DNA from: Polyangiales bacterium
GTDB lineage: Bacteria > Myxococcota_A > Polyangia > Polyangiales > Houyiibacteriaceae
Assembly (NCBI GenBank): GCA_965227405.1
Contig: OZ245758.1
Location: 2,868,338 to 2,932,337, forward strand
Length of the DNA stretch: 64,000 nt
Direction of reading: 5' to 3'
Shown here: positions 1 through 64,000 of the stretch, in pieces
How the letters are laid out: each line of letters begins with the position of its first letter
Numbering within the stretch: position 1 is the first letter of the stretch
Position numbers and translations under genes: made by a program
The notes under the pieces: generated by a model
Told to the model about the DNA's origin: nothing
The model's input: only the letters and a program-made list of their open reading frames with translations
Database searches by the model: none

Positions 1-387
1 CGTGAGGGACGACAACCGGTGTTTGCGATTTGACCACGAACTCCTGATCGAACACGGCGTCGCCGGTTGGAACATCTTGAAGCCCCAGAGCGCGTCCCAT
101 CTTTCGAAACAGCCCAGCCTTGAGCACTTTGAGTTCGGGTCCAGCCCCGAGTAACCACGGGGCGCGAATGATTGTGAACGTTTCCGAATGCTCACCCGAA
201 CTCTCGACGCGCAACGTGACCTGCACGACGATGTTGTGGATCTCGGCGTAGAGTTCGGGCTTGGTTCGATTGAAGAGTCCGCCGCGAGGAGGCCGATACT
301 CCCCGCCCTTTTGCTGCGCCACGATCGACCACGCACGAGCGCGATCGGAACGTCGCTCGAAGAAGTCGTAAATCGCTTCGCCGACCA

Positions 388-1263
388 TTAGCCAGCTTCG
401 GCCGGCTTGCGACCAAGGTTCATCACAATCCCAAACACTGCACCGGTCGCGAACATGATCAGGCTGTACACCGCGGGTGCAATTGTGGTGACCGGATTCG
501 CGAGCAGCGTCGCCGTGATGAAGATCGCGGTCGTGCCATTCTGAATGCCGACCTCGACCCCGATCGTGATCGCTTGAGCACGTCCGAGTCGCAGCAAGAA
601 CGCAGCTCCGGTGCCGATCGCCATGCTCGCGATGTTGAGCGCGAATGCGGCCCAGCCGGCCTGCACAAAGAATCCACCGAGCCCGTCCCAGTTCTGTTTG
701 ACGACGCCAGCAATGATCAACGCCAAGAACAACGACGAGAGGATGCGAACCGGACGCTCGGCCTTCTCGGCAAAGCTCAGCTTTTTGTGCCGGATGAACA
801 TGCCCAAGCCCACCGGCAGAATCGTGATCGCAATCAGCGTGATGATCGTTTTGCCGATGGGGAGTTGAATTGCAGTCGCGTCCATCCCGAACTGTTCGAA
901 CGCGAGGTTGGCCACAAAAGGCACCGTGAAGGGTGTGACCAAACTGGAGATCGCGGTGAGCGTGATCGAAAGCGCAAGATCGCCCTTGGCGAGAAACGAG
1001 ATCAGGTTGGAGGTGACTCCGCCGGGACAGAGCGCGAGGATGACGAGTCCGACGGCAAGGGGTCCGCTCATGCCGAACACACTCGCCACGCCGAATCCCA
1101 GAAGGGGCAACACAACGAGCTGACAGACCACACCAAGGAAGACCGGCAGCGGCCGTTGTCCTGCGCGTTTGAAATCAGCGAGTGTGAGCGCAAGCCCCAG
1201 CCCCAACATCACGATGAAGAGAGCGAGGGGAAGGACGACCTTGGTCAGAATGCTGTCTTCCAC
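388..1263 (-). CDS. bile acid:sodium symporter (BASS/SBF) family membrane transporter
   Basis: 291-aa polytopic membrane ORF. It carries the BASS-family signature LALCPGGVTSN and roughly 9-10 hydrophobic helices. Last gene of a minus-strand cluster after the MbnH-like gene. Confidence 0.55.
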   Translation of the reverse strand: MEDSILTKVVLPLALFIVMLGLGLALTLADFKRAGQRPLPVFLGVVCQLVVLPLLGFGVASVFGMSGPLAVGLVILALCPGGVTSNLISFLAKGDLALSITLTAISSLVTPFTVPFVANLAFEQFGMDATAIQLPIGKTIITLIAITILPVGLGMFIRHKKLSFAEKAERPVRILSSLFLALIIAGVVKQNWDGLGGFFVQAGWAAFALNIASMAIGTGAAFLLRLGRAQAITIGVEVGIQNGTTAIFITATLLANPVTTIAPAVYSLIMFATGAVFGIVMNLGRKPAEAG

Positions 1264-1306
1264 GCGGCATTCTTAGCATCTCGAGCGGCGTCTCTTGCGA
1301 TGCAGA

Positions 1307-2434
1307 TCAGAGCCCAGGAAAGGGCTCTAGCCACGGGTCGCTGAAACGTGGGTCATTCAGCAGAACGTCATCCGTCAACGAGTTCAAGAACTCGAGTAGA
1401 TCGGGCGTGAAGCTCTCGTCGAAACCGTTCACGAACAGACTCTTGTTGGGATTGAGCCGTCCGTCTCCGATGTTCTCGCCTTCGTCGATGTTCTGTCCGC
1501 CGGCTTGGTAGATGGCGAGCACACCTTCCAGCGTTTCGATGCTGCCGTCGTGCATGTACGGCGCCGTGAGCGCGATGTTGCGCAGTGAAGGCGGTTTGAA
1601 TTTGCCCATGTCGCCGCGCTCGCCGGTGTGTTCGAAGAGTCCCGTGTTGGTCTCTGGATACGCGCCGCGACCGTCCACGTTGTACAGGCCGTTGTTCAAG
1701 AAACTTGCTTGATCGAACACGTTGCCCATGTGGTCCACTGCGCTCGAAAGCAGAAACCCGCCGTGGCAGTGAAAGCACTCGGCCTCTTCTTCGAAGAACG
1801 CGTCGCTTCCACGTCGTGCAGCTTCGCTGATCGCATCGGTCTCGCCAGCGACGAAGCGATCGTAGGGCGACTGGCCGCTGCTGAGGATCGTGCGCTGAAA
1901 CGAGGAGAGTGCTTTGGTGATGTTCCCGATCGTGAAGGGATCGGCATCGTTGGGAAACGCTGCTGGGAACAGTTCTTGGTAGCGTGCTTCGTCCCGCACG
2001 CGTTGGATCAGCTCGACTTCCAACCCTGCCAAACCGAGCTCGACAGGGTCTTCGCCAAACATGGGCACCAATGCTTGGTCCTCCAAATGTCGAACCACCG
2101 GGCTCGCCCACGTTAACGTCGCGGCATAGGCCACGTTTACCAGCGACATCGAGCCTCGAGGTGTCATCTCACCCGTGGACCCGACCGACACAGGGAGTGC
2201 GTCAGTAAACGCGAGTTCTTGAACGTGACAGCTCGCGCACGACTGGGTCTGGTTGCCGCTGAGCCGCGTGTCGTAGAACAGGTGGCGCCCCAGCAGCACC
2301 TTCTCTTCGCTCATCGGGTTGTCGTCGGGAACGCGCGGTTCCGGAAACCCGTCGGGCAAGTCGAAGACGTAGCTATCGCTGGGCTGACAAGCCAACCCGC
2401 ACAGCACCATCAGCGACAGAGCAGAGCGCATTAA
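1307..2434 (-). CDS. di-heme cytochrome c peroxidase family protein (MbnH-like)
   Basis: Two CxxCH heme motifs (SCASCH and CFHCHGG) in a CCP/MauG-like order. The likely start is the M of MRSALSLMVLCGLAC (signal peptide), which abuts the stop of the upstream MbnP-like gene; the upstream M in the track looks like an N-terminal extension. Confidence 0.65.
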   Translation of the reverse strand, partial: LMRSALSLMVLCGLACQPSDSYVFDLPDGFPEPRVPDDNPMSEEKVLLGRHLFYDTRLSGNQTQSCASCHVQELAFTDALPVSVGSTGEMTPRGSMSLVNVAYAATLTWASPVVRHLEDQALVPMFGEDPVELGLAGLEVELIQRVRDEARYQELFPAAFPNDADPFTIGNITKALSSFQRTILSSGQSPYDRFVAGETDAISEAARRGSDAFFEEEAECFHCHGGFLLSSAVDHMGNVFDQASFLNNGLYNVDGRGAYPETNTGLFEHTGERGDMGKFKPPSLRNIALTAPYMHDGSIETLEGVLAIYQAGGQNIDEGENIGDGRLNPNKSLFVNGFDESFTPDLLEFLNSLTDDVLLNDPRFSDPWLEPFPGL

Positions 2435-3240
2435 GGCGCGCGGAATACTCGTTGCGTGCCCGCCGCGCCACCTGCGAAGGGAAGGCCGAGGCTTTCGAAG
2501 ATGGCGGCGCAATCCGCGTCCATGGGGTTCGACATGCATCCGGGCTGAGTCTCGCCAGTGTTGCCGAGGTCGCTACCCGAGACCAGTTCGGCGAGGTCGA
2601 TCACCAACGCGCTGGTTGTGGGGTCGAATCCATCGACGGCAATCTCCGGGACGTTCAAGTTCGTGCACGATGCGTTGCCCATCATGTCGCCTTCGCACGC
2701 GGTGCTTCCGAGGTGGACGCGCCATCCGTCGAACGCACTCGATGTCGCGTCGAGACGAATAAATTTGTAGCCCGCGTTCCAGTTCCACCACAGCGCGGTC
2801 AGGTTGAGTGGCGCACCTTGTGCGGTGGGGTCGGCGTGGTTGGAGTTCTCGGGGACGCCGAGACGAAAGCGAACACCGGTGTACTCGCCTGCGGGCGCGG
2901 TTCCACGAATCGTATCGTTGAGATCGGTGTTGCCCATGTCGCCGCAGCCGTTTTCAAAATCGAGCAGCGCGACCTCGCCGTTTTGCCACATGCCGTCGTC
3001 GTCCAGGTCGACCGCGACTTCTTCACCGTCCGCCGTGACGAGTCGTACGTCGTGCACGTAGAACCGGAAGTCGCGCGGTGTCAAATCGGCCGCTGCCGTT
3101 CCAAGACCGGTGTAGGTGGTGCCGCACGAAAACGCTTCGGTGCCGACCATGGCCGAGAGTTGGATCGAAACGGGATCACCACCGTTTCCATCACCGCAAC
3201 TGAGGACACCCAAGAGAACCAACGCCAAGCTGATACGCAT
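2431..3240 (-). CDS. MbnP-like periplasmic lipoprotein (partner of the di-heme peroxidase)
   Basis: Start set at MRISLALVLLGVLSCGDG (lipoprotein signal, CAT at about 3240). Secreted Cys/Trp-rich protein, placed directly upstream of and stop/start-coupled to the di-heme peroxidase, as in MbnP/MbnH pairs. Confidence 0.5.
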   Translation of the reverse strand: MRISLALVLLGVLSCGDGNGGDPVSIQLSAMVGTEAFSCGTTYTGLGTAAADLTPRDFRFYVHDVRLVTADGEEVAVDLDDDGMWQNGEVALLDFENGCGDMGNTDLNDTIRGTAPAGEYTGVRFRLGVPENSNHADPTAQGAPLNLTALWWNWNAGYKFIRLDATSSAFDGWRVHLGSTACEGDMMGNASCTNLNVPEIAVDGFDPTTSALVIDLAELVSGSDLGNTGETQPGCMSNPMDADCAAIFESLGLPFAGGAAGTQRVFRAP

Positions 3241-3302
3241 GAACGCAATAAAGCCCAGCGTCGTTGGAACTGCAACTAGGTGCGGCAACACGCCGCAGGA
3301 TG

Positions 3303-3782
3303 TCACGCAACGAGCGGCGCGTTGTTCTTGCTGAAGCGCAACAGTGCGGTGGGCCAAAGCTGAACAGGCTCGGTGCTTTCCGTGCGTTCGGGCTCTCCGT
3401 CAAAGAGCGCACCAAATGCGCCCCAGCGACCTGTGCGACGAAACGCGATCGAGGCCGGAAACACGTAGGTGGTCTGCGCGTGCGGATCGTCGAGACGCAA
3501 AAGAATGCGCGTGCCCTTGGGCGGTGGCGTCTTGGTGGCAACGACGATACCCGCTCCGCTCAGCGTGCGAATCTCGCCGCGTGCGAAACCGCCCGGCACG
3601 GCAAACGACACCGGGTACGACGCCGCACCACGCGTCGAAGTCTCTTTGCCGCCGTCGCCCCAAGGTGGCGCAGAGCCGAGCAAACGACCCAGTCCAACCA
3701 TGCGTGCTCGCTCGAGTTCACTGTGCGATTCCAGTGCGCGAAGCGTGCGGTACTCGTGAATGAGTTCGAGTAGGTTATTCAT
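3303..3782 (-). CDS. PilZ-like domain protein (putative c-di-GMP receptor)
   Basis: Start set at MNNLLELIHEYRTLRALE (CAT at about 3780-3782). It has an RxxR-type N-terminal motif and a central TLSGAG/IVVAT segment resembling a degenerate PilZ DxSxGG motif. The track ORF extends further 5'. Confidence 0.35.
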   Translation of the reverse strand: MNNLLELIHEYRTLRALESHSELERARMVGLGRLLGSAPPWGDGGKETSTRGAASYPVSFAVPGGFARGEIRTLSGAGIVVATKTPPPKGTRILLRLDDPHAQTTYVFPASIAFRRTGRWGAFGALFDGEPERTESTEPVQLWPTALLRFSKNNAPLVA

Positions 3783-4069
3783 GGGCGTCTCCTTGTCTGT
3801 TGTACGGAGCAACGCGCGTGCCGTTCCGAATCGACGGAAAAAGCCCGCAATGTCGGTCGCGCTGCGGCTTGAGCGAGACATTGATGTCGCGGTGCGTGCA
3901 CACCTATACAGACGTCGTTCACACCCGATCGTTCTACGAATTCGACGTGCGCTGAGAGTCCCAAGAAACACGAGCCAAACAGTGTCTAACGGGACACTTC
4001 AGTTTCGCTGAACTTCGTTTGAACGCTCCACCAGGGTCCGGCAACGGAAGGTGTAGAGGTCAGAAGAAC

Positions 4070-4495
4070 ATGCGCGTCGTTATCGTCGTCGCGCTGCTCT
4101 CGCTCGGAACCACTGCGTCGGCTGAGTCGACGGAGGGCGACGTGCGCGTGCAGCTCGAACAAACCGAACGTGCGAGCTTTCGTCTCGCGCGACTTGTGTC
4201 TACCCACTTGGCTAACGCACGAGCGTGGGGTCAGCGGCGTCAAGCACGTTGTCTCGATACGTTGCTCAGCGAGGTGCATGCCGTGGGTTTGCAAGCGCGT
4301 GCGCGCCGTCAGTCGCGGATTGAAGACGAGCGCTTGGCGACGATGCAGCGAACGTTGGATGCGCGTTTGGAGCGGTTGCGTTTGGATTCGCGTCGCTGTC
4401 TGGGACACGAACGCACGCGAACGCGAACGACGGTGACTGTGGAGATCGAACCCGGAACACCAACCGGCGATCCAACACGTCTACCGTCAAAGTAG
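4070..4495 (+). CDS. hypothetical secreted protein
   Basis: Start placed at MRVVIVVALLSLGTTASA (signal peptide). The mature part is Arg/Leu-rich and helical. No recognisable domain. Confidence 0.3.
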   Translation: MRVVIVVALLSLGTTASAESTEGDVRVQLEQTERASFRLARLVSTHLANARAWGQRRQARCLDTLLSEVHAVGLQARARRQSRIEDERLATMQRTLDARLERLRLDSRRCLGHERTRTRTTVTVEIEPGTPTGDPTRLPSK

Positions 4496-4497
4496 AC

Positions 4498-5079
4498 CTA
4501 GAACGACGTAGGTTTGTCGCCTTCGGTCACGATGCCTTTGCTGCGTTCCCAGGCGAGTCGGTTCTGACGCCAGCGTCGTTGTGAGCGAACGAGCAGGAGC
4601 AACGGAAAGCCGAAGAGCATCAAGGGGATTAGACCGACCCAGATACGCACCTTCGCCTGCTTCAAATCGCGCAATGTCATGCCGCCGTGTTCGCGCGCAG
4701 CCTCGACTTCGATCGTGTGCAGCTCTTCCGCCTGCACCGCCATCCACCGTTCGTAAGCCCGTTGGCCGCGCGCATCGAGATCGGTCATTCGAATGAAGTC
4801 GCGGTTTGAGGTCACCCAAGGAAACTGCGACTCGCCTACCAACATCACGCCGGACGACGAAAGGTCGGCGTAGTCGTCAACAGCAAACGAGCCTTGCTCG
4901 GGGATGAGCTCACAGTTTGTGAGTCGAAAGCGCCCCTCCTGTGGCGAGCGCGTCCACTCTGAGCACTCCATCTCGGTTGGAGCACCGCGGCTCCATTGCA
5001 TCCAGATGGTGAAGAACACACCGCTCAGGCTCAACGCCATGAGGACGACGAGAAGTGTTCGATACCCCGAGCGAGTCAT
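4498..5079 (-). CDS. hypothetical membrane-anchored protein
   Basis: ORF with one N-terminal TM helix (LLVVLMALSLSGVFFTIWM) and a C-terminal TM helix. Its start abuts the stop of the upstream zinc-ribbon protein. High GC3. Confidence 0.35.
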   Translation of the reverse strand: MTRSGYRTLLVVLMALSLSGVFFTIWMQWSRGAPTEMECSEWTRSPQEGRFRLTNCELIPEQGSFAVDDYADLSSSGVMLVGESQFPWVTSNRDFIRMTDLDARGQRAYERWMAVQAEELHTIEVEAAREHGGMTLRDLKQAKVRIWVGLIPLMLFGFPLLLLVRSQRRWRQNRLAWERSKGIVTEGDKPTSF

Positions 5080-6011
5080 GGCGCCTCTCGACACACCGTG
5101 TGAGGCGTCAGGTCGATCTCGTTCATCCGGGCTGCCGCGTGAACAACAGGTCCCGCGTCCTCATCACTCGAGCACATCACGTTCAACGTGTGATGCGCGA
5201 CGGCACGCGTGTTGTCATGACCCGCTAGTGCAACGAGGGCGTGGATTACCGCCGGCGTATGGTTTCGTGAAAAACTCAGAATGCCAGCTCTCGCAGGCGG
5301 CGAGAGTTCTTGCTCCATGCGCAGCAACCCCGCTGCATTCTGCGGTTCGGCAGTGTTTGCAAAGCGCGTGAGCAGAGCATCGCGCACGGCAACGGGTTGT
5401 TGCGCGTAGCGCTCAGAAATCGGAGTGCCGCTCGCTTCTGAGTACGCGATCTCACCGCATGCAATCCCCCCGTCGGTGAGTTCTCGACGCAGTGCGTTGC
5501 TCACGGTCGACGTCTCATCGGCTTGAGCGCCGATGTCTACGAGCTGGCAGAGCCCAATACTGCGCACAACGGTTCGCTCATGCTCCAACAACGCAAGTAC
5601 TTCCGAGCGTTCGTTGAACGGCTCGTCTTTGGGCATGTCGATATCGACGACAAAGAACACCATCGAGAACAAGAAGAACGCCATCATGGGTTGAAACGCG
5701 GAGATCACCAGCGCCCAAATCGCGTTGCTTCGGATGTACGCGTGCCACGGGCTGTACTCACCGGCAGCATCGCGCGCAGCGGCGTACTTCAGCCATTCGC
5801 GCGCACGACCCACCGCCATGATCGTGGTGATCAGCATCGGGTTGAAGACGATGCCCAGCGCCGCGATGTTGGACGGCTCCCATCGACCCGGTGTGGGATC
5901 GGGTCGTTTCTGTTGCCCAGCAACGCAAACCGGACACTCGGACGCGCCACCGAAGTGGTATTCGAGCACCACGCGTTGGCAGCGTGGACAGTTGCGAGTC
6001 GTTTCTTCCAC
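5076..6011 (-). CDS. zinc-ribbon membrane protein, function unknown
   Basis: N-terminal CPRC...CPVC zinc ribbon, then two TM helices and a soluble C-terminal domain. Lies directly downstream of clpB on the same strand. Confidence 0.4.
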   Translation of the reverse strand: MEETTRNCPRCQRVVLEYHFGGASECPVCVAGQQKRPDPTPGRWEPSNIAALGIVFNPMLITTIMAVGRAREWLKYAAARDAAGEYSPWHAYIRSNAIWALVISAFQPMMAFFLFSMVFFVVDIDMPKDEPFNERSEVLALLEHERTVVRSIGLCQLVDIGAQADETSTVSNALRRELTDGGIACGEIAYSEASGTPISERYAQQPVAVRDALLTRFANTAEPQNAAGLLRMEQELSPPARAGILSFSRNHTPAVIHALVALAGHDNTRAVAHHTLNVMCSSDEDAGPVVHAAARMNEIDLTPHTVCREAP

Positions 6012-6059
6012 CGCGCTCAGTCTGACATCGATCAGGACGCGCTGCGTCCCTAGAACTCG

Positions 6060-8657
<2,598 letters not shown>

Positions 8658-8863
8658 CTCAGCAGTCCTCTTAGAAGTGTTCTCTTCGAAGTGGTGGTCG
8701 CCGGCTTCGATTCTACGCGTTGCATCCTAAGCATCGCGAAGAAGACCGGTTTGCGTCGAGGGGCTATATCTCGTCGCCAAAGCAAACTAAGCACGCCCGT
8801 TCGGGGGTCAATGCCCCCACGCGTGCTGCTCAGTGCGAAACCTCAGCGTGCTAGGTAACGCTG

Positions 8864-10018
8864 GTGAAACCAGGCAAGCACATGGGCGCGTACTTCGCAG
8901 CGCTTCCCTTCGTGCTTGGTCTGGTGTGGTTGGCGCTGCAGTTCATGGACAGCACATTGCTCGTGGAGCTCTCGCTCTATGCTGGACCGACTCTGCTCGC
9001 AGGCATGGTGCTCGGGCTCCCGATCGTGGCCGGCGTGTTTTGGAAACGCGGTGACGCTCATCCCATCGCACGTGCGGCGTTGATCATCACCTTGCTCTCA
9101 CCGCTTAGCGTGGTGCTTCCGTGGGCGTCGGTCCCCGCAAACATCGGTCTTGGGTTGGCGAACTTCGCGTTCTTTGCGGAGTGGCTGACGAAGTACCCGA
9201 ACTTCGGGCCGATCAACTACGAAGTGCTTCTCGGCATTCTGTGCATCTGCGGCTCGGCCACAATGCCCGCGGTCTATGCGGCGAGTCGACTTTGGGGAGA
9301 TGACGACAATCGCTCCCTGAGCGTCGTGCTCTTCGTGCTCTTTCTCGTCGCGTATCTGCCTGTGCTGTTTCGCCTCGATCTCGAATCGTTGCTGGTGTGG
9401 GGAGCCGCTTCGTACGTGTTTGCTGCCGGCGCGCTTATGCGAGCGCTCCTCTTGGTGTACATGGTGGTTGGCGTGTTTCACGGAACAGCAACGCGTGCGG
9501 CGGCGATGGCCGCAGTCCTGTTGATGGGATGCGATCAGGCACCACCCGTGAGTAGCGACCTGCGCTTCCACACTCCCAAAGCGACCATCGACACACTGCT
9601 CGAAACCTACGGTCTCGAGATGGTGAGCCAAGACGAGATTCGTCGACGCATGCAGATCGGTCGCTCGTTTCACCTCGTCGATCCCGAAACGCGCGATCTC
9701 TGCTTTGCAGATTTCGACGGTCCAGAAGACGAAGGCATGATCGGCTACGTGTTTGGTGGGTTGGCGCCCGCGAAGGACGACGTGCGCATCACCCAGACCG
9801 GCGACACTGCGCACGCGTTCGGTGAAACACGCGATGGGCGGCGCAATCGACCGATTGTTTTGGAACGTGACAGCACAGGTGCCTGGCGAATTGTGCTGGA
9901 GGAAAGCGTGCCGTCGGATGTTCGCGATCGCCTCGATCGGGTGGTGGAAGAGGGCGACAACCCGCTCAAACGCTACCGACAGCAAGCACCAACGCCCGAC
10001 ACGCCGACGCCTAACTGA
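8864..10018 (+). CDS. hypothetical membrane protein with C-terminal soluble domain
   Basis: About 200 aa with 5-6 TM helices, then a lipobox-like stretch (AAMAAVLLMGCDQ) and a roughly 170-aa soluble domain. Could be one protein or two fused calls. Lies upstream of the ion-transport operon. Confidence 0.35.
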   Translation: MKPGKHMGAYFAALPFVLGLVWLALQFMDSTLLVELSLYAGPTLLAGMVLGLPIVAGVFWKRGDAHPIARAALIITLLSPLSVVLPWASVPANIGLGLANFAFFAEWLTKYPNFGPINYEVLLGILCICGSATMPAVYAASRLWGDDDNRSLSVVLFVLFLVAYLPVLFRLDLESLLVWGAASYVFAAGALMRALLLVYMVVGVFHGTATRAAAMAAVLLMGCDQAPPVSSDLRFHTPKATIDTLLETYGLEMVSQDEIRRRMQIGRSFHLVDPETRDLCFADFDGPEDEGMIGYVFGGLAPAKDDVRITQTGDTAHAFGETRDGRRNRPIVLERDSTGAWRIVLEESVPSDVRDRLDRVVEEGDNPLKRYRQQAPTPDTPTPN

Positions 10019-10075
10019 ACGGACGTTACGTCGAAACTTCGATCTTCTCGGCGCACCTCTCCACAATTTGGTTTC

Positions 10076-11413
10076 GTGCGTCTACCCGTCCGTCTCTTGC
10101 TTGTCGGTGTGCTGCTCCTGGTTCCGCAACGCGTGTTTGCGGCCAGTACGGAAGAGTCCGATGTCAGCAACGTGGTGCTCCTCTTTACGGGCATCGCCGT
10201 GGCGTACCTACTCGCGCACTTCTTCGTCGACCGACTGCAGCAACGCTTCCTTGTTCTCAGTGGTGCTGAGTACATCCTGCTCGGACTCTTCTTAGGTCGC
10301 ATCGGACTGCTCGATGATCTCACCGGCATCCTTCCGCTGATCGCACTCGCTGCTGGATGGGTCGGACTCCTACGCGGCATGGAGATGGACTCGCAACATC
10401 TCATGAACCGACACGAGCGCACGCTGCGTTTGGTGTTCTTGCACCATGTTGTGCCTGGTGTGTTGGTCGGTTGCGCGGCGTACTGGTTCCTCTGGACCAG
10501 CGACTGGGGCGACTACTTCTTTGGTCACCTTGGCGTCGACGCGTTGCCGTGGCGCACCGTTGCCGCGAGCTGCTTCATGCTTGGGTGCTGCGCAGCATCG
10601 GATTCGGCCGAGCCCTTCGATCTCTTGATGCGCCGCTATCACATCGAAGGGGAACTGACGGCTCGCCTTCGCGCACTCGCGCGCTTCGGGGACTTCTTCG
10701 TCATCCTCGTGTTCGGTGCGGTGTTCTGCGTATTCCACCTGGATCGCGAAGGTGCCGAACTCTCGCTTTCTGCTGCCGAGTGGTTCCTCGTCCAGGTGAG
10801 TCTGGGGGTTGTGCTGGGCGCACTCTTCACACCGTTCTTGGGTGGTAACGAAAGCCCCAACGGTCGTTTCCTCGCGCTGACTGGAATCATCACGTTTGCA
10901 TCGGGCTCGGCGTACTTCCTCAACCTGTCGCCGCTGGCTGTGAACCTCGCGCTCGGCATGGTGTTGGTGAACGTGGCGCGCACTGGGCCACTGATGCGCG
11001 AGACGCTGCACACCACCGAGAAACCGATGACGCTCATGTTGTTGGTGTTGGCAGGTGCGCTGTGGCGAATGCCACCACTGATTCCCACGCTTGTGGCGAT
11101 TCTCGGCTTCGTGCTTCTGCGCACCTTGGGCAAAGCGATCGGCTCACGCGTCGCTGCCGCTGGTGTCGCGGGGATGCGCAACGATCTTTACCGCGGGTTT
11201 CTCTCGCACGGCGAAGTCACGCTTGCGATGGCGGTGTCGTTTCAGGTCGTCTTCGACGGACCGGTTGTCGACCTGGTCTACACCGTCGTGCTGGTCTCGG
11301 AGGTTGCCCACGACATCGTCGCGCCTCGCATTCTGCGCGGACTTCTCGTGGACGCGGGTGAAGTACGACGCGAACGACGCCAGCCCTTGGTGGCAGAAGA
11401 AGGAGCCAGCTGA
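10076..11413 (+). CDS. cation:proton antiporter-like membrane protein (divergent CPA/Na_H_exchanger fold)
   Basis: 445 aa with a signal peptide (MRLPVRLLLVGVLLLV) and about 11 TM helices with glycine-rich breaks typical of CPA transporters. Its stop overlaps the trkA start (TGATG). Confidence 0.45.
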   Translation: MRLPVRLLLVGVLLLVPQRVFAASTEESDVSNVVLLFTGIAVAYLLAHFFVDRLQQRFLVLSGAEYILLGLFLGRIGLLDDLTGILPLIALAAGWVGLLRGMEMDSQHLMNRHERTLRLVFLHHVVPGVLVGCAAYWFLWTSDWGDYFFGHLGVDALPWRTVAASCFMLGCCAASDSAEPFDLLMRRYHIEGELTARLRALARFGDFFVILVFGAVFCVFHLDREGAELSLSAAEWFLVQVSLGVVLGALFTPFLGGNESPNGRFLALTGIITFASGSAYFLNLSPLAVNLALGMVLVNVARTGPLMRETLHTTEKPMTLMLLVLAGALWRMPPLIPTLVAILGFVLLRTLGKAIGSRVAAAGVAGMRNDLYRGFLSHGEVTLAMAVSFQVVFDGPVVDLVYTVVLVSEVAHDIVAPRILRGLLVDAGEVRRERRQPLVAEEGAS

Positions 11414-12759
11414 TGTACGTCGTGGTGGTTGGTCTCGGCGAAGTGGGTCGGCACTTGCTTCAGGTGCTGGAGTTCGAAGGACACGATGTCGTTGCCATCG
11501 ACCGCGATCCCGCTGCGGTGAACTACGCGCGTGAGCATTTTGATGTCGCCACCTTGGAAGGGTATGGCGCCAGCGAAGAGATCCTGGACAAGGCGGGAGT
11601 TGGAAGCGCGGACCTACTCGTCGCCGCAAGTGACCACGACGAGGTGAACCTGATCGCTGCGCTGGCCGCCAAGCAACTCGGTGCCAAACGCGTGATCGCG
11701 CGCGTGCAGCGAAACGATTGGGCCAAGTGGCGAGCCGGTATTCGCTACGGACTTCTCGGGGTGGATGTCGTGATCAACCCACGCGTGTTGGTCGGACAGG
11801 AACTGGGACGCGTTGCACGTTCGCATGGTGCGGTGGACGTGATCGACCTGGCACAGGACCGCGTTGAGCTCGTGCAGATGTCGATGACGTCGCGCATGGC
11901 GAACCGACCGCTTTCCAAACTGCAGCTTCCTTCGCAAACATTGATCGCGGCGTACGTTCGCGACGGCGAGTTGGTGGTTCCTGGCGGAGCCGACGTGTTG
12001 CTTCCGGGCGATACCGTGTACCTGATCGGCCGCCCCGAAGCGATTCTCGAAGCCGAAGATCTGTTTTCGACGGAGCGCGAAGCGCGGCGGATCGTGATCG
12101 TCGGTGGTGGTGTGGTTGGACAAGCGCTTGCGCGCGAATTGCTGCCGCACGGTGTCCAGGTGACGCTCATCGAGCAGGACGAGAAGGTCGCCGAAGAGTT
12201 GGCGGTTCAATACGACGGCTTGGATGTGCGTGTCGGCGATGGAACCAACGCCGATCTGCTGCACGAAATTGAAATCGGAACCTACGACCTCTGCGCGTGC
12301 GTGACGCAAGAGGACGAGATCAACTTGATGGCCGCGTTGATGGCGAAGCGTCACGGAGTTCCGCGTACTGCCGCAGTTGTGAAGCGAGCCGACTACGGTC
12401 CGATCTACAAACAGCTGGGTATCGACATTGTGTTGAGCCCGCGTACGGTGGCGTCGGATCACATTCTTCGCTTCTGTCGCGGTGCCGCGGTGCACTCCGT
12501 TCACACACTGGAAGAAGGCGCGGCGGAAGTCATCGAACTCACTGCGCAACGTGGCTCTCCGATGGTCGGCACGCCGCTCAAGCGCGTGCGCATGCCCAAG
12601 GGCTCTCTGGTCTGCGCAGTGATTCGCCCCGATGACGTCACGGTCCCGCGCGGCGATGACGAAGTGAACGTGGGCGATCGTGTGGTCATCGTCGCCACGG
12701 CTGAAGCGAAGCCGTCGATCGAACGCATGTTCCGAGGGAGGCGCGTATTCAAGCGGTAG
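11413..12759 (+). CDS. trkA: Trk potassium uptake system NAD-binding subunit TrkA
   Basis: 448 aa with two tandem KTN/RCK units. Each has a Rossmann motif (VVVGLGEVGRHL and IVIVGGGVVGQALA) followed by a TrkA_C domain. Confidence 0.85.
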   Translation: MYVVVVGLGEVGRHLLQVLEFEGHDVVAIDRDPAAVNYAREHFDVATLEGYGASEEILDKAGVGSADLLVAASDHDEVNLIAALAAKQLGAKRVIARVQRNDWAKWRAGIRYGLLGVDVVINPRVLVGQELGRVARSHGAVDVIDLAQDRVELVQMSMTSRMANRPLSKLQLPSQTLIAAYVRDGELVVPGGADVLLPGDTVYLIGRPEAILEAEDLFSTEREARRIVIVGGGVVGQALARELLPHGVQVTLIEQDEKVAEELAVQYDGLDVRVGDGTNADLLHEIEIGTYDLCACVTQEDEINLMAALMAKRHGVPRTAAVVKRADYGPIYKQLGIDIVLSPRTVASDHILRFCRGAAVHSVHTLEEGAAEVIELTAQRGSPMVGTPLKRVRMPKGSLVCAVIRPDDVTVPRGDDEVNVGDRVVIVATAEAKPSIERMFRGRRVFKR

Positions 12760-12794
12760 CTCCCTCCCGCCGTCGTGTTCGCAGCTTTCGGGGC

Positions 12795-14258
12795 GTGGGT
12801 CGTCCCGTCGGTGCTGTGGTCATGGGACTTGGCGGTGCGATCGCGCTTTGTGGCGCGACCGGCATGATCTGGGATGCGGTCGCGCCCAACGCGGACCTGC
12901 CGAGCGGTGGTGCGATGACCACGCTTGCAGCGGCTGCAGTGACGGTCGGAATTGGTGCCGCGGTGTTTGCGTGGGGACGGCAACAGCAAACTCTGACGCG
13001 TCGTGAAGCGTTGCTTGCCGTTGCGTTGATCTGGATCGCCGCCGGTGTGTGCGGCGGATTGCCCTACTGGTTTGGTGCGAGCATGTCGCCCGCGGATTCG
13101 TTCTTCGAATCGGTGAGCGGGCTGACCACGACAGGCGCAACGGTCATCACCGATATCGAAGACCGCCTGTCACGTCCGCTCTTGCTCTGGCGTTCGATGA
13201 GTCAGTGGCTTGGCGGTATGGGTATCGTCGTCCTCTTCGTTGCGATCTATCCGAGCTTGGGCGCGGGTTCGAAACGTCTCTACCGCGGTGAAGCACCGGG
13301 CGCGCAGGTCGAAGGCTTTCGCCCACGCATGTCCGAAACGTCCGTGACGCTGTGGAAGATCTACGCGGCGTTCACGATCTTGGAAGTGATCATCCTGAGC
13401 TTGCTCGGCATGGATGTCTTCGAAGCCGTGTGCCATTCGATGACGACCATGAGCACCGGCGGATTCTCCACGCGCGATGCGAGTGTGGGTGGTTTCGGCG
13501 TGGCGTCGTACGAGTGGACCATCAGCGTGTTCATGCTGATCGCCAGTGTGAACTTTGGGCTCTACTACCGATTGCTGCGCGGTCGTTCGCTGCGCTCGGT
13601 CGTGCGCGATATCGAGCTGCGCGCGTTTGGGCTCATCGTGTTGGTCGCCACCGCGATCTTCGCCGTACTCAACTATCGACTTCATCCGGAGCCGGTCGAG
13701 TCGCTCCGCTATGCGCTCTTCATGACAGCGACCACGGTTTCGAGCACGGGCTACGGCACCGACGACTACACGCAATTTCCGGTGCCTGCGTTTGGAATCA
13801 TGTTGGCGGTGATGTTCATCGGTGGGTGTTCCGGTTCGACCGCCGGCGGCATCAAGGTCGAACGCATCGTCATCCTGCTCAAACAAACGTTCGCGCAGAT
13901 CAAACGGAGCTTTGAACCCACTGCAGTGCACGTTGTGCGACTCGGAAAATCAGTCGTGCCTGCGCCGGTATTGGCCGACGTCGCCAGCTTCTTCGTCGTG
14001 TACATGATCACGATCGGTGTCGGTGTGCTGCTGGTCGCATCGGTTGAGTCGATTCCGATCACCACCGCGTTTGGCGCGATGCTCACCTCGGTCTCGAACA
14101 TGGGTCCGGCACCCTTCCATGATGCCGCCGGGTTGTCCGACAACTTCGCGAGCTATGGCGGCGCGACCAAGATCTTCTTTGCTGCCGCGATGCTGCTCGG
14201 TCGTCTGGAGTTCTTCACCTTGCTCTCTCTTCTTTTGCCCGGGTTCTGGCGCCGATGA
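12795..14258 (+). CDS. trkH: potassium transporter TrkH
   Basis: 487 aa polytopic membrane protein with repeated selectivity-filter-like segments (TTTGATV, STGGFS, SSTGYGT, CSGSTAGGI) typical of TrkH/KtrB. Its stop overlaps the next start (ATGA). Confidence 0.8.
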   Translation: MGRPVGAVVMGLGGAIALCGATGMIWDAVAPNADLPSGGAMTTLAAAAVTVGIGAAVFAWGRQQQTLTRREALLAVALIWIAAGVCGGLPYWFGASMSPADSFFESVSGLTTTGATVITDIEDRLSRPLLLWRSMSQWLGGMGIVVLFVAIYPSLGAGSKRLYRGEAPGAQVEGFRPRMSETSVTLWKIYAAFTILEVIILSLLGMDVFEAVCHSMTTMSTGGFSTRDASVGGFGVASYEWTISVFMLIASVNFGLYYRLLRGRSLRSVVRDIELRAFGLIVLVATAIFAVLNYRLHPEPVESLRYALFMTATTVSSTGYGTDDYTQFPVPAFGIMLAVMFIGGCSGSTAGGIKVERIVILLKQTFAQIKRSFEPTAVHVVRLGKSVVPAPVLADVASFFVVYMITIGVGVLLVASVESIPITTAFGAMLTSVSNMGPAPFHDAAGLSDNFASYGGATKIFFAAAMLLGRLEFFTLLSLLLPGFWRR

Positions 14259-17200
14259 GCGAACACGAAGACGAGACGCCGGAGGAACCGGTGAGCGAAG
14301 ACGAGACGGTCGAATCGACAGAGTCGGTTCAGGAGGACACCGGCGCCGAGCACAGCGACGAAGACCACGGTGATCACGCCGAGGATGATCACGGACACGG
14401 ACATGGTCATGGTGACCACGACGACGAGCATGGTGGTCACGGGCACGGTGAAGGCGCGACGTTCCGTCAGGCCACGATTGTCACGCTACTCGTTGCCGCG
14501 CTTCTCTTGCTGCACCGATTTGGCGACGCCGGCGGCTCGGGGCAGTTCGATCCGACCGCGATGTTGGCGCTCGGGTTCGTCGTGTTGGCGAGCTTCACGA
14601 TCGGTCACCTGGTCGACGTCATCAAGTTCCCCCACATCACCGGCTACCTGCTTGCCGGCATGGTGTTCGGGCCTTCGATCGGCGGCCTGCTCGACGATCT
14701 GCTGGAGATCCATCTGTGGGAGCCCTTCAACGAAGGTGTTCTGAACGACACGATCATCAAGCAGCTCAGTCCGCTCGAAACGCTGGCCGTTGCGCTCATC
14801 GCAATCACAGCCGGCGGTGAGCTCAAACTCGAGACACTACGCTCAGGGCTGCGATCGATCTTTTCGATCCTCGTGGTGCAGCTGATCTTCGTGCTCGGCG
14901 CAACGGTCGGACTCTTCTACCTGATCAGCGGTTCGATCCCGATGCTCGCGCTGCCAGGACTCGGCGAGATCAGTAGCTCAGCCATCGTGCCCATTGGCTT
15001 GACGCTTGGTGCGATCGGTTTTGCGACCTCTCCTGCGGCCACGATCGCGGTCATCAACGAAACCGGCGCGAAGGGCCCGATGTCGCGCACGGTGCTGAGC
15101 ACCGTCGTCCTCAAAGACGTCTTCGTCGTCATCATGTTCGGCATCTTCTCGGCGTTGGCTGTCCAAGCCATGGGTGGCGCGACCGAGGGCAATCTCGCGA
15201 TGGAGCTGCTGGTCCACATCGGTGGCTCAATGCTCGCGGGTGTGGTGCTGGGTGTCGCGCTCGCGCTTTACCTGCGCTTCGTCAACGCCGAGTTGATGCT
15301 GTTTATCGCCGGTACGGTTTATCTCGGCTCGTATCTGTCGTCGCAACTGCACCTCGATCCGGTCCTTGTGTTCCTGGTCGCTGGATTCGTGGTGTCGAAC
15401 TTCTCACGCCACGGCGAAACGCTCATCCACACGGTCGAGCGTCTCTCGATGCCGGTGTACGTGGTGTTCTTCACGCTCGCGGGCGCGAAGTTGCACCTGC
15501 ATGAGGTCATCCACGCGTTCTGGTTCGCGCTCGCGTTGGTGCTTGCTCGTATCGTTGCGATCTACCTGGGTGTGCGACTCGGTGGCTGGATCGGTCGTGC
15601 CGACGACGCGACCAAGAAACACGGTTGGATGGGCTTCGTGTCGCAAGCAGGAGTCGCGATCACGCTAGCCAGTTTCGTGAAGCGAGACTTTGGTGCACAG
15701 GGTGAAGCGCTTTCGAACTTGTTGATCGCTGGTGTTGCACTCAACGAGATCTTGGGTCCGGTTCTGCTCAAGATCGGATTGAGTCAAGCGGGCGAAACGC
15801 GAGCTGCAAAACAACAAGCCGCCGAACTCGCCGAAGCCGAAGAGGGCGAAACCAAGATCGAGATCGAAGCGTGGCCCGAGCCGGTCGACGATGTCGCGTG
15901 GGGTCCCCATCTCGCTGGCGCACTCGGTCGGCAGATTCGCGAACTCGAACACGACCTCAAAGCGAGCGTTCGTGACGTGGCCATGGGTCCGATGGAGACC
16001 TTCCGCGAAGACGTCGAACAGTTCTTCAAGGAAGTGCGCCGTGACTTCTTGCGCATGCATCGTCGCTTGTTGGTGGCCGCGCGTACGTTGCCCGAAGACA
16101 GCGAAGAACAGATCGCAGCGCGTGCAGAGATCGCCCGTCGTTTGCGCGGCGAGCAAAAGGAGTTGGCAGAGCGCTGGCGCTCCGTCGTCCTCGCGCGTGT
16201 GGCCCAACTGGGCAAAGAACCGCCCTGGACTCCTGAGTCGATCGTCGAGGCGCTGGATGGCGCAGTGGATCGGGTCGCGACCACCGTGGAGGTACCCTGG
16301 TCGGAACGCAGTTTCACAGCTCGCGAAGACGATGGTCGTCTTCAAGCTGCACAACGTCGTTGGCTTCGGATGCGCCGAGGGACGCGCCGGCTCTTTGGCC
16401 GCGACATGCCACCGCGTGTGTTGGCGCTTCGGGATCTCGCACGCTTTCACCTCAACTTTGAAACCCCGCCTCGTCTGGAAGGAGTGGCTGCGCTCTTTGT
16501 GGCTGCCGAACAACAAGTTGCGGGTCGAACGCGGCTGATCTTCGACACGATCGTGCGTTCGTACGACGACTTGGCTGACGCGATCGCCGACGACGACCAG
16601 CTGGACCTGGTCGACGCGTTGACCATGGTGCGCGCCGACATCGAGGTTGAGCTCGACTTGGCCACCCAAGAGGTTGGGCACATCGCACACGATGGTTCGT
16701 TGCGTACCGCACGCATTCTTTCGCGCGGACTGCGTGACGTGAAGGACGAGTCGGCGATCTACGGCACCTTCGACCTCCCGGAACGAGCACGTCGGAGCAG
16801 TCGCGGTCTTCGTGAACGCGTGCAAGCGCTGGACTTGTTGACGCACACGCTGACTCGCTTGCGACGTTCGTCCGGTGGCGAGCTTGCGCTGCTTGCGATG
16901 GAGCTCGAACTCGTGGGACTCGAAGCACAGGTCAAGGAGGCACGCGCGGAGCACGTGACGCGTCTCGAAGCGGAGGTGCAGCGGCGTGCAGTGCACCAGC
17001 TCGAACGCGTGGCCGATCAAGTTCGCTCGGCGTCCGACGAGATGTTGGAGGCGTTGGAGAAGGCCGAAGACCGAGACGAACTTGCGGCGGGGCTTCACGA
17101 AATCTCGCAAGCGACGGAGAAAGTTGCCGGCGAAGCGGCACGCATCGTGCGCGAGATGCGCGACGAGCTGCTGGACGATCAGAAGTTTGCACAGCTGCTG

Positions 17201-18919
17201 GAGACCCTCGAGGAAGCCGCGCTTGGCCTGACTCCACACTACGACGTGAGTGCGGGTCGCCTGCAGCGTGGTGAGTTTAAGTTGCCGCCGGTCGTGGAGC
17301 GGGTCGACGTTCCTTTCCGCGAGATGGTGGTCGCGCGCATCGAGACGCGCATCGCACCGAGCCTGTTCAAGTCCGCACGCGACACCGCCGACAAACTTCA
17401 ACCGCTAGCTGCGTCACTGACCGAAACTGAGCACCTGATCGCGTTCAACGACGACTTGGTTCGCACCGAACTCGACAGCTTGATGGACTCGCGCATTCCC
17501 AGCGAAACGCGTGACCTGCTCCGCGAGCTTCTGAGCACGCAGCTCGAACGAAGCCAGGGATTGCTTAGCGACTACCTCGACCAGGCGAGTTCGTGGCCGC
17601 GCCAGTTGGGGCAGTCGATCGTCGACGCGATGGAGGGAGGCGTCAACGAGCTGCGGGTGGAGTTGGTCGAAGGCCAGATCACGCGCGCCAAAGTTGAAGA
17701 GATCCGTCGCGAAGCCAACCGTCGTCGACTGGCACAGCGCGCGGGTCAGCTGCCCTCGTTGCTTCGACAAGCACGACGTGAACTTGGCGACGCGATCACG
17801 TCGTTGGTTGGTGCCTCGCGCTTGGAGCTCTGGCGTAGCGCACTCGGTCTACCGGTTCCCAAGAGCGCGTTGATCCTCGAGCCGGGCGCTTTTGAAGCGG
17901 CGAGCTCAGAGGCTGAGAATCTACCCCTGGTCTATCGGCGGTTGTTTGCGGGCGACGCGATGGATGCGGGTGATGTGCTCACCGGACGCGAAGCGAGCAT
18001 TGCGCGCGTGAAGAAGGCACTCGAAGAGCGTGATGCGCGGCGCGGTGTTGCGGTGATCGGCATTGAAGGCGTGGGACGTGGCTCGGTGGCTTCGGCAGCG
18101 GTGCGTGCCGGACGTTGGCGCCGCGTTCGCAACATCACCTTTACGGGACCGGCGACGGTCGAGGATGTCGTCGAGCAACTGGGTACGATCACCGACGCGC
18201 AGCTTGTCGTCGTGGACGGGCTGCACTGGTTGTTGAGCGCACGGCCCGAGGGGTTGGCTCCGCTACGACGCTTTGTGGACGAAGTCGTCGCCGATCGGGG
18301 CAAGCGTGCGTGGTTGGTGGTCGCCGAGTCGTTGTTTTGGGAGTACGCGTCGAGCGTTGCGCCCTTGAGCGAGGCGTTTCCGACGGTGGAGCAGCTCGCA
18401 CCGCTGGGTTTGGAAGAACTGCGTGCGGCCGTGATGGCGCGACATCGGCTCAGTGGATACGGGCATTCGTTCCAACGGATCGGAACCGAGAGCCGAATTG
18501 AAGGCCTGGTGGCGCGAAGCGCGAGTCGTATCCGTCGTCCCTTCGACCAGTACTTCCACGACCTGCATCTTGCGAGCGGTGGTGTGCTTCGCGACGCGTT
18601 GCGCTTGTGGCTGGCATCGATTCAAGGCGTGCAGGATGACGAGATCGTGCACGTGGGTCGTGTACCCGAGTCTGGTTTTGCGTCGGTGAGTCGTCTGCCG
18701 GAGCAGGAGTTGTTGTGGCTCTTTCAGATTGCCCGCCAGGGTTGGATGGACGCCGTCACGTTTGCGAGCGTGTTCCGGATTGAAGTGGGTGAAGCCAGTG
18801 CGCGTTTGGCGAAACTTGCGCACTTGGGGTTGCTGGAAGAAGCCGAAGGTCGGCACCGAATCACGCCGCACCTACGCGGAACCGCGGTGCGTGTGATGCA
18901 ACAGCGAGGCTGGGTATGA
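14255..18919 (+). CDS. giant fusion protein: His-rich acidic N-terminus, CPA2-type cation:proton antiporter domain, about 1000-aa coiled-coil region, degenerate AAA_16/STAND-like C-terminal module
   Basis: 1554 aa. Residues 1-70 are acidic with an HGHGHGHGDHDDEHGGHGHG run. Residues about 75-510 are a membrane domain with the CPA2/KefB-like GYLLAGMVFGPS motif. The remainder is Arg/Glu-rich helical sequence ending in RGVAVIGIEGVGRGS (Walker A with K to R) and LVVVDGLHWLL (the DDLHW-like motif of AAA_16). ATGA-coupled to trkH upstream and the MscS gene downstream. Confidence 0.6.
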   Translation: MSEHEDETPEEPVSEDETVESTESVQEDTGAEHSDEDHGDHAEDDHGHGHGHGDHDDEHGGHGHGEGATFRQATIVTLLVAALLLLHRFGDAGGSGQFDPTAMLALGFVVLASFTIGHLVDVIKFPHITGYLLAGMVFGPSIGGLLDDLLEIHLWEPFNEGVLNDTIIKQLSPLETLAVALIAITAGGELKLETLRSGLRSIFSILVVQLIFVLGATVGLFYLISGSIPMLALPGLGEISSSAIVPIGLTLGAIGFATSPAATIAVINETGAKGPMSRTVLSTVVLKDVFVVIMFGIFSALAVQAMGGATEGNLAMELLVHIGGSMLAGVVLGVALALYLRFVNAELMLFIAGTVYLGSYLSSQLHLDPVLVFLVAGFVVSNFSRHGETLIHTVERLSMPVYVVFFTLAGAKLHLHEVIHAFWFALALVLARIVAIYLGVRLGGWIGRADDATKKHGWMGFVSQAGVAITLASFVKRDFGAQGEALSNLLIAGVALNEILGPVLLKIGLSQAGETRAAKQQAAELAEAEEGETKIEIEAWPEPVDDVAWGPHLAGALGRQIRELEHDLKASVRDVAMGPMETFREDVEQFFKEVRRDFLRMHRRLLVAARTLPEDSEEQIAARAEIARRLRGEQKELAERWRSVVLARVAQLGKEPPWTPESIVEALDGAVDRVATTVEVPWSERSFTAREDDGRLQAAQRRWLRMRRGTRRLFGRDMPPRVLALRDLARFHLNFETPPRLEGVAALFVAAEQQVAGRTRLIFDTIVRSYDDLADAIADDDQLDLVDALTMVRADIEVELDLATQEVGHIAHDGSLRTARILSRGLRDVKDESAIYGTFDLPERARRSSRGLRERVQALDLLTHTLTRLRRSSGGELALLAMELELVGLEAQVKEARAEHVTRLEAEVQRRAVHQLERVADQVRSASDEMLEALEKAEDRDELAAGLHEISQATEKVAGEAARIVREMRDELLDDQKFAQLLETLEEAALGLTPHYDVSAGRLQRGEFKLPPVVERVDVPFREMVVARIETRIAPSLFKSARDTADKLQPLAASLTETEHLIAFNDDLVRTELDSLMDSRIPSETRDLLRELLSTQLERSQGLLSDYLDQASSWPRQLGQSIVDAMEGGVNELRVELVEGQITRAKVEEIRREANRRRLAQRAGQLPSLLRQARRELGDAITSLVGASRLELWRSALGLPVPKSALILEPGAFEAASSEAENLPLVYRRLFAGDAMDAGDVLTGREASIARVKKALEERDARRGVAVIGIEGVGRGSVASAAVRAGRWRRVRNITFTGPATVEDVVEQLGTITDAQLVVVDGLHWLLSARPEGLAPLRRFVDEVVADRGKRAWLVVAESLFWEYASSVAPLSEAFPTVEQLAPLGLEELRAAVMARHRLSGYGHSFQRIGTESRIEGLVARSASRIRRPFDQYFHDLHLASGGVLRDALRLWLASIQGVQDDEIVHVGRVPESGFASVSRLPEQELLWLFQIARQGWMDAVTFASVFRIEVGEASARLAKLAHLGLLEEAEGRHRITPHLRGTAVRVMQQRGWV

Positions 18920-20064
18920 GGTACGCGTTCCTGCTTGCGTTGATCGGTGCATCGACAGCGCACGCGCAAATCGGCTCACGCGGTGCGGTCGAAGTTGTTC
19001 GTGAGGGCGACAACGTACCCACACCGCCCCCTGAAGCGGAGCCCGCAGACGCGGTGGTTGCCATCGAAGATGTTCCTGAGGAGGAACCTGCGGTTGAGCC
19101 CGAGCCGGCGCCAGTTGCGCCCGAACGCGTTGAGGCACCAGTGCAGCGCACACAGCAGGCTGCGGAGATTCCTCCCGGAGATGCGGAGCCTCAGCCCCGT
19201 GAGCCTCGTGAGCCTCGTGAGCCCCGGGAGCCCACGACCATCGTCGAGCGCGTGGAGCAGCCTGCACCAGAACCCACAACGGTTGTGGTGGCTCGCGAAA
19301 GCGATCCGCTCGTCAACGAGCTTCAAGAGTTCGTGAGCATCTTTGGGCGTGATGGGAGTGGAAACCTCTGGGGCATCCTGCTCTGGTTCATTCTCGCTGC
19401 GGTCGCAGCCACTGGCATCCGCCGCGTTCGTGAGAGCTTTCCGTCGGATGGACTCATCCCCAACGCGCTCGCGCTCTTGCATGTAGGCATGCGATTGGTG
19501 GTGATCGCGCTCGCTCTCGCGTTCATCGTGCGTGCGCTTCCACCGCGTCTTTCGTTGGTGATGTTGCTGGCGTTCGCAGGTCTTGCTGTAGCGATCGGTT
19601 GGTCGCTTCGCGACGTGATGCCGGACCTAGTGGCGTCGTTGGTGATCGCGTTCGAGCGTCGCATTCGGCGTGGCGTGTGGGTGTCGGGTGAAGGGTTTGC
19701 AGGGCACGTTGAACGGCTGGGACTACGCGCCGCGCTTCTCTACGACACGCACGGCAACCGCGTGATGGTTCCCAACCGCGAGATCGTTCGTGCACCGGTT
19801 ACAGCAGGTGTGGGTGACCACGCTCGTGAGTTGGAGGTCGAAGTGCGCATTGCTGGACCGGCGGAAGAAGTACGCGCTGCGTTGCGCGATGCGGTGTTGA
19901 CCTCGCCTTGGGTTCATCCCGACGCAAAGCCGGTGGTGCTACGCGATCCTGCCGATCCTGAGCGCTGGCGCGTACGAGGACGCCTCTTGGAAGCGTCGTT
20001 TGGGGCGCGTTTTGAAGGAGAGCTTTTGGAGCGTGCCGAAGCCCTGCTAGGAAGAAGCGCGTGA
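18916..20064 (+). CDS. mechanosensitive ion channel, MscS family
   Basis: 382 aa with a signal peptide, then a Pro/Glu-rich low-complexity region including (PRE)n. It has three TM helices and the MscS beta-domain (GWSLRDVMPDLVASLVIAFERRIRRGVWVSGEGFAGHVERLGLRAALLYDTHGNRVMVPNREI). Confidence 0.75.
   Translation: MRYAFLLALIGASTAHAQIGSRGAVEVVREGDNVPTPPPEAEPADAVVAIEDVPEEEPAVEPEPAPVAPERVEAPVQRTQQAAEIPPGDAEPQPREPREPREPREPTTIVERVEQPAPEPTTVVVARESDPLVNELQEFVSIFGRDGSGNLWGILLWFILAAVAATGIRRVRESFPSDGLIPNALALLHVGMRLVVIALALAFIVRALPPRLSLVMLLAFAGLAVAIGWSLRDVMPDLVASLVIAFERRIRRGVWVSGEGFAGHVERLGLRAALLYDTHGNRVMVPNREIVRAPVTAGVGDHARELEVEVRIAGPAEEVRAALRDAVLTSPWVHPDAKPVVLRDPADPERWRVRGRLLEASFGARFEGELLERAEALLGRSA
19194..19232 (+). 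repeat. in-frame 9-bp tandem repeat (cgtgagcct x about 4) encoding PREPREPREPREP
   Basis: Visible as gagcctcgtgagcctcgtgagccccgggagccc in the sequence. Lies inside the MscS gene's N-terminal region. Coordinates approximate. Confidence 0.7.
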
Positions 20065-21095
20065 CGCTGCTGGCGCAGAACTTTCCGGCGCTCTCGATGG
20101 TGCCGCACGTGCCCCTCGCGCAGACCACGGCGGTGGAGCAAGTTGAAGAGCTGTCCACGAATGCCGAAGTGTGGGTTAAGCGCGATGACCAAACCTCGTC
20201 GGTGTACGGCGGCAACAAGGTGCGCAAGCTGGAGTTCCTTCTAGGCGACGCGCGTCAGCGTGACTCCAAGACGCTCGTGACCGCAGGGGCGTGGGGTTCG
20301 CATCACGTGTTAGCGACGACGCTCTTCGGCACCAAGTGGGGCTTCAACGTGCACGCGGTGATGGTTCCGCAGCCGCTGACTCCCCATGCCGAGAACAACC
20401 TGCGCTGCGTCGTGGGTGCGGGTGCGAAACTTCATCCCGTTCGAAGTTGGATCGCGACTGCACCCACCGTGGCTGGTTTGGTCGCATCGCTCAATCGTTC
20501 CGAAGGTGGTGCGTACCGGGTTGCGTACGGCGGCTCGTCCGTGGTGGGTGCACTCGGTTTTGTTGAAGCGGGCTTGGAACTCGCTGCGCAGATTGCCAAA
20601 GGCGAGTGTCCGGAACCGGATGCGATCTACGTTCCTCTGGGAAGCGGAGGGACAGCTGCTGGGCTCGCTGTAGGGCTCGCCGCAGCCGGCCTGACGACCG
20701 AAGTCGTTGCGGTGCGTGTGACGCCTTTGGTGGTGTGCAATCGCGCGACGGTGAGTGCGCTGGTGGTCGGCATTCTTCGGCATCTCCGATCGCTGGAGAT
20801 TTCGTTTCCGGCGGTGCGACGCGCGGCACTCTCCCAACTTCGTATCGATGGCAGCTTCTTTGGTGCCGGTTACGGAGAACGCGATCCTGCGGCAGAACGT
20901 GCCGCCGAGTGGGCCGAACGCTCTGGCCTTCACGTCGACCCGACCTACACCTCAAAGTCGCTTGCTGCGCTGATGCGCGATGCCGAAAGTTCGCGACAGG
21001 GTCAGAAGCTGCTGTTCTGGCTCACGCTCAGTGGAGCCGACCTGTCGGACCGACTTGCAGACGCGCCACCGCTTCCTGCATTTGCGAGACGATGA
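20061..21095 (+). CDS. PLP-dependent enzyme, 1-aminocyclopropane-1-carboxylate deaminase / D-cysteine desulfhydrase family
   Basis: 344 aa with the family hallmark KRDDQTSSVYGGNKVRKLEFLL (PLP lysine region) and a glycine-rich GSGGTAAG loop. GTG start overlapping the MscS stop (GTGA). Confidence 0.7.
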   Translation: MTLLAQNFPALSMVPHVPLAQTTAVEQVEELSTNAEVWVKRDDQTSSVYGGNKVRKLEFLLGDARQRDSKTLVTAGAWGSHHVLATTLFGTKWGFNVHAVMVPQPLTPHAENNLRCVVGAGAKLHPVRSWIATAPTVAGLVASLNRSEGGAYRVAYGGSSVVGALGFVEAGLELAAQIAKGECPEPDAIYVPLGSGGTAAGLAVGLAAAGLTTEVVAVRVTPLVVCNRATVSALVVGILRHLRSLEISFPAVRRAALSQLRIDGSFFGAGYGERDPAAERAAEWAERSGLHVDPTYTSKSLAALMRDAESSRQGQKLLFWLTLSGADLSDRLADAPPLPAFARR

Positions 21096-22462
21096 GCACC
21101 GAGCACTATCGCGCTGAGCTGTCGAAGCTCGTGCGGGGACGCTCTTGGATCGTGGCGACGGATGTTGTCGTGGGCGCAGCACGCCATGGCAAGCGCTTGC
21201 TCGACCTCGGTGCCGAACGCGTCTTGGTGATTGGTGGTTCACGCGGAACGGGCGACATCGACGAACGACTGCAGACGATCGAGCTCGGTCTTCGCGGCAA
21301 AGACATGATGGATGGAATCCGGTCTGCCGAAGCGGTGCTCGATGCACTGCCCGCGGAGGTCATCGCAGAGGTGGACGCGTTTGATCCGCAACGCGAAGCG
21401 TTGGTGGTTCGTGAACTGTTTTCGGAAGGTCGGCCTGTTGCCGGTCGACGCGTGTTTGGCGCGCGACGTCCGGAGTGGTTGGCGCTCGAAGACAAGATGA
21501 TCATCGATGCGTTTTGGGATGCTGCTGGGGTGACACGTGCACCCGCGAAGATCGTACCGGTGGCAGACGCAGAGCTTGCGCATCGAGAATTGAATCAAGG
21601 TCGCGGAACGGTTTGGGTCGCCGACAACCGCGAAGGTTGGCACGGCGGTGCGTTCTTTCTGCGCTGGATCCGACGGGACGAGGACATGCGTGAAGCCGTC
21701 GAGACTCTGGGAGGCGTCGCCGATCGTGTGCGGGTGATGCCCTTTCTGGATGGCGTTCCGTGTTCGATTCACGGCGTGGTGTTCGCGGACACGCAAATCA
21801 CGTTTCGACCGTGCGAGATGATGGTGTTCCGGACCGACAGCAACAAGCTCGCGTACGCGTCTGCGTCGACGTACTGGTTGCCGTCGAAATCCGACTCGGA
21901 TGCCATGCGAGACGTGGCGATCCGGGTGGGTCGCTACCTGCGCGATACGGTCGACTACCGCGGTTGCTTCACTGTCGATGGCGTGATGACGCGTGAAGGG
22001 TTTCTGCCGACCGAACTCAATCCACGCTACGGCGCTGCGCTTGGGCAGCTTGCAGCAGGCTTACCCGAGCTACCGCTCTACTTGTTGCACTTGGCGATCG
22101 TGGAAGGTGCGGCTCTGGACTACCGACCTTCGGAGTTGGAGTCGATGGTTGTGCGCGAGTCGCTCAAGAATCCTGCGGGGAAAGCCATGCGCATCGTGCC
22201 CGAGACGTTGGAGCCGCGCACCGCTGCGCTCGTGTTCGATGAAGGTGCGTTGCGTTTTGCTTCCGAGGGCGAACAAGCGAGCTTATCCGTCGAGCTCGGT
22301 CCTGCTGCATCCGGATCGATCCTCTTTGTCCGGGCAGTGCCTGACGCGTTGGAGTTAGGTCCTGCGCTCGGTCCACGGATCGTCGACGCGTTGCGCTTTC
22401 TCGACGACGCCTGGAAGTTGGGGCTGGGCGTGCTCGAAGCAGCCGAAGACGTACGCGAGTAG
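21092..22462 (+). CDS. ATP-grasp-like protein, function unknown
   Basis: Start set at MSTEHYRAELSKL, ATGA-coupled to the upstream stop; the track's 20606 start is an upstream in-frame extension. The central region has ATP-grasp-like features, including the E-x-N-P-R motif (LPTELNPRYG) and a preceding Gly-rich/Asp region. 456 aa. Confidence 0.4.
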   Translation: MSTEHYRAELSKLVRGRSWIVATDVVVGAARHGKRLLDLGAERVLVIGGSRGTGDIDERLQTIELGLRGKDMMDGIRSAEAVLDALPAEVIAEVDAFDPQREALVVRELFSEGRPVAGRRVFGARRPEWLALEDKMIIDAFWDAAGVTRAPAKIVPVADAELAHRELNQGRGTVWVADNREGWHGGAFFLRWIRRDEDMREAVETLGGVADRVRVMPFLDGVPCSIHGVVFADTQITFRPCEMMVFRTDSNKLAYASASTYWLPSKSDSDAMRDVAIRVGRYLRDTVDYRGCFTVDGVMTREGFLPTELNPRYGAALGQLAAGLPELPLYLLHLAIVEGAALDYRPSELESMVVRESLKNPAGKAMRIVPETLEPRTAALVFDEGALRFASEGEQASLSVELGPAASGSILFVRAVPDALELGPALGPRIVDALRFLDDAWKLGLGVLEAAEDVRE

Positions 22463-23545
22463 GTGTGGTACGTCTGCCGCGTGCGCACACTTCTTCCTCG
22501 GAGGTTTTCTCCAAAACTTGTGGTTCTCGCGTTCGCCCTCGCTTTGACTGGATGTTCCGGACTCAAGCTCACCAAGATCGATGGTGCGTACGGGTTGCCC
22601 AGCAACGTCGGGCTCTTTTTCACCGTCGACACGCGTGAGGGCGAGCCTGTTCCGGGCATGGCTGCCACCGACTTTGCGATTTACGAGGATGGTCAACTGG
22701 TTAGCGCTGACGAAAGCCAGCAGACCATTATCAATCCAGAAGTGGCGGCCGAGCACTACACGCTTCTGCTCGTGGACATGAGTGGAAGCGTGACCAACAG
22801 CGATCAGGTGCCGATGATCGTGAGCGCGGCACAGAGCTTCTCGTCGACGCTCGAGGGGTACCAAAAGGTCGCGGTGTACGCGTTTGATGGGTCGGAAGAG
22901 ATCCATCCGATTCAGCCTTTTCGTTCCAGTGCCGCAGGGATCTCACGCTTGGGTGGATTTCGGACGCGTGACCCCTCGACGAACCTCAACGGTGCGTTGG
23001 TCGCAGCAGCAGACATTCTGGATGGCGCGCTTGAAGAGGCCGAGACGCCGATGCGTTTCGGAACACTCGTGGTGTTCACCGACGGAACCGATCGCGCTTC
23101 CCGCGTGAGCGAAAGTGCAATGCGAAGTCGTTTGGGCGACAGCGGGTTTGACGTGTTCGCGATCGGAGTCGGCAACGAGATCGACGAGAACGTCCTCGAT
23201 CGGATTGGCTACAGCGGCTACGTGCTGATCGAAGACGCGGCGGCGATCGAAGCTGCGTTCCAAACGATCGGTGAACGGATCGTGGGCTACACGCAGCGGT
23301 TCTACCTGTTGAGCTACTGCAGCCCAGCACGTGCGGGGACACACGAAGTGACGGTGGAAGCGCTGCACCCGGATGGGCGCACCGGTTCGTTGGACTTTGC
23401 GTTCGATGCAACCGACTTTGGACCGGATTGTGATCCGAACCGACCGCCACCCTTTGATGCGACCGAGCGAATTCGGGTTCCGCGAACGACGGAGCGGCGC
23501 GGTCGGCTCCAAGTGCGCCTAAGCGCGAGCGTCGAAACCGAGTAG
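22463..23545 (+). CDS. von Willebrand factor type A (VWA) domain lipoprotein
   Basis: 360 aa with a lipobox LALTGCSG and the MIDAS motif LLVDMSGSV (DxSxS), with downstream T and D residues. GTG start immediately after the stop of the ATP-grasp gene. Confidence 0.65.
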   Translation: MWYVCRVRTLLPRRFSPKLVVLAFALALTGCSGLKLTKIDGAYGLPSNVGLFFTVDTREGEPVPGMAATDFAIYEDGQLVSADESQQTIINPEVAAEHYTLLLVDMSGSVTNSDQVPMIVSAAQSFSSTLEGYQKVAVYAFDGSEEIHPIQPFRSSAAGISRLGGFRTRDPSTNLNGALVAAADILDGALEEAETPMRFGTLVVFTDGTDRASRVSESAMRSRLGDSGFDVFAIGVGNEIDENVLDRIGYSGYVLIEDAAAIEAAFQTIGERIVGYTQRFYLLSYCSPARAGTHEVTVEALHPDGRTGSLDFAFDATDFGPDCDPNRPPPFDATERIRVPRTTERRGRLQVRLSASVETE

Positions 23546-23568
23546 ACCTAAACCGATGTGGCTACGCC

Positions 23569-23757
23569 ATGGGCGACTTTGCCCTGCTCTTGATCCTGGA
23601 TGACATTGTCGTCGACCCAGCGCGCTTTGAGACCTGGCGAAGCGCGTGGCGCAAAGCACGCCAATACGAAGACCCGGGCGCCATCGAGTTTTTCGATCGC
23701 TACTACGAGTGCGTAGAGACCGGCTTCGCCTACGCGATCAACAAGTTCACGCGTTAG
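23569..23757 (+). CDS. small hypothetical protein (62 aa)
   Basis: High GC3 codon bias consistent with coding. Convergent with the SDR gene and overlapping its 3' end. No domain recognised. Confidence 0.3.
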   Translation: MGDFALLLILDDIVVDPARFETWRSAWRKARQYEDPGAIEFFDRYYECVETGFAYAINKFTR

Positions 23758-24440
23758 CTGCGGCCGTAGACCGGGATCAGCGCCCCGCGCGTCGTCTTGT
23801 TCGCAGGAGACGCGAGAAAGACCATGGTCGCCGCGACTTCTTCCACCTTGGGCCACGCGTCGAAGTCTGCATCTGGCATCGCACTTCGGTTCGTGGGGGT
23901 GTCCATGATCGATGGCGCAATCGCATTCACGAACACACCGCGGTCGTGCAGCTCTTCGTCGAGTGAAAGCGTCAGTCCCACCACAGCCGACTTGGTTGCC
24001 GCATAGGTCGCGACGTTCGCGCAGGGCACGAGCGTGGGTTTCGCCGCGACGTTCACGATCCGACCTTCGTCCATTCGCTTCGCGGCTTCGCGACAACACA
24101 ACCAACACGTACGCAGGTTCAACGCGACCATCTTGTCGAACGCTTCAACGTCGGTTTCGGCGAGTGGACCCCACACAAAACCACCTGCGATATGCAGCGA
24201 CGCCCAAAGCGGCCCCGGCACAGCATCGTAAAACGCGATGGTCTGCGCTTCGTCGGTCAGATCGACGGAAGGTGTTACCCGCAACATGGCGTGGTCGATG
24301 CCCGCCAAGCGTTTCTGGTCGCGCTCGCCTACAGCAGGAACATGAACCTCCGCGCCTTCATCGAGTAGCGCGCGTACGACGGCCATTCCGAGAAAGCCGC
24401 CACCGCCGGTGACCACGACGCGACGTCCGCCAAAGCTCAT
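23754..24440 (-). CDS. SDR family NAD(P)-dependent oxidoreductase
   Basis: 228 aa with the Rossmann motif VVVTGGGGFLGMAV and the YxxxK-type catalytic region (ATYAATKSAV). Confidence 0.75.
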   Translation of the reverse strand: MSFGGRRVVVTGGGGFLGMAVVRALLDEGAEVHVPAVGERDQKRLAGIDHAMLRVTPSVDLTDEAQTIAFYDAVPGPLWASLHIAGGFVWGPLAETDVEAFDKMVALNLRTCWLCCREAAKRMDEGRIVNVAAKPTLVPCANVATYAATKSAVVGLTLSLDEELHDRGVFVNAIAPSIMDTPTNRSAMPDADFDAWPKVEEVAATMVFLASPANKTTRGALIPVYGRS

Positions 24441-24868
24441 GCTTCGGCTCGTTCTTTCAACCGCTTGTTGAGAACTTCGTAACCCTTTTCGACCTGCGGT
24501 CCGAGGAAGCGCCAGGGAAGCGAAAACAAGGGACCGGTAAACTTCTCTCCGTGCACGAGTCGCGTTCGGTTGTCGTCGATCGCTTCGAGACGAAAGAAGT
24601 GACTGCCACCGCCCAAAGGCTTTTGCAGCGAGTTGCGTGGTCCTTCCCAGCGAAGCTCGGTTCCGTCCGCACGTACAATGCGCGCCGCGATCGGTGCCTC
24701 GAGCGGGCCCAACTTGATCTTGAAGTCGATGTTGCCGCCGGGCCGGAGTTCACCACGCGGTTGCAAGATCACCGGGTTCCATTCGCTGTATGAATCGAGG
24801 TCGGTGAGGATTTCCCAAACGCGTTCGACCGGTGCGTCGATCGCCAGACTTGTGAGCACGAGCGGCAT
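24437..24868 (-). CDS. SRPBCC (polyketide cyclase/START-like) domain protein
   Basis: 143 aa. The N-terminal MPLVLTSLAIDAPVERVWEILTDLDSYSEWNP matches the SRPBCC/Bet v1-like signature. ATGA-type coupling with the downstream SDR gene. Confidence 0.6.
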   Translation of the reverse strand: MPLVLTSLAIDAPVERVWEILTDLDSYSEWNPVILQPRGELRPGGNIDFKIKLGPLEAPIAARIVRADGTELRWEGPRNSLQKPLGGGSHFFRLEAIDDNRTRLVHGEKFTGPLFSLPWRFLGPQVEKGYEVLNKRLKERAEA

Positions 24869-24922
24869 GCCGCGGATCTAGCAGACCCGCCTGGTCGCGA
24901 CTAGCGAACGCCGAGCGAACTC

Positions 24923-25339
24923 TTAGGGAAGGAACCGAGCGCGTTCTTCAGGCGTGGGAACTCGACACGTATCGAGCTTGCCCCAAATCTTGTAACGCAT
25001 CTTCGCGATCATCCGGTACACGACGTCGGCGATAAACGAGGGCACGAATCGAAACCAGCTCAGCACTCGCCAGCCGGTCTGCAGGTGCAGCGACAGCATG
25101 AACACGGCACGTGAGCGCCAGTAGACGTTTTCTTTGTCGCCGTCTTTCTCCACGTAAATGATCGAGTCGAGTCCTTCGGGGATCTCGGGGTGACGCGCGA
25201 TGACTTCCGCGGCGGTTTCTCCTTGAAGCGGTGCGAACTGCAGACGACCTTCCGGATCGTTTTCGAGAAGCCACTGGACGGACTTGTCACACAGTCCGCA
25301 GAGACCATCGAACAACACCAACCGGGGAACCTCGCTCAC
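24923..25339 (-). CDS. DCC1-like thiol-disulfide oxidoreductase family protein (DUF393)
   Basis: 138 aa. The N-terminal LVLFDGLCGLCDKSVQWLLENDPEGRLQFAPLQ is the characteristic DCC-family CxxC motif. Confidence 0.65.
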   Translation of the reverse strand: MSEVPRLVLFDGLCGLCDKSVQWLLENDPEGRLQFAPLQGETAAEVIARHPEIPEGLDSIIYVEKDGDKENVYWRSRAVFMLSLHLQTGWRVLSWFRFVPSFIADVVYRMIAKMRYKIWGKLDTCRVPTPEERARFLP

Positions 25340-25369
25340 ATCGTGATCATAGGGCTCAAGCGCGCGGCT

Positions 25370-27280
25370 TCAACCCTCGGAAGTCATCATGCGAAACGGT
25401 GTGGTGTCGATGGGTCCGGTCGCCTCGCCATCGTCGTTGGGCACAGCGAGCGCTTCCATCAAGCCGTTGAGGGTCTGCTCCTGAGGCTGCAACGCGAGTG
25501 CGCGGGTCAGCACCATGCGCGCTTCTTCGCGATTGCCGGTATCGGCGTAGTAGAGCGCGCGTTGGTAGAGGCGCCATACGAGCTGTCGAACCGTTTCGGG
25601 GTCGAGCGGTTTCTCCAGCATGCGCTCGATGCGCGCCCAACTTTTGCGTTCGACGTCGCGACCTTCGGTGCGGTCCACACGCGTGGCACCGTCGGGAACG
25701 ACGCGGTGATACAGACCACCCGGAACCAGCGTGTTTTGGATGTCACGCGACACGCGTAGATCGAGTTCGACGTACACCGGTCTTCGCGATGCGAGAGTTT
25801 GCAGATCGCCGACGTCGATTTCGCCATCAAGCATGTAGCGGTTGAGGAGTGGTCGAAGCATCTCGTCGCGCTCCACCAAAGCGTCGGCCATGCCCGGATA
25901 TGTGAGGAAGGGAACGGGCACAAAGGAGATGTCGGGCCGCAGATGTTCTTCGGCTTCGCCTCCCCAGTAGCGAAAAGCAGTTTGGGGAGCGTACGCGATC
26001 ACGATCGAACCGGTGGGCAAGTGACGCCGCAGTTCTTCATCGAACGTGTCGGGTGAGCGAAGTGCGCTGAACGATGCGTCGGCTCCGTTGTCGGTGATCT
26101 GAAAAGCACATGCACCGGCGATGACTGTGGCAACGGCGAGCGTGAGACGCGTTCGCTCGCCGAGAACGACGATGACCATGCCGCCAAACCCGACCGCGGC
26201 GATGCTCAATGCTGCGATGGCTGGCATCAAATACCCGAGCGCATCAGGGTTTGAGCGTACAAACCCCAACCAAGCACGGGCAGCGATGAACACCGTCGCA
26301 ATGAGCAACCAAAGGATGCCGAGACGTCTGCTGCTGCGTTGTCGGATCAACGCGTAGAAGCCCGCGAGTGCGATGAAGAGAACAGCGACGCTCAAGCTTT
26401 CGCCGAGTTGGATCGCGACGTCGGCAAAGCGCTCCCCCAAAGGTTGCGGAACACCTTCGCCTTGGTTCTTCTGAAACGCCTCTGCACTGACGACCCACCA
26501 CATGCGTCCGAGGTCGTTGGGGTCGCCCAAGCTCAGGTAGGCTCGTCCCGCGCGCAAGGGAAGGTAGATGTAGGTGGCGAGTCCGAGCAGGCCCGCGCCC
26601 AATCCGATACTGAGTGGCCGCCAGCCGCGTTCGCTGACTGCACGTCCCAGTGTCGCAGCGCACGCAGGTAAGATCAGTAGTGCTAAGAAGTGGTGGTTGG
26701 CGAGTGCAAGTGCAAAGGCGAACGTGGCGACGTAGAGTTTGCGCGAGTCGCCTTCGGCTTCGTAGGCGACGATCCGTTCGAGAGCGAAACAGGTGAGCGC
26801 AGCTTGAAGTGCATAGACTTCGGGGCGAACCGCTTGGAGCCACCATCCGAAGCTTCCTGCGCTTAGCCAACACACCCCGATCGCGAGGATGCTGGAATCG
26901 AGCGGCCTTGTTCCGAGACCGCGAAAGGTGCGTTCGGCGGCGAAGTGCACGCAGCCGATGGCGAAGGCAGCGAGAAGTGCGCTGGCGATGGCAGTGCGAA
27001 AAGCAATCGATCCGATGGGGAGCAGCCACGTGAACAGTCCGAGCACCACACCGTTGAGGGGGTGTCCGGGTGGGTGCGAGATGCCGAAGTCGGATGCTTG
27101 GGCGACGAACTCGCCGCCATCGAGCCAGTACCCGTAACCAGATGCCGTGGCGAGATAGCCGGCGAGCGGAGCACCTACGGAGAGCGCGACGGGCCACGCG
27201 GATCGGACGGTACTGCTCAAGGCCGAAGCGATGGTGTCCTTGTGGAGGTGTGGGGTCAAACCATTGCATGCTCTGGCCAT
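25370..27280 (-). CDS. DUF2723/TMEM260-like polytopic membrane protein (glycosyltransferase-39-like fold) with C-terminal TPR-like region
   Basis: 636 aa. The N-terminal GYGYWLDGGEFVAQASDFGISHPPGHPLNG motif is typical of DUF2723/PMT-like transferases. About 11 TM helices are followed by a soluble helical/TPR-like tail. The start matches the CAT at 27278-27280. Confidence 0.55.
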   Translation of the reverse strand: MARACNGLTPHLHKDTIASALSSTVRSAWPVALSVGAPLAGYLATASGYGYWLDGGEFVAQASDFGISHPPGHPLNGVVLGLFTWLLPIGSIAFRTAIASALLAAFAIGCVHFAAERTFRGLGTRPLDSSILAIGVCWLSAGSFGWWLQAVRPEVYALQAALTCFALERIVAYEAEGDSRKLYVATFAFALALANHHFLALLILPACAATLGRAVSERGWRPLSIGLGAGLLGLATYIYLPLRAGRAYLSLGDPNDLGRMWWVVSAEAFQKNQGEGVPQPLGERFADVAIQLGESLSVAVLFIALAGFYALIRQRSSRRLGILWLLIATVFIAARAWLGFVRSNPDALGYLMPAIAALSIAAVGFGGMVIVVLGERTRLTLAVATVIAGACAFQITDNGADASFSALRSPDTFDEELRRHLPTGSIVIAYAPQTAFRYWGGEAEEHLRPDISFVPVPFLTYPGMADALVERDEMLRPLLNRYMLDGEIDVGDLQTLASRRPVYVELDLRVSRDIQNTLVPGGLYHRVVPDGATRVDRTEGRDVERKSWARIERMLEKPLDPETVRQLVWRLYQRALYYADTGNREEARMVLTRALALQPQEQTLNGLMEALAVPNDDGEATGPIDTTPFRMMTSEG

Positions 27281-28823
27281 GTCGAAGGTGACCGACCAGA
27301 TCGATCAGGCGTCCGAGAAGCAGCGGGAGCTACCGAAAGAGGCGATGGTGGTGACTTCGCACCCGCGTGCCGTAGAGGCGGCGACCAAGGTGCTCGAGGC
27401 AGGAGGTCATGCCGTTGATGCCGCGATTTGTGCAGCTGCAGTGCTGGGCGTCGTGGACCCCATGAGCACAGGTGTGGGTGGGGACTGTTTTGCGATGGTG
27501 TGGGACGCGCACGCGTTGTACGGGTTCAACGGATCGGGGCGTGCGCCGGCGAAGGCATCGTTGGAGGATCTGCAGGCACGAGGTCTGGACGCGGTGCCCG
27601 AGCGCGGTGTGTTGCCGATCACAGTTCCGGGAGCGGTGGACGCGTGGTGGCAGTTGCATAAGCGCTTCGGTCGCGCGTCATGGGATTCGTTGTTGGAGCC
27701 GGCGGTCGTTGCAGCGCGGGACGGCTTCGCAGTCACGCCTGTGGTGGGACGTGACTGGGGTCGCAGCGCGTACGCGTACCAACCGGTTCCGCAGGTGGGT
27801 CAGGTGTATACGCAGCCCGAGTTGGCGCAGTCGCTTTCGAAGCTACAGCGCGGTCGAGATGTGTTCTACAGCGGCGAGTTGGCCGATGCGATCGCAGCAC
27901 GTGTTGCGGAGGACGATGGTTGGCTGACGAAGTCGGATCTTGAAGCGCATCAGGGCGAGTGGGTGGAACCGCTTGAAGGGGTGTATCGCGGACATCCCGT
28001 GTACGAGTTGCCGCCCAACGGGCAGGGCGTGGTGGTGTTGCAAGCGTTGGCAATGCTCGAAGAGCTTTCGCTGCGCGACATGGATGTGGTGGAGCAGACC
28101 CATGTGCAGATCGAAGCGTTGAAGTTGGCGTTTGCGGATGCGCGAGTGCATGTGGGCGATCCTTCGCGAAGCGATGTGTCGCGTTTGCTCGACTACGCGT
28201 ACATCGAAGAGCGCGTGAGCCTGATCGGCGACCAGGCTTGCGCCTCGGCGGTGGGTGGACTGCCGAATGGCGACACCGTGTACGTCGCTGTGGTGGATGC
28301 GCAGGGCAACGCGTGTTCGTTGATCAACAGCGTGTACATGCACTTTGGATCTGGCGTTGTGGTTGACGGAATGTGCTTACAAAACAGAGGTGTTCTGTTT
28401 CGGAGCGATCCAGCGCATCCAAGTGCGTTGGCACCGGGCCGAAGGCCGTACCACACGATCATTCCGGCGATGGCGTTTCGGGGCTTGGTGCCTTGGTTGG
28501 TGTTTGGGGTCGTCGGTGGTTACCAGCAGCCGCAAGCGCAGGTGCAGCTACTGCATCGTTGGATCGATCGTGGAGAAGCCTTGCAAGCTGCGGTGGATGC
28601 ACCGCGCTTCCGGTGGATCGAGGGGAACAAGGTTCAACTCGAAGAGGGTACCGATCCAACGTTGATCGAAGGGTTGCGAAACCGAGGCCACAACGTGGTG
28701 GAGGGAGCTGCGTTCGGAGGCTTTGGTGGAGCTCAAGCGATCGAGATCAGCGAGTCACTCACTGGTGCGACTGACCCACGCAAAGACGGAACCATCGGGG
28801 TGTTAACTTTGGGGACAGGTTAA
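27279..28823 (+). CDS. ggt: gamma-glutamyltransferase
   Basis: Start placed at MSKVTDQ. GGT family motifs are present (TSHPRAVEAATKVLEAGGHAVDAAI, and the catalytic-Thr region GDTVYVAVVDAQGNACSLINSVYMHFGSGVV). The stop codon lies inside the left inverted repeat of the downstream repeat element. Confidence 0.85.
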   Translation: MSKVTDQIDQASEKQRELPKEAMVVTSHPRAVEAATKVLEAGGHAVDAAICAAAVLGVVDPMSTGVGGDCFAMVWDAHALYGFNGSGRAPAKASLEDLQARGLDAVPERGVLPITVPGAVDAWWQLHKRFGRASWDSLLEPAVVAARDGFAVTPVVGRDWGRSAYAYQPVPQVGQVYTQPELAQSLSKLQRGRDVFYSGELADAIAARVAEDDGWLTKSDLEAHQGEWVEPLEGVYRGHPVYELPPNGQGVVVLQALAMLEELSLRDMDVVEQTHVQIEALKLAFADARVHVGDPSRSDVSRLLDYAYIEERVSLIGDQACASAVGGLPNGDTVYVAVVDAQGNACSLINSVYMHFGSGVVVDGMCLQNRGVLFRSDPAHPSALAPGRRPYHTIIPAMAFRGLVPWLVFGVVGGYQQPQAQVQLLHRWIDRGEALQAAVDAPRFRWIEGNKVQLEEGTDPTLIEGLRNRGHNVVEGAAFGGFGGAQAIEISESLTGATDPRKDGTIGVLTLGTG

Positions 28824-29065
28824 CTATTTAACCGACCCTCGATCTCTAAGTCATTGAAACCACGAGTTTCGTGTGTGCTTGGACATGCTTTGCAGGCGCC
28901 TCAGAGAGCGTTTCGCAATGCTCCTACTTCAGATCACACCTGACTCGTGGATGTGAGCCGAGTTTCTTCGGCGCAGGGCGCCAGATCTGATTCGCTGAAT
29001 TGAATGATCTTGGTCAGTTGGAGATCGAGGGTCGGTTAAATAGTTAACCTGTCCCCAGAGTTAAC
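28802..29065. mobile_element. MITE-like element, 264 bp, with 45-bp terminal inverted repeats (GGGGACAGG-hairpin family, copy A)
   Basis: Left arm gttaactttggggacaggttaactatttaaccgaccctcgatctc and right arm gagatcgagggtcggttaaatagttaacctgtccccagagttaac match at 44 of 45 positions as reverse complements. The interior is lower-GC non-coding DNA. Both convergent flanking genes have stop codons in or against the arms. Coordinates +/- 2. Confidence 0.7.
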
Positions 29066-29926
29066 CTACTCCAAGAACGGGGTGCAGTACTCGTCGCTGA
29101 TGAGTTCGGTGATCGCTGTGGCCATGTCCAGGGTTCCGGCTCGCACGTCGCGGATGCTCCAGGCTCGGCCACCGGTTTGGTTGGGCAGGGTGTCCATTCC
29201 CAAGTACGGCTCGTGAAAACCTTGGCCCACGTTGGGCGACATCCCGGCTCCACAAAACTCGCCTGCGCCCGGCGCCGAAAAACTTCCCACACGCAATTCG
29301 TTGCTCACCAACACGCCTGCAACTTCGGAGTACATCCGCTCGATCGGGATTCCACTCAGCGACGCTCCTCGCTCCGCAAACGTATCGTCGGTTGCGTGGA
29401 TGATCAGCTTGGTCGCGCTCGGTCGCCACGGACACGCGGTTGCTGCGGCCCACAACGCATCCAGACTGTTCTCGGGACAATCACCGTTGGAATCCGAACC
29501 GCCACCTGCAGGCTGTCGGTTGGTCGAGGTGAAATCGCGCCAGTTCATGAACTCGGCCTGCAATGACTCCACGGTCGTGAAGTTCGCACACCCATTCACG
29601 GTCACGACGTCGTCGACAAACACAACCAAGCCAAACTGGGTATCTGAAGTCAGCGCACGTGCTGCATTCCAGACACTGGTGATCCCGTTGGTGATCTGAT
29701 CCAACTCGTCTTCCATCGACGTGCTCGTATCGATCACGAACACCACATCCAAAGGATCGTCGCACTCGCTATCGGCATCGATGTTCGAGTCGGTCCCTGG
29801 TACATCCGGAACACCCAACGTGTCGCTCGCAGGCACATCGGCGACACCGCCGTCGCGCGTGGGTCGGTCGTCGTCACCACACGCACCAAGAACAACAACG
29901 AGAGCAAGCGAGCATCTTCCAAGCAT
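29066..29926 (-). CDS. secreted VWA domain lipoprotein
   Basis: 286 aa with a lipobox (VVVLGACGDDD) and the MIDAS motif VFVIDTSTSM (DxSxS). Its stop abuts the right inverted repeat of repeat copy A. Confidence 0.65.
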   Translation of the reverse strand: MLGRCSLALVVVLGACGDDDRPTRDGGVADVPASDTLGVPDVPGTDSNIDADSECDDPLDVVFVIDTSTSMEDELDQITNGITSVWNAARALTSDTQFGLVVFVDDVVTVNGCANFTTVESLQAEFMNWRDFTSTNRQPAGGGSDSNGDCPENSLDALWAAATACPWRPSATKLIIHATDDTFAERGASLSGIPIERMYSEVAGVLVSNELRVGSFSAPGAGEFCGAGMSPNVGQGFHEPYLGMDTLPNQTGGRAWSIRDVRAGTLDMATAITELISDEYCTPFLE

Positions 29927-29963
29927 TGCCGTACTATTGCCCAGACCTTAGGTCTTTTCGAGC

Positions 29964-30608
29964 GTGACACCCCTGCCCAGCCCCAATGCGTTTCGCGATG
30001 CTCTCGGTGCACGCACACCGATCGTGATTCCCGCCCTGCCTGGACGAACGAATCACCTCAACGCAGGAATTCTCGTTCCCCTTCGATGGCTGGACGACGA
30101 AATCGAAGTCATCCTCACGGAACGCGCGCCGCATCTCAGCAACCATCCTGGAGAGATCTGCTTTCCCGGTGGCCGACCCGAAGAAGGCGACGAAAACGCA
30201 CGCGCCACGGCACTCCGAGAAGCTGGAGAAGAGATCGGTTTACACGGTGCGGAAGTGCTCGGCGAACTCTCTTCGATTCCGCTCTACACCAGCGACTACC
30301 GACTTCACCCCTACGTTGCTCGTGTTCCGAACAAGGCACAACTCACGCTTCAAGAATCTGAAGTTGCGTCGCTGGTGAAGTTTGGGGTCCGCGAACTTCT
30401 CGACACCAAACTCTACGGCATTCCCTGGGAGCACGAAGGACGCGAACACGTGTCGCCGATCTTCGAAGCCCCGACCAAACTCGTGTTCGGCGGAACAGCA
30501 CATGCCCTGTGGGAACTCCTCGAAGTGGTTGCGCCGCTCTTCAACACCAAGGTGCCCAAGCTGATCACCGGCAAGTACACCTGGGGCGACGTCCTTCCGA
30601 AGAAGTGA
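29964..30608 (+). CDS. NUDIX hydrolase, CoA pyrophosphatase (NudL)-like
   Basis: 214 aa with the Nudix box GGRPEEGDENARATALREAGEEIGL (GX5EX7REUXEEXGU) and an upstream ILVPLR...EVILTER region, as in NudL-type enzymes. Confidence 0.7.
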   Translation: MTPLPSPNAFRDALGARTPIVIPALPGRTNHLNAGILVPLRWLDDEIEVILTERAPHLSNHPGEICFPGGRPEEGDENARATALREAGEEIGLHGAEVLGELSSIPLYTSDYRLHPYVARVPNKAQLTLQESEVASLVKFGVRELLDTKLYGIPWEHEGREHVSPIFEAPTKLVFGGTAHALWELLEVVAPLFNTKVPKLITGKYTWGDVLPKK

Positions 30609-30615
30609 CGCAAAG

Positions 30616-31071
30616 CTAGCGAATCTTCAGCTTGGCCTTGGCCAGCTTCAGCACGTGCTTGAAGTGCGGTTTGTCCACGGGGGTGATGCTGATGCGCATC
30701 CCCTTACGCGTCACCGCCATGTCGGTCAGCGCGAGATCGGCCTTGAGTGTCTTCAGATCGATCACGGCGTCGAACTTCTCTACAAACTCAACGTCGACCA
30801 AATCCCAACGCGGCGCTTCCTGCGTTGCCTTCGGATCGAAGTACTTGCTGTCGGCATCAAACTGCGTGGGATCAGGCCGCGCCTCACCCACAATCCGCCC
30901 AATCCCAGCAACACCCGAGGGCTTGGCGTTCGAGTGATAGAAGAGCATCAAGTCGCCCTTCTTCATCTCGCGCATGTAGTTGCGCGCTTGGTAGTTGCGC
31001 ACACCATCCCAGCCTTCTGGACTGTCGCGCTTCAAATCGTCGATCGAAAACGCATCCGGCTCACTCTTCAT
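30616..31071 (-). CDS. EVE (PUA-like) domain protein
   Basis: The core begins YWLMKSEPDAFSIDDLKRDSPEGWDGVRNYQARNYMREMKKGDLMLFYHS, a typical EVE domain start. The true start may be a non-ATG codon a few codons upstream; the track extends to 31251. Confidence 0.65.
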   Translation of the reverse strand: MKSEPDAFSIDDLKRDSPEGWDGVRNYQARNYMREMKKGDLMLFYHSNAKPSGVAGIGRIVGEARPDPTQFDADSKYFDPKATQEAPRWDLVDVEFVEKFDAVIDLKTLKADLALTDMAVTRKGMRISITPVDKPHFKHVLKLAKAKLKIR

Positions 31072-31100
31072 GAGCCAGTAGTGCCTCGCGCGCTTACCCA

Positions 31101-31607
31101 CTACTTGCCGAATGTTCCGTTGAGGAACTGGTTGGTGTAGCCGGCGCTCTCTTCGTAGGTCTTCTGGATTTCCTTCGACACGAAGTGCTCGAAGATTCCA
31201 CCGATTCCAAAGATCGTGCAGCCGACTTTGAAGTCCACGTTGCGCCAACACTTCGACTCGCCGTTGGGCTCGATGAACATCACGCCACTGATGTGGATCT
31301 TCTTGGGGAACACACCAGGAAGGACTTTGAACTCGTACCGGTTGTCACCAGCCGCATCACCGCGCTGCAGTTGGCCGTGTTCCTCAAACGACACACTCTC
31401 GCCCAGCGCTTTCACCAAGACCTTGGGTGCATCGACCACGGGAGTGATGTGGGTCTTGCGGACGCCGCTGGTGGGGTCATCCTCGAGGACCTGGTAGCCG
31501 AACTCGAGCATGTCGTACATCGCTCGGTTGAATCCGCCGAAGTGGATCTTGTCCCAGAACTCGCCGGGCGTGCAGTTGACTTCGTGGCGTACGCGGAACT
31601 CCTTCAT
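31101..31607 (-). CDS. hypothetical protein (possibly DUF2505/SRPBCC-like)
   Basis: 168-aa soluble ORF with good codon bias. The family assignment is tentative. Confidence 0.35.
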   Translation of the reverse strand: MKEFRVRHEVNCTPGEFWDKIHFGGFNRAMYDMLEFGYQVLEDDPTSGVRKTHITPVVDAPKVLVKALGESVSFEEHGQLQRGDAAGDNRYEFKVLPGVFPKKIHISGVMFIEPNGESKCWRNVDFKVGCTIFGIGGIFEHFVSKEIQKTYEESAGYTNQFLNGTFGK

Positions 31608-31663
31608 GGCGGCAAAGCCATAGCATTCGGATCCACCCTCGACCAGCTGCTAGCCTGAACCTG

Positions 31664-32092
31664 ATGCGTTGGCTCGTGACAGCACTTCTCGCACTTCTCG
31701 GTGGTTCGGCGTCGGCACAGAGTTGTCCAGAACCAACCGATAGCTGGGGTGACCCATGGCCTTCTTCGGTCGCCGGCCTTTCAGCTGACGATGCGACCAA
31801 GATTCGCTGTGCGCTGATCACTGCGCTCCGAGACGTGGATCACTTGCGGCCGGAAACCCGCGAACGGCTTCGCCATCGCCAAGTCGGCCCGGCACATCTC
31901 GACGCGAGTCGACCCAGAATCGGTTCGTTCTGGCTCAGTGTCGACGGTGGGGTGGTAACGCTGCGCGACACACTCTTCTTCAACGAACGCGTGCGCTTTG
32001 AGGTCGTGGTGCGCCTAGAAAAACGAGGCTCCCTCTGGCGAGCCACCAACGTCAGCGAGTCGGTTGCACACGCTCGCCGAAACAGACCCTAG
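31664..32092 (+). CDS. hypothetical secreted protein
   Basis: Signal peptide MRWLVTALLALLGGSASAQS. 142 aa. No domain recognised. Confidence 0.35.
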   Translation: MRWLVTALLALLGGSASAQSCPEPTDSWGDPWPSSVAGLSADDATKIRCALITALRDVDHLRPETRERLRHRQVGPAHLDASRPRIGSFWLSVDGGVVTLRDTLFFNERVRFEVVVRLEKRGSLWRATNVSESVAHARRNRP

Positions 32093-32095
32093 CGA

Positions 32096-32968
32096 TTACT
32101 CGGTGAAGAGCAGCGTCACGACGGTGATGTTGTCTTCACCACCGTTTTCGTTTGCTGCCGCGACCAAGTCGGAGGTCGCTTTTTCCATGTCTCCGTCGGC
32201 TGCGAGCGTGATGCGCAGAATTTCCGGGTCGGTGATCATTCCACTCAGCCCGTCCGAACACAGGACGTAGATGTCGTTGGCCTTGGGCTCGTCGGGAACC
32301 ATGTCGACAGCGACCGAGTCCTGCATTCCAAGCGCACGTGTAATCACGTTCTTGGGCAGTTCTTCGCGCTGCTCTTCGGTCATGTCCGGCATCACGAGCA
32401 GGTAGTCGTTGAGCAAGCTGTGGTCGCGTGTGAGCTGCGTGATCTCGCCATCCCGAATTCGATACGCGCGGCTGTCACCCACGTGCGCCACGTAGAGTCG
32501 CTCACGCTCCTTGGAGAAGAGAGCGCCCACAACCGTGGTTCCCATGCCGTGGACTTCGCGGTGCTTGATCGACGCTTCGAAGATCTTCCGATTGGCCAGC
32601 TTGATGCCGGTGATCAGTCGGTTCTCTTCGATGCTCAGATGTGGATCGAAACTAAAGGGCCAGGTCGCGTCTTCGTTTGCCGTGGCTTGGAAGAAGTTCG
32701 CGATTGCATGCGTCGCCATCTTGCTCGCGACGTCGCCCGCGCGGTGACCGCCCATGCCGTCAGCCACAATGAAGAGACGATGCTCCGGCAGGATGCAGAA
32801 GCTGTCCTCGTTGTGCTCTCGCTGGAGCCCCACATCGGAGAGTCCTGCTGCCACGAAATTCAAATGCGAACCTCTTGAAAATTCATGAGAACTGTCTGCA
32901 CGAACGGGCGGAGCCTGGACGTTCTTGTGATCTCGTTTATTGAGCACCGTGTCAAGGACGACGACCAT
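32096..32968 (-). CDS. PP2C-family Ser/Thr protein phosphatase
   Basis: PP2C motifs GLSDVGLQREHNEDSF and FIVADGMGGHRAGDVAS, with the C-terminal DGGEDNITV. Start set at MVVVLDTV because its CAT forms a CATG shared with the divergent lipoprotein start. Confidence 0.75.
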   Translation of the reverse strand: MVVVLDTVLNKRDHKNVQAPPVRADSSHEFSRGSHLNFVAAGLSDVGLQREHNEDSFCILPEHRLFIVADGMGGHRAGDVASKMATHAIANFFQATANEDATWPFSFDPHLSIEENRLITGIKLANRKIFEASIKHREVHGMGTTVVGALFSKERERLYVAHVGDSRAYRIRDGEITQLTRDHSLLNDYLLVMPDMTEEQREELPKNVITRALGMQDSVAVDMVPDEPKANDIYVLCSDGLSGMITDPEILRITLAADGDMEKATSDLVAAANENGGEDNITVVTLLFTE

Positions 32969-33542
32969 GCGAACCCACCGGATTTGCCTCGCTTTGGCCC
33001 TTTGCGCGGGATGCGGCATCGGTGGCACGCCCGATCCGCGCGAGTTGGAAGGGGCGATCGGCTATTTGGCGGTCGCGCTCGAGCGCGATGATTCGGCCAT
33101 GCTCTTCCGTGCAGTGGACGCCCGGGCCCGGCACGCGATGATCTCGATCGTCGCGGATCGGCAGCGTGCGGCGGAGGTGATCCGCGCGGACTACCCCGAA
33201 GATGAGCAAGAGCGCGCACTGACAGGGCTTGGAGACGCTGCAACGGTTCAGGACGCGCCCGCACTTTTTGCACTTCGATGTGGCGCGACATGCCGGCAGG
33301 AGTTGGGCCAGTTGTTGGGCGCACCGAGTGAGCAACGTCAGGATGGCGCCGAGCTGGTCGTGACCACGAGTCGAGGTGGAACCCTGCGCTTCCATAAACC
33401 CGATGGCGCGGATGCTTGGTACGGCTGGGTGTGGGAAACGGAGGCACTCGACGCGGAGCGAGATCGAGCCAACCGTGACTTACGTCAAATCGAAGAAAAC
33501 GCCGAGACGTACCGCCGACGTCGAGAGTTGGATCAGCGGTAA
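32967..33542 (+). CDS. hypothetical lipoprotein
   Basis: Start at MRTHRICLALALCAGCG (lipobox). About 191 aa, helical and Arg/Glu-rich. Divergent from the PP2C gene. Confidence 0.4.
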   Translation: MRTHRICLALALCAGCGIGGTPDPRELEGAIGYLAVALERDDSAMLFRAVDARARHAMISIVADRQRAAEVIRADYPEDEQERALTGLGDAATVQDAPALFALRCGATCRQELGQLLGAPSEQRQDGAELVVTTSRGGTLRFHKPDGADAWYGWVWETEALDAERDRANRDLRQIEENAETYRRRRELDQR

Positions 33543-33934
33543 GCAGCACCGCTTTGATCGGGTGCGATGACCAACATGGTTTCGATCGTTTGGTCGGATG
33601 TGTTGACGGTCACCACCTGAGTGGAAAGCACGCGACCGACCAATGAGTGAGTCAGCTCAAGGGTGGGTCGGACATCGCGCGAACCCACGTTGACGCGGTC
33701 GCTGAACACTCCGCCCTGATGAAAGAGCCAGTGCGCGGCGTAGATCACTCCGTCGTCGAGGTCTTTGATCCACGGTTGTTGCGGCTCTTCGCGAACCTGA
33801 CGCCCACCCAGAGGCGTGGCGACCATTTCGCGGTACCAACGGATCTCCACGCGATGTCCGATCGGGACGGGGGCAAGCCCAAGAACGTGCACCGTGGTGG
33901 CATCGCGACTCATCGCGACTCGAGCATGCTGCAA
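33533..33934 (-). CDS. hypothetical protein
   Basis: 133-aa ORF with coding-like GC3. No recognisable domain. Confidence 0.3.
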   Translation of the reverse strand: MQHARVAMSRDATTVHVLGLAPVPIGHRVEIRWYREMVATPLGGRQVREEPQQPWIKDLDDGVIYAAHWLFHQGGVFSDRVNVGSRDVRPTLELTHSLVGRVLSTQVVTVNTSDQTIETMLVIAPDQSGAAYR

Positions 33935-33951
33935 GTGCTAGGGTCTGCGCC

Positions 33952-35007
33952 ATGTCGAAGAAGATCGCCGTGATTGGCGGCGATGGAATCGGTCCAGAGG
34001 TGGTGGCAGAGGGCGTAAAAGTCCTACAAGCCATGGCTGAACTGCGTGGTTGGGATCTCGAGTTGCTCAACTACGAGCTCGGTGCCGACCGCTATCTCAA
34101 AGACGGAACCACGTTTCCAAACGAGGTCGCCGATACGATCGCCAACGAGTGTGACGCGGTGCTTCTGGGCGCGCTCGGTGACCCACGCGTACCCGACATG
34201 ACGCACGCGCGCGACATTCTGTTTGGACTGCGCTTCGGGTTGGACCTGTACTGCAACGTGCGTCCAATCGTGTGTCTGCACGATTCGCTGATGCCCTTGA
34301 AGGGCTACAAAGCGAGTGACTGCAACTTCACCGTGTATCGCGAGAACACCGAAGGCATCTACGTCGGCGTCGGTGGTCACTTCAAAAAAGGCACGCCCGA
34401 CGAGATCGCGATTCAGGAGGACATCAACTCGCGCAAAGGTGTGGAGCGGATCATTCGCGCGGCGTTCGAATTGGCGAAGCGTACCGGCAAGAAGACCGTG
34501 CACATGGCCGACAAACACAACGCCATGAAGCACGCGCACGAGTTGTGGATTCGGTGTTTCCGCGAAGTTGCGACCGAGTATCCGGGCATCGAAGCCAAGC
34601 ACGTGTTCGTCGATGCGATGTGCTTGTTCATGGTGCAGGACCCTTCGCAGTTTGAAGTGGTGGTCAGCTGCAATCTCTTCGGCGACATCATCACCGACTT
34701 GGGTGCTGCGCTTCAGGGTGGCATGGGGATGGCCGCGAGCGGCAACGTGCATCCAGGCAAGGTCAGCATGTTTGAACCGGTGCACGGAAGTGCGCCTCCG
34801 CTGACCGGCAAGAACGTCGCCAATCCGCTCGCCACGGTGCTCACGGTGGGCATGATGCTGACCCACCTCGGACTCGAGGGTGAGCAGACGTTGATCGAGT
34901 TGGTTCGTAAAGCGATCGACACCGGCAACTGCACCAACGAGGTCGGCGGCTCCCTCGGAACACGCGAAACCGGCGACTGGATCGTCCAACAGTTGCGCGC
35001 TTCGTAG
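33952..35007 (+). CDS. isocitrate/3-isopropylmalate dehydrogenase family enzyme (tartrate dehydrogenase/LeuB-like)
   Basis: 351 aa with an N-terminal KIAVIGGDGIGPEVV and the family metal/substrate motif NLFGDIITDLGAALQGGMGMAASGN. Closest by motif to tartrate dehydrogenase/decarboxylase-type members, but LeuB is not excluded. Confidence 0.7.
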   Translation: MSKKIAVIGGDGIGPEVVAEGVKVLQAMAELRGWDLELLNYELGADRYLKDGTTFPNEVADTIANECDAVLLGALGDPRVPDMTHARDILFGLRFGLDLYCNVRPIVCLHDSLMPLKGYKASDCNFTVYRENTEGIYVGVGGHFKKGTPDEIAIQEDINSRKGVERIIRAAFELAKRTGKKTVHMADKHNAMKHAHELWIRCFREVATEYPGIEAKHVFVDAMCLFMVQDPSQFEVVVSCNLFGDIITDLGAALQGGMGMAASGNVHPGKVSMFEPVHGSAPPLTGKNVANPLATVLTVGMMLTHLGLEGEQTLIELVRKAIDTGNCTNEVGGSLGTRETGDWIVQQLRAS

Positions 35008-35037
35008 GAACATTTCCTAACCGCGCGAGTTTCGTTT

Positions 35038-36501
35038 TTGATGCGCAACTTGATTCTGCTCGGCTCGCTTGGCCTTCTCGGCAGTGCGGCGTGGCTTTGG
35101 GCGAATCGCGTTGCGGAAGAAGAGCCGCAACCACCTCCACAAGAAGTGCTCGAGGTCGAGCAAGCGAGCGCACAAGAACCACGAATCGTTCGCGTGGTTC
35201 CGCCTTCGTCGCCAGTACGTACCGTGATTGAAGCCGCAGGGTGCGACGAGAGCACGCCGCCTACGCGAGGTGGCTTGGGTGAGAGCGCGAACTTGGTGCA
35301 AAGCGAATTGTGGGATCGTGCGCTGGCCATCTTTCGCGCACGTGAAGCCAGTGCGGAGCTTCGTGATGGGTTACGCGAAGTCTTCACGCGCACTGGAGAT
35401 GTAGACCGCGGACTTGAGCAAATCGCGAGTGCCGCCGATCGCGTGGACTCCGGTTTTGACCACGCGACTTCCGCGGCGTTTACGGCAGCGCTTCGGGCGA
35501 TGGGGGACGATCGTTTCGAAGATGCGGAGCGCTGGATCGCGTGGTTGGACCGACAGGATCCCGAGTCACCACTGACGCCACTCGCTCGTGCGGTTCGAGC
35601 TCGCTACAACGGAGACGACTATGCAGAGCGTGACGGGATGCGCGAATCGCTACGACGTGATCCCGAGCAACCCGGCGTCGCGTTGACCTTGGCACTTCGA
35701 GAAATGCGGATTGGTGCCGCTGCGGACGCCCTGGATGCTCTCGATCTCTATCGCGAAACGAGCCCCGAACAGAACGCATGGGTCGATGCAACACGCCCTC
35801 GTTTGGTGCGCGCACAACAACTGGAATCGACGATGCGCACGATCGAACAAGACGGCCTGTCGGTGAACTATCCGCGTGATCTGAGCGTGAACGACGCCTG
35901 GCGAGTGCACAGCACAATCGTGGCGGCGCTGGATGAAGCCGCGCAGCTCTTTGCTCGCGAACGTCGACCGCAACTGCGCGTGGTGATCTATGCGTCGCTC
36001 AACGACTACCGTTCGGTTACCTGCGGGCCGCAGTGGAGCGGTGCTCGCTACGACGGAAGCTTGCGTGTTCCAGCGTCCCTTCTGGGCGGTGCACGTGAAC
36101 AAAGCACGTTGCGGCACGAGTCGCTGCACGCACAGTTGGCACACCTTGCACCCAACGCACCGCTTTGGTTGCACGAAGGACTTGCCCAGCGATTTGAACG
36201 CGAACGATCACGAGGCATGCAGCGAACGTTCGCGTTGATGGCGCGTGAACGAACCTACGTGCCCTTTCCTTCGCTGGAAGGAAGCTTCCTGGTGATCGAA
36301 GACGACGACGCAGCACGCTTCGCGTACCACCAGAGTTACGCGATGGTCGAAGCTGTTCTCGAACAGGAACCCAACGCGATGGCGCGCGCGGTCAATCACC
36401 TGCGAACCGGTGGTGATGCTTCGGAGCTACTCGGCGTGATGAACGAGGGCGGGCTGGACGGCGACACGTTGCTGCGGTGGGTCGCTCGGCAAGTCGACTG
36501 A
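35038..36501 (+). CDS. putative secreted zinc metallopeptidase-like protein (HExxH)
   Basis: Signal peptide MMRNLILLGSLGLLGSAAW. The C-terminal half has RHESLHAQLAH (HExxH) followed by LWLHEGLAQRFE, a possible third Glu ligand as in gluzincins. 487 aa. Confidence 0.4.
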   Translation: MMRNLILLGSLGLLGSAAWLWANRVAEEEPQPPPQEVLEVEQASAQEPRIVRVVPPSSPVRTVIEAAGCDESTPPTRGGLGESANLVQSELWDRALAIFRAREASAELRDGLREVFTRTGDVDRGLEQIASAADRVDSGFDHATSAAFTAALRAMGDDRFEDAERWIAWLDRQDPESPLTPLARAVRARYNGDDYAERDGMRESLRRDPEQPGVALTLALREMRIGAAADALDALDLYRETSPEQNAWVDATRPRLVRAQQLESTMRTIEQDGLSVNYPRDLSVNDAWRVHSTIVAALDEAAQLFARERRPQLRVVIYASLNDYRSVTCGPQWSGARYDGSLRVPASLLGGAREQSTLRHESLHAQLAHLAPNAPLWLHEGLAQRFERERSRGMQRTFALMARERTYVPFPSLEGSFLVIEDDDAARFAYHQSYAMVEAVLEQEPNAMARAVNHLRTGGDASELLGVMNEGGLDGDTLLRWVARQVD

Positions 36502-37494
36502 CGCGGCCGCCTGTCGCGCTTCTTCGGAGAGTGCCCCCAGCTTGCCCGAGAGCTGCGCGAACGGGTGGTGGTTGATCACTTCCGTCCACACTTCCTGCGG
36601 CACGATGTCGCGAATCGCCTTGTGGTAGCGAACCATGTCGTACCAGGGCACCGAGAAGTTGAGGTGGTGTTCGAAGTGCAGCGTGATGTTCCAGGGCATC
36701 AAGATCTGACGACCGGGAAAGAACGTACTGCGCGAACGCAGGAAGGGATCGGCCTCTTTGCCGATGGCTCCACCGTGCTCAAGCGACCCCTTGATGTGGT
36801 TCCACGCCGACAAGATGTGCAGTCCAAAGAAGAGTGCGCCCGATGCCCACGGGTTGACCAACCACGCAACAAGCGTGAGCACGATCGCCCAAAAGATGAT
36901 GAAGACGACGATCACGCCCTTGGAGCTGGTGCTCTTGCCGAACTTGCGCTTGCGCAACACCGTGCGCTCCAAGAACAGGTAGCAAGGGATGAACGCGTTC
37001 ATCAGCACGGTCTTGAGCAGTGCCCGGCCCACCAACGTGTTGGACTGTTGCGGATCGGCTGGTTCGAGCGGACGCACGTGGTGCTCGATGTGCCCTTCTT
37101 CCCAGTGCTTGATGTAGTGGGTTGCGAAGGGAACCGAACACGACCAACCAAACAAGCGGTTGATGCGCAGGTGCCAGCGTCGGTCTTGGAGAATGATGAA
37201 CATGCCGTGCGACGCTTCGTGCACGACCAAGATGAAGAGCGAGAAGTAGAGCAGGCCAAACACGCAGCCCGCGATCGGCAGGTAGATCCAGGGCGACAAC
37301 CAGTTGCTGGCAGCCACAGTGAGACTCAACGCAGCGAGTACTCCGCTAAGCGAGACCAAGTTGATCAGGTTGTGCTTCCAGCGAACCTTCTTGCGGAAGT
37401 GCCATGGTTGGCCAGCGCGGATCGCTTCTGCAATCCAGCCCTTTCGACGCGGCTTCTCAAGCCCCGCATCCGGCTGTGTGTGTCCCTCCTCCAC
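36427..37494 (-). CDS. membrane fatty-acid desaturase family protein
   Basis: Three His boxes (VVHEASHGMF, HWEEGHIEHHV, HFEHHLNF) in a polytopic membrane context. 355 aa. Its 3' end overlaps the convergent upstream gene by about 75 nt. Confidence 0.65.
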   Translation of the reverse strand: MEEGHTQPDAGLEKPRRKGWIAEAIRAGQPWHFRKKVRWKHNLINLVSLSGVLAALSLTVAASNWLSPWIYLPIAGCVFGLLYFSLFILVVHEASHGMFIILQDRRWHLRINRLFGWSCSVPFATHYIKHWEEGHIEHHVRPLEPADPQQSNTLVGRALLKTVLMNAFIPCYLFLERTVLRKRKFGKSTSSKGVIVVFIIFWAIVLTLVAWLVNPWASGALFFGLHILSAWNHIKGSLEHGGAIGKEADPFLRSRSTFFPGRQILMPWNITLHFEHHLNFSVPWYDMVRYHKAIRDIVPQEVWTEVINHHPFAQLSGKLGALSEEARQAAASVDLPSDPPQQRVAVQPALVHHAE

Positions 37495-37528
37495 AGCGCG
37501 CGAAGCGTAGCAGGACGGTTGCGGGCTG

Positions 37529-39283
37529 CTAGCGGCCTGCCGGACGACCGCCTTTTCGCGGGTCCGACGCGGCGATGAGCCGTCCGTTTCGAATCCGAAT
37601 CAGCTGAACATTGGCCACATTGCGGATCGTCCGGTGGACATGACCGCGGGCGAGCAGACCGGCCAACCGCTGCTCGTCCATGGGAGCAACCTCTTCGGTT
37701 CGGATCTCGTTGGGGACGGCCTGGTGATGGATCCGCGGAGCCTCGAGCGCCTCGTGTGGCTCCATGTCGAAGAGCAACTGGTTCATCGCAACTTGCTGCG
37801 TGGCCGTCACGATGCGGCTTCCTCCTGCAGCACCGGCGCACAACACCGGGCCGTTGTCGTCGAACACAATGGTGGGCGACATCGTGGACACAGGTCGCTT
37901 GCCCGGTCCGGGAAGATTCGGCGCACCACCCACCAACCCAAACGCGTTCACTTCGCCCACACCCCGTGCGAAGTCGTCCATCTCGTCGTTCATGACGATC
38001 CCTGCTGCGCTGTAGCGTGCACCGAAGGGGAGATTGACCGTGGTCGTCAGCGACGCGACGTTGCCTTCGCGATCGACCACGCACAGATGCGATGTACCTG
38101 CGTTGTCGGACTGCACCACGTTGTCTTCAGGTCGCAGCGGAAGATCGTAGTCGTCGGAGGGATTGGCCAACGCGGGATGAAACGCATTGGCGCGCGCCTG
38201 CAGCCGACTGGGGTTCATCATCTCGCCGAGTGGAAGTTCGACGTGATCGGGATCGCCAAAGTAGCGCTGGCGATCCAGGAAGGGACCTTTCCAGGACTCC
38301 GCAGTCGCATGAAGGAACGGAACTTCGGGACGCGCGCCTCCAGTGGGCCGCCAACGCTCCGGGATTCGCTCCAGAATCGCCAAGCTTTGCAGCATGGTGA
38401 AACCACCCGCACTGGGTGGCGGTGCCGTCACCCAGCTGAAACCAAAGTGGCTGGCGTCGAGTGGATCGCGACGGACAACTTCGTAGTCGCGCAGATCGTT
38501 CATGGTCATCACGCCACCAAAGCGGCGATTCGCTTGCACGATCTGACGTGCGATCCGACCTCGGTAAATCGCGTCGTGACCACCACGACCAAACGCTTGA
38601 AGGGTCCGTGCAAGTTGCGCCTGTCGAAGAAGGTCACCTTCGCGCATTCCGCCTTCGGCTTGAGGGAACCAGGTGCGCATCAGCGGGTCGCGTCGCATCT
38701 GTGCGCCAAAGAACGTACTCATCCGGGCCAGTCCGCTACTGACAGGTACACCGCGTTGAGCGAGACGCACGGCGGGTTGAACAATGGTCGAAAGTGGGAG
38801 CGATCCAAACTCGCTCACCATCTTGGCGATGCCTGCCGGTTCACCCGGAACGCCCGAAGCGAGCCCGAAGAGTTGCGATGCTTGGTTCGCCGGTCCGTCC
38901 ATGGGTGGTTCCACGTCGTCGTACATCGTCGGGCTTGCCGCTGCGGGTGCACGCTCGCGAAAATCGAGGAAGTGCAGCGAACGATCGCTGGCTTTGAAGT
39001 AGAGCAAGAAGCCACCGCCGCCCATGCCACTCGATGCGGGGTTGGCGACGCCCAGTGCGAGTGCAGTGGCTGCAGCAGCGTCGGCGGCATTGCCTCCTCG
39101 ACCGAGGATCTCCGCGCCGGCTGCACTTGCGAGTGGGTGATCGGCGGCGACAGCCATCTCCTGGTACTCGGCCCAGAACGTATCGGCGGTGCTGACCTCG
39201 CGTTCGGTGGGCGCTTGACCCGACAGTGCGAGCAAGAGGATCCCAAGCACGAGGATTCGGATTCGCATACTCCTGCCTAGCAT
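37529..39283 (-). CDS. gamma-glutamyltransferase (second paralog, secreted)
   Basis: Signal peptide MRIRILVLGILLLALSG. GGT motifs are present (TSHLCVVDREGNVASLTTTVNLPFGARYSAAGIVMNDEMDDF). The track ORF extends upstream to 39394; the start was chosen at the signal peptide. Confidence 0.8.
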   Translation of the reverse strand: MLGRSMRIRILVLGILLLALSGQAPTEREVSTADTFWAEYQEMAVAADHPLASAAGAEILGRGGNAADAAAATALALGVANPASSGMGGGGFLLYFKASDRSLHFLDFRERAPAAASPTMYDDVEPPMDGPANQASQLFGLASGVPGEPAGIAKMVSEFGSLPLSTIVQPAVRLAQRGVPVSSGLARMSTFFGAQMRRDPLMRTWFPQAEGGMREGDLLRQAQLARTLQAFGRGGHDAIYRGRIARQIVQANRRFGGVMTMNDLRDYEVVRRDPLDASHFGFSWVTAPPPSAGGFTMLQSLAILERIPERWRPTGGARPEVPFLHATAESWKGPFLDRQRYFGDPDHVELPLGEMMNPSRLQARANAFHPALANPSDDYDLPLRPEDNVVQSDNAGTSHLCVVDREGNVASLTTTVNLPFGARYSAAGIVMNDEMDDFARGVGEVNAFGLVGGAPNLPGPGKRPVSTMSPTIVFDDNGPVLCAGAAGGSRIVTATQQVAMNQLLFDMEPHEALEAPRIHHQAVPNEIRTEEVAPMDEQRLAGLLARGHVHRTIRNVANVQLIRIRNGRLIAASDPRKGGRPAGR

Positions 39284-39672
39284 CGCCGTGCCGGCGTGGG
39301 ATCGATTTCGTTGAAGTGCTCCCAGGCGTTCGCGTTCAACAGGAGGAGCTGCGCGTCTGAGATCGCACTTTTGAAGACCAATCCATCGCTCCAAAGGTTG
39401 ACGTGGCGCGCGCCCTTCATTCCGCTTTCCGGGCGAAGCTGAACCACAGTTTCAGGGCGTTCGAAGGAGACTTGCCCCGCCCCGAATCCGTATCGCCACA
39501 TCGAGATCTTCAGAGCGCGTTGGTCGGTGATGGCTTCAGCCAACTCCCAATCCTGAAAGTCGGCTCCCCAAAGAGCACCTTCTTCCACCAGCTTCGCCCA
39601 GAGAGCTTCGGCTTCTTGCCACTTCTTCACGGCAAAAATGGAGCACTTGAAGGGCCGAGAAGCAAGATGCAT
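39277..39672 (-). CDS. hypothetical protein
   Basis: 131-aa soluble ORF between the GGT paralog and gshB. No recognised domain. Confidence 0.3.
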   Translation of the reverse strand: MHLASRPFKCSIFAVKKWQEAEALWAKLVEEGALWGADFQDWELAEAITDQRALKISMWRYGFGAGQVSFERPETVVQLRPESGMKGARHVNLWSDGLVFKSAISDAQLLLLNANAWEHFNEIDPTPARRC

Positions 39673-39683
39673 GGTCCCTCACG

Positions 39684-40631
39684 ATGCGACTGCTCTTCGT
39701 GATGGATCCGGTCGACACAGTGATCGTCGACGAAGACACTTCGTTCGCGATCATGTTCGAAGCGCAGCAGCGCGGGCATCGGGTCGACCACTGCTTGGTG
39801 CAAGACGTGGAGCTAATCGAAGGACGGTGTCGCGCCGCGGTTCGACAAGCCACGCTGCAGAAGAATCCTGATGCACCGGTGCTGCTCGGTGAGACCGAGC
39901 TGGTCGATGTTGCCGACGTCGACGTGGTGTTCATTCGGAAGGACCCACCCTTCGACGACGAGTACCTCTGGCTCACGCTGTGTTTGGAACGCGTGCGTGG
40001 TCAGACCCTGGTGATCAACGATCCGGCAGGGCTTCGTGCCGCGAACGAAAAACTCTACGCCGCACACTTTCCCGAGTTGATGCCGCGCACGCTGGTGGCC
40101 GCTGACAAGGATCGCATCAAAGCCTTTGTCAAAGACGTGGGTGGCCGTGCGGTGATCAAGCCGGTGGATGGTCATGGTGGCGAAGGCATCTTCGCGCTGG
40201 GCTTGGATGACCCGAACCTCAACGCCCACATCGAGACGGTCACGCGTCACGGCAAGCGCGTCGCGATGGTGCAGGCGTTCATCGACGAGGTGTCGAAGGG
40301 CGACAAGCGCATCCTTCTGATGGAAGGCGAAGTGCTCGGCGCGATCTTGCGGGTTCCGCAGGGCGGCGACCTTCGTTCCAACATTCACGTGGGTGGCCGA
40401 GTCGTGGCCACCGATATCGACGAACACGATCGCCGCATCATCGACACGATGCGCGATCGCTTGAAACAAGATGGGCTGATTTTCGTGGGACTCGACGTCA
40501 TTGGTGGAAAGCTCACCGAAGTGAACGTCACCAGTCCGACGGGCATTCAGCAGATGTCGCGACTTTCGGGCACCAACTGCGAAGCACCGGTGCTTGATTG
40601 GCTCGAACGACACGCAGGAGAAACCAAGTGA
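39684..40631 (+). CDS. gshB: glutathione synthetase (prokaryotic ATP-grasp type)
   Basis: 315 aa. N-terminal MRLLFVMDPVDTVIVDEDTSFAIMFEAQQRGH (GSH-S N-domain) and C-terminal ATP-grasp region (KPVDGHGGEGIF, RILLMEGEVLGAILRVP, NIHVGG, GLDVIGGKLTEVNVTSPTG). Confidence 0.85.
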   Translation: MRLLFVMDPVDTVIVDEDTSFAIMFEAQQRGHRVDHCLVQDVELIEGRCRAAVRQATLQKNPDAPVLLGETELVDVADVDVVFIRKDPPFDDEYLWLTLCLERVRGQTLVINDPAGLRAANEKLYAAHFPELMPRTLVAADKDRIKAFVKDVGGRAVIKPVDGHGGEGIFALGLDDPNLNAHIETVTRHGKRVAMVQAFIDEVSKGDKRILLMEGEVLGAILRVPQGGDLRSNIHVGGRVVATDIDEHDRRIIDTMRDRLKQDGLIFVGLDVIGGKLTEVNVTSPTGIQQMSRLSGTNCEAPVLDWLERHAGETK

Positions 40632-40645
40632 GAGTTCTTGGATGC

Positions 40646-42727
40646 ATGATCGCGCTGGCGCTGATGGGATGTCCCCCCGCCGGCCTGCAGTTGCCCGAGA
40701 CCACGCCGGACGTGCTTCAGGCGGGTTCGCTGCAACGTGAAGTTCGCGCGCTGACCGACCTGGATAGCGTTCGTGATGTCGTCGAAGGCGGAGGCCTGGT
40801 GTACGTCGCGACCGATCGCGGCCTACTGGTGTTCGGCGAGTCCACAACGCGGATGGGTCGCAACGAAGGTCTGCCTTCAGACGACGTGCGCGCGCTGGCG
40901 ATCAGTGCCAACGGCGTGGTCACCGTGGGAACCGCCAACGGGTTTGTGGAAGTCACCGGAAACCAGATCAGCAACCCCGTAGTTCCGAACGCTCCGGTGG
41001 GTGAGATCGTTGCGTTGCACACCCAGGACGACGGAACGCGTTGGGCGTGTGGCCAAAGCGGGCTGGCGCGCCTTCGTGACGGCGTTTGGTCCGGTTACGG
41101 CGAAGCGATGCAGTGCACCGGCTTGTGGGCGACTCCCGAGGGTCGTCTTTGGGTCGGAACCACCAACGGGCTTTTGTACCTGGATGCCGACGATGTGATT
41201 CGCGAACACGTCGAAGGACGTGGGCTTCCGGCAGGTTGGGTCCGCGGTGTGGTTCCCGCGCAACCGGGTCAGGCATTCGTGTTGGTGCAGAACGCCAGCG
41301 AAAGCCATCTCGCGTGGTTCGATGGCAACCGTTGGTACGACTACACCGTTGCCGACTTTGATCGGCCGGTGGTGGGTCTAGCGCGAGTTGGAACCGAGAC
41401 CGTGATGTTCACGCGCGGCTACGCGTTCACCATTCGCGATGCGACGCGAGCCAGTGGGGTTCCGCTGCATCCCTTGGCGCGTGGCGATCGCCTTCAGGTG
41501 TTGGGTTATCGGGCGCGTCAGCTTCCTGGTGCTGTTGCGTCGTGTGATCGCGAAGCGATTCCTGCTCGTCCGCCGGTTCGTTTGGCTGCAGTGCCACCGA
41601 ACCACCCCACCATCGAGGCGCCTGGCTTTGTCGTCGCTCCGTTGAGTGCGACTGGACAGAACGTCTACGGGGTGCATGCGCACGGTGGAGTTGTGTACGT
41701 CGCCGATCGCAACCAAGGTGTGAGCGCGTTGACCGCAAGCGGCGTGGGTCGTTCGTACCGAAGCCGTGATCTAGTCGCCGAGCGCGACCTTCAGGTGCAA
41801 AGCGACGAGCGTGGTCGCACGTGGGTCCTGACCGACGAAGGTGTGCTCGCGGAGCAAAACGACGGTGCGCTGCGACGCGTGGCGACCCCGGAAGGCGTTC
41901 GTTGTTGGTCGATGACGGCAGCTGCGCGTGGCCTTTACGTTGCGTGCACGGTCAACGGGACGCCCAATGCGATTCGCGTGTACCGCCGTTCGGGTGACGA
42001 CTGGGCACCGGCGATCGATACGGTGCTGACGTTTGGTGCCGCGGATGACGCGCCTCGTCCGCAGGTGGTGTCGACGCCGATGATCGGTGTGCGCGATGAC
42101 GAGGAAACCTGGTTGGCGATGCGCGTACGGATGCCGGATGGAACCGGACCTGTGATGCGCGGTGTGGCGCAGATCAACGGCGAGACAGTGCTGTACCATC
42201 ACAGCCGAAGCGATCCCGCCGTCGATGGTGAAGGTTCGCTGGTGATGCCGGACGATTTCTCATCGCTTGATGTGAACGAAGAAGGCAACGTGTGGTTCTC
42301 CACGCTCAACGGTGCAGTTCGCATCGGTAACCACCAGGCCATCGTGTTTGGTGAGGCTCGCGGTGTGCGTGGTGAGGTCGTGAGCGACGTGTTGGTGGGA
42401 ACCCAGGCTCGGGTGTGGGTCGCTGCCGCTGAAGGACCTGGCTACTACTACAACCGCGAGTTTGAATTCCGGATGCCGCAGGCCGTTCGTGCGACGCGTC
42501 CGATTGGGTTGGCGCTCGATCCGCGCGGCAACATCTGGGGTGCTGGACCCAACGGTTTGGTTCGCTACGACGGCAACGACTGGTCTGTGTTCGCAGCGGA
42601 TTCCGGACTGCCCACGACGGAACTGGTCGACGTCGAAGCCGCCGCAGACGGCGAGATTTGGGTGCTCGGACGCGACCAAGTTGTGGTGCTTGGTGCACCG
42701 ACTCAGCGCGAGGTCGCGCCCGAGTAG
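40646..42727 (+). CDS. beta-propeller lipoprotein with two-component-regulator-propeller-like repeats
   Basis: Start placed at MIALALMGCPPAG (lipobox). It has repeated aromatic/Gly motifs (LWVGTTNGLLYLD, VWFSTLNGAVRIG, IWGAGPNGLVRYDGNDWSVF) typical of Reg_prop repeats. About 694 aa. Confidence 0.5.
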   Translation: MIALALMGCPPAGLQLPETTPDVLQAGSLQREVRALTDLDSVRDVVEGGGLVYVATDRGLLVFGESTTRMGRNEGLPSDDVRALAISANGVVTVGTANGFVEVTGNQISNPVVPNAPVGEIVALHTQDDGTRWACGQSGLARLRDGVWSGYGEAMQCTGLWATPEGRLWVGTTNGLLYLDADDVIREHVEGRGLPAGWVRGVVPAQPGQAFVLVQNASESHLAWFDGNRWYDYTVADFDRPVVGLARVGTETVMFTRGYAFTIRDATRASGVPLHPLARGDRLQVLGYRARQLPGAVASCDREAIPARPPVRLAAVPPNHPTIEAPGFVVAPLSATGQNVYGVHAHGGVVYVADRNQGVSALTASGVGRSYRSRDLVAERDLQVQSDERGRTWVLTDEGVLAEQNDGALRRVATPEGVRCWSMTAAARGLYVACTVNGTPNAIRVYRRSGDDWAPAIDTVLTFGAADDAPRPQVVSTPMIGVRDDEETWLAMRVRMPDGTGPVMRGVAQINGETVLYHHSRSDPAVDGEGSLVMPDDFSSLDVNEEGNVWFSTLNGAVRIGNHQAIVFGEARGVRGEVVSDVLVGTQARVWVAAAEGPGYYYNREFEFRMPQAVRATRPIGLALDPRGNIWGAGPNGLVRYDGNDWSVFAADSGLPTTELVDVEAAADGEIWVLGRDQVVVLGAPTQREVAPE

Positions 42728-42730
42728 CTC

Positions 42731-43303
42731 ATGGCGTTTGAGGTTAAGGGGAGGGCGCTCGTTGCGACGATGCGGATGCTGGGCAAGGCGCCGGGCGGGG
42801 CCTCCTCAATCCTCGGCACCATGTCGGCGGACGACCAGGCGTACTTCGGCGAGTTGTTTCTGGAAGCCGGTTGGTATGCGATGGATCCCTACGTTCGGAT
42901 CATGGCGACCATCGCTGGAGCGCGCGGCTTATCGGTGCGGGAGTGGATGCGCATGCAAGCCGATCGGACTGCAGCGAGTGATGTTGAAGGCATCTATCGC
43001 ATGAGTCTCAAGTCCGCTTCGTTGGGTGACATGGCCAAGCGTTTGCCACGTGCATTCAATCGCTACTTCCAGCCCTGCAACGCCGTGTTGATGAAGCTTG
43101 GTGACGATTTCGCCGACTTCGAGTTGCGCGTGATTCCGACCAAGCACGCGGAGTTCTTCCGAGGCATCAACGAAGGCTTTGTGGTGGGTGCGCTTCGGTA
43201 TGCCGGCGCGAACAAACCGCGCGTGCGTTACGGCGACCCGGTTGCAGGCGACGCGCACGAGGGCGAAGCCACGTTGACGATGCCCTTTCGCGCGTCGTTT
43301 TAG
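42731..43303 (+). CDS. hypothetical protein (possibly a Myxococcales-type paralogous family)
   Basis: 190-aa soluble ORF with good codon bias. The TIGR02265/DUF2378 assignment is tentative. Confidence 0.35.
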   Translation: MAFEVKGRALVATMRMLGKAPGGASSILGTMSADDQAYFGELFLEAGWYAMDPYVRIMATIAGARGLSVREWMRMQADRTAASDVEGIYRMSLKSASLGDMAKRLPRAFNRYFQPCNAVLMKLGDDFADFELRVIPTKHAEFFRGINEGFVVGALRYAGANKPRVRYGDPVAGDAHEGEATLTMPFRASF

Positions 43304-44010
43304 CGGTAGGGCCCGACGCGCTTGGGGTAGAGACCGCGAAGTCGGTCGAGTCCTCGCCCGTGATGTCGCAGCACGTGTTTGACGGCTTTGCGATGGAACA
43401 CGCGCGGGTTGGGGCGGAGGTGCCGCTCCATCTCGCGATCGGGGATCTCCAGCAGGACTCCGAAGACCGCCAGTGCGTATGCGAGTTCGTGTTCCGCCAT
43501 CACGCCAAGACGACGCGCGAGCAGAAGGTTGTTGGCGCGAGCAGCGCGCGGTGCAGCCGCGTTGGCAGCGAACACACCGAAGCCGAGGTACACCGCGGTG
43601 GCGTCGATGACGTATTCGACGTCGCCTGGGATCGCATCCGGTACCGAGTGCACGACGTAGTGTGCGACGCCTCGTGCGAAGTGCGTGACCAAGCGTGCGG
43701 GGTCCATCAACCACGAAGGGTCGTACGGGATCGGGAACCCTTCGTCGCCCGCTTCGCCGTGTAGGAATTCTTGGTCGGGGACGACGTGAAGCGGCCACTC
43801 CGAGAGTTGTGCGTGTTCTTGGACGAAGAGGAAGTAGTCCTCTGCGAGTTCTTCGCCTTCGAGTTGTTTGTCGACCGGGAAGTCGAGCGCCGTCGGTGTG
43901 ACCAGGGGTCGACCGGCGAAGCGGATCTCGCTGTCGTGGTGATGCAGAAGCCAAGACCAAGTCTCGAAAAGCCATTCGATAAAACCAGGCTTCGGGAGCA
44001 TCACACTCAA
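43300..44010 (-). CDS. hypothetical protein
   Basis: 236-aa ORF with coding-like composition, convergent with and overlapping the previous gene by 4 nt. Confidence 0.35.
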   Translation of the reverse strand: MSVMLPKPGFIEWLFETWSWLLHHHDSEIRFAGRPLVTPTALDFPVDKQLEGEELAEDYFLFVQEHAQLSEWPLHVVPDQEFLHGEAGDEGFPIPYDPSWLMDPARLVTHFARGVAHYVVHSVPDAIPGDVEYVIDATAVYLGFGVFAANAAAPRAARANNLLLARRLGVMAEHELAYALAVFGVLLEIPDREMERHLRPNPRVFHRKAVKHVLRHHGRGLDRLRGLYPKRVGPYR

Positions 44011-44071
44011 GATAACGGGCGATTGGGCGCTCGCCCATAGTCGTGTTCGACTTCGCTGTAGACTCGCCGGG

Positions 44072-44668
44072 ATGGGGGATGACTACGAGCGCGACTACAT
44101 GGACGGCGATGGCGCCATGTATCGAGAGAAGCACGTCTCCAAGTTGTTCTCGGCGTTGATGTTGTTGCCGGCGTTGGCTGCTGCTGCGGGTGGAATTGCC
44201 GCCGCGGTGCAGGGGGATTTTGCGGGAGCCGGCGCACTGGCTGTGGGTGCTTTGGGAGCCGGAACCGCCGGAGTGTTCTTCTCGGTGATGCGGACGATCG
44301 TGACTCCGAGCGAACTACGAGTGCAGTACGGAACGTTGGGACCGACCGTGGAACTCTCGTCGATTCGTTCGGTGGAAGTCGTGCGACTCAACGCCATGAC
44401 GCGACTGGCGATTGGCCCGAAGATTTGGCCCGAAGGTTGGCGTTATGTGTTTCCAGGAGCCACGCATGGAGTGCGTGTCGTGTACCAGGACGGGAAGCGA
44501 ACGAAGACGATCACCATTGCGGCCGATGATCCTGAAGCCTTAGCCGCGGCGATCCACCAGTCGAGCGCGACCGTGGGCATGCAAGTGCGCGTGGAAACCT
44601 CGACCGAGCAAGAAGTAGAAGAACAAGCGGGAGACTCAACCGACGAAGAATCCGAAACGCACCCATAG
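44072..44668 (+). CDS. hypothetical membrane protein
   Basis: Two N-terminal TM helices (Ala/Gly-rich), then a roughly 100-aa soluble domain. Its stop lies 13 nt before repeat copy B. Confidence 0.35.
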   Translation: MGDDYERDYMDGDGAMYREKHVSKLFSALMLLPALAAAAGGIAAAVQGDFAGAGALAVGALGAGTAGVFFSVMRTIVTPSELRVQYGTLGPTVELSSIRSVEVVRLNAMTRLAIGPKIWPEGWRYVFPGATHGVRVVYQDGKRTKTITIAADDPEALAAAIHQSSATVGMQVRVETSTEQEVEEQAGDSTDEESETHP

Positions 44669-44681
44669 GGGTGGGGATTTT

Positions 44682-44786
44682 GGGGACAGGGTCAGATCTG
44701 ACCTGAACTATGTGGCCATACATTCGCGTTTTAGGAAAAAGCGGACTGTATTTCGGGGAGTCCGGTTCAGATCTGACCCTGTCCCC
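44682..44786. mobile_element. MITE-like/REP-like element, about 105 bp, with 20-bp perfect terminal inverted repeats GGGGACAGGGTCAGATCTGA (family copy B)
   Basis: The left arm is ggggacagggtcagatctgacc and the right arm is tcagatctgaccctgtcccc. Each arm contains the palindrome tcagatctga. It sits between convergent genes. Coordinates +/- 2. Confidence 0.6.
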
Positions 44787-44809
44787 AATCTGAACTTTAC
44801 CCGGTTGGG

Positions 44810-45547
44810 TTATTCGGGCGATGTCCACGCTGTGTCGAAGAGTTGTTCGCTGAGCGGAGACCAGGTTGTCCACTTGTGGATCCCGGGTCTCGCGACCACG
44901 CGATCACTGGGTAGGAAGCCGCCCAACAAGGCGTGGTCGGGGGCACCGGGATCCTCGGTTCCGTAGGTCAGAAAGATCGGCGTTCCGCTTCGGTTGCGCG
45001 CCTGCAACTGCTCGCGAATCCAGACCCACACTTTCCGGGTTTGGCGTGGCCGGCTGTCTTCCATGGTCGCCAGATCCCCCGACTCCCACTCGCCCAGGTT
45101 TTCGGCTTCGCGAATCTCGGCCAACACTTCCGGCTCGCCCAAGTAAGGCGCAAACAACATCACACCGTCGATATCCTCGGGATGTGCCTGCGCATAACTC
45201 AACGCCCCAAAGCCACCCATCGACACACCGACGATCCAAACCTGGCGGTAGCCCATCGCTTGCGCGCGTGAGAACACATCGGCTTCCAACGCGTCGACCA
45301 ACGTAAACCCGCGATAGAAACCGAAGTGTGATCCCACGGCGATCGAATCCCAGCCGTGTTGCTTGGCGCGCTCGACCAAACCCCAACGCTCGAAGCTTCC
45401 AGCGTTGTCCCCAAGTCCATGCAGAAACACGATGAGTCCACGCGCTCGATGCGAACCCTGGTCCGCGTAATCAAGCACACGCATGGGACGTGTTGGCGAT
45501 GTGAGCATGCAGCTCTGAAGCAGGAGCGCGATCCAAACCAAGCGCAT
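44810..45547 (-). CDS. alpha/beta hydrolase (esterase family)
   Basis: Start placed at MRLVWIALLLQSCM (signal peptide). It has VFLHGLGDNAGSF and the nucleophile elbow GVSMGG. The track's N-terminal extension would overlap the Fpg/Nei gene. Confidence 0.6.
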   Translation of the reverse strand: MRLVWIALLLQSCMLTSPTRPMRVLDYADQGSHRARGLIVFLHGLGDNAGSFERWGLVERAKQHGWDSIAVGSHFGFYRGFTLVDALEADVFSRAQAMGYRQVWIVGVSMGGFGALSYAQAHPEDIDGVMLFAPYLGEPEVLAEIREAENLGEWESGDLATMEDSRPRQTRKVWVWIREQLQARNRSGTPIFLTYGTEDPGAPDHALLGGFLPSDRVVARPGIHKWTTWSPLSEQLFDTAWTSPE

Positions 45548-45555
45548 GCGGTGCT

Positions 45556-46323
45556 CTAGCACGAAGCTTGCTGGCAACTCGCGCAAAAATAGGTCGAACG
45601 ACCTTCTTGCTTCTTCATCGCAACCGGCTCTCCGCACGTACGACATAGCTCAGTCGATCGTCCGTACACCCAAAGACGTCCCTCGTAGCGCTTGCGCGTG
45701 GTGCGCATCGATGTCCCCAAGTTCCGCTTCATCAAGCGTCGTGCGTCAGCAAAGAGCGCATTCAGCGCGTCATCGGAAACCTCCGCCACCGGAGCAAAGG
45801 GATCGAGTTTGGCCAAGAACAGTAGTTCGCTTTTGTACACGTTGCCGATTCCACCCACGATGTCTTGGCGCATCAACGCAACCCCAATGGGCAACGCATC
45901 GACGCCACGCATCCGGCGCAACGCTTCGTCGGCATCAAATTCTGTTGCAAGAAGATCGGGGCCAAGTCGCGCCAAGAGTGGCGACGCACTTTCGCGTTTC
46001 AACAGTTCCGCGATGGCCAGGTCTACGCCCAACACCATGCTCTTGCCGAGGGCCATCACCACCGACGAACGACCAATCGGCGACGTCCAGCGACGAATCA
46101 CCTTCCACCGTCCACGCATCCGCAAGTGCGAGTGCAAGATCATCCCATCGTCAAAGTCCATCAGCAGATGTTTGCCGCGCGCACGTACACCCACGACGGT
46201 TCGCCCGACACGATCGACGTTGAGTAGCTTCGACGCACTCGCCTCAAAACGCGACACCTCGCGACCGGCCATGGCTTGGTGCAGTCGCTGCGCAGCTCGA
46301 AAGATCGTGTCTCCCTCAGGCAC
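45556..46323 (-). CDS. Fpg/Nei family DNA glycosylase
   Basis: N-terminus (V)PEGDTIFRAAQRL, with GTG start assumed. H2TH region. C-terminal zinc finger CRTCGEPVAMKKQEGRSTYFCASCQQ. Confidence 0.7.
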   Translation of the reverse strand: MPEGDTIFRAAQRLHQAMAGREVSRFEASASKLLNVDRVGRTVVGVRARGKHLLMDFDDGMILHSHLRMRGRWKVIRRWTSPIGRSSVVMALGKSMVLGVDLAIAELLKRESASPLLARLGPDLLATEFDADEALRRMRGVDALPIGVALMRQDIVGGIGNVYKSELLFLAKLDPFAPVAEVSDDALNALFADARRLMKRNLGTSMRTTRKRYEGRLWVYGRSTELCRTCGEPVAMKKQEGRSTYFCASCQQASC

Positions 46324-46398
46324 TCGCGACTTCCAGACCAACTCTAACCATTACGCCATGCGCTTTCTAGACTGGTAATTCACACGCCTCGCACCAGG

Positions 46399-46962
46399 TT
46401 GCCGGCCATGAAAACGCACCAAGCTCGCCCGATGATCCTTTCCCAAGACGACGTTCTTTCGAAGGATGAGTGCGCAGAATGGATTGCGTGGGCTGAGCAA
46501 CGTGGGTTTCACCGCAGTCCGGTCATGAGCGAGAAGGGCCGCGAGTACGACCAAGCGGTGAGAAACAACGAACGCTTCGTGGCGGATGATCCCGGTCGCG
46601 CCAAGGTGCTCTTCGATCGACTCCGCAAGCATCTGCCGCGCTTGCAAGGTTGGGCGCCCACAGCGTGCAACGAACGCATTCGAATCTATCGCTACGATGC
46701 TGGGATGCGTTTTCGTCGTCATCGCGACGCGGCGTTTGAACGTCAGGACGGAGAGCGTTCCAAACTCACCCTGCTCGTGTATCTCTCGGACGAGTTCGAA
46801 GGCGGCGAGACCTGGTTTCCCCAGTTCACCTACTCGCCCAGACTCGGCGCCGCGTTGCTCTTCGAACACGATCAAGATCACGCCGGCGTCGTCGTCACCG
46901 AGGGACGCAAGTACGTCGCGCGATCCGACGTGATGTACTTCCCGGACTGGTCTCAACCGTAG
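46399..46962 (+). CDS. 2OG-Fe(II) oxygenase superfamily protein (prolyl-4-hydroxylase-like)
   Basis: 187 aa with the HRD...H facial-triad pattern (FRRHRDAAF, then EHDQDHAGVVV) and a conserved RxS-like C-terminal region. Confidence 0.55.
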   Translation: MPAMKTHQARPMILSQDDVLSKDECAEWIAWAEQRGFHRSPVMSEKGREYDQAVRNNERFVADDPGRAKVLFDRLRKHLPRLQGWAPTACNERIRIYRYDAGMRFRRHRDAAFERQDGERSKLTLLVYLSDEFEGGETWFPQFTYSPRLGAALLFEHDQDHAGVVVTEGRKYVARSDVMYFPDWSQP

Positions 46963-48503
46963 ACACGAAGCGAGCGTGCTTGTTTGCGGATCGCTTGCTC
47001 TTCGTCCTTTTCGATCCGGTCCAGGTTCTTAAGCTGCATACGCATGCGGTGATTGGTGGAGAGTTGCTGCCGGTTTCGAAAGAGGAAGTCCCAATAGAGC
47101 GTGGTCATCGGACAAGCGTCATCACCCACACGTAACTTGGGATCGAAGCGACAGCTTTTGCAGTACGTGCCCATGCGCGAGATGTACTTGCCTGTCGCTG
47201 CATAGGGTTTGGTGCCGACAAGCCCGCCGTCAGCGTACTGACTCATTCCCAGCACGTTGGGCAAGGACGCCCAATCCACCGCGTCGGCGTACATCGCCAT
47301 GTGCCACTCGTGCAGTTCGTAGGGGTCCACCCCCAGCAGCAACGCGTAGTTGCCCAACACCATCAATCGTTGAATGTGGTGGGCATACGCGTTGTCGATC
47401 ACGTTGCGCATCGAATCTTCAACACAGCGCATCTCGGTGTCGCCACTCCAGTACGCTTCGGGTACTGGTTGTTTGGCGCCAAGTTCGTTGAGGCGCGCGT
47501 ATTCAGGCATCTCCACCCAGTACAAACCACGGACCAGTTCCCGCCATCCCAGGATCTGCCGAACGAAACCTTCCACTGCCGCCAAGGGCGCAGCGTCACA
47601 CGCGATTGCGGCCTCGATCACCTCGCGCGGGTCGAGCAGATGCAGGTTAATCGCGGCGGACAAACGTGAGTGAAACACGAAGGGTTCATTCTCCGGCATG
47701 GCGTCTTGGAAGCGACCAAAGAGAACCAGCCGGGTGTCGATAAACGCACGTAGGTCAGCCAGCGCTTCCTCACGCGTGACCGGCAGTGCAAACGTCGTTG
47801 CGTCACCCGGATGATCGGCGTAGCGCTCGGTCACCAACGCGATCACTTCACGCGTAATCGCATCGTGTTCATGTACGGGTGGGCGCGGGACGGTCGTGCC
47901 CTCTTTCCAGCTCTCGCGATTGTCGGCGTCGTAGTTCCAACGTCCGGAGACAGGCTCGTTGCCGTCCATCAACACGTTGTGTCGTTTGCGCATCCACCGG
48001 TAGAAGTGCTCGAGCACGACGGACTTACGACCCTTCCGCCAGTGCGCGAAGTCGTCGAGTGTGCAGATGAAGTGGTCGTCCTCGACGATCCGAAGCGTTG
48101 TCTCGAAAACGTCACACGCGTCACGAATCTGCTCGAGCACACGGTGGTCACCCGGCTGGCGAACGACCAACTCATCCACGTCGAGCTCGGCAATCCGCCG
48201 TGTGATCTCGTCGCGAAAGCATCCGCGGTTGTGCGGGTCATCCACTTCGCTGTAGTGAACCATCCAACCCTGCTGCAGCAGCCGATCGCGAAAATGCCGC
48301 ATGGCTGAGAAGAAGAGCACCAACCGATGCTGGTGCTGCCGCACATAGGTGCCTTCTTCGTCGACTTCCATCATCACGATGGAGTCGGTTTCAGGGTTCA
48401 GCTCGGCGAAGACGTCGCTGCGATCGTCGAGCTGATCGCCCAGCACCAACAACATGCGACGCACTGTTCGACGATGGGGTCGGCGATCGGGCTCGACAAG
48501 CAA
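46953..48503 (-). CDS. cryptochrome/photolyase family protein, FeS-BCP / (6-4) photolyase PhrB-like
   Basis: 516 aa. N-terminal LLVLGDQL photolyase-like alpha/beta domain. FAD-binding region. A C-terminal cysteine cluster (CKSCRFDP...DACPMTTLYWDF) as in the Fe-S bacterial cryptochrome/photolyase subfamily. Confidence 0.6.
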   Translation of the reverse strand: MLVEPDRRPHRRTVRRMLLVLGDQLDDRSDVFAELNPETDSIVMMEVDEEGTYVRQHQHRLVLFFSAMRHFRDRLLQQGWMVHYSEVDDPHNRGCFRDEITRRIAELDVDELVVRQPGDHRVLEQIRDACDVFETTLRIVEDDHFICTLDDFAHWRKGRKSVVLEHFYRWMRKRHNVLMDGNEPVSGRWNYDADNRESWKEGTTVPRPPVHEHDAITREVIALVTERYADHPGDATTFALPVTREEALADLRAFIDTRLVLFGRFQDAMPENEPFVFHSRLSAAINLHLLDPREVIEAAIACDAAPLAAVEGFVRQILGWRELVRGLYWVEMPEYARLNELGAKQPVPEAYWSGDTEMRCVEDSMRNVIDNAYAHHIQRLMVLGNYALLLGVDPYELHEWHMAMYADAVDWASLPNVLGMSQYADGGLVGTKPYAATGKYISRMGTYCKSCRFDPKLRVGDDACPMTTLYWDFLFRNRQQLSTNHRMRMQLKNLDRIEKDEEQAIRKQARSLRVYG

Positions 48504-48524
48504 TAGGATCCCACGGGACCCTTA

Positions 48525-49499
48525 GTGCAGATGGTGTATGCGCTCATCGACCAGGCGTTTGCCCGAGCGATGACGCCGTCGAGACGTCTTTACGCCGACG
48601 GGTTTGGCGATCGAGATCGCCTCGAGTCGTTGGTGCAGGGTGTACGCGAACTCGGAGCAGATCCGCCTGACCCGATCGACATCGCGTGGTCTTCACCTCG
48701 GACGCGTCTTGGAGTCGAGGTGACGCGTGGGACGTACCCATCGCCTGCATGCGAAGTGCTTCCTCCGGAAAGTCAGCGCGCGGTGTTGGAACGCTGGGTT
48801 CCCCAACCGAATGCACCGCACTGTCTGATTCTCGCAACCACCGGTGAAGAGGGATTCACCAATCGTCGGCTGCTCGCGATGTGGCTTGCTCGAAAAGGTG
48901 TCGCAAGCGTGATCGTGGAGAACCCGTACTACGGAGAGCGTCGTCCACGAAACCAAGTCGGTGCGGCGGTGCGAACCGTCGCGGATCAGTTTGCGATGAA
49001 CCTCGCGACAGTGATCGAAGTCCGTTCGTTGCTGGCGCATTTCGCGGAACAAGGTCTTGAAGTCGGTGCGACCGGGTTCTCGCAGGGTGGCATGATGGCG
49101 GCGTTTGGTGCTGCGCTGTCCGACTTTCCGGTTGCGGTCACACCACGCGGTGCAGCGTGTCGAGCGGAGAGTGTGTTCACGCGTGCGGCACTTGCGACCA
49201 CGATGCGGTGGGATGTGCTAACGGCCCAAGCCGGTTCGCGGAAAGCCGCCGAGGAGTATTTTGCGCAGTGCTTAGAGCCGGTACGCGTGGATCGACTTCC
49301 ACCGCCGAAGGCGCCGCACCAAGCGATCTTGGTCGCATCGCGACACGATGGTTTCATTCCTCCAAGTGAAGCCGAAGCCCTTCACGCTGCGTGGCCCGGG
49401 AGCGAGCTGCGTTGGCTTTCGGCTGGTCACGTCACGGGATTGGTGCTGCGCCATCCCACGCACCGTCGAGCGATTCTCGATGCGTTTGCGAGGCGCTAG
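48525..49499 (+). CDS. alpha/beta hydrolase fold protein
   Basis: 324 aa with a GFSQGG nucleophile-elbow-like motif. Its stop overlaps the GTG start of the kinase gene. Confidence 0.45.
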   Translation: MQMVYALIDQAFARAMTPSRRLYADGFGDRDRLESLVQGVRELGADPPDPIDIAWSSPRTRLGVEVTRGTYPSPACEVLPPESQRAVLERWVPQPNAPHCLILATTGEEGFTNRRLLAMWLARKGVASVIVENPYYGERRPRNQVGAAVRTVADQFAMNLATVIEVRSLLAHFAEQGLEVGATGFSQGGMMAAFGAALSDFPVAVTPRGAACRAESVFTRAALATTMRWDVLTAQAGSRKAAEEYFAQCLEPVRVDRLPPPKAPHQAILVASRHDGFIPPSEAEALHAAWPGSELRWLSAGHVTGLVLRHPTHRRAILDAFARR

Positions 49500-52400
49500 T
49501 GCCGCGTGAGGTCGTCATCGGAGGTCGCTATCAGCTGATTTCACAGCTGGGTAAAGGCGGCATGGGCGAGGTTTACAAAGCACTCGACCTTACCGAAGAC
49601 CGCGCCGTTGCACTCAAACGCATGTCGGTGGATCGAACGCGTTCCAAAGTTGCGCGAGGCGAACTGCGCTTCCGCCGCGAGTTTCACACGCTCGCTTCGT
49701 TCAACCACCCGCACATCGTGGAGGTGTACGACTACGGCGTCGATTCGACCGGACCCTGGTACACGATGGAGTTGCTGGCGGGGTCCGACCTTCGCGAAGT
49801 GATTCGTGAACGAACACTCGACGTGCGTGAGGTCTGCAGCATTCTCCGAGACGTTGCGTCCGCGTTGGCGCTCTTGCATGCGCGCGGCTTGGTGCATCGC
49901 GATTTGAGTCCCCGCAACGTACGCATCGTCGATGGGCGTGCAGTGCTCTTCGACTTTGGTGTGCTGATCGATGCAGGTGTCACGGGCGAGGTTGCTGGAA
50001 CGCCGGCCTACATCGCGCCGGAGATGCTCTACGGACATCCGATCGACCACCGCACCGACCTCTATGCGTTGGGGGTGCTCGGGTACGCGATGCTCACCGG
50101 CGAGGTTCCCTACGCGGCGCGTGAACTCGTCGAGCTCATTGGGTTGTGGAGCGTGCCCTTGGTGCATCCCTCCGAGTACGTGGATGTGCCCGAGGGCTTG
50201 GAAAGCTTGGTGATCGACCTGCTGCGACTCGAGCCTTTGGGTCGTCCTGCGTCTGCGGCCGTGTTGATCGACAAGCTTACTGCGCTGGGTGATCTCGACC
50301 CGGATCCGGAGCTTGCGGTTCAACCGGGTTATGCGCCCACCGCTGCATTGGTCGGTCGCGAAGACGAAGTCGCAGTCTTGGAAACTCAACTCCAGGCAGT
50401 GGTGGATGAGAACGAGAGCCGCGCGTTTTACGTCGAAGCCGAGTCGGGCACTGGCAAGAGCCGCCTGCTCGAAGAGTTGGCGATTCGCGCGAAGCTGCAA
50501 GGTGCACGATGTCTCACCGTGAACTGCGAAGACGCGGACGCGGAGCAAGGTGGTTCTCCCTTCGCCACGATCGCCGGACTGTTGCGTGCGGCGTTCGTCG
50601 CCATGCCGGAAGAAGCGTACGAAGCGTGCGAACCGGATGCGCCTTTGCTCTGTCGGGTGTTCTCCACAGTGCGGCGGCGGTTTCCGCATATCGATCCTGA
50701 GGCGGAGTCCGGCGAACCTGCAGAGGACCGCATGCGTTTGCAGCGCGCCGTGCTGCACGTGATTCAACGAATGGCGTTGAGCGGTCCGCTTGTGGTGTTG
50801 GTCGACGATATCCAGCGTTGTGACGAAGCCAGTGCTGCAGCTCTCGCGAGTTTGGTGCACCGCAAGAGTCGCGGATTGTTGTTGGGGTTCGCTCGACGCT
50901 TGCGTGAACGGGTGCGCGCGACTGCCGCTGTCGCGTCGTTGGCGACGATCGAAGCGCGCATTCTGCTCGAAGGTTTAGACGAAGCTGGGGTCGAAGCGCT
51001 GCTCCGGTCGCTCTTTGGCGACGCCACGCACATTGGTCGACTGGCCAAGAGCATGACGCGTGCCACTGCGGGAAGTCCGTTGTTGTGCGCGGAGTTGGCA
51101 CGTCACTTCGTGGACGAAGGGGTGATTCGCTATGCCAACGGAACGTGGGTGCTTCCCAAAGATGCACCCGAAGCATTGCCCGACTCGTTGGCTGGCGCGA
51201 TGGAAGCTCGCGTCGAAGCGCTGCCGCCGATCGCCCGTTCGATCGGTGAGTTGCTTGCGGTTCATGGCGGTGAGATGGAACTCGAGCGTGCGGTTGCACT
51301 CATCGAAGGTCTCGCTGTGGATGCGTCGGATGCCGAAGCACGCGCATTTGTCGCGATTGCGGAACTGCGACGTCAAGGCGTGCTGGTCGACTTGGGCGAC
51401 CGTTTTCGCTTTCGTCACGACAGCATTCGGGAAGCTCTGATTCGCAGTGTCGACGATGAACGGTTGGAACTCCTGCATCGCCACGTCGGGGAGACCCTGC
51501 TCGAAGAAGGCACACCGCGCTCGCCGTCCGCGCAAGCGTCGATCGGTTGGCACCTCTACCACGGAGGTCGTCCGCTTGAAGGTGCGGAGCTGTTGGAGAA
51601 AGCCGGTCGCGCACTCTACGAAGCCCAAGCGCTATCCGACTGCATCGCGCCGTTGGAAGTCGCACTCGAGGTTGCCAACAAGCACAACAAAGAACGTTGG
51701 CGTCGAGCGGAGCTCTCGTTCTTTCTTCTGTCTGCAGGCTGGGTCTCGCATCGCGTGACGGGGTGGAAGTACGCGCAACCGGCGTTGTCGTTGCTGGGTG
51801 CCGAATGCGGATTGGCTTTCGCGCGTTCGATTCGCTTCATCGGTTGGTTGCCCGCGATTGTGGTGGGTTTCACGTGGGCCAACCTACGTTGGCTGGCTCG
51901 GCTGGGTCGCGGACCCACACCCTTGAGAGCACTGACGTCGTACGCCGTGGGTTTGAGCTATGCGTGTGCGCTCGCGTACGCGGCGAACCTCAAGAACGAA
52001 CTCGAGGGGTTGATCGGGAAGTACGCACGGCCGTTCAAAGCTCTGCGTGGGATGGTTCCCTACGTGGCGTACCTCGCGCCGGTGGCGATGAGCGACATCA
52101 TCGATGGTCGACTCGGCGACGCAGCGAACAGGCTGACCGAAGTTGTGCGCTTAGTGACCCGCCGCTGGTTCAATCCACTGACGCCCGATGAGAAGCGGTT
52201 GGGCGAAGCAGGTGCGCGTTCGATGCGCGTTCTGGTCGATGTGAACCAGTTCGAAACAGAGCGATTGTTCGGTGACCTCGAACGCATGGAAGAACTCGAT
52301 CTGCGGTTCTATGATCTAGCTGCGCAAACTGCGCGGATCGTTCGACATCGATATCGCGGTGAGGAGCGCAAAGCGCGAGCGATCGAACGCGAGATCGAAG

Positions 52401-53296
52401 AGGCATCGCTGCAGCTTGGTTCGTGGTCCACGGAGTTGCAGGTCGTGCTCTTTGCGCACCCGGCGTACGGGATTAACCACGATGTCGAAGGACTGAAGCA
52501 GTGCTTGGATTCGCTGCAACGCTATAAGGCAGAAGGCATGGCCTTCGACGCTCGAATCGGCGTCACACAAGGGGAGATTCACCGCGAACGGGGTGAGTAC
52601 GACCAAGCGTTTGCAACGTTGGAGAAGGCGTACGAAGCCTTGGACGACGACGACGCGTTGATGCGTCAGTTCATTTGCTCAGCGATCGGTCAGACCGCTC
52701 TGGAGGCGTACTGGCACGACGTGGCTGTGCGCTGGGCGAAGGAAGGCATCAGTGTGGGTGATGCGGAACATCAACGCGTGTGGATCCCTCGGCTGCGATG
52801 CATGCGCGTGCTGGCTCTTGCAGAAGACGCACAAGGTGAGCGCGACCAAGCCGTCCAACGCTTGGAGCAAGCCATTGCAAAAGCCGAAGTCATGGAGTGC
52901 CCACCGCTTGCAGGTGAGCTGCACGAAGCGATGGCGCGCATTGCCTTGGCCGACGACGACCGACTTGGGTACGAAGCACACCTCGCGAAAGCCGATGCTT
53001 GGCTTCGACCCACAGAGAACCCAGGTTTGATTGCTGTCGTGGAGCGTTTGATCGCTGCCGGCGAAGAACGACCGGGGCGAAAGATCCGACCGAGCCGGCG
53101 TCGACCGATTACGCGTTCGAGTGCATCGACCATGGACGCGGAGACAATCGGTGCGACGCCGGGATCGATCTCGCGTGTGGAATCGGACGCCGCACTGGAT
53201 GCAGCCACTGTGGCGTCCAAGCCTTCCACGATGAGCGAGGCGCCGGATGCGACTGTAATTAGTGAGGAAAGACCGATTCACGGCGACGAGACTTGA
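49499..53296 (+). CDS. Ser/Thr protein kinase with AAA_16 (STAND) ATPase and TPR/helical repeat region
   Basis: The N-terminal kinase domain has GKGGMGEVYKA, VALK, HRDLSPRN, DFG and APE motifs. An AAA_16 module follows (VGREDEVAVL, Walker A ESGTGKSRLL, VVLVDDIQRCDEAS), then about 650 aa of helical repeats. The GTG start overlaps the upstream TAG. About 1265 aa. Confidence 0.85.
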   Translation: MPREVVIGGRYQLISQLGKGGMGEVYKALDLTEDRAVALKRMSVDRTRSKVARGELRFRREFHTLASFNHPHIVEVYDYGVDSTGPWYTMELLAGSDLREVIRERTLDVREVCSILRDVASALALLHARGLVHRDLSPRNVRIVDGRAVLFDFGVLIDAGVTGEVAGTPAYIAPEMLYGHPIDHRTDLYALGVLGYAMLTGEVPYAARELVELIGLWSVPLVHPSEYVDVPEGLESLVIDLLRLEPLGRPASAAVLIDKLTALGDLDPDPELAVQPGYAPTAALVGREDEVAVLETQLQAVVDENESRAFYVEAESGTGKSRLLEELAIRAKLQGARCLTVNCEDADAEQGGSPFATIAGLLRAAFVAMPEEAYEACEPDAPLLCRVFSTVRRRFPHIDPEAESGEPAEDRMRLQRAVLHVIQRMALSGPLVVLVDDIQRCDEASAAALASLVHRKSRGLLLGFARRLRERVRATAAVASLATIEARILLEGLDEAGVEALLRSLFGDATHIGRLAKSMTRATAGSPLLCAELARHFVDEGVIRYANGTWVLPKDAPEALPDSLAGAMEARVEALPPIARSIGELLAVHGGEMELERAVALIEGLAVDASDAEARAFVAIAELRRQGVLVDLGDRFRFRHDSIREALIRSVDDERLELLHRHVGETLLEEGTPRSPSAQASIGWHLYHGGRPLEGAELLEKAGRALYEAQALSDCIAPLEVALEVANKHNKERWRRAELSFFLLSAGWVSHRVTGWKYAQPALSLLGAECGLAFARSIRFIGWLPAIVVGFTWANLRWLARLGRGPTPLRALTSYAVGLSYACALAYAANLKNELEGLIGKYARPFKALRGMVPYVAYLAPVAMSDIIDGRLGDAANRLTEVVRLVTRRWFNPLTPDEKRLGEAGARSMRVLVDVNQFETERLFGDLERMEELDLRFYDLAAQTARIVRHRYRGEERKARAIEREIEEASLQLGSWSTELQVVLFAHPAYGINHDVEGLKQCLDSLQRYKAEGMAFDARIGVTQGEIHRERGEYDQAFATLEKAYEALDDDDALMRQFICSAIGQTALEAYWHDVAVRWAKEGISVGDAEHQRVWIPRLRCMRVLALAEDAQGERDQAVQRLEQAIAKAEVMECPPLAGELHEAMARIALADDDRLGYEAHLAKADAWLRPTENPGLIAVVERLIAAGEERPGRKIRPSRRRPITRSSASTMDAETIGATPGSISRVESDAALDAATVASKPSTMSEAPDATVISEERPIHGDET

Positions 53297-53305
53297 TTTT
53301 TGCGC

Positions 53306-53327
53306 CAACCTATCCATAGATAGGTTG
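53306..53327. promoter_or_regulatory. palindromic operator candidate caacctatc-cata-gataggttg upstream of the TetR gene
   Basis: Perfect 9-bp inverted arms with a 4-bp spacer, ending 3 bp before the TetR start codon. Confidence 0.5.
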
Positions 53328-53329
53328 CT

Positions 53330-53896
53330 GTGGCGAAGGACACGCGAACCGAACTCCTCGACGAAGCTCAGCGCTTGGTCCAAGAGCGCGGGTTCAACGC
53401 GTTTAGCTATCGCGATCTCGCGCGCACGTTAGGAATCAAGACCGCGAGTATTCACTACCACTTTCCGACCAAGGGCGACTTGGGTCTCGCGTTGATCGAG
53501 CGCTACACCGAGCAGTTGCAAAGCGACCTGAAAACGATCGAGAAGCGTCACACAACCCCCGCCGATCGCATTGGTGCGTTTATCGATGGGTACCGAAGCA
53601 CCCAACGAGCTGGCGCGATGTGTTTGTGTGGCGCTCTTGCGACCGACTTGGTGACGTTACCTGAGCCCATTCGTCCAGCGGTCGCACGCTACATGAAGCA
53701 CAGCGAGGATTGGTTGGAGCGAACGATCGAGCAAGGAATCGATGAAGGTGAGTTTCAGGGGGACGCACCCGATCTTGCCGCGATGACCTTGTCGACGCTT
53801 CAAGGTGCATTGGTGGTCTCGCGAACACGTACCAAAACGGCTGCGCGCGACCTGATGACGCGCGTCAAGCGAACTGTGTTGGGAGCACTTCACTGA
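53330..53896 (+). CDS. TetR/AcrR family transcriptional regulator
   Basis: 188 aa. The N-terminal HTH region (AFSYRDLARTLGIKTASIHYHFPTKGDL) is the TetR_N signature. GTG start. Confidence 0.8.
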   Translation: MAKDTRTELLDEAQRLVQERGFNAFSYRDLARTLGIKTASIHYHFPTKGDLGLALIERYTEQLQSDLKTIEKRHTTPADRIGAFIDGYRSTQRAGAMCLCGALATDLVTLPEPIRPAVARYMKHSEDWLERTIEQGIDEGEFQGDAPDLAAMTLSTLQGALVVSRTRTKTAARDLMTRVKRTVLGALH

Positions 53897-53919
53897 GTTC
53901 CTTTTTATTTGTCTCTATC

Positions 53920-53933
53920 ACCTATCTATAGGT
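53920..53933. promoter_or_regulatory. second related palindrome acctatc-tataggt between the TetR and SDR genes
   Basis: It shares the CCTATC...ATAGG half-sites with the upstream operator and lies about 20 bp before the SDR start. Confidence 0.4.
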
Positions 53934-53953
53934 AGGTAGAAAGCAGAATCGAT

Positions 53954-54703
53954 ATGAAACAAAGAGCATTGATCGTGGGTGGTTCGAGTGGGATCGGTCG
54001 AGCAACCGCGGAGCGATTGGTTGAGCGCGGCGTGCACGTGCACGTGGTTGCCCGAGACTCACCGCGACTGAAGGACACTCTCGAAGCGTTGCGTGCCCGC
54101 GGTGGGAGTGTCGAATCCTCGGCCGTGGATCTTTACGACGCTGAGCAAACGAAAGCGTTCGTCGCATCGCTCGTGGATGCCGAACCGTTCGATTATCTGG
54201 TTCTCGCTGCTGGCTACTTTTCGCCGACACCGTTCTTGGACCATTCCGAGGAGGACTACGACCGCTACCACGCGTTCAACCGAGCCAGCTTCTTCATCAC
54301 TCAAGCTGTCGCACGCAAGATGCGCCGAAGTGGTTCGATCGTCAGTGTGGGATCCATGTGGGCGAAGCAAGCGGTCAAAGCCACACCTTCAAGCGCGTAC
54401 TCGATGGCCAAAGCAGGATTGCACGCGCTTACGCAGCATCTCGCCATGGAACTCGGAGACGCGGGCATTCGTGTCAACGCGGTCAGTCCTGCTGTCGTCA
54501 AGACGCCAATCTACGAGGCGTTCATCAAGCCTGATGCGATCGACGAAACGTTGGCGAGTTTCGATCCCTTTCATCCGATCGGTCGCATTGGTGCCCCCGA
54601 CGATGTTGCTGCGACGATCGATTTTCTCCTGTCCGATCAAGCCAGTTGGGTGACGGGCGCTGTGTGGGACGTCGATGGTGGTGTAATGGCAGGACGCAAC
54701 TGA
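53954..54703 (+). CDS. SDR family oxidoreductase
   Basis: 249 aa with the Rossmann motif [15 protein letters not shown] and the catalytic YSMAKAGL (YxxxK). Confidence 0.8.
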
Positions 54704-54711
54704 CGACGCGC

Positions 54712-55902
54712 TCAGTCGCGGGCAAGGCGAACGATCAGAGTCGCGTTGCCCGCTTCGAGCGAACGAAGCATGCCGCCGCGATAGCCCGCGTCGGGATCAC
54801 GAACCTCGGACTCGGATCCGGAGACTTCGACGCGGTCGCCCTTTTGCAGTTGGCGCATCACGAGTCGGTTCGGCCTCAGTTCACCAAACCCTCGCTCCTT
54901 TAGAAACGCACCGCTGATGCTGGCCTCGTCTTGCGGATCGAGATCGATCAGCACGTCCGATGAAGCCACGACAGCAATACGTTCGTCGTCGTCGGTCACC
55001 ATGATGAACGACGCAATATTGGCGTCGTCGATGACGTGGTTCTTGGCGTGACCGCGTACGTGCCAGCCGATGCTCTCCATATCGTTTGGCGCGGTGGTCG
55101 GGTCGTTCAGCAGTGCGACGATCGAACCCGAGACAACGTCGTCACGTCGAAGCCATTGTCGTCGCGGACCATATGCGGCGCGACGCTTCTTCGCGTAGGT
55201 CGGATCCATCAAACCCACAAACCAGGACGGACCCTCCGACAAGACGGTCAGCCACCAGGTCCAACCCAGCACCCAAAGAAACGCGCCGAAGCCGCCGGTG
55301 CACAACGCCTCCCACCCCACCCCTGAAGCACTGAGCGCGATCGGTGTGGCGATGATCACGTAAAGCGCGAACAGTCCGAACGTGATCTTGTTGCGACGTG
55401 CTTCGCTCAGCCCTGGTTTGAACCTTCTCTCCACTTTCAAAAAGAGCGCGAGAAGACGCGAGCGCCGAACCATAGGTGCGTTGCCCGCAAAGGGATGAAT
55501 TTCGAATCCACGCGCGGGTCGAAGGATCACCGTGACGAGCACCATCACGAGTGCCGCCGCTCCACCAAAGATTCCGATCGAGAGTCCGATTCCAAACGCG
55601 AACGCCATGATGGACGTGGGAACAACTCCCATCGCCAACGTAAGTGCGGCCTCGTCGTGATCGACGATCGCGATCCCCACCATGAACAAGCTCACCAGTG
55701 GTGTTGCGATCACGGCCAACAAACCGAGCAGGCCCACAATCCAACCGAGAATCTTCCAAGGCAGCACCGGCCAAGGTCGATGCGAGCGCGCGAGACGTGT
55801 CTGACGTCCCACCTGAAGAACTTTGCCGCACAGGGGACACGCGTCGTGCTGAGGCATGCGAACCCGGCAGCGTGTACATACGTATGTGAGGTCAGGTCTC
55901 AT
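54712..55902 (-). CDS. zinc-ribbon membrane protein, function unknown
   Basis: N-terminal CxxC...CxxC zinc ribbon (YVCTRCRVRMPQHDACPLCG), then multiple TM helices. Its start overlaps the stop of the upstream hydrolase gene. Confidence 0.4.
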   Translation of the reverse strand: MRPDLTYVCTRCRVRMPQHDACPLCGKVLQVGRQTRLARSHRPWPVLPWKILGWIVGLLGLLAVIATPLVSLFMVGIAIVDHDEAALTLAMGVVPTSIMAFAFGIGLSIGIFGGAAALVMVLVTVILRPARGFEIHPFAGNAPMVRRSRLLALFLKVERRFKPGLSEARRNKITFGLFALYVIIATPIALSASGVGWEALCTGGFGAFLWVLGWTWWLTVLSEGPSWFVGLMDPTYAKKRRAAYGPRRQWLRRDDVVSGSIVALLNDPTTAPNDMESIGWHVRGHAKNHVIDDANIASFIMVTDDDERIAVVASSDVLIDLDPQDEASISGAFLKERGFGELRPNRLVMRQLQKGDRVEVSGSESEVRDPDAGYRGGMLRSLEAGNATLIVRLARD

Positions 55903-57833
55903 TCACAGGAGTCGGTGGGCACAACAGGGGTGCCTCGTTGAAGCGTCTCCAAGAAACAACGGTATTGGGCTTTGGGTTCTTCCAATTGGAACACCACTTC
56001 GTGTCCGTCTTCGACCGGATCTTGGTTGTACTGAACCACGACTGCAGTCACGTCGTTTTGGTTGCCTGAGGCGGGCAACGCGATCGCTTCGCCTTCTGAG
56101 AACGCCAGATGGTCGCCCAGCGGCGTGAAGTCATACACGCTCGTATCCAGTGCTTCGCCCGCAAGATCCAAGTCGAGCGCGAGGCTCAACGAGTTGGCGA
56201 TGGGCGGAAGGATGTAGTGGTCGATGATCCCCTGCATCATCAGGATGTGCGCGCCGTTCGCTCGAATCGCTTCGGCATACACTGGAGGATCGGCCGACTC
56301 GCCGGCCCACTGAAGCAGCATCATCGAAGGATCGTGTTCGTGGATCTCATACGCGCCGGTCACACCCAAGATGCTTTGAAATCCGCCGCGCACCGGAATG
56401 GGAAGTTGCTTGTGGATGATGTTTTCGATCCAGCTGCCACCCGCCCCGCTGAGAAGCAGCGCACGAATGCGAGGTTCGACCGCAACCGCGAGCGGACTGA
56501 TCGTCGCGCCCATTGAGTGGCCGAACATAGTGAGCTCTGCATCGTCGAAGTGTGCATCCGCAGAACCATCGGGACACATGCTCGCATCGAAGCGAAGGTC
56601 TTCGATCATGCGCGTCGTCAGCGCGAGTTCGAGTGCGGATTGACGCACGTTGTCGCGCGTTCCCGCCATGTTGAGGATGTTGAACACCAACGTTTGTTCG
56701 GCACTCCAGTTCGGTGCACTGGTGTTGCGCATCCCGCCGTGCGGTCCATCAACGCTGATTGCAGCCCAGCCCACACGCGCGAAATCCCTTGCGGGTCCGG
56801 AGCCTTCGTCGATCGCGCTTCCACCGTTTTCTGCACGGACACCACGTTCGACCAAGGGACGGTCGCCGCCTGCACCGGTTCGTGAGAACACGACGATCGG
56901 GTAGCCCTCGGCGGGCATCGCGCCGCGTGGAACGGTGATCAACACGCGCGCTTCTTCGGTTCCGTAGAGTTGCGGTTCACCGCCGACGAACTCGAACGTG
57001 CCACCTTCCAACGTGTTGGGGGGTTCGCCGTGTTGAAACGTTGGCAGCGTGGTTGCACCTTCGAACACACAGAAGTCGTCGAAGGTTTCGACCCACTCCA
57101 ACGCGCGAATCTCGGGCATCGGTTGCGCCAGAATCGCGTCGTAGGCGGCGCGCATTTCCGCAGTTGGATCTTGCGTTCGAAACACCGCGAGTCCGGCGAC
57201 GTCGTCGATACCTCGATCCGAAAGCACACCCAGCGCGTGTTGATAGTCCGCCGAGGCAGTCGCGCTCATGCCTTCGGGAGTTCGACCGCGCTGCAGGTCC
57301 CGCATCGATTGGCTCGGGATCAAGGCATCGCCGGCTGCATCGCGAACCGAGGTCCGAACCACTGCGGCGTAGCGATGGTCGAACGCCAAGGGGCGTCCCT
57401 GCAGTGGAAGAATCGAAAGCAGGTTGGGTGCACCGAAGGGACCGCCGTCTTGTCGAAAGCGAACCTCGATCGGATGCGGATCACTGTCTGCGTCCACATC
57501 GACCAGGAGCACGGGCGCATCCCAACTGCGCATCGGATCGGGATCGGAGTCGGTGCTCGAATCCAAGGGAGCACTCATCGCGAAGTAGATCGTCGAGGTC
57601 GTTCCGAATCCTTGGAGCTCTTCGACGATGTTGATCAACGCAGTCACATCGTTGTCGTTGCGCACGTTGGGAAAGCCAACCGCGGAGGTGTGGCCGTCCA
57701 CGCGCCGGGTCTCGCTCGGGAAGGGCGCGGCGTAGAAGTCGTCGCCGATCTGCGCGTAATCCATCCGTGCAGTGGTGCCTTCCAGAGGCGAGCCGCTACA
57801 CGCCGCAAGCAAGGCGATCCACGTCCAACGCAT
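55899..57833 (-). CDS. alpha/beta hydrolase lipoprotein
   Basis: Start placed at MRWTWIALLAACSG (lipobox). It has the nucleophile elbow GHSMGATIS. About 644 aa with a long N-terminal non-catalytic region. Confidence 0.5.
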   Translation of the reverse strand: MRWTWIALLAACSGSPLEGTTARMDYAQIGDDFYAAPFPSETRRVDGHTSAVGFPNVRNDNDVTALINIVEELQGFGTTSTIYFAMSAPLDSSTDSDPDPMRSWDAPVLLVDVDADSDPHPIEVRFRQDGGPFGAPNLLSILPLQGRPLAFDHRYAAVVRTSVRDAAGDALIPSQSMRDLQRGRTPEGMSATASADYQHALGVLSDRGIDDVAGLAVFRTQDPTAEMRAAYDAILAQPMPEIRALEWVETFDDFCVFEGATTLPTFQHGEPPNTLEGGTFEFVGGEPQLYGTEEARVLITVPRGAMPAEGYPIVVFSRTGAGGDRPLVERGVRAENGGSAIDEGSGPARDFARVGWAAISVDGPHGGMRNTSAPNWSAEQTLVFNILNMAGTRDNVRQSALELALTTRMIEDLRFDASMCPDGSADAHFDDAELTMFGHSMGATISPLAVAVEPRIRALLLSGAGGSWIENIIHKQLPIPVRGGFQSILGVTGAYEIHEHDPSMMLLQWAGESADPPVYAEAIRANGAHILMMQGIIDHYILPPIANSLSLALDLDLAGEALDTSVYDFTPLGDHLAFSEGEAIALPASGNQNDVTAVVVQYNQDPVEDGHEVVFQLEEPKAQYRCFLETLQRGTPVVPTDSCE

Positions 57834-58002
57834 GGAAACCACTCTAAACGCGGTCAGGAATGGCGCCTCCTGGGAACTGAGATTGTGACAACCCAGTTCA
57901 CGGGTCTGTCACCGACTTGACCCTTTAAGCAGGCCGCGTAAGCTAATTACGTGGGGTTTTTGCCCCATTGGCTCACTCTTTGCTCTGCTTTTTCGCGCTT
58001 CG

Positions 58003-58761
58003 ATGTCTGCCGACCTCTTTCAACGTCTCGAGTTCAAGTACCTGATCGACGAGCAGCAGGCCGAACAGGTGCGTCGACACATCGCGCCCTACTGCGTGCC
58101 GGACAAGTTCAACGGTACTGCCGGGCTCGGCTATCCGATTTGGAGCCTGTACCTCGACACGCCTAGCTACGCGTTTCACTTGGCGAAACTGAGGAACGAC
58201 CCCGACCGCGTAAAGCTGCGTGCGCGCACTTATGATGCGACGGGTCCGGTCCACCTCGAGGTGAAGCGCAAGCACGTCGACGTCATTCACAAGACGCGTG
58301 TCGCGGTTCCGCGTGACCAATGGGTGGATGCCGCGCGTGGTTTCGGACCCACGCTGGAGGGTCGCAAGGCTAGCCACTTGGAAGCTTTCGCCCACCTGGC
58401 GGCTCAGTATGGCGCAGAACCCAAGCTACTTGTTCAGTATGAGCGCGAAGCGTACGCCAGCACTGTCGACCAGTATGCGCGCGTGACCTTCGATCGTGCA
58501 GTGCGCGCGTCGGCGCAGCGTTCCTGGCGGATCGAGCCGGATGGTCCCTGGGTGTACTTGGATGCAGGTCGCGAAGGTCGTGTCGAAGGCTTCACGCTGC
58601 TCGAACTCAAAGCTGAACTCTTGATGCCCTATTGGATGGTCGAGCTCGTGCGCACGCTTCGTTTGAAGAATACGGGCTTTTCTAAGTACTCGTCTGGCAT
58701 CATTGCGTCTCGCAACCTCGAGCTCGGTCTCTTCGAGACTCAGCGAGGAATGTATGCCTGA
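58003..58761 (+). CDS. VTC (polyphosphate-polymerase-like) domain protein
   Basis: 252 aa. The N-terminal LFQRLEFKYLIDEQQAEQVRRHIAPYC matches the bacterial VTC-domain start (E-x-K-Y-L), and the conserved Arg/Lys-rich tunnel residues follow. Confidence 0.65.
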   Translation: MSADLFQRLEFKYLIDEQQAEQVRRHIAPYCVPDKFNGTAGLGYPIWSLYLDTPSYAFHLAKLRNDPDRVKLRARTYDATGPVHLEVKRKHVDVIHKTRVAVPRDQWVDAARGFGPTLEGRKASHLEAFAHLAAQYGAEPKLLVQYEREAYASTVDQYARVTFDRAVRASAQRSWRIEPDGPWVYLDAGREGRVEGFTLLELKAELLMPYWMVELVRTLRLKNTGFSKYSSGIIASRNLELGLFETQRGMYA

Positions 58762-59449
58762 GGTACTCGACTCATTGATGGCGTCGTGGAGCACGACGTC
58801 CCAGGTTTCGTTCCTGGACGCCGTTCGGCTGCTGCTTGCAGCGTTCGTGTGCGGACAGGTTCTCGCTTGGTCGTATGAGCGCACCTACCGCGGGCTGAGT
58901 TACTCGCGTTCGTTCGGGCACACCATCGTTCTCATCACGGTGGCATCAGCGGCGTTCGTGATGGCGATTGGGCGCAACTTCTACGCAGGTCTCGGACTGC
59001 TCGGCGTGCTTTCGATGATCCGTTTTCGAACCACGCTCAAGACTCCGCGCGACTTGGTGTTCCTCTTAGGCGGAGCCACCAGCGGTGTGGCAAGCGGTAT
59101 CGATTCGTTGATGGTTGCTGCCGCGGGCACGCTCGCATTTGCCGGTGTGGCGATTTACCTGCACCACGGGCCGCTTGGTGCTCGAAAGCGCTTCGACGGT
59201 GTTTTGCGTTTCCGCGTGGATAGCGAAGCCACGATCGACGAGCCCCTTCGTGGGCTTTTGGCCGACCACTGCCGCCGAACGGCGTTGATGAGTGTTGGTG
59301 AAGTTGCCCAAGGCCGCGAGATCGAGCACACCTACCAGGTCAAGTTCCAAAGTGAACAAGACCGTAGCGATCTGATGACAGCGCTGAGGGAAAAGCTGCA
59401 GGTGCGTGACGCGCGCCTCCTCTTGCAGGAGGTGACGCTTGAGTACTGA
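58754..59449 (+). CDS. DUF4956 family membrane protein
   Basis: Start at MPEVLDS, overlapping the VTC stop. It has 3-4 TM helices and the conserved MIRFRTTLKTPRDLVFLL segment typical of DUF4956, the usual genomic partner of VTC-domain proteins. Confidence 0.6.
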   Translation: MPEVLDSLMASWSTTSQVSFLDAVRLLLAAFVCGQVLAWSYERTYRGLSYSRSFGHTIVLITVASAAFVMAIGRNFYAGLGLLGVLSMIRFRTTLKTPRDLVFLLGGATSGVASGIDSLMVAAAGTLAFAGVAIYLHHGPLGARKRFDGVLRFRVDSEATIDEPLRGLLADHCRRTALMSVGEVAQGREIEHTYQVKFQSEQDRSDLMTALREKLQVRDARLLLQEVTLEY

Positions 59450-60548
59450 TTCCAAGAAGACTCACCCGAAGAAGAAGCGTGTCGAGCTTGATGGCCGCGC
59501 ACTCTCGTTTGGCGTGTTCGTGCTCAGCCTGACCCTCTTGATCGGACTCGAGGTCCAGAGCGCTCCGGATGTCACCGTTGCGGCTGTGGCGCATGCACGC
59601 GCCGTGGAGCATCCTGCCCCCGCGCCGAGCACCGTTCGCGAAGTTCACGTTCAAAACGGTGAGCAGGTCGATGCCGGCACGCTCTTGGTGACGCTGGATG
59701 ACGAGGAGCTTCGTCGTTCGCTGCGCTACTTGGACATCGATATTGCCGTCGCGATCGAAGAAGGCCGTTTGGCTCAGGCACAGGTGGCCGATGAATCGTC
59801 GCGGCAGACCCTTGAAGCCCGGGCGCAACTTCGTGCCGCGATTCGCGATGCGGAGATCGTGCGTGGAGAGGTCGCATCGCACGAAGCGTTGGTCGTGACT
59901 GCGCAGGAAGCCGCCAATCGTGCAGAGACACTCAGCGAACAGCGCTTAGTGCAAAACGCAGCGGCTGAAGATGCACGTCGTCGCTTGGTCGAGATTGAAG
60001 CGTCGCGTTCGGCTGCCGAAGCACGACTGAACGCGGAGCTTCGCCGGTTGCGCCAGACCCAGCGCACCACCGACACCACGTCGAGCGAAGAACTCCTCAC
60101 CGCGACGGTTCGGCTTCACCAGAGTCGCCTCGAGTCGCTGCAGCTTCGTCGCCGTGACACCGCCGAGCAGATCGCACGACTTCAGGTTCACGCTGCGGCG
60201 CCTGGCGTGGTCGCGAACGTGCCTGACATGGGACGTGCGGTGGCGTTGGGTGAAAGCGTTGCGCGTATCGTTCCTCGACGCGCGACCGAGGTTGTGGCCT
60301 ACCTTTCGCCGGAGACCAACCCCGATGCGATCGTTGAAGGTCGTCGTGTGTTGATCGCGCAGGCGGAAGGCGATGCGTGCGCGGGTCAGTTGGTTCGCGG
60401 TGCAGGGGCCGAGGTCGTCACCATGCCCGGTCAAGCAGTGGCTGCGAATCGAATCGCGCCGACCGGTTTGCCCGTTCACGTGGCGCTGCCGCCGGAGTGT
60501 TCGCTCGGTGTCGGTCAGCTCGTGTGGGTGACGCTGGAAACCCAGTAG
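59439..60548 (+). CDS. HlyD-family membrane fusion (periplasmic adaptor) protein
   Basis: 369 aa with an N-terminal TM anchor, a biotin-lipoyl-like segment (HVQNGEQVDAGTLLVTLDD), a long coiled coil and a C-terminal beta-barrel-like region. Confidence 0.55.
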   Translation: MSTDSKKTHPKKKRVELDGRALSFGVFVLSLTLLIGLEVQSAPDVTVAAVAHARAVEHPAPAPSTVREVHVQNGEQVDAGTLLVTLDDEELRRSLRYLDIDIAVAIEEGRLAQAQVADESSRQTLEARAQLRAAIRDAEIVRGEVASHEALVVTAQEAANRAETLSEQRLVQNAAAEDARRRLVEIEASRSAAEARLNAELRRLRQTQRTTDTTSSEELLTATVRLHQSRLESLQLRRRDTAEQIARLQVHAAAPGVVANVPDMGRAVALGESVARIVPRRATEVVAYLSPETNPDAIVEGRRVLIAQAEGDACAGQLVRGAGAEVVTMPGQAVAANRIAPTGLPVHVALPPECSLGVGQLVWVTLETQ

Positions 60549-61735
60549 TGCGTGCACTCAGCTTGGTGGTGCTGCTCTGCGCGTGTGGGGGCAGTCACTC
60601 TCAGTTTCGAGAGCGCGCCAACGCAGCTAGTGCGCCTGTCAGCGACGATCCGAGCGTGCGTGCTGCACAGGCCCGCTTTCGTGCGGCGTCGCATCACGCC
60701 AGCCAACCCCAGGGTTTCGAAGAGATGCAGCTGCGGGTGCAGGACCTCTCTCGCGACGAAGTCGGTGGTCCGGATGGTGTGACCCTTCGAGCTCGTGTCC
60801 CGATCCCGAACCCGTGGGAATCCCGACGCATTCGCCAGTCGCGTGAGCATCGTGTCGAAGCTGCGCTGGCCGACGTGGAACTGACCTCGGTGCGTGCGCG
60901 GGCAGAGCTGTGCACCCGCGTGGTGGACTACACCGCGAGCACTGCGGCACGCGAACTCCAGGACACCTACGCAGCCAAGATGCGCGAGGTGCTCACATGG
61001 GCGGATCGTGTCGCCGAAGCGGGCGTGCTCGACGTGTTGCAAGCCGCGGAACTGACGTTGGAGATTCGACGACGTCTCGCTGGACTTCGAGAGCCCCCGC
61101 CGATCGACGATGAACCGCCCGGAAGTGGCACGCTCATGTCGTTGGATGCTCCAACGGGTGAGCTGCAACGTTCGACCGAGTCGCTGCGCACCTACTTTGA
61201 AAACGGCCATCCGGCGATGAATCTGCACTTGGCCGAAGCGCGTTCGTATCGCTCGTTGGCGCAACGTGAGCGTGCGCGCGTCGCACCGTGGTTTGATTTT
61301 GTCGAAGTGCTCTTTCGTACCGGACAGGGTGCCGGCGCAGTCGAAACGCGCTTGGCCTTCAACATCCCGTTGGCTGTGCGACCGCGACAAGCCGCAGGGC
61401 GGTACGAAGCACTTGCGGACGCGGAAGAGTACGAAGCCGAAGCATCCGTCGCGCAACTGCGACGCGAAGCGGGCCGAGCGTTGGCGGCACTCGCGCACTA
61501 CGAGGAGCGCCTCGAAACGTTGGCGGATCTAAACCGGCATGCGGATCAGGCAATGGCGATTGCCGATCGGGCGCAAGAAGCGGGTGTGGGAGATCCCTCA
61601 GCAGTCAGTGACCTGTATGCAGAGATCTTTGCATCGCGGTCGTTGGTGTTGAGTGCTCGACGCGATGCGAGCCTCGCCGAGTGCGACCTGTTGATGGCGA
61701 CAGGACTGACCGCGCGCGAGTGGCCGCGGGACTAG
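60548..61735 (+). CDS. outer-membrane efflux (TolC-like) protein, tentative
   Basis: GTG start overlapping the HlyD stop. Lipobox-like LVVLLCACGGS. Helical repeats with ELTLEIRRRLAGL-type segments. Only about 395 aa, short for a canonical outer-membrane factor. Confidence 0.35.
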   Translation: MRALSLVVLLCACGGSHSQFRERANAASAPVSDDPSVRAAQARFRAASHHASQPQGFEEMQLRVQDLSRDEVGGPDGVTLRARVPIPNPWESRRIRQSREHRVEAALADVELTSVRARAELCTRVVDYTASTAARELQDTYAAKMREVLTWADRVAEAGVLDVLQAAELTLEIRRRLAGLREPPPIDDEPPGSGTLMSLDAPTGELQRSTESLRTYFENGHPAMNLHLAEARSYRSLAQRERARVAPWFDFVEVLFRTGQGAGAVETRLAFNIPLAVRPRQAAGRYEALADAEEYEAEASVAQLRREAGRALAALAHYEERLETLADLNRHADQAMAIADRAQEAGVGDPSAVSDLYAEIFASRSLVLSARRDASLAECDLLMATGLTAREWPRD

Positions 61736-61744
61736 CTCTAAGAC

Positions 61745-62242
61745 GTGGGTAAGCCGAAGAAGCAGAAGTACGACGAGATGTTGTTCTTCTCGATCGCGAA
61801 GCCTGACGTCGATGCGGTGTTGAGGAAGGTCTTGGACGAACAGCGATACCTACTCGGTGTCGACGTTGTGGAAGAAAACGAGGTTTCGGTCCGGCATGTT
61901 CATTGGAGACGCGACGCACCGCCGATCAAGATCGATGAAGTGACCGGCAAGCTCGCGAAGCTCCGTATCGAGACAGCGCTCGAAGATCTGCAAGAGGTCG
62001 TCGATGCAAATCCCTACGCGTGGTTCACGCAATCTCCGCAGGAGGTGCGCGCACTGCGGCAGAGACTCAAGCAAGCATCCACTGTGGTGCGTTTTCGCCA
62101 CCCCGACGTGGGTATGGGTTGGCGTGGACCGTTCCGGGTGAGTCGTGCGCTTGCGGGCAAGCTTCGCTTCCAGTCAGGCGGAGTGTTGAAGCTCGCCGAC
62201 TACAGCTTCGAAACCCCCGGCGGTAAAGTCATCGGCCGCTAG
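61745..62242 (+). CDS. hypothetical protein
   Basis: 165-aa soluble ORF, last gene before repeat copy C. No domain recognised. Confidence 0.35.
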   Translation: MGKPKKQKYDEMLFFSIAKPDVDAVLRKVLDEQRYLLGVDVVEENEVSVRHVHWRRDAPPIKIDEVTGKLAKLRIETALEDLQEVVDANPYAWFTQSPQEVRALRQRLKQASTVVRFRHPDVGMGWRGPFRVSRALAGKLRFQSGGVLKLADYSFETPGGKVIGR

Positions 62243-63413
62243 GTGTAAATTATGGGGACAGGTTCATTAATGAACCGACCCATGATCGCTAAGCATGCGA
62301 AATTGCTGAAACTGGTGACGGCTCACGTGTGCGTCACGCAAAAGCCACGTGTTCGTGATGAGCCGTTTGGGGGAGTCGCTCGTAGAACCGAGCAGGCGAC
62401 GGCGCGCGCTATCTCCAATTCTCCATCCCCAATTGCCGCGCGCGTCGTCGCCCTCCTTCGAGAGCTACGAGGCTTTGGCTTCGAGCAGCGCTTCGACCGG
62501 GGCAAACCGTTGGGTTAGCTGCGCCATGACGTCGGTCACATCCACGCTCATGCGTTCGCTGAAAAGCGTCAGATCGAGCACCAAGTTGCTGACCGCCATT
62601 TCGATCAGCGACGGCTCGTCGGTCACCACCGCACGGTTGTCGTTGGTTTCCTGCGCGCCACCGACCAACAACTCATTTCGATCGACCAAGAGGATGATCT
62701 TGTGTTCCCAATGTGCGGCGAGCGAGTCGGGGTCGATGTCGTAGGTGAGTGTGCGTCCCACGTTAGGTAACGGTGTAAACGAGAAGAGAGTTACGTCCAC
62801 GCCGCGATCGACCGCATCTTGTAGTGCTTTCTCAAAGTGACGAGCTTCGCGTCCCCAGACCGACGCCACGACAGTGGACTTCGCTTTCTCGATCTTCTGA
62901 ACTGCCTGCTCGAGCATCGCTTCGTACCCTTCCACCGTCCACGTCACCGAAGTGTCGGGCTTGTCGGCGAGACGATCGATGCCTCCACGAAGTGACTCGA
63001 GGCTGCGCGTGAAACGTGTTTCGAGAAGCGCAAAGAGTTTCTCAGGCGCGAGCGGAACGTAGCGTGCTGGCTTTTCTTGAACTGCGTTGATCAGTCCCAA
63101 GCTTTGGAGCCGCTTGAGTACGTTGTAGATGGCCGAGCGCGGCACACCCGATTGCGTCGCCAGTTCATAGCCCGTTGCCGGGTTGGTCTTGAGGAGCGCG
63201 ACGTACGCTCGCGCATCGGTCGCTGTGAAGCCGAGCTGCTTCATCGCGGCGACAACCTTCTCCTCAACCTCCTGGGCCATACGATCGGCATACTGGACTC
63301 TGAAGCGTCACGCAAACATGAGTTACGCCGGAGGCAAGCCAGGTCAGTGTGGTTTCAAGCACTTAGCGATCACGGGTCGGTTCATTCCTGAACCTGTCCC
63401 CGAAATTTACACG
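62243..63413. mobile_element. 1.17-kb element bounded by about 47-bp inverted repeats of the GGGGACAGG-hairpin family (copy C), carrying a TrmB-family regulator gene
   Basis: The left arm is gtgtaaattatggggacaggttcattaatgaaccgacccatgatcgc. The reverse complement of the right arm is gtgtaaatttcggggacaggttcaggaatgaaccgacccgtgatcgc. The arms align with those of copy A (GGGGACAGGTT, palindrome, ACCGACCC, then GATC). The interior has visibly lower GC than the flanks. Confidence 0.6.
62465..63280 (-). CDS. TrmB-family transcriptional regulator
   Basis: 271 aa. The N-terminal winged helix (LGFTATDARAYVALLKTNPATGYELATQSGVPRSAIYNVLKRLQSLGLI) is the TrmB signature, and a C-terminal effector-binding-like domain follows. 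Confidence 0.7.
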   Translation of the reverse strand: MAQEVEEKVVAAMKQLGFTATDARAYVALLKTNPATGYELATQSGVPRSAIYNVLKRLQSLGLINAVQEKPARYVPLAPEKLFALLETRFTRSLESLRGGIDRLADKPDTSVTWTVEGYEAMLEQAVQKIEKAKSTVVASVWGREARHFEKALQDAVDRGVDVTLFSFTPLPNVGRTLTYDIDPDSLAAHWEHKIILLVDRNELLVGGAQETNDNRAVVTDEPSLIEMAVSNLVLDLTLFSERMSVDVTDVMAQLTQRFAPVEALLEAKAS

Positions 63414-63945
63414 ATGCGATCTTCCTCAATGCGTCGGTGCAACCTCGTGTTCGGAACGCGTGTTGTGCGCGTTCTGGAAGTCGCCACAGCGCCGCTGCGT
63501 AGCGTTCGTCGTCCTCGGTCGTCCACGGTTCGCCGACGAACTGCGCGAACGCTTGTGATGCACGCACCACGTCCTGGAGTTGTCGTCCAAGGTCGGCCTC
63601 GTCGCGATGACGCGTGGTGTGTCCGATGTGCTCGCTTGGATCCAAGTCGGCGTTGAGTCGCTTTGCTTCGTCTTCGCTCAGCTCGAGTTCAGCCGTTCCG
63701 TGTCGTACCTGCCAACGCCACACGTTTGCCAATTGACCCCAGGCATCGTCACCACCGTGGAGTTGTCGGATCCAAACCAAACACGCGTCAAGTGCGCTCG
63801 CTTGCCGAAACTGACGCGCGCGCTGGATGACGAAGGGCTCGATCGCACCCGCCAGGTCCGGATACACCGCAAACCAAGACTCGTGGTCCACGTCGTCACG
63901 GTGTTCTGCTGCGCGGCGAAACGCGCGCTTGTACTCGTCACACAC
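63382..63945 (-). CDS. hypothetical protein
   Basis: 187-aa ORF. Its last six codons and stop (RGQVQE*) are encoded by the right inverted repeat of copy C. Confidence 0.3.
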   Translation of the reverse strand: MCDEYKRAFRRAAEHRDDVDHESWFAVYPDLAGAIEPFVIQRARQFRQASALDACLVWIRQLHGGDDAWGQLANVWRWQVRHGTAELELSEDEAKRLNADLDPSEHIGHTTRHRDEADLGRQLQDVVRASQAFAQFVGEPWTTEDDERYAAALWRLPERAQHAFRTRGCTDALRKIASCKFRGQVQE

Positions 63946-64000
63946 GGTGTACAGAAGGTGAGGCGCGAGTACGTCGCGTAGCTCCGGTTTGGTTGCCCAG

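Follow-up and report, generated by a model that had tools for sequence, protein, structure and literature searches.

In the window, the stretch of 64,000 nucleotides of a Polyangiales genome analysed here, eight co-directional genes are probably co-transcribed as one tightly packed unit (Table 1). With modest confidence, we take the core of this unit to be a cassette for K+/turgor homeostasis that includes a cytoplasmic subunit of a kind not described before, with a regulatory or scaffolding role. In the Trk system, TrkA gates the uptake of K+; channels of the MscS type let solutes out after a hypo-osmotic shock, and transporters with the CPA fold function as dimers. TrkAH would represent the K+ uptake arm of the cassette, the product of the first gene (g1) together with the CPA domain of the very large protein encoded by the fourth (hereafter, the giant) would constitute a heteromeric exchanger of the CPA fold with unusual chemistry at its Lys-Asp site, and the MscS-like channel would be the release valve. 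The C-terminal tail of the giant would act as a cytoplasmic regulatory or scaffolding subunit, produced in fixed proportion to the channel, that couples the activity of channel and exchanger to a cytoplasmic signal. From the gene order we infer both the g1/giant heterodimer and a contact between tail and channel.

Table 1. Features of the cluster and the preceding gene, with positions counted from the first nucleotide of the window.
Feature	Position	Strand	Description
g0	8864..10018	+	384-aa membrane protein (ORF calls)
g1	10076..11413	+	445-aa polytopic membrane protein, divergent CPA-fold paralogue of the N-terminal domain of the giant
TrkA	11413..12759	+	tandem RCK/KTN regulatory subunit; PF02254 4e-51, PF02080 3e-26
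TrkH	12795..14258	+	TrkH-family K+ transport membrane subunit; PF02386 3.7e-56, aa 61-477
Giant	14255..18919	+	1554 aa: acidic/His-rich N-terminus, CPA domain, helical rod, AAA+ module, winged helix
Giant, CPA (Na_H_Exchanger) TM domain	14582..15763	+	aa 110-503, PF00999 1.5e-26
Giant, cytoplasmic all-helical rod	15902..17839	+	aa ~550-1195, ~650 aa; long helical hairpins and bundles
Giant, AAA+ base and lid, winged helix	17990..18907	+	AAA+ aa ~1246-1470, winged helix aa ~1474-1551
MscS-like channel	18916..20064	+	PF00924 1.6e-8, 35 bits vs 20.2 cutoff
PLP-dependent enzyme	20061..21095	+	D-cysteine desulfhydrase / ACC deaminase-like family; PF00291 2.6e-28, 99.7 bits vs 35 cutoff
ATP-grasp family protein	21092..22462	+	456 aa; homologue matches and ELNPR motif
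VWA-domain lipoprotein	22463..23545	+	PF00092 and PF13519 ~1e-7; PF00092 32.7 bits vs 23.8 cutoff

ORF calling on the window confirmed the eight + strand ORFs at 10076-23545, and direct reading of the sequence bore out the junctions on which the sequence-only reading had based its proposal of a translationally coupled operon: TGATG at 11413, ATGA at 14255, 18916 and 21092, GTGA at 20061, the abutment of TAG and GTG at 22460-22465, and a single gap, of 35 nt, before trkH. Purine runs that resemble Shine-Dalgarno sites are contained in the 3'-terminal parts of upstream genes (e.g., GAAGGAG ahead of trkA). A consensus scan detected no sigma-70 promoter-like site on the + strand and terminator-like sites showed no excess over shuffled sequences (19 vs 17.7 +/- 4.4), this kind of scan being weak evidence for a myxobacterium; Rfam gave no match in the window. 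With respect to gene starts, the ATG at 21092 of the ATP-grasp gene is internal to a longer ORF (20606-22462), and gene callers set the start of the VWA gene ~18-21 nt further downstream on near-identical contigs. The unit may begin one gene earlier, with g0, a ninth co-directional ORF located 57 nt 5' of g1 and itself preceded by a divergent ClpB gene. g0 has no Pfam or NCBIfam match and no family assignment, and is lineage-specific, its C-terminal part being found only in L007/L081 and L083.

A genome scan for related loci retrieved 80, apparently all from Myxococcota MAGs, so that neither the taxonomic labels nor all of the gene models can be relied on. Gene-neighbourhood conservation, on which the eight-gene operon had been predicted to stand or fall, upheld part of it: the genes for g1, TrkA, TrkH, the giant and MscS are collinear in most of the 80 loci, stop/start-coupled in dozens of species, and the only ones conserved among these loci (identity of the giant down to 31%), whereas the eight-gene unit is confined to the close relatives of the window, L083 and L084. 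As judged from these sequences, the core of the cassette is kept across Myxococcota of the Polyangiales/Sandaracinaceae type. In the 71 loci for which 4.6 kb or more of upstream sequence was available, the giant is preceded by g1, TrkA and TrkH in 61, by g1 and TrkA in five, by g1 alone in three and by none of them in two (g1 5' of the giant in 69/71), and MscS is encoded 3' of the giant in 58/60 loci. TrkA is kept and TrkH is missing in L054, L060, L070, L078, and L079, and in two loci (L043 and L076) the giant occurs without partners or without g1. Taking at each junction the start nearest to the stop, which introduces some bias towards tight junctions, an in-frame start at -4 or -1 of the upstream stop was found for g1/TrkA in 47/68, TrkA/TrkH in 45/62, TrkH/giant in 44/59, and giant/MscS in 57/59 cases, the latter overlap being the most conserved junction. 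Since the tight packing recurs in other genomes, it exceeds chance.

The assignments made previously for TrkA, the TrkH-family protein, the MscS-like channel, the PLP enzyme and the VWA lipoprotein are all supported by profile matches. TrkA contains two matches each to PF02254 and PF02080, in two tandem RCK units of TrkA_N and TrkA_C, and the NCBIfam equivalog NF007039 scores 426 bits vs a cutoff of 293; the NF008020 and TIGR00933 matches of TrkH are under the equivalog cutoffs and thus allow a family-level assignment only. As in the TrkAH system, where the TrkH channel is under the control of a cytoplasmic RCK ring of TrkA, trkA and trkH are adjacent and canonical in domain content; here, the pair lies between two CPA-fold genes and is start-stop coupled to them. 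The relatives that keep trkA without trkH suggest that TrkA may have a second client and, as in some clusters TrkA is encoded between g1 and the giant with TrkH absent, it may serve the CPA pair too.

The description of g1 and the giant as two CPA antiporters holds for the fold and is less secure for the function. In the giant, aa 110-503 span positions 2-372 of 375 of the PF00999 profile, as is also the case in 14/14 aligned homologues, and the protein aligns with >370 full-length homologues of ~1500 aa that are conserved over the whole length. g1 has no Pfam, NCBIfam or PDB sequence match; it is related to the N-terminus of the giant by BLASTP (4e-11 over 427 aa) and by hhalign with a 70-sequence g1 alignment (99.9%, E 7e-37, 416 columns), and it is missing from the examined clusters that are without the CPA domain of the giant. 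Motif definitions were drawn from PMC6181914 and PMC11150392, the essential Asp at position 7 of the CPA motif being EcNhaA D164 (PMC6181914). This residue, assigned in the giant via the SOS1 alignment, is D288, invariant in the family, and in g1 it is D206, at least 90% conserved. The preceding position 6 departs from Asn/Asp/Gln in both proteins, being mostly Gly in g1 (LGD) and Lys in the giant, in which K287-D288 (nt 15113-15118) replaces ND/DD/QD; LKD is present in 59/69 family members. ATSP is found for ATDP at aa 257-260, and when the profile is aligned to SOS1/NHX7 structures, KD falls on ND and TS on TD. With a Lys at position 6 and a Ser for the TM4 Asp, the CPA domain of the giant may be without any cation exchange.

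KefC/KefB and KEA are CPA2 proteins with a fused KTN/RCK domain and a QD motif (PMC11150392). The CPA fold, the invariant position-7 Asp, the association with an RCK protein and the presumed K+ context are common features; by contrast, here the RCK protein is encoded by a separate gene (trkA), position 6 is Lys and not Gln, TM4 carries ATSP, and the extension of the giant is a ~1000-aa rod with AAA+/winged helix rather than an RCK domain. A KefB/KefC-like nature of the two antiporters is contradicted by the lack of a fused KTN in g1 and the giant (no TrkA_N match in either) and by the Lys-Asp of the latter.

The ~1000 residues that follow the CPA domain, overlooked in the sequence-only reading, are the most distinctive part of the cluster. 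No recognisable family and no informative structural relative was found for the rod, and for this reason a sensing role is a guess. The C-terminal part has the fold of an AAA+ alpha-beta-alpha base with a helical lid, and its nucleotide-binding motifs are degenerate. The Walker A is GIEGVGRGS (nt 18059-18085), with Arg for Lys in place of GxxxxGK[ST]; most homologues of the giant show GxDGVGK[AGS], with no Ser/Thr directly after the Lys, and the canonical motif occurs only in some tails encoded as stand-alone proteins (e.g., GPPGVGKST in P0266). In the Walker B, LVVVDG, the catalytic acid of hhhhD[DE] is not conserved: homologues carry D/E/N/S/Q/R/G next to LVVV, and then a Gly. Because the Walker B is unconserved and the Walker A Lys is Arg here, the AAA+ module is probably a nucleotide-binding or oligomerisation switch and not a motor. 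Its identity to the AAA+ modules of Orc1/Cdc6, RFC and RuvB and to STAND NBD-HD-WHD modules is 8-17%; what distinguishes it from these is its junction to a transporter and a rod and its degenerate Walker motifs. The C-terminal winged helix resembles the DNA-binding modules of Orc1/Cdc6 and RuvB and fits poorly with a pure channel regulator.

The MscS-like protein contains a signal peptide, a Pro/Glu-rich periplasmic stretch, three predicted TM helices, a beta domain and a C-terminal domain, and NCBIfam MscS/MscK models match aa 154-303 (TM3 and beta domain). In some genomes the rod-AAA+-winged-helix tail is also a separate soluble protein of ~1000 aa. Such stand-alone tails, without a CPA domain, account for ~19 of the top 150 cluster representatives and occur in the orders TrkA-TrkH-tail-MscS (L090-L093), TrkH-tail-MscS (L088) and tail-MscS (L089); no g1 or PF00999 gene was found near them in L088-L093. 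Of the contexts examined, only L043 and L016 have no overlapping MscS-like gene after the tail, and since the stand-alone tails still pair with MscS, the tail and the MscS-like channel form the invariant pair. An added component that tunes gating has precedent in the MscS family. The protein encoded here has the recognisable TM3 pore helix and beta domain of MscK, MscM and bCNG-type channels; in this case, however, what may regulate the channel is not one of its own domains but a ~1000-aa protein, separate or fused to CPA, whose gene lies immediately upstream, and no described counterpart of such a separate cytoplasmic partner was found in the literature searched.

The tail could instead be an autoregulatory C-terminal domain of an antiporter, like those of NHE/SOS1, within a co-regulated bundle of independent transporters for osmotic/K+ adaptation and with no functional link to MscS. 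We consider this rather unlikely, though every part except the tail belongs to families that work autonomously elsewhere and the CPA domain finds its best PDB sequence matches in exchangers with long regulatory tails (SOS1/NHX7 and NHE1; weak, E ~6e-4 to 2e-3). The eukaryotic NHE/SOS1 proteins indeed resemble the giant in carrying a very long cytoplasmic tail behind a CPA domain, but the giant has neither the Glu at motif position 5 that is the hallmark of CPA1 nor the ND motif, and the SOS1 tail, which contains a CNBD-like helical domain, is unrelated in fold to a helical rod with AAA+. In addition, the soluble tail persists in genomes with no encoded CPA domain, where it is therefore not an antiporter autoregulatory domain, with the overlapping MscS-like gene directly 3', and the best-conserved overlap of the cassette is precisely that of the giant with MscS.

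An improbable explanation is that the CPA-fold domains are pseudo-transporters serving as anchors or sensors, with the AAA+/winged-helix tail as signalling output, for instance as a membrane-tethered, nucleotide-switched DNA- or protein-binding regulator of ion-homeostasis genes. The Lys at position 6 and the Ser for the TM4 Asp in nearly the whole giant family are in line with it, as are the AAA+-lid-winged-helix order, found in Orc1/Cdc6 and STAND switches, and the degenerate Walker B, expected of a switch rather than a motor. Nevertheless, the position-7 Asp needed for transport never varies and conservation is strong throughout the TM domain, which argues for retained ion binding; the soluble stand-alone tails indicate that membrane tethering is dispensable, and a more obvious candidate for the regulator is encoded by a separate TetR gene, which precedes the cassette in ~30 loci. 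A mobile defence or stress island, in which an AAA+/STAND NTPase acts with a membrane-channel effector, is very improbable: AAA_16-type NTPases and membrane effectors are a common pairing in anti-phage systems and variable genes accumulate at the 3' end of the cluster, but PADLOC gave 0 matches among seven proteins, the Trk genes lie inside the cassette, conservation is vertical and the housekeeping genes around the cassette are stable (ClpB on its upstream side in the window and L081; mevalonate-pathway or 2-oxoacid dehydrogenase genes in L082), and base composition is uniform.

Returning to the homeostasis cassette, it can be speculated, though doubtfully, that MscS-like channels have in the rod-AAA+-winged-helix protein a cytoplasmic partner of a new class, in which a large helical-bundle rod would physically join the channel to TrkAH and/or the heteromeric g1/giant CPA-fold exchanger and a pseudo-ATPase head would sense nucleotides. 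If so, K+ uptake, exchange and emergency release would be gated as a single machine, and the Lys-Asp CPA pair would be the first natural heterodimeric CPA transporter, with altered ion coupling.

The three remaining genes are, by their distribution, progressively lineage-specific additions at the 3' end. The PLP enzyme, of fold type II, carries the lysine motif GGNKVRKLE at aa 50, and NCBIfam models for D-Cys desulfhydrase, CuyA and ACC_deam_rel match it at ~1e-41 (~142 bits, all under their cutoffs of 289-450); its gene is clade-specific, being located 3' of MscS in 15/60 loci. None of the 80 species-level loci contains the ATP-grasp or the VWA gene, which are appended only in the closest relatives of the window, the VWA gene in L083 and L084. 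The synthesis of an amino-acid-derived solute or signal, proposed on the strength of the PLP and ATP-grasp genes, finds no comparative support in this distribution. The ATP-grasp call itself is tentative and comes from the homologues and the ELNPR motif: the protein of the window has no direct Pfam match, while 20/35 family members match PF02655 (best 7e-7), E308 and N310 of ELNPR (Mg-binding E-x-N) are invariant, and the family profile matches a carboxylase ATP-grasp domain in the PDB (E 0.008). Elsewhere, this family sits in unrelated gene contexts. The VWA protein displays a lipobox (LTGC) at aa 28 and a MIDAS motif (DxSxS), DMSGS, at aa 105.

The locus can be classified as an ion-homeostasis operon that contains an undescribed, conserved component; the families of its parts (Trk, CPA superfamily, MscS, AAA+, PLP fold-type II, ATP-grasp and VWA) are all known. 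The sequence-only reading had described eight consecutive ORFs joined by overlaps or direct abutments, and this arrangement was confirmed when every junction was read directly: TGATG at 11413, ATGA at 14255, 18916 and 21092, GTGA at 20061, and a TAG abutting GTG at 22463 between the last two genes, the only spacer in the run being 35 nt located 5' of trkH. At each junction examined for it, the upstream gene carries Shine-Dalgarno-like purine-rich runs within its 3' end, the pattern expected under translational coupling, and the eight genes are probably co-transcribed. A consensus scan detected no promoter-like sites on the + strand and terminator-like sites were not in excess (19 vs 17.7 ± 4.4 in shuffled sequences), both scans being at shuffle level and thus uninformative; no riboswitch or other RNA control element was matched by Rfam within the window.

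Coordinates of the eight-gene run and of other features in the window
Feature	Position	Strand	Description
ClpB gene	6060-8657		divergent, just before g0
g0	8864-10018	+	membrane protein, no family; same direction as g1, 57 nt upstream of it
g1	10076-11413	+	CPA-like protein
TrkA	11413-12759	+	
TrkH	12795-14258	+	
giant	14255-18919	+	CPA domain and rod-AAA+ tail
giant N-terminus	14255-14455		aa 1-67
giant Walker A	18059-18085		GIEGVGRGS
antisense ORF	15665-17401	-	578 aa, wholly within the giant gene
g5	18916-20064	+	MscS-like channel
g5 repeat	19195-19233		aa 94-106
g6	20061-21095	+	PLP enzyme
g7	21092-22462	+	probable ATP-grasp protein
g8	22463-23545	+	VWA lipoprotein
downstream block	23548-28823		five genes
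kinase-AAA_16 gene	49391-53296		1301 aa

The gene preceding the run, g0, may belong to the unit. Its 384-aa product matched no Pfam or NCBIfam family and has a soluble C-terminal portion besides some six predicted TM segments; among 80 related loci g0 was found only in L007, and its C-terminal ~150 aa recur alone as a small separate gene in two loci (L081 and L083). Long spurious ORFs are frequent throughout the window (~61% GC), and the antisense ORF within the giant gene is not for annotation.

The identity of TrkA is unambiguous by sequence (two RCK units; NCBIfam equivalog 426 bits vs a cutoff of 293), while TrkH (PF02386, 3.7e-56) is under the equivalog cutoffs and is assigned at the family level. 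Assignment of g1 as a CPA protein proved right in spite of the lack of any match in Pfam, NCBIfam or PDB, as the protein aligns over its full length with the CPA domain of the giant (BLASTP, 4e-11) and the two family alignments matched with a probability of 99.9% in hhalign (E 7e-37, 416 columns). The g7 protein of the window has no Pfam match either and is probably an ATP-grasp protein, as initially called: its family numbers over 1800 proteins, ATP-grasp_3 matches 20 of the 35 that were sampled (best 7e-7), and the ELNPR Mg-site motif is invariant. The g6 protein belongs to the D-cysteine desulfhydrase/ACC-deaminase-like group of PLP enzymes, under all subfamily cutoffs, and g8 encodes a VWA lipoprotein whose MIDAS motif is intact. 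In the MscS-like protein PF00924 is over threshold and the NCBIfam alignments span TM3 and the beta domain. This protein carries a PREPREPREPREP repeat inside a Pro/Glu-rich periplasmic N-terminal region of ~130 aa; the region is variable, since tblastn alignments to homologs begin only past it.

More than 370 full-length homologs of the giant (~1500 aa) were found, all in Myxococcota-type MAGs labeled Polyangiales, Sandaracinus/Sandaracinaceae or “Deltaproteobacteria”. When genomes were scanned, one per species, 144 matches were confirmed, from which 80 loci with flanks of up to 10 kb were kept and scored for gene presence by tblastn with the window proteins. Upstream sequence of 4.6 kb or more was available for 71 loci, and here the giant is preceded by g1-TrkA-TrkH in 61, by g1-TrkA without TrkH in five, by g1 alone in three and by none of these genes in two. 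Of 60 loci with sufficient downstream sequence, 58 have an MscS-like gene after the giant. Junction tightness is conserved at the four core junctions, with an in-frame start at -4/-1 of the upstream stop for g1/TrkA (47/68), TrkA/TrkH (45/62), TrkH/giant (44/59) and giant/MscS (57/59). Neighborhood conservation, which the sequence-only reading had named as its refuting test, thus divides the proposed eight-gene combination into a five-gene core that passes (61/71; 58/60) and three genes at the 3' end that were added in particular lineages. The PLP gene is present 3' in 15/60 loci, mostly those with the giant most like that of the window, g7 and g8 were found by tblastn in 0/80, and the complete eight-gene order occurs elsewhere only in two metagenomic contigs closely related to the window, L083 (giant 96% identical) and L084 (81%). 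The suggestion that the PLP and ATP-grasp enzymes form a biosynthetic pair was discarded as a conserved feature, given that g7 homologs (P0130 and P0131, 56-61% identity; P0227, 46%) reside in unrelated neighborhoods.

The gene after the MscS-like channel varies by lineage (Hexapep acyltransferase, YceI, metallo-beta-lactamase fold, PLP enzyme; L088 4406-5503, L092 13244-13939, L093 13576-14283, L089 8189-9640), and the cassette seems to have a hotspot for add-on genes at its 3' end. At the 5' end, a TetR-family gene is located directly before g1 on the same strand in L082 (5095-5760) and ~30 other loci, within a large clade with a giant 47% identical to that of the window; in the window, g0 takes this place. 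The TetR-family protein could be a regulator dedicated to the cassette.

Within the giant (1554 aa), Pfam detected a Na_H_Exchanger domain (aa 110-503, 1.5e-26) and no second significant domain; weak matches in the rod (TMP_3, FliX, MnmE_helical) were under cutoffs and dismissed as coiled-coil noise. Public annotation is limited to “cation:proton antiporter”, “KefB” or “ATP-binding protein”, leaving two thirds of a ~1500-aa protein undescribed, a warning example for annotation. A KefB/KefC-type assignment does not hold, as the protein has neither a fused KTN domain nor the QD motif. Profile alignment to SOS1 structures pairs the family-invariant T258-S259-P260 with the “ATDP” of CPA proteins and K287-D288 with their “ND”; 59 of 69 family members carry Lys-Asp. 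The family retains Asp7, has no Glu5 and carries Lys at position 6, where it departs from the canonical CPA site, a variant for which no description was found; g1 keeps the Asp (D206), preceded by Gly. The acidic, His-rich N-terminus of the giant (…DHGHGHGHGDHDDEHGGHGHGEG) is absent or much shorter in most homologs and resembles an extension of the metal-binding or low-complexity type, confined to the lineage of the window.

To examine the tail (rod, AAA+ and winged-helix parts; aa 520-1554), an exhaustive phmmer search was run against 1.84 billion cluster representatives, which returned 155 matches at E <= 1e-30. About 19 of the best 150 of these are ~1000-aa proteins that begin at the tail start; these stand-alone tails are real genes, on contigs of up to 395 kb, and are predicted to be soluble, with no TM segment. 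They occur as TrkA-TrkH-tail-MscS (L090/L091, L092 and L093), TrkH-tail-MscS (L088, at a contig end) or tail-MscS (L089), with overlapping junctions, and neither g1 nor any PF00999 gene was found nearby in the contexts examined (L088-L093). The invariant pair across architectures is the tail and the MscS-like channel, the Trk pair being usually present. It is unlikely that the genes encode independent transporters that are co-regulated and nothing more, a view weakened by the fact that stand-alone tails still pair with MscS.

Most homologs have a GxDGVGK[AGS] Walker A and the stand-alone tail P0266 a canonical P-loop (GPPGVGKST), while in the window Arg replaces Lys and the Walker B acidic position varies freely among homologs, so that the AAA+ module departs from both motifs in this genome and is unlikely to be a working motor; more plausibly it would be a nucleotide-binding or oligomerization module. 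Arg also occurs in P0016, P0274 and P0310, and Lys in P0002 (83% identical), in what looks like recurrent P-loop Lys loss inside one family. That the CPA proteins are pseudo-transporters anchoring a signaling or DNA-binding tail is improbable, and that the locus is a defense island is highly improbable, considering its stable, housekeeping synteny and zero PADLOC matches.

The simplest reading, slightly favored as a whole, is a K+/turgor homeostasis cassette, and confidence in any specific role of the tail is considerably lower. In such a cassette TrkAH would import K+, g1 and the CPA domain of the giant would work jointly as an exchanger with atypical coupling, the MscS-like channel would be the release valve, and the rod-AAA+ tail, in the cytoplasm, could serve the channel and, when fused, the exchanger as a regulatory or scaffold subunit. 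A g1/giant heterodimer is likely, given the dimeric state of CPA-fold transporters and the co-variation of g1 with the CPA domain: the two occur together in 69/71 CPA-fused loci (g1 is absent from L076 and L043) and both are missing from the five stand-alone contexts. The five clusters that keep TrkA without TrkH hint at a possible second role of TrkA, in gating the CPA pair.

Control of K+ and turgor in bacteria is usually seen as the work of separate devices, Trk/Ktr/Kdp for uptake, Kef/CPA for efflux and MscS/MscL as valves, each thought to have its own regulation. Here, a whole bacterial order appears to hold the three in one stop/start-coupled cassette, with a ~1000-residue tail alongside the MscS-like gene, often fused to an antiporter with Lys in the ion site. 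Neither a Trk-CPA-MscS operon nor an AAA+ partner of MscS-like channels was described in the limited set of full-text literature searched. Should the tail prove to regulate or scaffold the channel, this would be a new control mode for mechanosensitive channels and a handle on the coordination of uptake and release; if the heterodimer is real, no earlier CPA exchanger would be heteromeric.

Caution is needed with the public gene models of this family. The 2083-aa P0273, a seeming giant::MscS fusion, contains an Arg/Ala/Gly/Pro-rich out-of-frame translation (residues ~1335-1800) due to an assembly frameshift, and the 1947-aa ORF of L042 is an upstream over-extension in the frame of the giant, different from that of g1, rather than a g1-giant fusion. 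False splits were seen in L083 (1.9x coverage), where TrkA, MscS and PALP are each called as two pieces.

The block downstream of the run is syntenic with L083 and L084 and encodes a short-chain dehydrogenase, polyketide-cyclase-like and DCC1-like proteins and a TMEM260-like glycosyltransferase (- strand), followed by a gamma-glutamyltranspeptidase (+ strand); its first gene and the VWA gene are convergent, their stop codons lying only 2 nt apart. Further along, and unrelated to the operon, a Ser/Thr protein kinase fused to an AAA_16 (STAND-type) NTPase domain is the second AAA_16-type protein in the window, an architecture typical of myxobacterial signaling.

Follow-up and report, generated by a model that had tools for sequence, protein, structure and literature searches.

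A giant CPA-fold membrane protein with a degenerate AAA+ tail in a conserved Trk and MscS gene cassette of Polyangia

What might a protein of 1,554 residues do that joins a transporter-like membrane domain to a very long helical region and a P-loop-like tail, and is encoded among genes for potassium transport? The question is raised by the giant gene of the window, the stretch of 64,000 nucleotides of a Polyangiales genome analysed here (Table 1). An earlier note on this DNA had described the open reading frame, and the ATG start and length are confirmed; its doubt that the gene could be an assembly chimera, joined near 15.8 or 18.0 kb, is dispelled. GC content is even along the gene (0.60–0.65) with no step near either point, and the search for orthologues found the same fusion in at least 74 independent species-level genomes of Myxococcota (Polyangia), all of them full-length genomic copies, with identities of 33–96% and collinear housekeeping neighbours around the fusion gene. 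Owing to this recurrence and the uniform composition, the giant reading frame is real and neither a chance product nor an assembly chimera. The family was sampled as 74 full-length fusions, 83 close genomic copies, 150 cluster representatives and a set of distant outgroups.

Table 1 Features of the giant gene and of its cassette in the window.
Feature	Position	Strand	Basis or remark
Cryptic CPA-fold paralogue UNK445, 445 aa	10076..11413	+	hhalign; no Pfam match
TrkA, double RCK	11413..12759	+	Pfam TrkA_N, TrkA_C; NCBIfam TrkA equivalog, 426 bits (cutoff 293)
TrkH K+ transporter	12795..14258	+	Pfam TrkH, E = 3.7e-56
Giant gene, 1554 aa (head, CPA-fold membrane domain, helical rod, pseudo-AAA+, winged helix)	14255..18919	+	ORF with ATG start
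Acidic, His-rich low-complexity head, residues 1–70	14255..14464	+	Composition; orthologue comparison
14-TM CPA-superfamily domain with additional N-terminal helix, residues 71–510	14465..15784	+	Pfam, hydropathy, topology
Unwound-TM4 motif A257-T258-S259-P260, CPA motif positions 1–4	15023..15034	+	Aligns to SOS1 ATDP
K287-D288, CPA motif positions 6–7, replacing ND/DD/QD	15113..15118	+	Aligns to SOS1 N-D pair
Helical-bundle rod, ~700 aa, residues 516–1214	15800..17896	+	AF2; no Pfam or NCBIfam family
AAA+ α/β base domain with degenerate nucleotide site, residues ~1240–1381	17972..18397	+	
Walker A-like box G1269-IEGVG-R1275-G-S1277 (Lys to Arg, Ser/Thr to Gly)	18059..18085	+	Sequence; alignment
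Walker B-like strand L1317-VVV-D1321-G1322, one acid, without catalytic Glu	18203..18220	+	Alignment
AAA+ lid, RHRLSG motif and sensor-2-like G1442-GVLR1446-DALRLW, residues ~1386–1454	18410..18616	+	Secondary structure
C-terminal winged helix, HLGLLE and H1539-LRG conserved, residues ~1456–1550	18620..18904	+	AF2 helices and hairpin
MscS-family channel gene: signal peptide, Pro/Glu-rich linker, TM helices, β-domain	18916..20064	+	PF00924

The membrane domain belongs to the CPA superfamily (PF00999, Na_H_Exchanger, residues 110–503, E = 1.5e-26, 93.6 bits with the cutoff at 26.2), and within this match lies GYLLAGMVFGPS. The earlier assignment to a CPA2/KefB-type core holds at the level of the superfamily and is unsupported at that of the subtype: an NCBIfam search gave no match, and among solved structures the best match, weak and made by profile search only (E = 7e-4), is to SOS1, a member of CPA1. 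Following the motif-position framework of PMC6181914, Ser occupies the site of the usual Asp (S259) in 74 of 74 sequences, the positions of K287 and D288 are Lys in 69 and Asp in 73 of them, and position 5 (residue 283) is Val, Ala, Thr or Ser but never Glu. Small Ser or Thr residues in the unwound TM4 mark the K+-selective CPA clades (PMC6181914). The Ser-for-Asp exchange and the Lys-Asp pair suggest that the chemistry is altered towards the K+ type and away from the Na+ type, and the domain is possibly a sensor rather than a fast transporter.

Preceding the membrane domain is the His-rich acidic head (17% His, net charge −26, rich in His, Asp and Glu), present as described earlier. The head is a lineage-specific feature, differing among orthologues or missing, with three or more GH/HG dipeptides in 15 of the 74. 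Alternate loops of the 14-TM model contain 13 versus 3 Lys/Arg, which by the positive-inside rule makes it probable that head and tail are both cytoplasmic, against the earlier placement of the head on the opposite side. Being lineage-specific and probably cytoplasmic, the head lends no support to the proposal of metal or pH sensing on that opposite side.

Between the membrane domain and the tail is the rod, rich in Arg, Glu, Leu and Ala. It was taken earlier for a coiled coil; a long Arg/Glu-rich helical region it is, but the AF2 model (pLDDT 86.7) consists of helical bundles rather than a simple coiled coil, and a structural search with the rod returned no informative relative. At the C terminus are an AAA+ base domain, a lid and a winged helix (AF2 model of the tail with winged helix, pLDDT 87.6), an order identical to that of Orc1/Cdc6 and RuvB, to which Foldseek aligns the tail over its full length. 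The winged helix, which accounts for the helix-turn-helix-like end seen before, matches the EutK HTH weakly (E = 0.017). The P-loop-like box with Arg for Lys (GIEGVGRGS) and LVVVDG are likewise present, and the core of the earlier reading, an ion-transporter domain fused to an inactivated P-loop NTPase scaffold with a winged-helix end, holds. What finds no support is the STAND/AAA_16 label of that scaffold, as the Pfam matches of the window protein are sub-threshold (nSTAND1, E = 0.007; AAA_16, E = 0.041, 14.8 bits, profile positions 2–52). The module linked to the kinase at 49499 is not the same one: BLASTP of the tail against that protein found no match, hhalign gave a probability of 1.1% over 46 columns, and kinship was rejected beyond a generic GRE...P-loop stretch.

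The nucleotide site is decayed across the family, the degeneration being conserved among orthologues in the way the earlier note had asked about. Among the 83 close copies, the Walker A Lys is kept in 81, and the following Ser/Thr position is Ala in 66, Gly in 8, Ser in 7 and Val in 2 (Ala, Gly or Val in 76). The Walker B Asp position holds an acid in 71 of the 83 (Asp in 65, Glu in 6), the residue after it is Gly in 79, Asn in 2 and Ala in 2 and never acidic, and the sensor-2 Arg and the His of HLRG are found in 82 and 81 copies. Across the 150 cluster representatives, 72 have a Walker A without Lys, 59 have the Lys without Ser/Thr and only 19 are canonical. The loss of Lys in 72 of 150, together with the erosion of many glycine loops (for example, SLDRQAALA and GPDELGVGA), indicates, as read from the alignments, relaxed selection on the nucleotide site. 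Despite this decay, PLVYRRLF, RHRLSG and GGLVRDALRLW are kept conserved, and R1396, H1397, S1400 and G1401 of the lid are invariant. Distant outgroups carry a GSGKT[SF] Walker A and an acidic Walker B (hhhLED; E-D, E-N or E-S), score 29.0 bits with AAA_16 against a cutoff of 32.6, with one AAA_22 match at threshold (27.8 against 27), and have no HLRG motif. A site with Arg for Lys can still bind phosphate, and nucleotide binding without hydrolysis is possible in the family.

The tail arm is an autonomous evolutionary module, found alone or on CPA or APC-type transporters. It is CPA-fused in 85 of the 150 representatives and a soluble standalone protein (P0024 and P0029-like) in 26, about a quarter of the complete ones, and in one Bacteroidetes MAG (P0176) it is joined to an AA_permease domain of the APC type. 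In the genome the tail is almost always partnered by an MscS-family channel gene, which in the window matches PF00924 (E = 1.6e-8) and, among solved structures, MscK (7uw5; E = 9e-8) and MscS best. This gene lies directly downstream in loci L001–L083 wherever the flank suffices, with L058 as the sole exception, and it also follows the standalone tails of L003, L083, L084 and L085. The neighbourhood is kept in the distant L084–L087, including Bacteroidota-like contigs, and in L083 it occurs without Trk genes. In the window the giant stop and the MscS start overlap as ATGA (18916–18919), and the two genes are translationally coupled. One relative (P0160) is an apparent in-frame CPA-tail-MscS fusion, which could be an artefact; a second candidate (P0062) turned out to be a frameshift artefact.

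In Polyangia the giant gene stands in a fixed cassette, with the order UNK445, TrkA, TrkH, giant and MscS in almost all loci. UNK445 is a cryptic paralogue of the giant's CPA domain (hhalign probability 98.8%, E = 4.9e-17, 385 columns); it lies upstream of trkA in most loci and is found again in the distant L087 (probability 99.8%), which has the same gene set in another order. The trkH stop overlaps the giant start, also as ATGA (14255–14258), and PADLOC gave no match for any cassette protein. Tail autonomy, the downstream MscS-like gene and the conserved Trk/CPA/MscS cassette were all left out of the earlier note.

The MscS adjacency and the K+-transport operon point to an undescribed machine controlling cell potassium and turgor, and we tentatively propose that the giant protein is the central subunit of a conserved potassium- and turgor-homeostasis membrane module. 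A cytoplasmic arm of about 1,000 residues, made of the rod and the AAA+ base, lid and winged helix, is covalently tethered to the CPA-fold membrane domain; it would act, largely independently of nucleotides, as a scaffold or regulatory subunit. Its ancestor may have been an ATP-driven AAA+ switch, which in the outgroups still appears to be active. Judging from the genomic evidence, the arm could be a physical link from the tethered transporter to the MscS-like channel, perhaps also to TrkAH, and so place K+ uptake, cation/H+ exchange and the emergency release of solutes under common regulation upon osmotic change. CPA proteins are dimeric and MscS channels heptameric, and a simple stoichiometric complex is therefore not obvious. 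Against this proposal, the adjacency and the one apparent fusion are genomic evidence only, and in most close relatives the Lys of Walker A, the acid of Walker B and the Arg of sensor 2 are still in place.

Rather unlikely, in our judgement, is a self-contained antiporter in which the rod and tail only autoregulate the CPA exchanger and the Trk and MscS proteins share no more with it than expression within one osmoregulon. Large cytosolic regulatory tails are established on CPA exchangers, SOS1 (the best solved match) among them, the 85 CPA-fused representatives are in keeping with such a role, and every cassette gene concerns K+ or osmotic flux. However, soluble standalone tails still adjoin an MscS gene (L003, L083, L084 and L085), P0176 bears the same tail on an unrelated permease, and the MscS adjacency outlasts both the loss of Trk (L083) and the shuffling of gene order (L087).

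The retained Lys, Walker B acid and sensor-2 Arg of the close relatives and the fully canonical outgroup sites would also suit a working STAND/initiator-type switch that senses ATP/ADP or energy status and gates the transporter or channel through a change of oligomeric state, in parallel to the ATP/ADP gating of TrkA. The conserved winged-helix His presumably recalls the MHD His of STAND proteins. We regard this account as improbable: in the window protein Arg stands in place of Lys and Gly in place of Ser/Thr; 76 of the 83 close copies have lost the Mg-coordinating Ser/Thr, and none has an acid at the position of the catalytic Glu; and the wider family shows the Lys losses and eroded loops described above.

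Very improbable is a membrane-tethered transcription regulator of the CadC/ToxR one-component logic, in which DNA binding by the winged helix would set the expression of the operon according to the state of the transporter. The weak match to the nucleic-acid-binding EutK HTH, the resemblance of the module to DNA-binding Orc1/Cdc6 and RuvB, and the high conservation of the recognition-helix-like HLGLLE speak for it. Winged helices of AAA+/STAND modules are, however, usually structural parts of the nucleotide-binding unit, the net positive charge of this segment is small as judged from its sequence, and HLRG is missing from the outgroups. An artefact of assembly or gene calling, of which P0062 is an instance among database relatives, or a mobile STAND-like anti-phage sensor with membrane-depolarising effectors (STAND NTPases joined to membrane effectors do occur in defence systems) is effectively refuted by the conserved fusion with its collinear neighbours, the even composition and the empty PADLOC result.

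The potassium- and turgor-homeostasis module that we favour has partial likenesses among known systems. With STAND/AAA_16 proteins (for example, the Pkinase-AAA_16-TPR protein at 49391–53296) the tail shares the P-loop with a GRE lead-in, a Walker B like hhhh[DE]-x-L-H-W and the order of nucleotide-binding, helical and winged-helix domains, and the outgroup tails come near the AAA_16 threshold; the giant protein differs in its AAA_16 score of only 14.8 bits and in that no TPR, WD40 or LRR repeat sensor follows at its C terminus. MscK/KefA and MscM share with the partner gene its MscS-family membership, with MscK as best solved match, and the theme of a K+-linked mechanosensitive release valve. 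Their extra domains lie within the channel polypeptide, periplasmic or membrane-embedded, whereas here a separate cytoplasmic protein of rod and AAA+ domain is usually tethered to another transporter; the literature searched describes no such separate accessory subunit for MscS channels.

Orc1/Cdc6 and RuvB share with the tail the order of AAA+ base, lid and C-terminal winged helix, the GRE...P-loop lead-in, 'L-x-PL-x-x-x-EL' after β5 and the sensor-2-like GG-x-x-R-D-A-L-R-L, at an identity of only 11–19% (14% for the top Orc1/Cdc6 matches). Unlike them, the window tail is without the Walker A Lys, the Ser/Thr, the catalytic Glu and a replication or recombination context, and its module sits on a rod of 700 residues and usually on a membrane transporter. 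Similar in overall plan are CPA exchangers that bear large regulatory tails in the cytosol (plant SOS1/NHX7, animal NHE, bacterial KefC with its KTN/RCK domain), which share the CPA fold with a presumably regulatory cytoplasmic domain and the setting of K+/Na+/H+ homeostasis. In place of the ATD/ND of CPA1 or the DD/QD of CPA2, the giant protein has an A-T-S-P/K-D ion site. Pfam finds no TrkA_N in it, and in place of a CNBD-like or KTN/RCK domain its tail is a rod with a degenerate AAA+ and winged helix, a tail that also exists as an independent protein and on a transporter of the APC type.

Fourth in a conserved cassette is the gene for a giant protein of 1554 residues, in which a membrane domain of the CPA fold is followed by a helical rod and a C-terminal module, the tail, composed of a decayed AAA+ domain and a winged helix. 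The open reading frame is present as described in the earlier note, and so are the features named there: the His-rich head, the exchanger domain, the Arg/Glu-rich middle and the motifs GIEGVGRGS and LVVVDG. The GC content is 0.60–0.65 throughout the gene and shows no jump at about 15.8 or 18.0 kb, and the same fusion occurs in 74 full-length copies with a CPA domain among species-representative genomes; an assembly chimera or artefact is effectively excluded.

The family spans at least 123 species-level genomes, in which a scan of species representatives found matches to the C-terminal profile; the 80 of these that were examined are all MAGs, nearly all labelled Myxococcota or 'Deltaproteobacteria'. 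HMMER matches of a tail-only profile total 1975, with 210 at E ≤ 1e-30 and 1160 at E ≤ 1e-10, in a search space of 1.84 billion cluster representatives (clusters at 50% identity). With residues 520–1554, the part outside the transporter, as query, 25 clusters were obtained at 33–96% identity, nearly all of them also carrying PF00999 and, where the source names an organism, belonging to Myxococcota, Sandaracinus or Polyangiales. Source annotations of family members read only 'cation:proton antiporter', 'Kef-type...' or hypothetical.

At the N terminus is the head (residues 1–70; 17% His, 21% Glu and 16% Asp, net charge −26), which most orthologues lack or carry in variable form. A 14-helix topology model of the membrane domain agrees with the positive-inside rule (13 Lys/Arg in the loops on the side of the N terminus versus 3 on the opposite side), and the head is therefore probably in the cytoplasm. 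Pfam assigns residues 110–503 to Na_H_Exchanger (PF00999; E=1.5e-26, 93.6 bits against a cutoff of 26.2), and the alignment spans profile positions 2–372 of 375, which places the domain in the CPA superfamily. A single-sequence phmmer search of the PDB with the CPA core matched no solved structure; the sole solved relative reached by the family profile is SOS1/NHX7, a CPA1 protein (E=7e-4), whose ATDP and N-D align with A-T-S-P and K-D of the giant protein. These positions are fixed across the family (Ser of A-T-S-P in 74/74; Lys and Asp of K-D in 69/74 and 73/74).

Masrati et al. 2018 (PMC6181914) define an eight-position CPA motif, on which class assignment was based; for CPA1 (NhaP/NHE/SOS1) it requires Glu at position 5 and Arg at position 8. 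Position 5 is residue 283, four before K287, and is Val in 30, Ala in 19, Thr in 13 and Ser in 10 of the 74 sequences. The CPA1 signature of x-T-D-x in the unwound TM4 with N-D at positions 6–7 is not found in the giant protein; CPA1 membership fails, with Glu at position 5 in none of the 74 and ATDP/ND replaced. For CPA2, the same paper (PMC6181914) gives no Glu at position 5, D/N/Q then D at positions 6–7, and Lys at position 8. With no Glu at position 5, the giant protein agrees with CPA2 there; its position 6 is Lys, which is not one of the states listed in the criteria taken from PMC6181914, and K412 in LAGAKL (Lys in 59/74) is the probable position 8, as placed by internal-repeat reasoning, not structural alignment. 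According to that paper (PMC6181914), K+-selective CPA clades are distinguished by small Ser/Thr residues in the unwound TM4, and with Trk genes as neighbours, K+ would be the more likely substrate here. The label 'CPA2/KefB-type' proposed from the first reading is not borne out by profiles, and Kef membership fails: NCBIfam matches no family to the giant protein at E up to 1, leaving the KefB/KefC, YbaL and K+/H+ antiporter models all unmatched, and the protein has no KTN/RCK (TrkA_N) hit that would represent a Kef-type regulatory domain, the RCK domains being located in the separate TrkA gene.

The giant gene overlaps both of its neighbours by ATGA stop/start junctions, and the order UNK445, TrkA, TrkH, giant protein, MscS is kept in almost all of the 83 loci with enough flank. 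The TrkA neighbour scores 426 bits with the NCBIfam TrkA equivalog (cutoff 293); the TrkH neighbour belongs to the Pfam TrkH family (E=3.7e-56) and lies below the TrkH equivalog cutoff (325 versus 866). Opening the cassette is UNK445, a polytopic membrane protein of 445 residues without a match in Pfam and PDB sequence searches. Aligned by hhalign, it proves to be a CPA-fold paralogue, at full length, of the membrane domain in the giant protein (probability 98.8%, E=4.9e-17, 385 columns). It is conserved 5′ of trkA in most loci and is also present at the distant locus L087 (probability 99.8%), and reads R-x-G-D where the giant protein has LKD. As CPA proteins are dimers, a heterodimer of UNK445 and the giant protein is conceivable.

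Cassette genes and other features of the window (nucleotide positions)
Feature	Position	Strand	Remark
ClpB-type disaggregase	6060-8657	-	Clp_N, AAA, AAA_lid_9, AAA_2, ClpB_D2-small; upstream of the cassette, on the opposite strand; ordinary
Flanking ORF	8864-10018	+	384 aa
UNK445	10076-11413	+	
TrkA	11413-12759		
TrkH	12795-14258		
Giant protein	14255-18919	+	
MscS-like protein	18916-20064	+	
PLP enzyme	20061-21095	+	
Flanking ORF	~21092-22462	+	~456 aa
VWA-domain protein	22463-23545		after the ~456-aa ORF
Ser/Thr kinase	49391-53296	+	1301 aa

After the MscS-like gene, in only a subset of loci, is the gene for a PLP enzyme, which in the window is of a D-cysteine desulfhydrase / ACC deaminase-like subfamily and scores below all equivalog cutoffs. 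The PLP enzyme of L087 is of another subfamily (BhcB / beta-hydroxyaspartate or threonine dehydratase-like); a PLP gene may thus recur there by chance, and it is doubtful that PALP is a conserved functional partner. PADLOC defence models match none of the cassette proteins; a defence system is effectively excluded.

The two ORFs flanking the cassette have no match in Pfam, NCBIfam or PADLOC, and the upstream one is kept solely in the closest relative, L048. Three loci depart from the cassette. At L072, UNK445 is directly 5′ of the giant gene and the Trk genes are absent; a UNK445–giant fusion considered at this locus was rejected, the tblastn matches lying in different frames of two overlapping ORFs. 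UNK445 and Trk are absent upstream at L042, and at L058 (CP070650.1, 10001–10945) the C-terminal match is truncated and no MscS match lies downstream. A 447-residue upstream protein at L003 was rejected as a UNK445 homologue, the two not being homologous.

Following the membrane core are ~700 residues rich in Leu, Ala, Arg and Glu, which had been read as a coiled coil. For residues 516–1220, AF2 (22 sequences; pLDDT 86.7, pTM 0.73) instead predicts long helices, the longest of 89 residues, with short strands between them; they form a structured helical-bundle rod, not a linker or a simple coiled coil. The rod has 46 invariant columns, with Arg at many of them, and is covered by no Pfam or NCBIfam model; Pfam matches to TMP_3 (20 bits against a cutoff of 41) and CENP-O were rejected as noise.

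Next to the rod is the C-terminal module, for which AF2 (19-sequence alignment; pLDDT 87.6, pTM 0.84) predicts a five-stranded α/β base, a helical lid and a winged helix. The best solved Foldseek matches are Orc1/Cdc6 (2v1u, E=2.6e-8) and RuvB (8efy, E=7e-8), both of which have the same three-domain order. Searched against PDB sequences, the family profile independently matches ClpC1 (E=6.5e-4), RuvB (E=0.006 over 166 positions) and Cdc6 (E=0.015), and the last 60 residues match the EutK HTH (E=0.017). By this agreement the module comprises an AAA+ base, lid and winged helix, with the α-β-α P-loop base and the α-helical lid of the AAA+ fold both present.

Assignment of the module to STAND/AAA_16, as proposed previously, is not established: AAA_16 reaches 14.8 bits against a cutoff of 32.6 (E=0.041) and nSTAND1 16.5 bits against 27.1 (E=0.007), and both matches of the C-terminal 332 residues are confined to the first ~50 profile positions. 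The outgroup P0169 is below the AAA_16 threshold too (29.0 bits), and the module has neither a C-terminal repeat sensor (TPR, WD40 or LRR) nor STAND-type structural neighbours. Nor is it the same module as that of the Ser/Thr kinase in the window (hhalign probability 1.1% over 46 columns; BLASTP nothing). That kinase has a typical myxobacterial STAND-kinase architecture (Pkinase, AAA_16 at E=6.7e-20, sub-threshold TPR) and shares only a generic P-loop lead-in with the giant protein's tail.

The tail is an autonomous module, and at least 26 of 150 representatives are standalone. P0024, encoded between TrkH and MscS at L003, is a soluble, transporter-free tail protein of 992 residues; at L083 a standalone tail has MscS downstream and the Trk genes are absent; and, outside Myxococcota, standalone tails are followed by MscS at L084, where the site is canonical, and by an overlapping MscS gene at L085, on a contig whose Por_Secre_tail gene is a T9SS signal characteristic of Bacteroidota. 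Encoded in a Bacteroidetes MAG (GCA_007694165.1) is P0176 (L086, 265–5448; 1727 residues), an AA_permease/APC-type domain (PF00324, E=1e-47) fused to a tail with Walker A GEHNSGKTF (GK[ST] type) and Walker B hhhIED, and directly after it is an MscS-like gene. The tail is therefore swappable between transporter classes. At L087 (3529–13758), likewise outside Myxococcota and of a very distant lineage, the gene set of the cassette is shared and its order differs (UNK445-like, CPA–tail, MscS-like, TrkH, short TrkA, PLP enzyme), and the tail site is the canonical GTGKTS. Adjacency to an MscS-like gene is near-invariant. A tail that is purely autoregulatory, acting like that of SOS1 or KefC, is unlikely, being weakened by the standalone and APC-fused forms.

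The MscS-like partner truly belongs to the MscS family: it matches PF00924 (E=1.6e-8), with the MS_channel β-domain following a pore-lining TM helix; its best match is MscK (E=9e-8), and phmmer matches to MscK and MscS lie over query residues 154–340. Ahead of the TM helices and β-domain, the protein starts like a signal peptide, MRYAFLLALIGASTAHA, and has ~130 Pro/Glu-rich residues that include a PREPREPREPREP repeat, this N-terminal part being poorly conserved among orthologues. Apparently an in-frame CPA–tail–MscS fusion is P0160 (1641 residues), which has no signal peptide and continues into a TM helix right after ERGWI. The 2083-residue P0062, a candidate Rosetta-stone fusion of the same kind, was rejected as a frameshift or gene-calling artefact; after its residue 1332 is an out-of-frame RG-rich stretch, then an MscS signal peptide.

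Neither nucleotide-site motif is intact in the window protein, which reads GIEGVGRGS in place of Walker A GxxxxGK[ST] and LVVVDG in place of Walker B hhhhDE with its catalytic Glu. Among the 83 closest genomic copies, the Walker A Lys is kept in 81, Arg occurring in the window protein and L003 only; the Ser/Thr after it is lost in 76 (Ala 66, Gly 8, Val 2; Ser in 7); the Walker B acid is Asp in 65 and Glu in 6; and the next residue, corresponding to the AAA+ catalytic Glu, is Gly in 79, Asn in 2 and Ala in 2, never acidic. The inactivated site recognized in the earlier note thus stands, with catalytic-residue loss trending family-wide, whereas the Lys-to-Arg substitution it singled out is lineage-specific. 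Retained are a sensor-2-like Arg (GGLVRDALRLW; 82/83) and a winged-helix His (HLRG; 81/83). In the lid of the window protein the former is R1446, within GGVLRDALRLW, which we take to be sensor 2 from its likeness to the GDxRxAL motifs of Cdc6 and RFC.

In a more diverse set of 150 representatives, decay is broader and more heterogeneous than in the 83 closest copies: Walker A is without Lys in 72 (for example, GVGQGA, GAGRGA or SLDRQAALA), has Lys without Ser/Thr in 59, and is canonical GK[ST] in 19. The distant relatives P0169, P0172, P0173, P0174, P0175 and P0176 (~1000–1700 residues) retain a canonical Walker A (GSGKTS, GTGKTS, GSGKST, NSGKTF) and, with the exception of P0174, an acidic Walker B (E-D, E-S or E-N), and their AAA_16 and AAA_22 scores are near or at threshold. 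Such loss of catalytic residues throughout the family, on a fold that is otherwise strongly conserved, is the hallmark of a pseudo-enzyme. A tail that still works as a nucleotide switch is rather improbable given the erosion of the site, even though close relatives retain the Lys and sensor 2. That the protein is a membrane-tethered DNA-binding regulator working through its winged helix is very improbable.

We tentatively propose that the tail, having evolved from an ATP-driven AAA+ switch, serves as a scaffold or regulatory arm that is largely independent of nucleotide. Such an arm would couple the transporter to which it is tethered to the MscS-like channel, and perhaps also to TrkAH, and this coupling would serve coordinated K+/turgor control.

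It is possible, though we regard it as doubtful, that the tail belongs to a hitherto unrecognized two-gene module of at least two phyla, in which the rod–AAA+–winged-helix protein would be a cytoplasmic accessory or gating subunit of an MscS-like subclass. The tail of such a module would be ATP-competent-looking in Bacteroidota-like lineages and a pseudo-ATPase in Polyangia, and would be tethered to a CPA domain, an APC-type permease or no transporter. In Polyangia it would nucleate a supercomplex of TrkAH and a heterodimeric CPA pair, formed by the giant protein and UNK445, that would act as an integrated turgor and potassium controller.

Full-text literature searches returned no description of the giant-protein architecture or of the Trk/CPA/MscS cassette. 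Current profile libraries miss the cryptic paralogue UNK445, and the Lys-Asp ion site is unusual for a CPA protein. The tail family also provides a natural series for the passage from AAA+ switch to pseudo-enzyme, extending from a canonical ATPase to a fully eroded site with the scaffold conserved. Taken individually, the CPA domain, the AAA+ fold, the MscS channel and the Trk system are of known kinds; what appears to be new is how the parts are combined, the tether that can be swapped between transporters, the K-D ion site and the conserved MscS-associated AAA+/pseudo-AAA+ family. The whole might, although we consider this less than probable, be accessory machinery for channels and transporters of a class not yet described. 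In bacteria, mechanosensitive channels and K+ transporters are generally viewed as separately regulated, and the tail family is a conserved candidate for their physical coupling.

Follow-up and report, generated by a model that had tools for sequence, protein, structure and literature searches.

Inverted pairs of a tagged palindromic repeat between convergent genes form a lineage-restricted family in Myxococcota-like bacteria

In a Polyangiales bacterium, the gap between the convergent ggt (Pfam G_glu_transpept) and VWA genes is filled by a 264-bp segment, designated here element A, whose two ends are inverted copies of each other. A first-pass annotation of the 64,000-nt stretch of DNA that contains it (hereafter, the window) had described this segment as a mobile, non-coding, MITE-like element, belonging to a genuine repeat family at the 3′ ends of genes and comparable in role to Correia-, RUP- or REP-type sequences. 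The locus therefore raises the question of what kind of repeat element A represents, and whether such a sequence moves at all. In this study, the arms of element A, their other copies in the window, and the equivalent loci of related genomes were examined.

Results

Anatomy of element A

An inverted-repeat search of the window located the arms of element A at 28802-28849 and 29018-29065. The two arms are 48 nt long, 96% complementary and separated by 168 nt; this is the same structure, slightly longer, that had been annotated as 44 matches over 45 nt around a spacer of ~170 bp. A 37-nt arm pattern matched only these two arms in the window at ≤3 mismatches (0 matches expected). Each arm contains, in order, GGGGACAGG, GGTTAA-CTAT-TTAACC and GACCC. 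The arms thus stood, but their annotated extent of 45 bp did not, in that the common sequence is longer and on the left side reaches from ~28791 (ACCATCGGGGTG...) to ~28863 (...CTAAGTCATTGAAACCAC). As laid out over this full length, the left arm consists of an outer module ACCATCGGGGTG, GTTAAC, the core GGGGACAGG (28811-28819), a hairpin with a 6-bp stem and a 4-nt loop, GACCC, and a tail TCGATCTCTAAG..GAAACCAC (Table 1). The right arm is truncated at its outer end relative to the copy in the related genome L011. Consistent with the lower GC content ascribed to it, the interior of element A has a GC fraction of 0.52, compared with 0.61 for the window; values for the arms are 0.42-0.46.

Both flanking genes end at the element, as had been noted. 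The TAA stop codon of ggt (28821-28823) is located within the left-arm hairpin, and the last 11 codons of this gene (the final ones being V L T L G T G) are supplied by the left arm together with the TAA. On the other side, the stop codon of the VWA gene (CTA on the plus strand, 29066-29068) directly adjoins the right arm, which ends at 29065. In relatives at 80-82%, homology of ggt ends at ...AAAGACGGA, position 28790, exactly where the arm starts, and element A is absent there. A second ggt is present on the minus strand of the window, and the plus-strand ORF called at 37634-39280 is an antisense artefact of that gene.

Table 1. Positions of repeat arms and associated features in the window (bits, score of the arm covariance model)
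Feature	Positions	Strand	Remarks
Element D empty site	23753..23754	none	clean empty site at the junction of ...AAGTTCACGCG and TTAGCTGCGG...
Element A left arm, whole	28791..28863	+	69.3 bits
Element A spacer	28864..29017	none	non-coding, no ORF >46 codons
Element A right arm	29018..29065	-	62 bits; core GGGGACAGG at 29056-29048 on the minus strand
Element B left arm	44660..44709	+	CACCCATAGGGGTG...GGGGACAGG-GTCAGATCTGACC; 53.8 bits
Element B right arm, type 2	44747..44809	-	GGGGACAGG-GTCAGATCTGAACC-GGACTCCCC; 48.9 bits
Pair C left arm	62243..62293	+	stem GGTTCA/TGAACC; 66.6 bits
TrmB-family HTH regulator gene, enclosed by pair C	62465..63280	-	Pfam PF01978/PF11495
Pair C right arm	63349..63412	-	65.1 bits; conserved in L012

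The arms belong to a repeat family

The window contains exactly six copies of the core GGGGACAGG (0.37 expected), each of them in one arm of an inverted pair: A at 28.8 kb, B at 44.7 kb and C at 62.2/63.4 kb. The recurrence of the arms that had been proposed at ~44.7 kb and 62.2-63.4 kb is therefore real. When a covariance model of the arm was run on the window, the six arms scored 49-69 bits, and the next-best match scored 12.5 bits. The same model identified further copies in relatives, which upholds the designation of a genuine repeat family. The inverted repeats of B and C extend over 30 nt and 51 nt, respectively, each at 90%, and the left arm of A is 80% similar over 64 nt to the right arm of C. 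The right arm of B is a near-match to a solo arm in L013. A reading of the core as a DNA-uptake sequence was rejected, because the 9-mer is never found in the window outside the arms.

The basic unit of the family is an arm of about 55-75 nt, in which an outer ACC..GGGTG module is followed by the invariant GGGGACAGG, a small hairpin and a tail. The tail is CGACCC..CTAAG in type-1 arms, which start with GGGGTG and end with CTAAG, and GGACTCCCC in type-2 arms, which lack CTAAG. The palindrome comprises a 6-bp stem and a 4-nt loop plus an outer stem of 3-5 bp, and is flanked by conserved GGGGACA on its 5′ side and by GACCC or GGACTCCCC on its 3′ side. The sequence of the stem varies among subfamilies while its complementarity is kept; across 13 distinct arms, 95% of stem cells are paired, with compensatory changes between subfamilies in 2 of the 9 pairs, a covariation that rests on essentially two events.

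Arms occur mostly as inverted pairs around a spacer and occasionally singly, as in L013. The distance between paired cores is 96 nt in B, 162 nt in D (a fourth copy, found in relatives), 245 nt in A and 1.1 kb in C. The spacers of these four copies are unique and mutually unrelated, and homology between copies is confined to the arms. Moreover, the two arms of one pair match each other at subfamily-specific positions, which indicates that they arose by copying and not by convergence.

Pair C and the TrmB-family gene

Given that pair C encloses a TrmB-family regulator gene, it might be viewed as a cassette carrying this gene as cargo, or the regulator as a transposase-like partner of the repeats. 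The TrmB-family gene has hundreds of orthologues at 50-93%, and those in L009, L013-L019, L023 and L024 have no arms around them. Judging by these orthologues, the gene is a resident, widely conserved one that lies outside the repeat family, and both views were rejected for this reason.

Pair C also bears on the possibility that the arms are not part of a mobile element, and instead are inverted sites for a site-specific recombinase, forming an invertible switch, or rearrangement breakpoints. Apart from the inverted orientation of the repeats, this explanation has in its favor that the Metallophos-to-TrmB block is inverted in comparison with L009, L013, L023 and L024, and that one of the two inversion breakpoints coincides with the left arm of C. 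However, the other breakpoint has no arm in L012, and arm-mediated inversion is thus not supported. No recombinase gene was found nearby; inversion of A or B, which are located between the 3′ ends of genes, would switch nothing; and the orientation of element A does not differ between the window and L011. We consider this explanation highly improbable. An integron attC site was likewise rejected on the basis of sequence: the GTTAACT of the arms does not fit the attC motif GTTRRRY, the length of the elements exceeds that expected of such a site, and one pair surrounds a gene that has a promoter region of its own.

Element D is gained and lost as a unit

Whether such repeats are mobile was addressed by the comparison with related genomes, whose relationships to the window, with percentages of identity, are ((window, L002 97.4%), L011 ~89%), L003 76%. 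Arm-model matches in relatives comprised A and D in L011, C in L012, truncated ends of A and D in L002, and the solo arm in L013. The local density was 3 pairs per 64 kb in the window, 2 pairs per 21 kb in L011 and 1 pair per 11 kb in L012. Several of the relatives' contigs end inside an arm.

At the empty site of element D in the window, two convergent stop codons overlap as TTAG. In L011, 223 nt comprising a full arm pair and its spacer (~190 bp between arm ends) are inserted between the equivalents of 23753 and 23754, and L002 has the same right end. L011 and L002 thus have element D, whereas the window and the outgroups L003 and L008 do not; the 76% outgroup contains one solo arm elsewhere. 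The duplication at this filled/empty site is at most 1 bp. These comparisons show gain and loss of an entire arm pair in one piece, with no target-site duplication. The mobility proposed for the family is therefore supported by a presence/absence polymorphism, at least in the sense of gain or loss of the unit. Target-site duplications, for which a search had been suggested, did not emerge at the other pairs either: none of the four pairs A, B, C and D had a significant flank repeat, the longest ones at A and D being offset from the repeat ends, and a duplication of TA or TTAA was inconsistent across copies. The block inserted at D extends past the inverted repeat by 12 and 26 nt, and these additional nucleotides are seen again next to other copies.

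These data allowed an evaluation of the label MITE. In a classical MITE or mobile insertion cassette, the arms would be terminal inverted repeats bound by a DDE transposase that an insertion sequence or transposon encodes at another locus of the genome, target duplications would be eroded or very short, and the copies would be independent deletion or capture derivatives. The long, near-perfect terminal inverted repeats, the small size, the gain and loss of the whole unit, and the 1.2-kb copy that encloses a passenger-like gene are all compatible with such an origin, and the GGGGTG and CTAAG ends of type-1 arms loosely recall Tn3-type ends. This origin is nevertheless at odds with the near absence of a duplication at D and of significant flank repeats at A, B and C, with the extra nucleotides beyond the inverted repeat of D, with the existence of a solo arm, and with copies that share arms but no body. 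In addition, the apparent passenger of pair C is a resident gene whose neighbors are conserved in arm-less relatives, hence neither transposase nor cargo, and no related sequence was found in 72,556 plasmids or in phages, nor any autonomous relative in the collections described below. The label was therefore not retained, and we regard a MITE-type origin as unlikely, although it keeps appreciable weight. Membership of the Tn3/TIME group in particular was rejected in view of arms of about 54-75 nt, no duplication, unrelated bodies, and no match in PLSDB, which holds many Tn3-family transposons.

Placement at stop codons, conservation and folding

Relative to a stop codon in sense orientation, arm cores all start at positions from 20 nt inside to 38 nt past it, and in some cases the arm includes the stop. 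In B, the TAG of a 198-aa gene (44666-44668) is inside the outer module of the left arm, and the outer module of the right arm, ACCCAACCGGGT, directly follows the TAA of an alpha/beta-hydrolase gene (44810-44812). The left arm of C begins immediately after the TAG of a 165-aa gene (62240-62242); a 187-aa minus-strand ORF runs into the right arm and has its stop in the hairpin loop (63382-63384). Elements A, B and D fill gaps between convergent genes; where no element is present, such genes abut or overlap. The placement at 3′ gene ends is thus confirmed for all arms, several of which overlap the stop codon, and the copies persist in gaps between convergent genes, whose stop codons they replace or supply.

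Orthologous copies are strongly conserved. Element A is 96.4% identical between the window and L011, and its spacer 95.3%, while the flanking genes are 65-79% identical at third codon positions and 96-97% at positions 1 and 2. The right end of element D is identical at 52 of 54 positions between L002 and L011. The strong conservation of element A could derive in part from a recombination tract, because the identity of ggt third positions rises to as much as 86% in the last 222 nt.

When folded as whole elements, A and B gave z values of -11.9 and -7.4, and single arm hairpins were thermodynamically weak (z of -0.5 to -3.4). A transcript of element A would accordingly be predicted to form a very stable hairpin. 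That the element may act as a bidirectional terminator had also been suggested; a consensus scan of 28600-29300 on both strands detected no intrinsic terminator; neither arm of element A is followed by a U-tract or T-run, and the flanking sequence is not T-rich.

Strict placement at the stop codons of convergent genes, and conservation equal to that of non-synonymous positions, would also be compatible with an immobile 3′-end module evolved by the host (a terminator, an RNA-stability element or a protein-binding site) that was spread and homogenized by homologous recombination and gene conversion, without transposition. The palindrome within each arm could moreover be the site of a dimeric DNA-binding protein, which covariation cannot separate from a hairpin. 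Such a module is difficult to reconcile with element D, in which a 223-nt unit with a unique spacer comes and goes at a single site whose flanks share no homology that could drive recombination. The subfamily-specific matches within pairs, the confinement of the core 9-mer to the arms, and the lack of a terminator consensus or T-run at element A also argue against it, and we judge an immobile module to be improbable.

Database and literature searches

A search of the window against Rfam gave no match reaching the gathering score, and elements A and C had none even at E≤1. No family match was obtained by BLAST against the PLSDB plasmids and against phages, or by a scan of viral contigs. When the GTDB representative genomes (a collection without the host genome) were scanned for GGGGACAGG-N13-CGACCCNNGATC, no genuine match was recovered; a single match in a Desulfobaccales MAG was chance-like and was not recognized by the arm model. 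Two scans of JGI metagenomes returned 0 matches and then 3 at 13-18 bits with broken stems, which equals the chance expectation. Searching the literature for the core motif brought up G-rich sequences alone, all of them unrelated. Neither a RAYT nor any other transposase was found in the window or in ~200 kb of the relatives' loci, and an autonomous relative with the same termini was absent from the window, the relatives' loci, plasmids, phages, viral contigs, JGI metagenomes and GTDB representatives. The sequences are non-coding, as had been proposed, and the family has no counterpart in Rfam or the other databases; the spacer of element A lacks longer ORFs (Table 1). The family is restricted to a narrow group of myxobacteria-like (Myxococcota-like) bacteria.

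Discussion

In our assessment, element A is probably, albeit by no means securely, a copy of a lineage-restricted, non-autonomous mobile repeat that resembles REP doublets (REPIN/BIME) and has a new tag and longer units. Such a repeat would depend on an enzyme, encoded elsewhere in the 9-Mb genome, for which the GGGGACAGG-hairpin is the recognition site; as with HUH/Y1 (RAYT/IS200-type) enzymes, the substrate would most plausibly be folded single-stranded DNA. By analogy, the elements may be transcribed within both 3′ UTRs, where the arm hairpin or the 48-bp arm-arm duplex might block 3′ exonucleases and read-through. Protection of this kind would explain why orthologous copies are conserved like codon positions that determine amino acids.

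A more far-reaching version of the REP-doublet interpretation can be formulated, which in its entirety we put forward as doubtful. The family would be a hitherto unrecognized REPIN-like replicator in Myxococcota with GGGGACAGG and the hairpin as its own tag and a partner enzyme that is perhaps other than a canonical RAYT; it would be seamlessly excisable, and its copies would have been co-opted by the host as bidirectional 3′-end caps that supply stops and insulate convergent genes. Because of that co-option, purifying selection would act on them as strongly as it does on protein-coding positions.

How REP/REPIN-type repeats move and what they do for their hosts are open questions. The family described here is well suited to work on whether such elements behave selfishly, have been domesticated, or combine the two, and it offers a route to an enzyme that recognizes a non-GTAG tag. 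Helpful in this respect are the narrow clade, one filled/empty site pair between 97%-identical genomes, the absence of a target duplication, and the fact that elements are conserved over their entire length, unique spacers included, to the degree seen at non-synonymous sites. The elements also alter how flanking genes end, giving them new C-termini and stop codons, as with the 11-residue tail gained by ggt. They break short-read assemblies as well, and masking them is advisable when these genomes are annotated.

Among known systems, TIMEs and mobile insertion cassettes share with this family the GGGG(TG)...CTAAG of type-1 arms and, in pair C, the cassette-like enclosure of a gene. TIMEs, however, have 38-bp inverted repeats homologous to those of Tn3-family transposons, AT-rich duplications of 5-6 bp and a conserved body of ~262 bp, and mostly occur as single copies close to transposases (PMC4133298). 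The present family shares none of these features of repeat length, duplication, body, copy number or transposase adjacency, and type-2 arms are without CTAAG.

The Correia elements of Neisseria, the RUP elements of Streptococcus pneumoniae and ERIC/IRU sequences are, like the present family, small, non-coding and intergenic, with terminal inverted repeats and the potential to form long hairpins; co-transcription with neighboring genes may be a further likeness, if the present elements are indeed transcribed. Families of the Correia/RUP/ERIC type have a shared body, a defined target duplication (TA for Correia) and ends resembling those of a known insertion sequence. In contrast, bodies are unrelated here, no duplication was seen, and no parent element was found.

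The closest resemblance is to REP/REPIN-type repeats, which are best studied in Gammaproteobacteria. There, as in the arms of this family, a short palindrome stands beside a conserved tag. REP/REPIN sequences occur as inverted dimers with variable spacers, are biased toward convergent genes, lie ≤20 bp from both 3′ ends, have termini that supply stop codons, form subfamilies with different stems, and evolve slowly and vertically (PMC3733652; 10.1101/2021.07.10.451892; 10.1101/2024.07.17.603846). The present family matches this description: its units are mostly inverted pairs with a variable spacer, with some singletons; they are extragenic, at convergent gene ends, near both stops and sometimes supplying them; and subfamilies with different stems, no evident target duplication and slowly evolving orthologous copies are found. 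The REP-type role that had been suggested for element A is therefore sustained (PMC3733652), even though the MITE label is not. Several differences set the family apart. REP superfamilies are defined by a tetranucleotide, GTAG or CGTC, that borders the palindrome at one end (PMC3733652), whereas neither is conserved in the arm alignment and the tag here is GGGGACAGG. Units are 55-75 nt, compared with 20-40 nt for REP. REPINs are typically ~100 bp, with units <130 nt apart; B (96 nt) fits this spacing, but D, A and C exceed it, and the typical REPIN length is surpassed by both A (264 bp) and D (~190 bp between arm ends). The host, finally, belongs to a Myxococcota-like lineage. Because the arms so resemble known REP/REPIN palindromic repeats, they constitute a new family but not a new principle.

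Six inverted arms form a repeat family

Exactly six copies of the 9-mer GGGGACAGG are present in the 64 kb, against 0.37 expected, and all of them fall into three inverted pairs (A, B, and C; suffixes _L and _R denote left and right arms). The aligned arms share a layout in which (ACC..)GGGTG is followed by about 8 AT-rich nt and GGGGACAGG, and then by a 6-bp stem with a 4-nt loop, CGACCC, and NNGATCNCTAAG. The stem sequence is pair-specific yet complementary (GGTTAA/TTAACC in A, GGGTCAG/CTGACC in B, GGTTCA/TGAACC in C). When a covariance model of the arm was trained on the six window arms, these were retrieved at 49-69 bits and nothing else in the window was, the next-best match scoring 12.5 bits; single or degenerate copies are thus absent from the window. 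Copies were homologous only across their arms (55-65 nt) and had unrelated interiors. With six GGGGACAGG cores in three inverted pairs, the first-pass annotation was correct to see a family of inverted repeats with hairpins at the 3' ends of genes.

The inverted repeat reported at A, between the convergent ggt and VWA-domain genes, is likewise real: its arms are 96% complementary, and a 37-nt arm pattern matched only the two A arms in the window (at most 3 mismatches; chance expectation, none). GC content was 0.52 in the A interior and 0.42-0.46 in its arms, compared with 0.61 for the window, and the interior held no ORF of more than 46 codons.

Arms, cores, and associated genes (window coordinates unless a relative's locus is named)
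Feature	Position	Remarks
A arms	28802-28849 / 29018-29065	48 nt each, 168 nt apart
A cores	28811 + / 29056 -	
B cores	44682 + / 44786 -	49 nt separate arms
C cores	62254 + / 63401 -	1068 nt separate arms
D arms (L011)	6202-6255 / 6339-6392	59-60 bits
Solo arm (L013)	6018-6071	39 bits
ggt (Pfam G_glu_transpept), TAA stop	28821-28823	inside small hairpin of A left arm; ORF enters arm
VWA-domain gene, stop	29066-29068	convergent to ggt; adjoins A right arm
TrmB-family HTH regulator		271 aa; enclosed by pair C
GGGT direct repeats at A	28795-28801 / 29084-29090	CGGGGTG, 7 nt; approximate
GGGT direct repeats at D (L011)	6204-6209 / 6412-6417	TTGGGT, 6 nt; approximate

Arms lie at the stop codons of convergent genes

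In a codon-usage-based gene map, convergent genes usually touch or overlap (intervals of -75 to +23 nt), and the convergent gaps of 140-240 nt are those that hold arms. The GGGGACAGG core of every arm starts between 20 nt inside and 38 nt past the stop codon of a gene in sense orientation; in A_L, B_L, and C_R the stop codon lies within arm sequence. Overlap by the stop codon or a few codons was very frequent among convergent genes (e.g., a TTAG common to TAG and TAA), as at 23754-23757, 39277-39280, 43300-43303, and 46953-46962, and convergent junctions without an element had almost no intergenic DNA.

Within 13 kb, the window encodes two gamma-glutamyltranspeptidase paralogues and a glutathione synthetase (27231-28823, 37529-39394, 39684-40631), a cluster that is a glutathione-turnover neighbourhood. 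The second ggt product ends in ...SDPRKGGRPAGR directly before its stop, so the LTLGTG tail of the first ggt is arm-derived.

Whole pairs are gained and lost without target duplication

The host is a Polyangiales/Myxococcota-like bacterium with a contig of 9.07 Mb, and loci of its relatives were taken from the clusters to which matching proteins belong. Over a common 5 kb, the window was 97.4% identical to the relative L002 and 89.1% to L011, and all three were about 76% identical to L003, a member of an outgroup (the 76% lineage). The ggt/VWA junction of L011 likewise carries element A, as does that of L002, whose contig stops within the arm. A was absent from the 76% lineage (L003-L008), in which ggt diverges from the window exactly at ...AAAGACGGA (28790), the start of the arm's outer module. 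A further complete pair, D, was found in L011 as a 223-nt insertion relative to the window, where 23753 directly adjoins 23754 (...AAGTTCACGCG joined to TTAGCTGCGG...). L002 starts within the right arm of the D insertion, with the same outer flank as in L011, and D was not present in L003 or L008. Given this tree, D was gained once and then either cleanly lost in the window lineage or removed there by allele replacement. The ORF upstream of D ends K-F-T-R-stop whether the site is filled or empty. The check for target-site duplications was negative: the direct repeat at the filled D site was at most 1 bp, and when repeats in the flanks of A, B, C, and D were sought without bias, none was significant.

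The inserted D block reaches past the inverted repeat on both sides (left, 12 nt; right, 26 nt). These extra nucleotides recur elsewhere, GAACCAY..GGGTG preceding A_L, D_L, and B_L, and ACCCGGTTGGG-TTA following B_R and D_R. Because nucleotides beyond the inverted repeat recur beside other copies, the first-pass extent of A (28802-29065) slightly under-calls the element. A and D are also flanked by short GGGT-containing direct repeats, set 12-26 nt beyond the right end of the inverted repeat. Neither case is significant by itself (33/500 shuffles for A, 97/500 for D), but both elements show the same form, and the repeats may belong to the true termini of the element. In L011, the outer end of the A right arm has 47 extra nt (11728-11774), which partly duplicate the spacer of A itself, minus 11 nt; the arm ends in GGTGTTAAC there, compared with a truncated GTAGGTTAAC in the window. 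The extension may be real or may be an artefact of a 1.92x long-read contig.

The 76% lineage contained a solo arm in L013, of B_R type (GGGGACAGG-GTCAnnnnTGAACC-GGACTCCCC), for which no inverted partner was found within 440 nt. Two arm types therefore exist, members of the family can occur singly, and the family is older than the window species. At the ggt 3' junction, the 76% lineage carries other repeat-rich sequence (L003-L007 11555-11737; L008 10286-10328), GGGGAGTAGGGGAGTTCGGCCCAC..GGGAGACTTCGCCCACTTTTTT followed by inverted AT-rich GAAATTTCCAAATTTCC motifs, within which all seven contigs stop, and which may be another repeat family in the same niche. Short-read metagenome contigs of the relatives often break inside arm hairpins or other repeats (both ends of L002, the 3' ends of L012 and L003-L008); the arm elements fragment assemblies of the clade.

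Element A is as conserved as amino-acid-determining positions

Between the window and L011, A was 96.4% identical (arms 97.5-98%, unique spacer 95.3%), and the flanking ggt and VWA genes were 87.4% and 88.6% identical, respectively. Since codon positions in these genes were 65-79% identical at third positions and 96-97% at positions 1 and 2, the non-coding A is as conserved as positions that determine amino acids. On the VWA side, identity falls abruptly, to 69% at third positions within the adjoining 216 nt. On the ggt side the change is gradual (third positions 76% and then 86% over the last two 222-nt bins), so that a recombination tract could explain part of the conservation. A second, independent case, the right end of D (52/54 identical between L002 and L011), favours constraint.

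Pairing between arms dominates predicted folding

Single arm hairpins were predicted to be weak (DNA, -5 to -9 kcal/mol; z -0.5 to -3.4), and arm-to-arm pairing was dominant (A as RNA, -151 kcal/mol, z -11.9; B as DNA, z -7.4). Over 13 distinct arms, 95% of hairpin cells paired; both-side changes occurred in 2 of 9 pairs, chiefly at pair 26:33, which is C-G in some subfamilies and A-T in others. The support that this sequence covariation lends to the hairpin is real but thin, and the same pattern would be expected if the palindrome were bound as duplex DNA by a dimeric protein. Neither a sigma-70-like promoter nor an intrinsic-terminator consensus was detected in or beside A, and no T-run follows either arm; the proposed label of bidirectional terminator is not supported as stated.

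The gene enclosed by pair C is a resident

Orthologues of the TrmB gene number in the hundreds (50-93%) in Myxococcota-like genomes, and its neighbourhood (DUF3616, RRM_1, TrmB, OMP, Pkinase) is conserved and arm-free in L009, L013-L019, L023, and L024. The gene is thus resident and not cargo of pair C; by Pfam it is an HTH regulator, not a transposase.

In the lineage of the window and L012, the Metallophos-to-TrmB block is inverted (window ~62243 to beyond 64000) relative to L009, L013, L023, and L024, where the order is ...157-aa gene, Metallophos(-) DUF3616 RRM_1 TrmB, OMP Pkinase...; the window/L012 lineage also has ~3 kb of other genes in place of RRM_1. C_L marks one inversion breakpoint, and C_R borders the replaced segment; no arm was detected at the second breakpoint. 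Just downstream of TrmB lies a GC-rich inverted repeat, GGCGACGGCGCGCGC...GCGCGCGTCGTCGCC with loop CTATCTCCAATTCTCCATCCCCAATTGC, in a block of ~79-110 nt (window 62376-62454, L013 9562-9640, L009 ~5327-5400) that is 86-95% conserved in all relatives, versus ~80% nucleotide identity for TrmB. The block is in reverse orientation relative to TrmB in L013 and had no match in Rfam. A conserved ncRNA or hairpin is one possible reading of it, a tiny invertible segment another.

The family looks restricted to a narrow clade

Rfam returned no matching family at gathering score and none at E<=1, nor did BLAST find a match among 72,556 plasmids and 50,697 phage records. Pattern searches were run on viral contigs, GTDB representative genomes, and JGI metagenomes (twice, with the second pattern taking in both arm types); every match was at chance level and is rejected by the arm model. 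The family looks restricted to a narrow clade. In the window, L011, and L012, a pair occurs locally every 10-20 kb. The 76% lineage is much sparser, with a single solo arm in roughly 45 kb, and L009 had no arm in 15 kb. No transposase, recombinase, or Y1/HUH protein was found by a Pfam scan of essentially all plausible window genes or in the precomputed annotation of the fetched loci.

A REPIN-like family

Taken together, these elements are a lineage-restricted family of paired hairpin-bearing units, gained and lost as whole pairs without target duplication, placed on the stop codons of convergent genes, and unusually strongly conserved. An enzyme acting in trans would recognise the invariant GGGGACAGG-hairpin and mobilise the pairs, probably on folded single-stranded DNA as in HUH/Y1 systems (IS200/IS605, RAYT), which insert and excise without duplications. 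The elements would be transcribed into both 3' UTRs, where their structures may stabilise 3' ends and limit convergent read-through. A classical MITE, the label first given to A, is the weaker explanation and is not supported as stated, there being no duplication, no shared body, and no parent. The elements fall outside the published definition of Tn3-derived TIMEs (PMC4133298), which excludes that class. Useful handles are the within-clade filled and empty site, the lack of duplication, and the conservation of whole elements.

The family is a new variant of a well-known class of bacterial small repeats. REP dimers and REPINs show inverted pairing, variable spacers, singlets, stem subfamilies, a bias to convergent genes, positions near stop codons, which they also supply, and slow vertical evolution (PMC3733652; 10.1101/2021.07.10.451892; 10.1101/2024.07.17.603846). 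The present family resembles them in each of these respects, but lacks the GTAG/CGTC tag that defines the REP superfamilies and differs in unit length. We therefore describe it as REPIN-like, a family that appears to work like a REPIN, rather than filing it under the described REP superfamilies.

Follow-up and report, generated by a model that had tools for sequence, protein, structure and literature searches.

An inverted repeat filling the gap between two convergent genes in a myxobacterium is probably one copy of a lineage-restricted, non-autonomous mobile family

What is the long inverted repeat that separates two convergent genes in the chromosome of a Polyangiales bacterium, how far does it reach, and how did it come to lie there? 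The DNA analyzed here is a stretch of 64 kb (the window) of ordinary chromosome with genes for ClpB, Trk potassium uptake, isocitrate/isopropylmalate dehydrogenase, glutathione synthetase, gamma-glutamyltranspeptidase and similar functions; a tRNA search of the window found no tRNA gene. An earlier note on this DNA had described a 105-bp hairpin with perfect 20-bp arms, 13 nt after one stop codon and 23 nt before the other, and both the structure and its site are real. The left arm, GGGGACAGGGTCAGATCTGA, occupies 44682-44701; its exact reverse complement follows 65 nt further on, at 44767-44786 (the two arms read ggggacagggtcagatctga and tcagatctgaccctgtcccc, respectively). The TAG stop of the plus-strand gene (44666-44668) is 13 nt upstream of the left arm, and the stop of the minus-strand gene, TTA in the forward reading (44810-44812), is 23 nt downstream of the right arm. 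The size of the element had been underestimated: the 105-bp hairpin is present, but the arms are about 60–80 nt long rather than 20 nt, and homology covers 44661-44810. The perfect inverted repeat is 22 nt (TT...AA; 44680-44701 against 44767-44788), and in an inverted-repeat search of the window the arms reach 30 nt at 90% complementarity, 49 nt apart.

The limits of this element, called copy B hereafter, were drawn by comparison with contigs from public assemblies, which belong to the same species (L117 and L136; 97–98% nucleotide identity) or to two related species (L118–L135; about 76–86%). Over 40 nt, the segment 44774-44812 has 87.5% identity with an arm that stands at an unrelated gene in L124, and ACCCGGTTGGGTTA in the right flank of copy B is matched at 14 of 14 positions in L136. 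The left outer segment, ACCCATAGGGGTG, is the inverted counterpart of the right outer segment, and the two pair with each other in the fold. On this homology at unrelated loci and the pairing of the outer segments, copy B spans about 44661-44810, from stop codon to stop codon, has a length of ~150 bp and occupies the entire intergenic spacer (Table 1). Its left limit, ACCCA, falls within the last codons of the left gene, the last two of which lie with the TAG inside the outer left segment, and its right limit, TGGGT, overlaps the first base of the right gene's stop codon. The true start of the right gene is probably downstream of 45646, because its homologues are about 247 aa long. The inner tail of the right arm, CCGGACTCCCCGAAA, is common to a solo arm in L118. 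As single-stranded DNA the copy B region folds with -34.8 kcal/mol (z = -7.1 against shuffles); for the RNA, z is -8.4 on one strand and -9.0 on the other.

Table 1. Positions, in window coordinates, of copy B, its relatives and the adjoining genes.
Feature	Position	Strand	Remark
Copy B, full extent	44661..44810	.	homology to other family copies; short orthologous spacers; outer segments pair
Copy B left arm	44680..44709	+	first 22 nt pair perfectly with right arm
Copy B left head GGGGACAGG	44682-44690	+	
Copy B left hairpin GGTCAGATCTGACC	44689-44702	+	
Copy B internal motif GAACTATGTGGCCATAC	44705..44721	+	17 nt, 94% to the B-like doublet of L125 (related species)
Copy B right arm	44759..44788	-	34 nt at 88% to the L118 arm
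Copy B right head GGGGACAGG	44778-44786	-	
Left convergent gene	44072..44668	+	198 aa, weak DUF3093 match
Right convergent gene, alpha/beta hydrolase	44810..45646	-	C-terminus intact, length as in relatives
Copy A	28790..29068	.	48-nt arms plus outer segments
Copy A arms	28802-28849 and 29018-29065	inverted	96% complementary
Copy C left arm	62243..62293	+	51-nt arm, directly after TAG stop of 165-aa gene (61745-62242)
Copy C right arm	63362..63412	-	51-nt arm
TrmB-family regulator gene	62465..63280	-	enclosed by the two C arms; promoter and terminator conserved in relatives without arms

Copy B is one of three such structures in the window. The 9-mer core GGGGACAGG occurs six times against 0.37 expected, a number reached in 0 of 100 shuffles, and its one-mismatch variants are at chance level. 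As the earlier note had held, the core is common to copies A, B and C: its six occurrences form three inverted pairs, which are also the three longest inverted repeats of the window. When a profile of seven arms was run over the window with nhmmer, further degenerate arms were not found. The six arms in 64 kb, and some five other distinct arms that ~92 kb of related contigs contain, all stand at gene 3′-ends, eight of the ten aligned arms following directly on the TAA or TAG of the incoming gene. In the remaining two (A-left and C-right), the gene reads through to a stop codon inside the arm. The gamma-glutamyltranspeptidase gene takes its last ~10 codons and its TAA stop (28821-28823) from the left arm of copy A, and the C-terminus of the encoded protein departs from its relatives exactly where the arm begins, ending in DPRKDGTIGVLTLGTG in the window and the sister strain and in DPRKDGRAKLVNS or similar in relatives. 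The right end of copy A abuts the stop codon of a VWA-domain gene (29066-29068). At copy C, the minus-strand ORF 63382-63945 runs into the right arm and stops within the hairpin. Read from the incoming gene, the copy C arm puts a stop codon into each of the three frames within about 50 nt (62243-62293; so do the arms generally), with a TAA in GTGTAAA, a TAA or TGA in the hairpin loop and a TAA in CGCTAAG, so that insertion into the 3′-ends of ORFs would be tolerable.

The two arms of copy C are 1.07 kb apart, and the 975 bp between them (62353-63327) hold the TrmB gene with its own promoter and terminator hairpin. In L115 and L118 the same block is armless and has other neighbours. By this comparison the TrmB gene is a resident chromosomal gene, and copy C is not a compact element. 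Comparison of window 62243-63412 with L115 (4435-5425), L117 and L118 (5437-9800) shows that the window species has the larger block around it (Metallophos-DUF3616-...-TrmB) in inverted orientation with respect to two related species, one breakpoint of the inversion being the arm beside the 165-aa gene; against L115, only the 975 bp between the arms can be aligned. Copy C was also considered as an invertible segment and rejected as such: a sister-strain contig crosses the right arm and continues unbroken into TrmB, oriented as in the window, which gives no sign of two orientations. Downstream of TrmB, at 62395-62455, lies a long GC-rich hairpin without a T-run, GGCGACGGCGCGCGC ... GCGCGCGTCGTCGCC, which is conserved in related species (86% over 79 nt). 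It is probably the native terminator of this gene and suggests, as a pointer, that U-less terminators are used in the host lineage.

The architecture of the family was read from an alignment of ten arms from five loci. Reading inward, each arm of about 60–80 nt begins with an outer segment (ACCCA-N3-GGGT...(T)TT) and the head GGGGACAGG, which is invariant in seven of seven aligned arms. Next come a stem-loop (GGT(T)CA-N4-TGA(A)CC), whose base is closed by GGG(G)...CCC(C), then a C-rich stretch (GACCC or GGACTCCCC), which forms pairs with the G-run in the head, and finally an inner tail. This tail is GTGATCGCTAAG in the arms of A and C, and CGAAA(A)CGTAT in those of B-right, L118 and L125. The same two-tier hairpin, of -6 to -9 kcal/mol, forms in six of the seven arms. 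Its stem GGT(T)CA...TGA(A)CC is the same in B, C and the relatives, and the 4-nt centre alone varies (GATC in B, TTAA in C-left, GGAA in C-right and CTAA in L118). A compensatory pair (C-G to A-T) is found in copy A only, and a truly different hairpin at the same place (TCCGG-N7-CCGGA) only in the L125 copy. With the stem identical in B and C, one compensatory pair in A and another hairpin in L125, the hairpin is weakly supported by formal covariation: pairing is seen in 91.7% of cells and two-sided changes at two pairs, a level reached by 37 of 500 shuffles. The idea that copy B has a different inner palindrome therefore applies to its central four nucleotides, the stem being that of C. Likewise, a kept core beside a drifting stem describes the family in so far as an invariant head adjoins a variable palindrome that still pairs, but it is mostly the loop that drifts. 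A reading of the palindromes as restriction sites (BglII, HpaI, AseI) was dismissed, since nearly any 6-bp palindrome is the site of some enzyme.

Comparison of orthologous sites shows where the arms come and go. At the site of copy B, L124 (86% aa) and L125–128 (78% aa) have 26–28 nt between the same two stop codons, as against 141 nt in the window. The reverse is seen 22–35 nt past the stop of a 232-aa gene, where L124 and L125 have an arm and the window has unrelated, armless sequence. Between strains, L136 is 97% identical to window 23753-28827 and has, next to the adh_short stop, an A-type arm that equals A-left at 29 of 29 nt; no arm is present there in the window. The 165-aa gene has a C-type arm directly behind its stop codon in the window; in L118 the arm at this 3′-end is a solo one, lies 120 nt downstream and has an inner tail of the B-right type. 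Copy B therefore belongs to a set of sequences with insertion polymorphism between species and strains, and by these alignments the element is mobile, or at least gained and lost. Contigs from four samples end in or beside arms (L117, L124, L125–128 and both ends of L136), as expected for a multi-copy sequence in short-read assemblies. The junctions of copy B are less straightforward: the empty sites of 26–28 nt cannot be aligned with the site filled from stop to stop, and a simple clean insertion does not account for them. At the adh_short locus of the window (23752-23756), a TAG in a putative plus-strand frame overlaps the TAA of the minus-strand gene (CGTTAGCTG), leaving no bare spacer, and the L136 arm is inserted exactly at this junction of overlapping stops. 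A 12-nt tandem duplication, TTCACTTTGGGG repeated once, is seen in L125 (8171-8194) at the outer edge of its arm and is missing from the orthologous arm of L124; slippage could have produced it, or it could be a footprint left by an active element.

The family was also looked for outside these genomes. A scan of a genome collection with GGGGACAGG-N10-AACCGAC returned at least 113 chance matches in unrelated taxa, and none of those listed had the palindrome or a partner arm. One chance match was all that a scan of viral contigs gave, and there was no match among 72,556 plasmids. With a 19-base-equivalent pattern, a scan of JGI metagenomes gave a single match, in a coding region and without the palindrome, which is a chance match; the family is absent or very rare in the JGI metagenomes. 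Nothing in the window matched Rfam 15 at the gathering threshold, the sub-threshold matches being generic miRNA hairpins (21 bits against 100). Literature searches retrieved a PCR primer only for the core sequence, and no work on MITEs or REPs of Myxococcota. The hosts of the family are marine Polyangia-like Myxococcota and close relatives; proteins related to the TrmB-like protein of the window carry the annotation Myxococcota/Polyangiaceae.

We therefore regard copy B, with a probability of roughly 0.7, as a member of a lineage-restricted, non-coding, non-autonomous family of palindromic mobile repeats that is REPIN/BIME- or MITE-like and is moved in trans. The family is new, of a well-known sort. 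REPINs consist of two inverted palindromic units, each with an adjacent conserved head, and a spacer, and fold into one hairpin of about 90–150 nt; REPINs and REP-BIMEs are present in tens to hundreds of copies per genome, almost all extragenic, and REPINs and BIMEs are moved on single-stranded DNA by RAYT (Y1/HUH) enzymes in Pseudomonas and enterobacteria, the cognate RAYT gene being flanked by REPs of its own group (PMC3337134). Similarly, copy B folds whole into a hairpin of ~90–150 nt, and a conserved non-palindromic head stands beside each palindrome of the family. The likeness extends to the strictly extragenic position, at gene ends, of the arms compared, the existence of singlets, the lack of target duplication, and the vertical distribution restricted to one lineage with sets of copies that differ between close relatives. 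In the classical REP group the palindrome is near-identical in hundreds of copies (PMC3337134), whereas here its centre varies (B, C-left, C-right, L118 and A), L125 has another hairpin, and the arms, in which both an outer and an inner segment are conserved, exceed typical REPs in length at 60–80 nt. Unlike those of a REPIN, the left and right ends of this family are not equivalent, and its copies overlap stop codons and rewrite C-termini.

With MITEs such as Correia/NEMIS of Neisseria, ERIC/IRU and RPEs, the family shares a length of 100–250 bp, the absence of coding capacity and the terminal inverted repeats, as well as an intergenic position with co-transcription from neighbours, the ability to alter gene ends and presence/absence polymorphism between strains. 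It differs from MITEs of the DDE type (e.g., IS630/Correia-like) in lacking a TA or fixed-length target duplication of 2–9 bp, and from MITEs in general in that it has no known parent insertion sequence and no match in plasmid records or Rfam. Judged by these likenesses, it would fall outside the classical REPs in the strict sense, given its variable palindrome centre, and outside the TIMEs (see below), given the lack of a 5-bp duplication, and seems to work most like REPIN/BIME.

How would such an element move? Among the 37 window ORFs scanned against Pfam, no transposase or recombinase domain was found, nor was a RAYT or other mobilizing enzyme, and an enzyme encoded elsewhere in the genome would copy or move the element in trans. 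No consistent target-site duplication was found under any boundary up to 32 nt outside the core, and none at copy B; 19% of random site pairs give a match of 5 nt or more. What looks like a duplication at A (GTTAAC) and at C (AAATT) is the inverted repeat itself, extended as a palindrome, and the L136 copy, which is at another locus, has GTTAAC again with an unchanged offset. The likeliest mechanism, put forward tentatively, is that an HUH/Y1-type enzyme (RAYT- or IS200/IS605-like) recognizes the hairpin folded in single-stranded DNA during replication; it is suggested by the lack of duplication, the conserved non-palindromic head beside the hairpin and the design in which a doublet forms a hairpin. 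The 165-aa gene that stands beside arms in two species was tried as such a RAYT-like HUH enzyme and rejected: it has no Pfam or PDB match, and the HVH and the candidate Tyr are not conserved in its orthologue. Lying between convergent genes, copy B would be transcribed at the end of both mRNAs and give each a very stable 3′ stem-loop, which may protect or terminate the transcripts, and such an effect would explain why copies persist at gene ends only. To provide both convergent transcripts with such a stem-loop is a plausible secondary role. A terminator search found no terminator-like site at copy B on either strand and no U-run, the tails being AATCTGAAC and AAAATCCCC.

Tn3-family transposons end in repeats of 38–40 bp that read GGGG...ACGCTAAG, and the arms of A and C likewise start with GGGG and end with CTAAG exactly 40 nt later (GGGG...C(G/T)CTAAG). 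The L118 arm contains CGAAAACGTA, presumably as in the gamma-delta repeat. These features, and the mere length of the terminal inverted repeats (30–51 nt), speak for a cut-and-paste MITE from a DDE transposon, especially a Tn3-family derivative (TIME), with C as a composite that captured the TrmB gene. The repeats of TIMEs are ~40 bp long and can enclose foreign genes (TIME-COMPs), and both Tn3 and TIMEs produce 5-bp AT-rich direct repeats (PMC4133298). The family resembles these elements in its repeats of ~40 nt that start with GGGG and, as in TIME-COMPs, in the unrelated gene bracketed by the repeat pair of copy C. However, no direct repeat flanks copy B, the candidates of A and C being parts of the palindromic repeat, and homology between copies goes on for 20–30 nt outside GGGG, which places GGGG inside the arm and not at its tip. 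The absence of duplication and the internal GGGG argue against Tn3-type or any other DDE cut-and-paste origin, and on these two tests, of target duplication and of tip position, the Tn3/TIME origin was rejected. In addition, no transposase was found among the window ORFs scanned, the family is confined to a chromosomal myxobacterial lineage and is missing from the plasmids scanned, and the supposedly captured TrmB block has its own conserved promoter and terminator and is armless in relatives. Such an origin is thus unlikely.

Another possibility is that the mobile unit is a single arm, placed after a stop codon with the same orientation as the gene, that pairs arise where genes converge (A and B) or where two genes face a third (C), and that gene conversion between neighbouring inverted arms keeps the partners alike. 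It would account for the solo arm in L118, for the distance between the C arms around a resident gene, for the different hairpins of the two arms of the L125 doublet, and for the placement of eight of ten arms directly after the TAA or TAG of the incoming gene, with two read through to an internal stop. Against this stands the organization of the pairs themselves. Copy B has an internal motif and its left/right organization in common with the L125 element, as would a doublet inherited whole, and the partners within A, B and C are far more alike than arms of other loci, down to pair-specific outer bases. The orientation of a doublet relative to its gene is set by geometry and is thus uninformative. 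A single arm as the unit of movement is, on balance, rather improbable.

That the structure is a host-evolved bidirectional terminator or an RNA-stability or regulatory hairpin of convergent pairs, and not mobile DNA, is very improbable: it does lie between convergent genes at three of three window loci, makes a very stable RNA hairpin on both strands and has a counterpart in native 3′ hairpins of this genome without U-tracts, such as the conserved one downstream of TrmB, but it is missing from the orthologous spacer in two related species and variable between 97%-identical strains, has no U-run or terminator-like call, overwrites gene C-termini, and shares with copies at unrelated genes a long identity that a terminator would not need.

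A mobile REPIN/BIME- or MITE-like family would add a repeat to the poorly studied marine Polyangia-like Myxococcota. It accounts for the breaks at gene ends in short-read assemblies from these organisms, and it offers a handle for strain typing and for tracing the mobilizing enzyme. Its copies rewrite protein C-termini and sit at synteny breakpoints, and would in this way contribute to the evolution of gene ends and genome order in the lineage. The association with stop codons is the least ordinary feature of the family. One could conceive of the arms as a 'gene-end cassette' for which stop codons are the target or the place where selection retains it, which we consider improbable; if true, either an enzyme that places the element precisely at stops or a domesticated 3′-end signal for convergent genes would be a targeting mode or host function undescribed for REP or MITE, and only true targeting would make a new mechanism class.

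Two further observations concern other parts of the window and its counterparts. An ORF of 1554 aa (14255-18919) matches a Na+/H+ exchanger domain over residues 110-503, the other ~1000 residues having no Pfam match. After the gamma-glutamyltranspeptidase gene, which in the window is followed by copy A, L132 (11555-11737) and L135 (10286-10328), which represent two related species, carry a different repeat, GTAACTCAGGGGAGTAGGG...CGCCCACTTTTTTATGTGAA, together with AATTTCCAAATTTCC-type repeats; contigs of at least three samples all end at this repeat, which may represent a second repeat family at the site of copy A.
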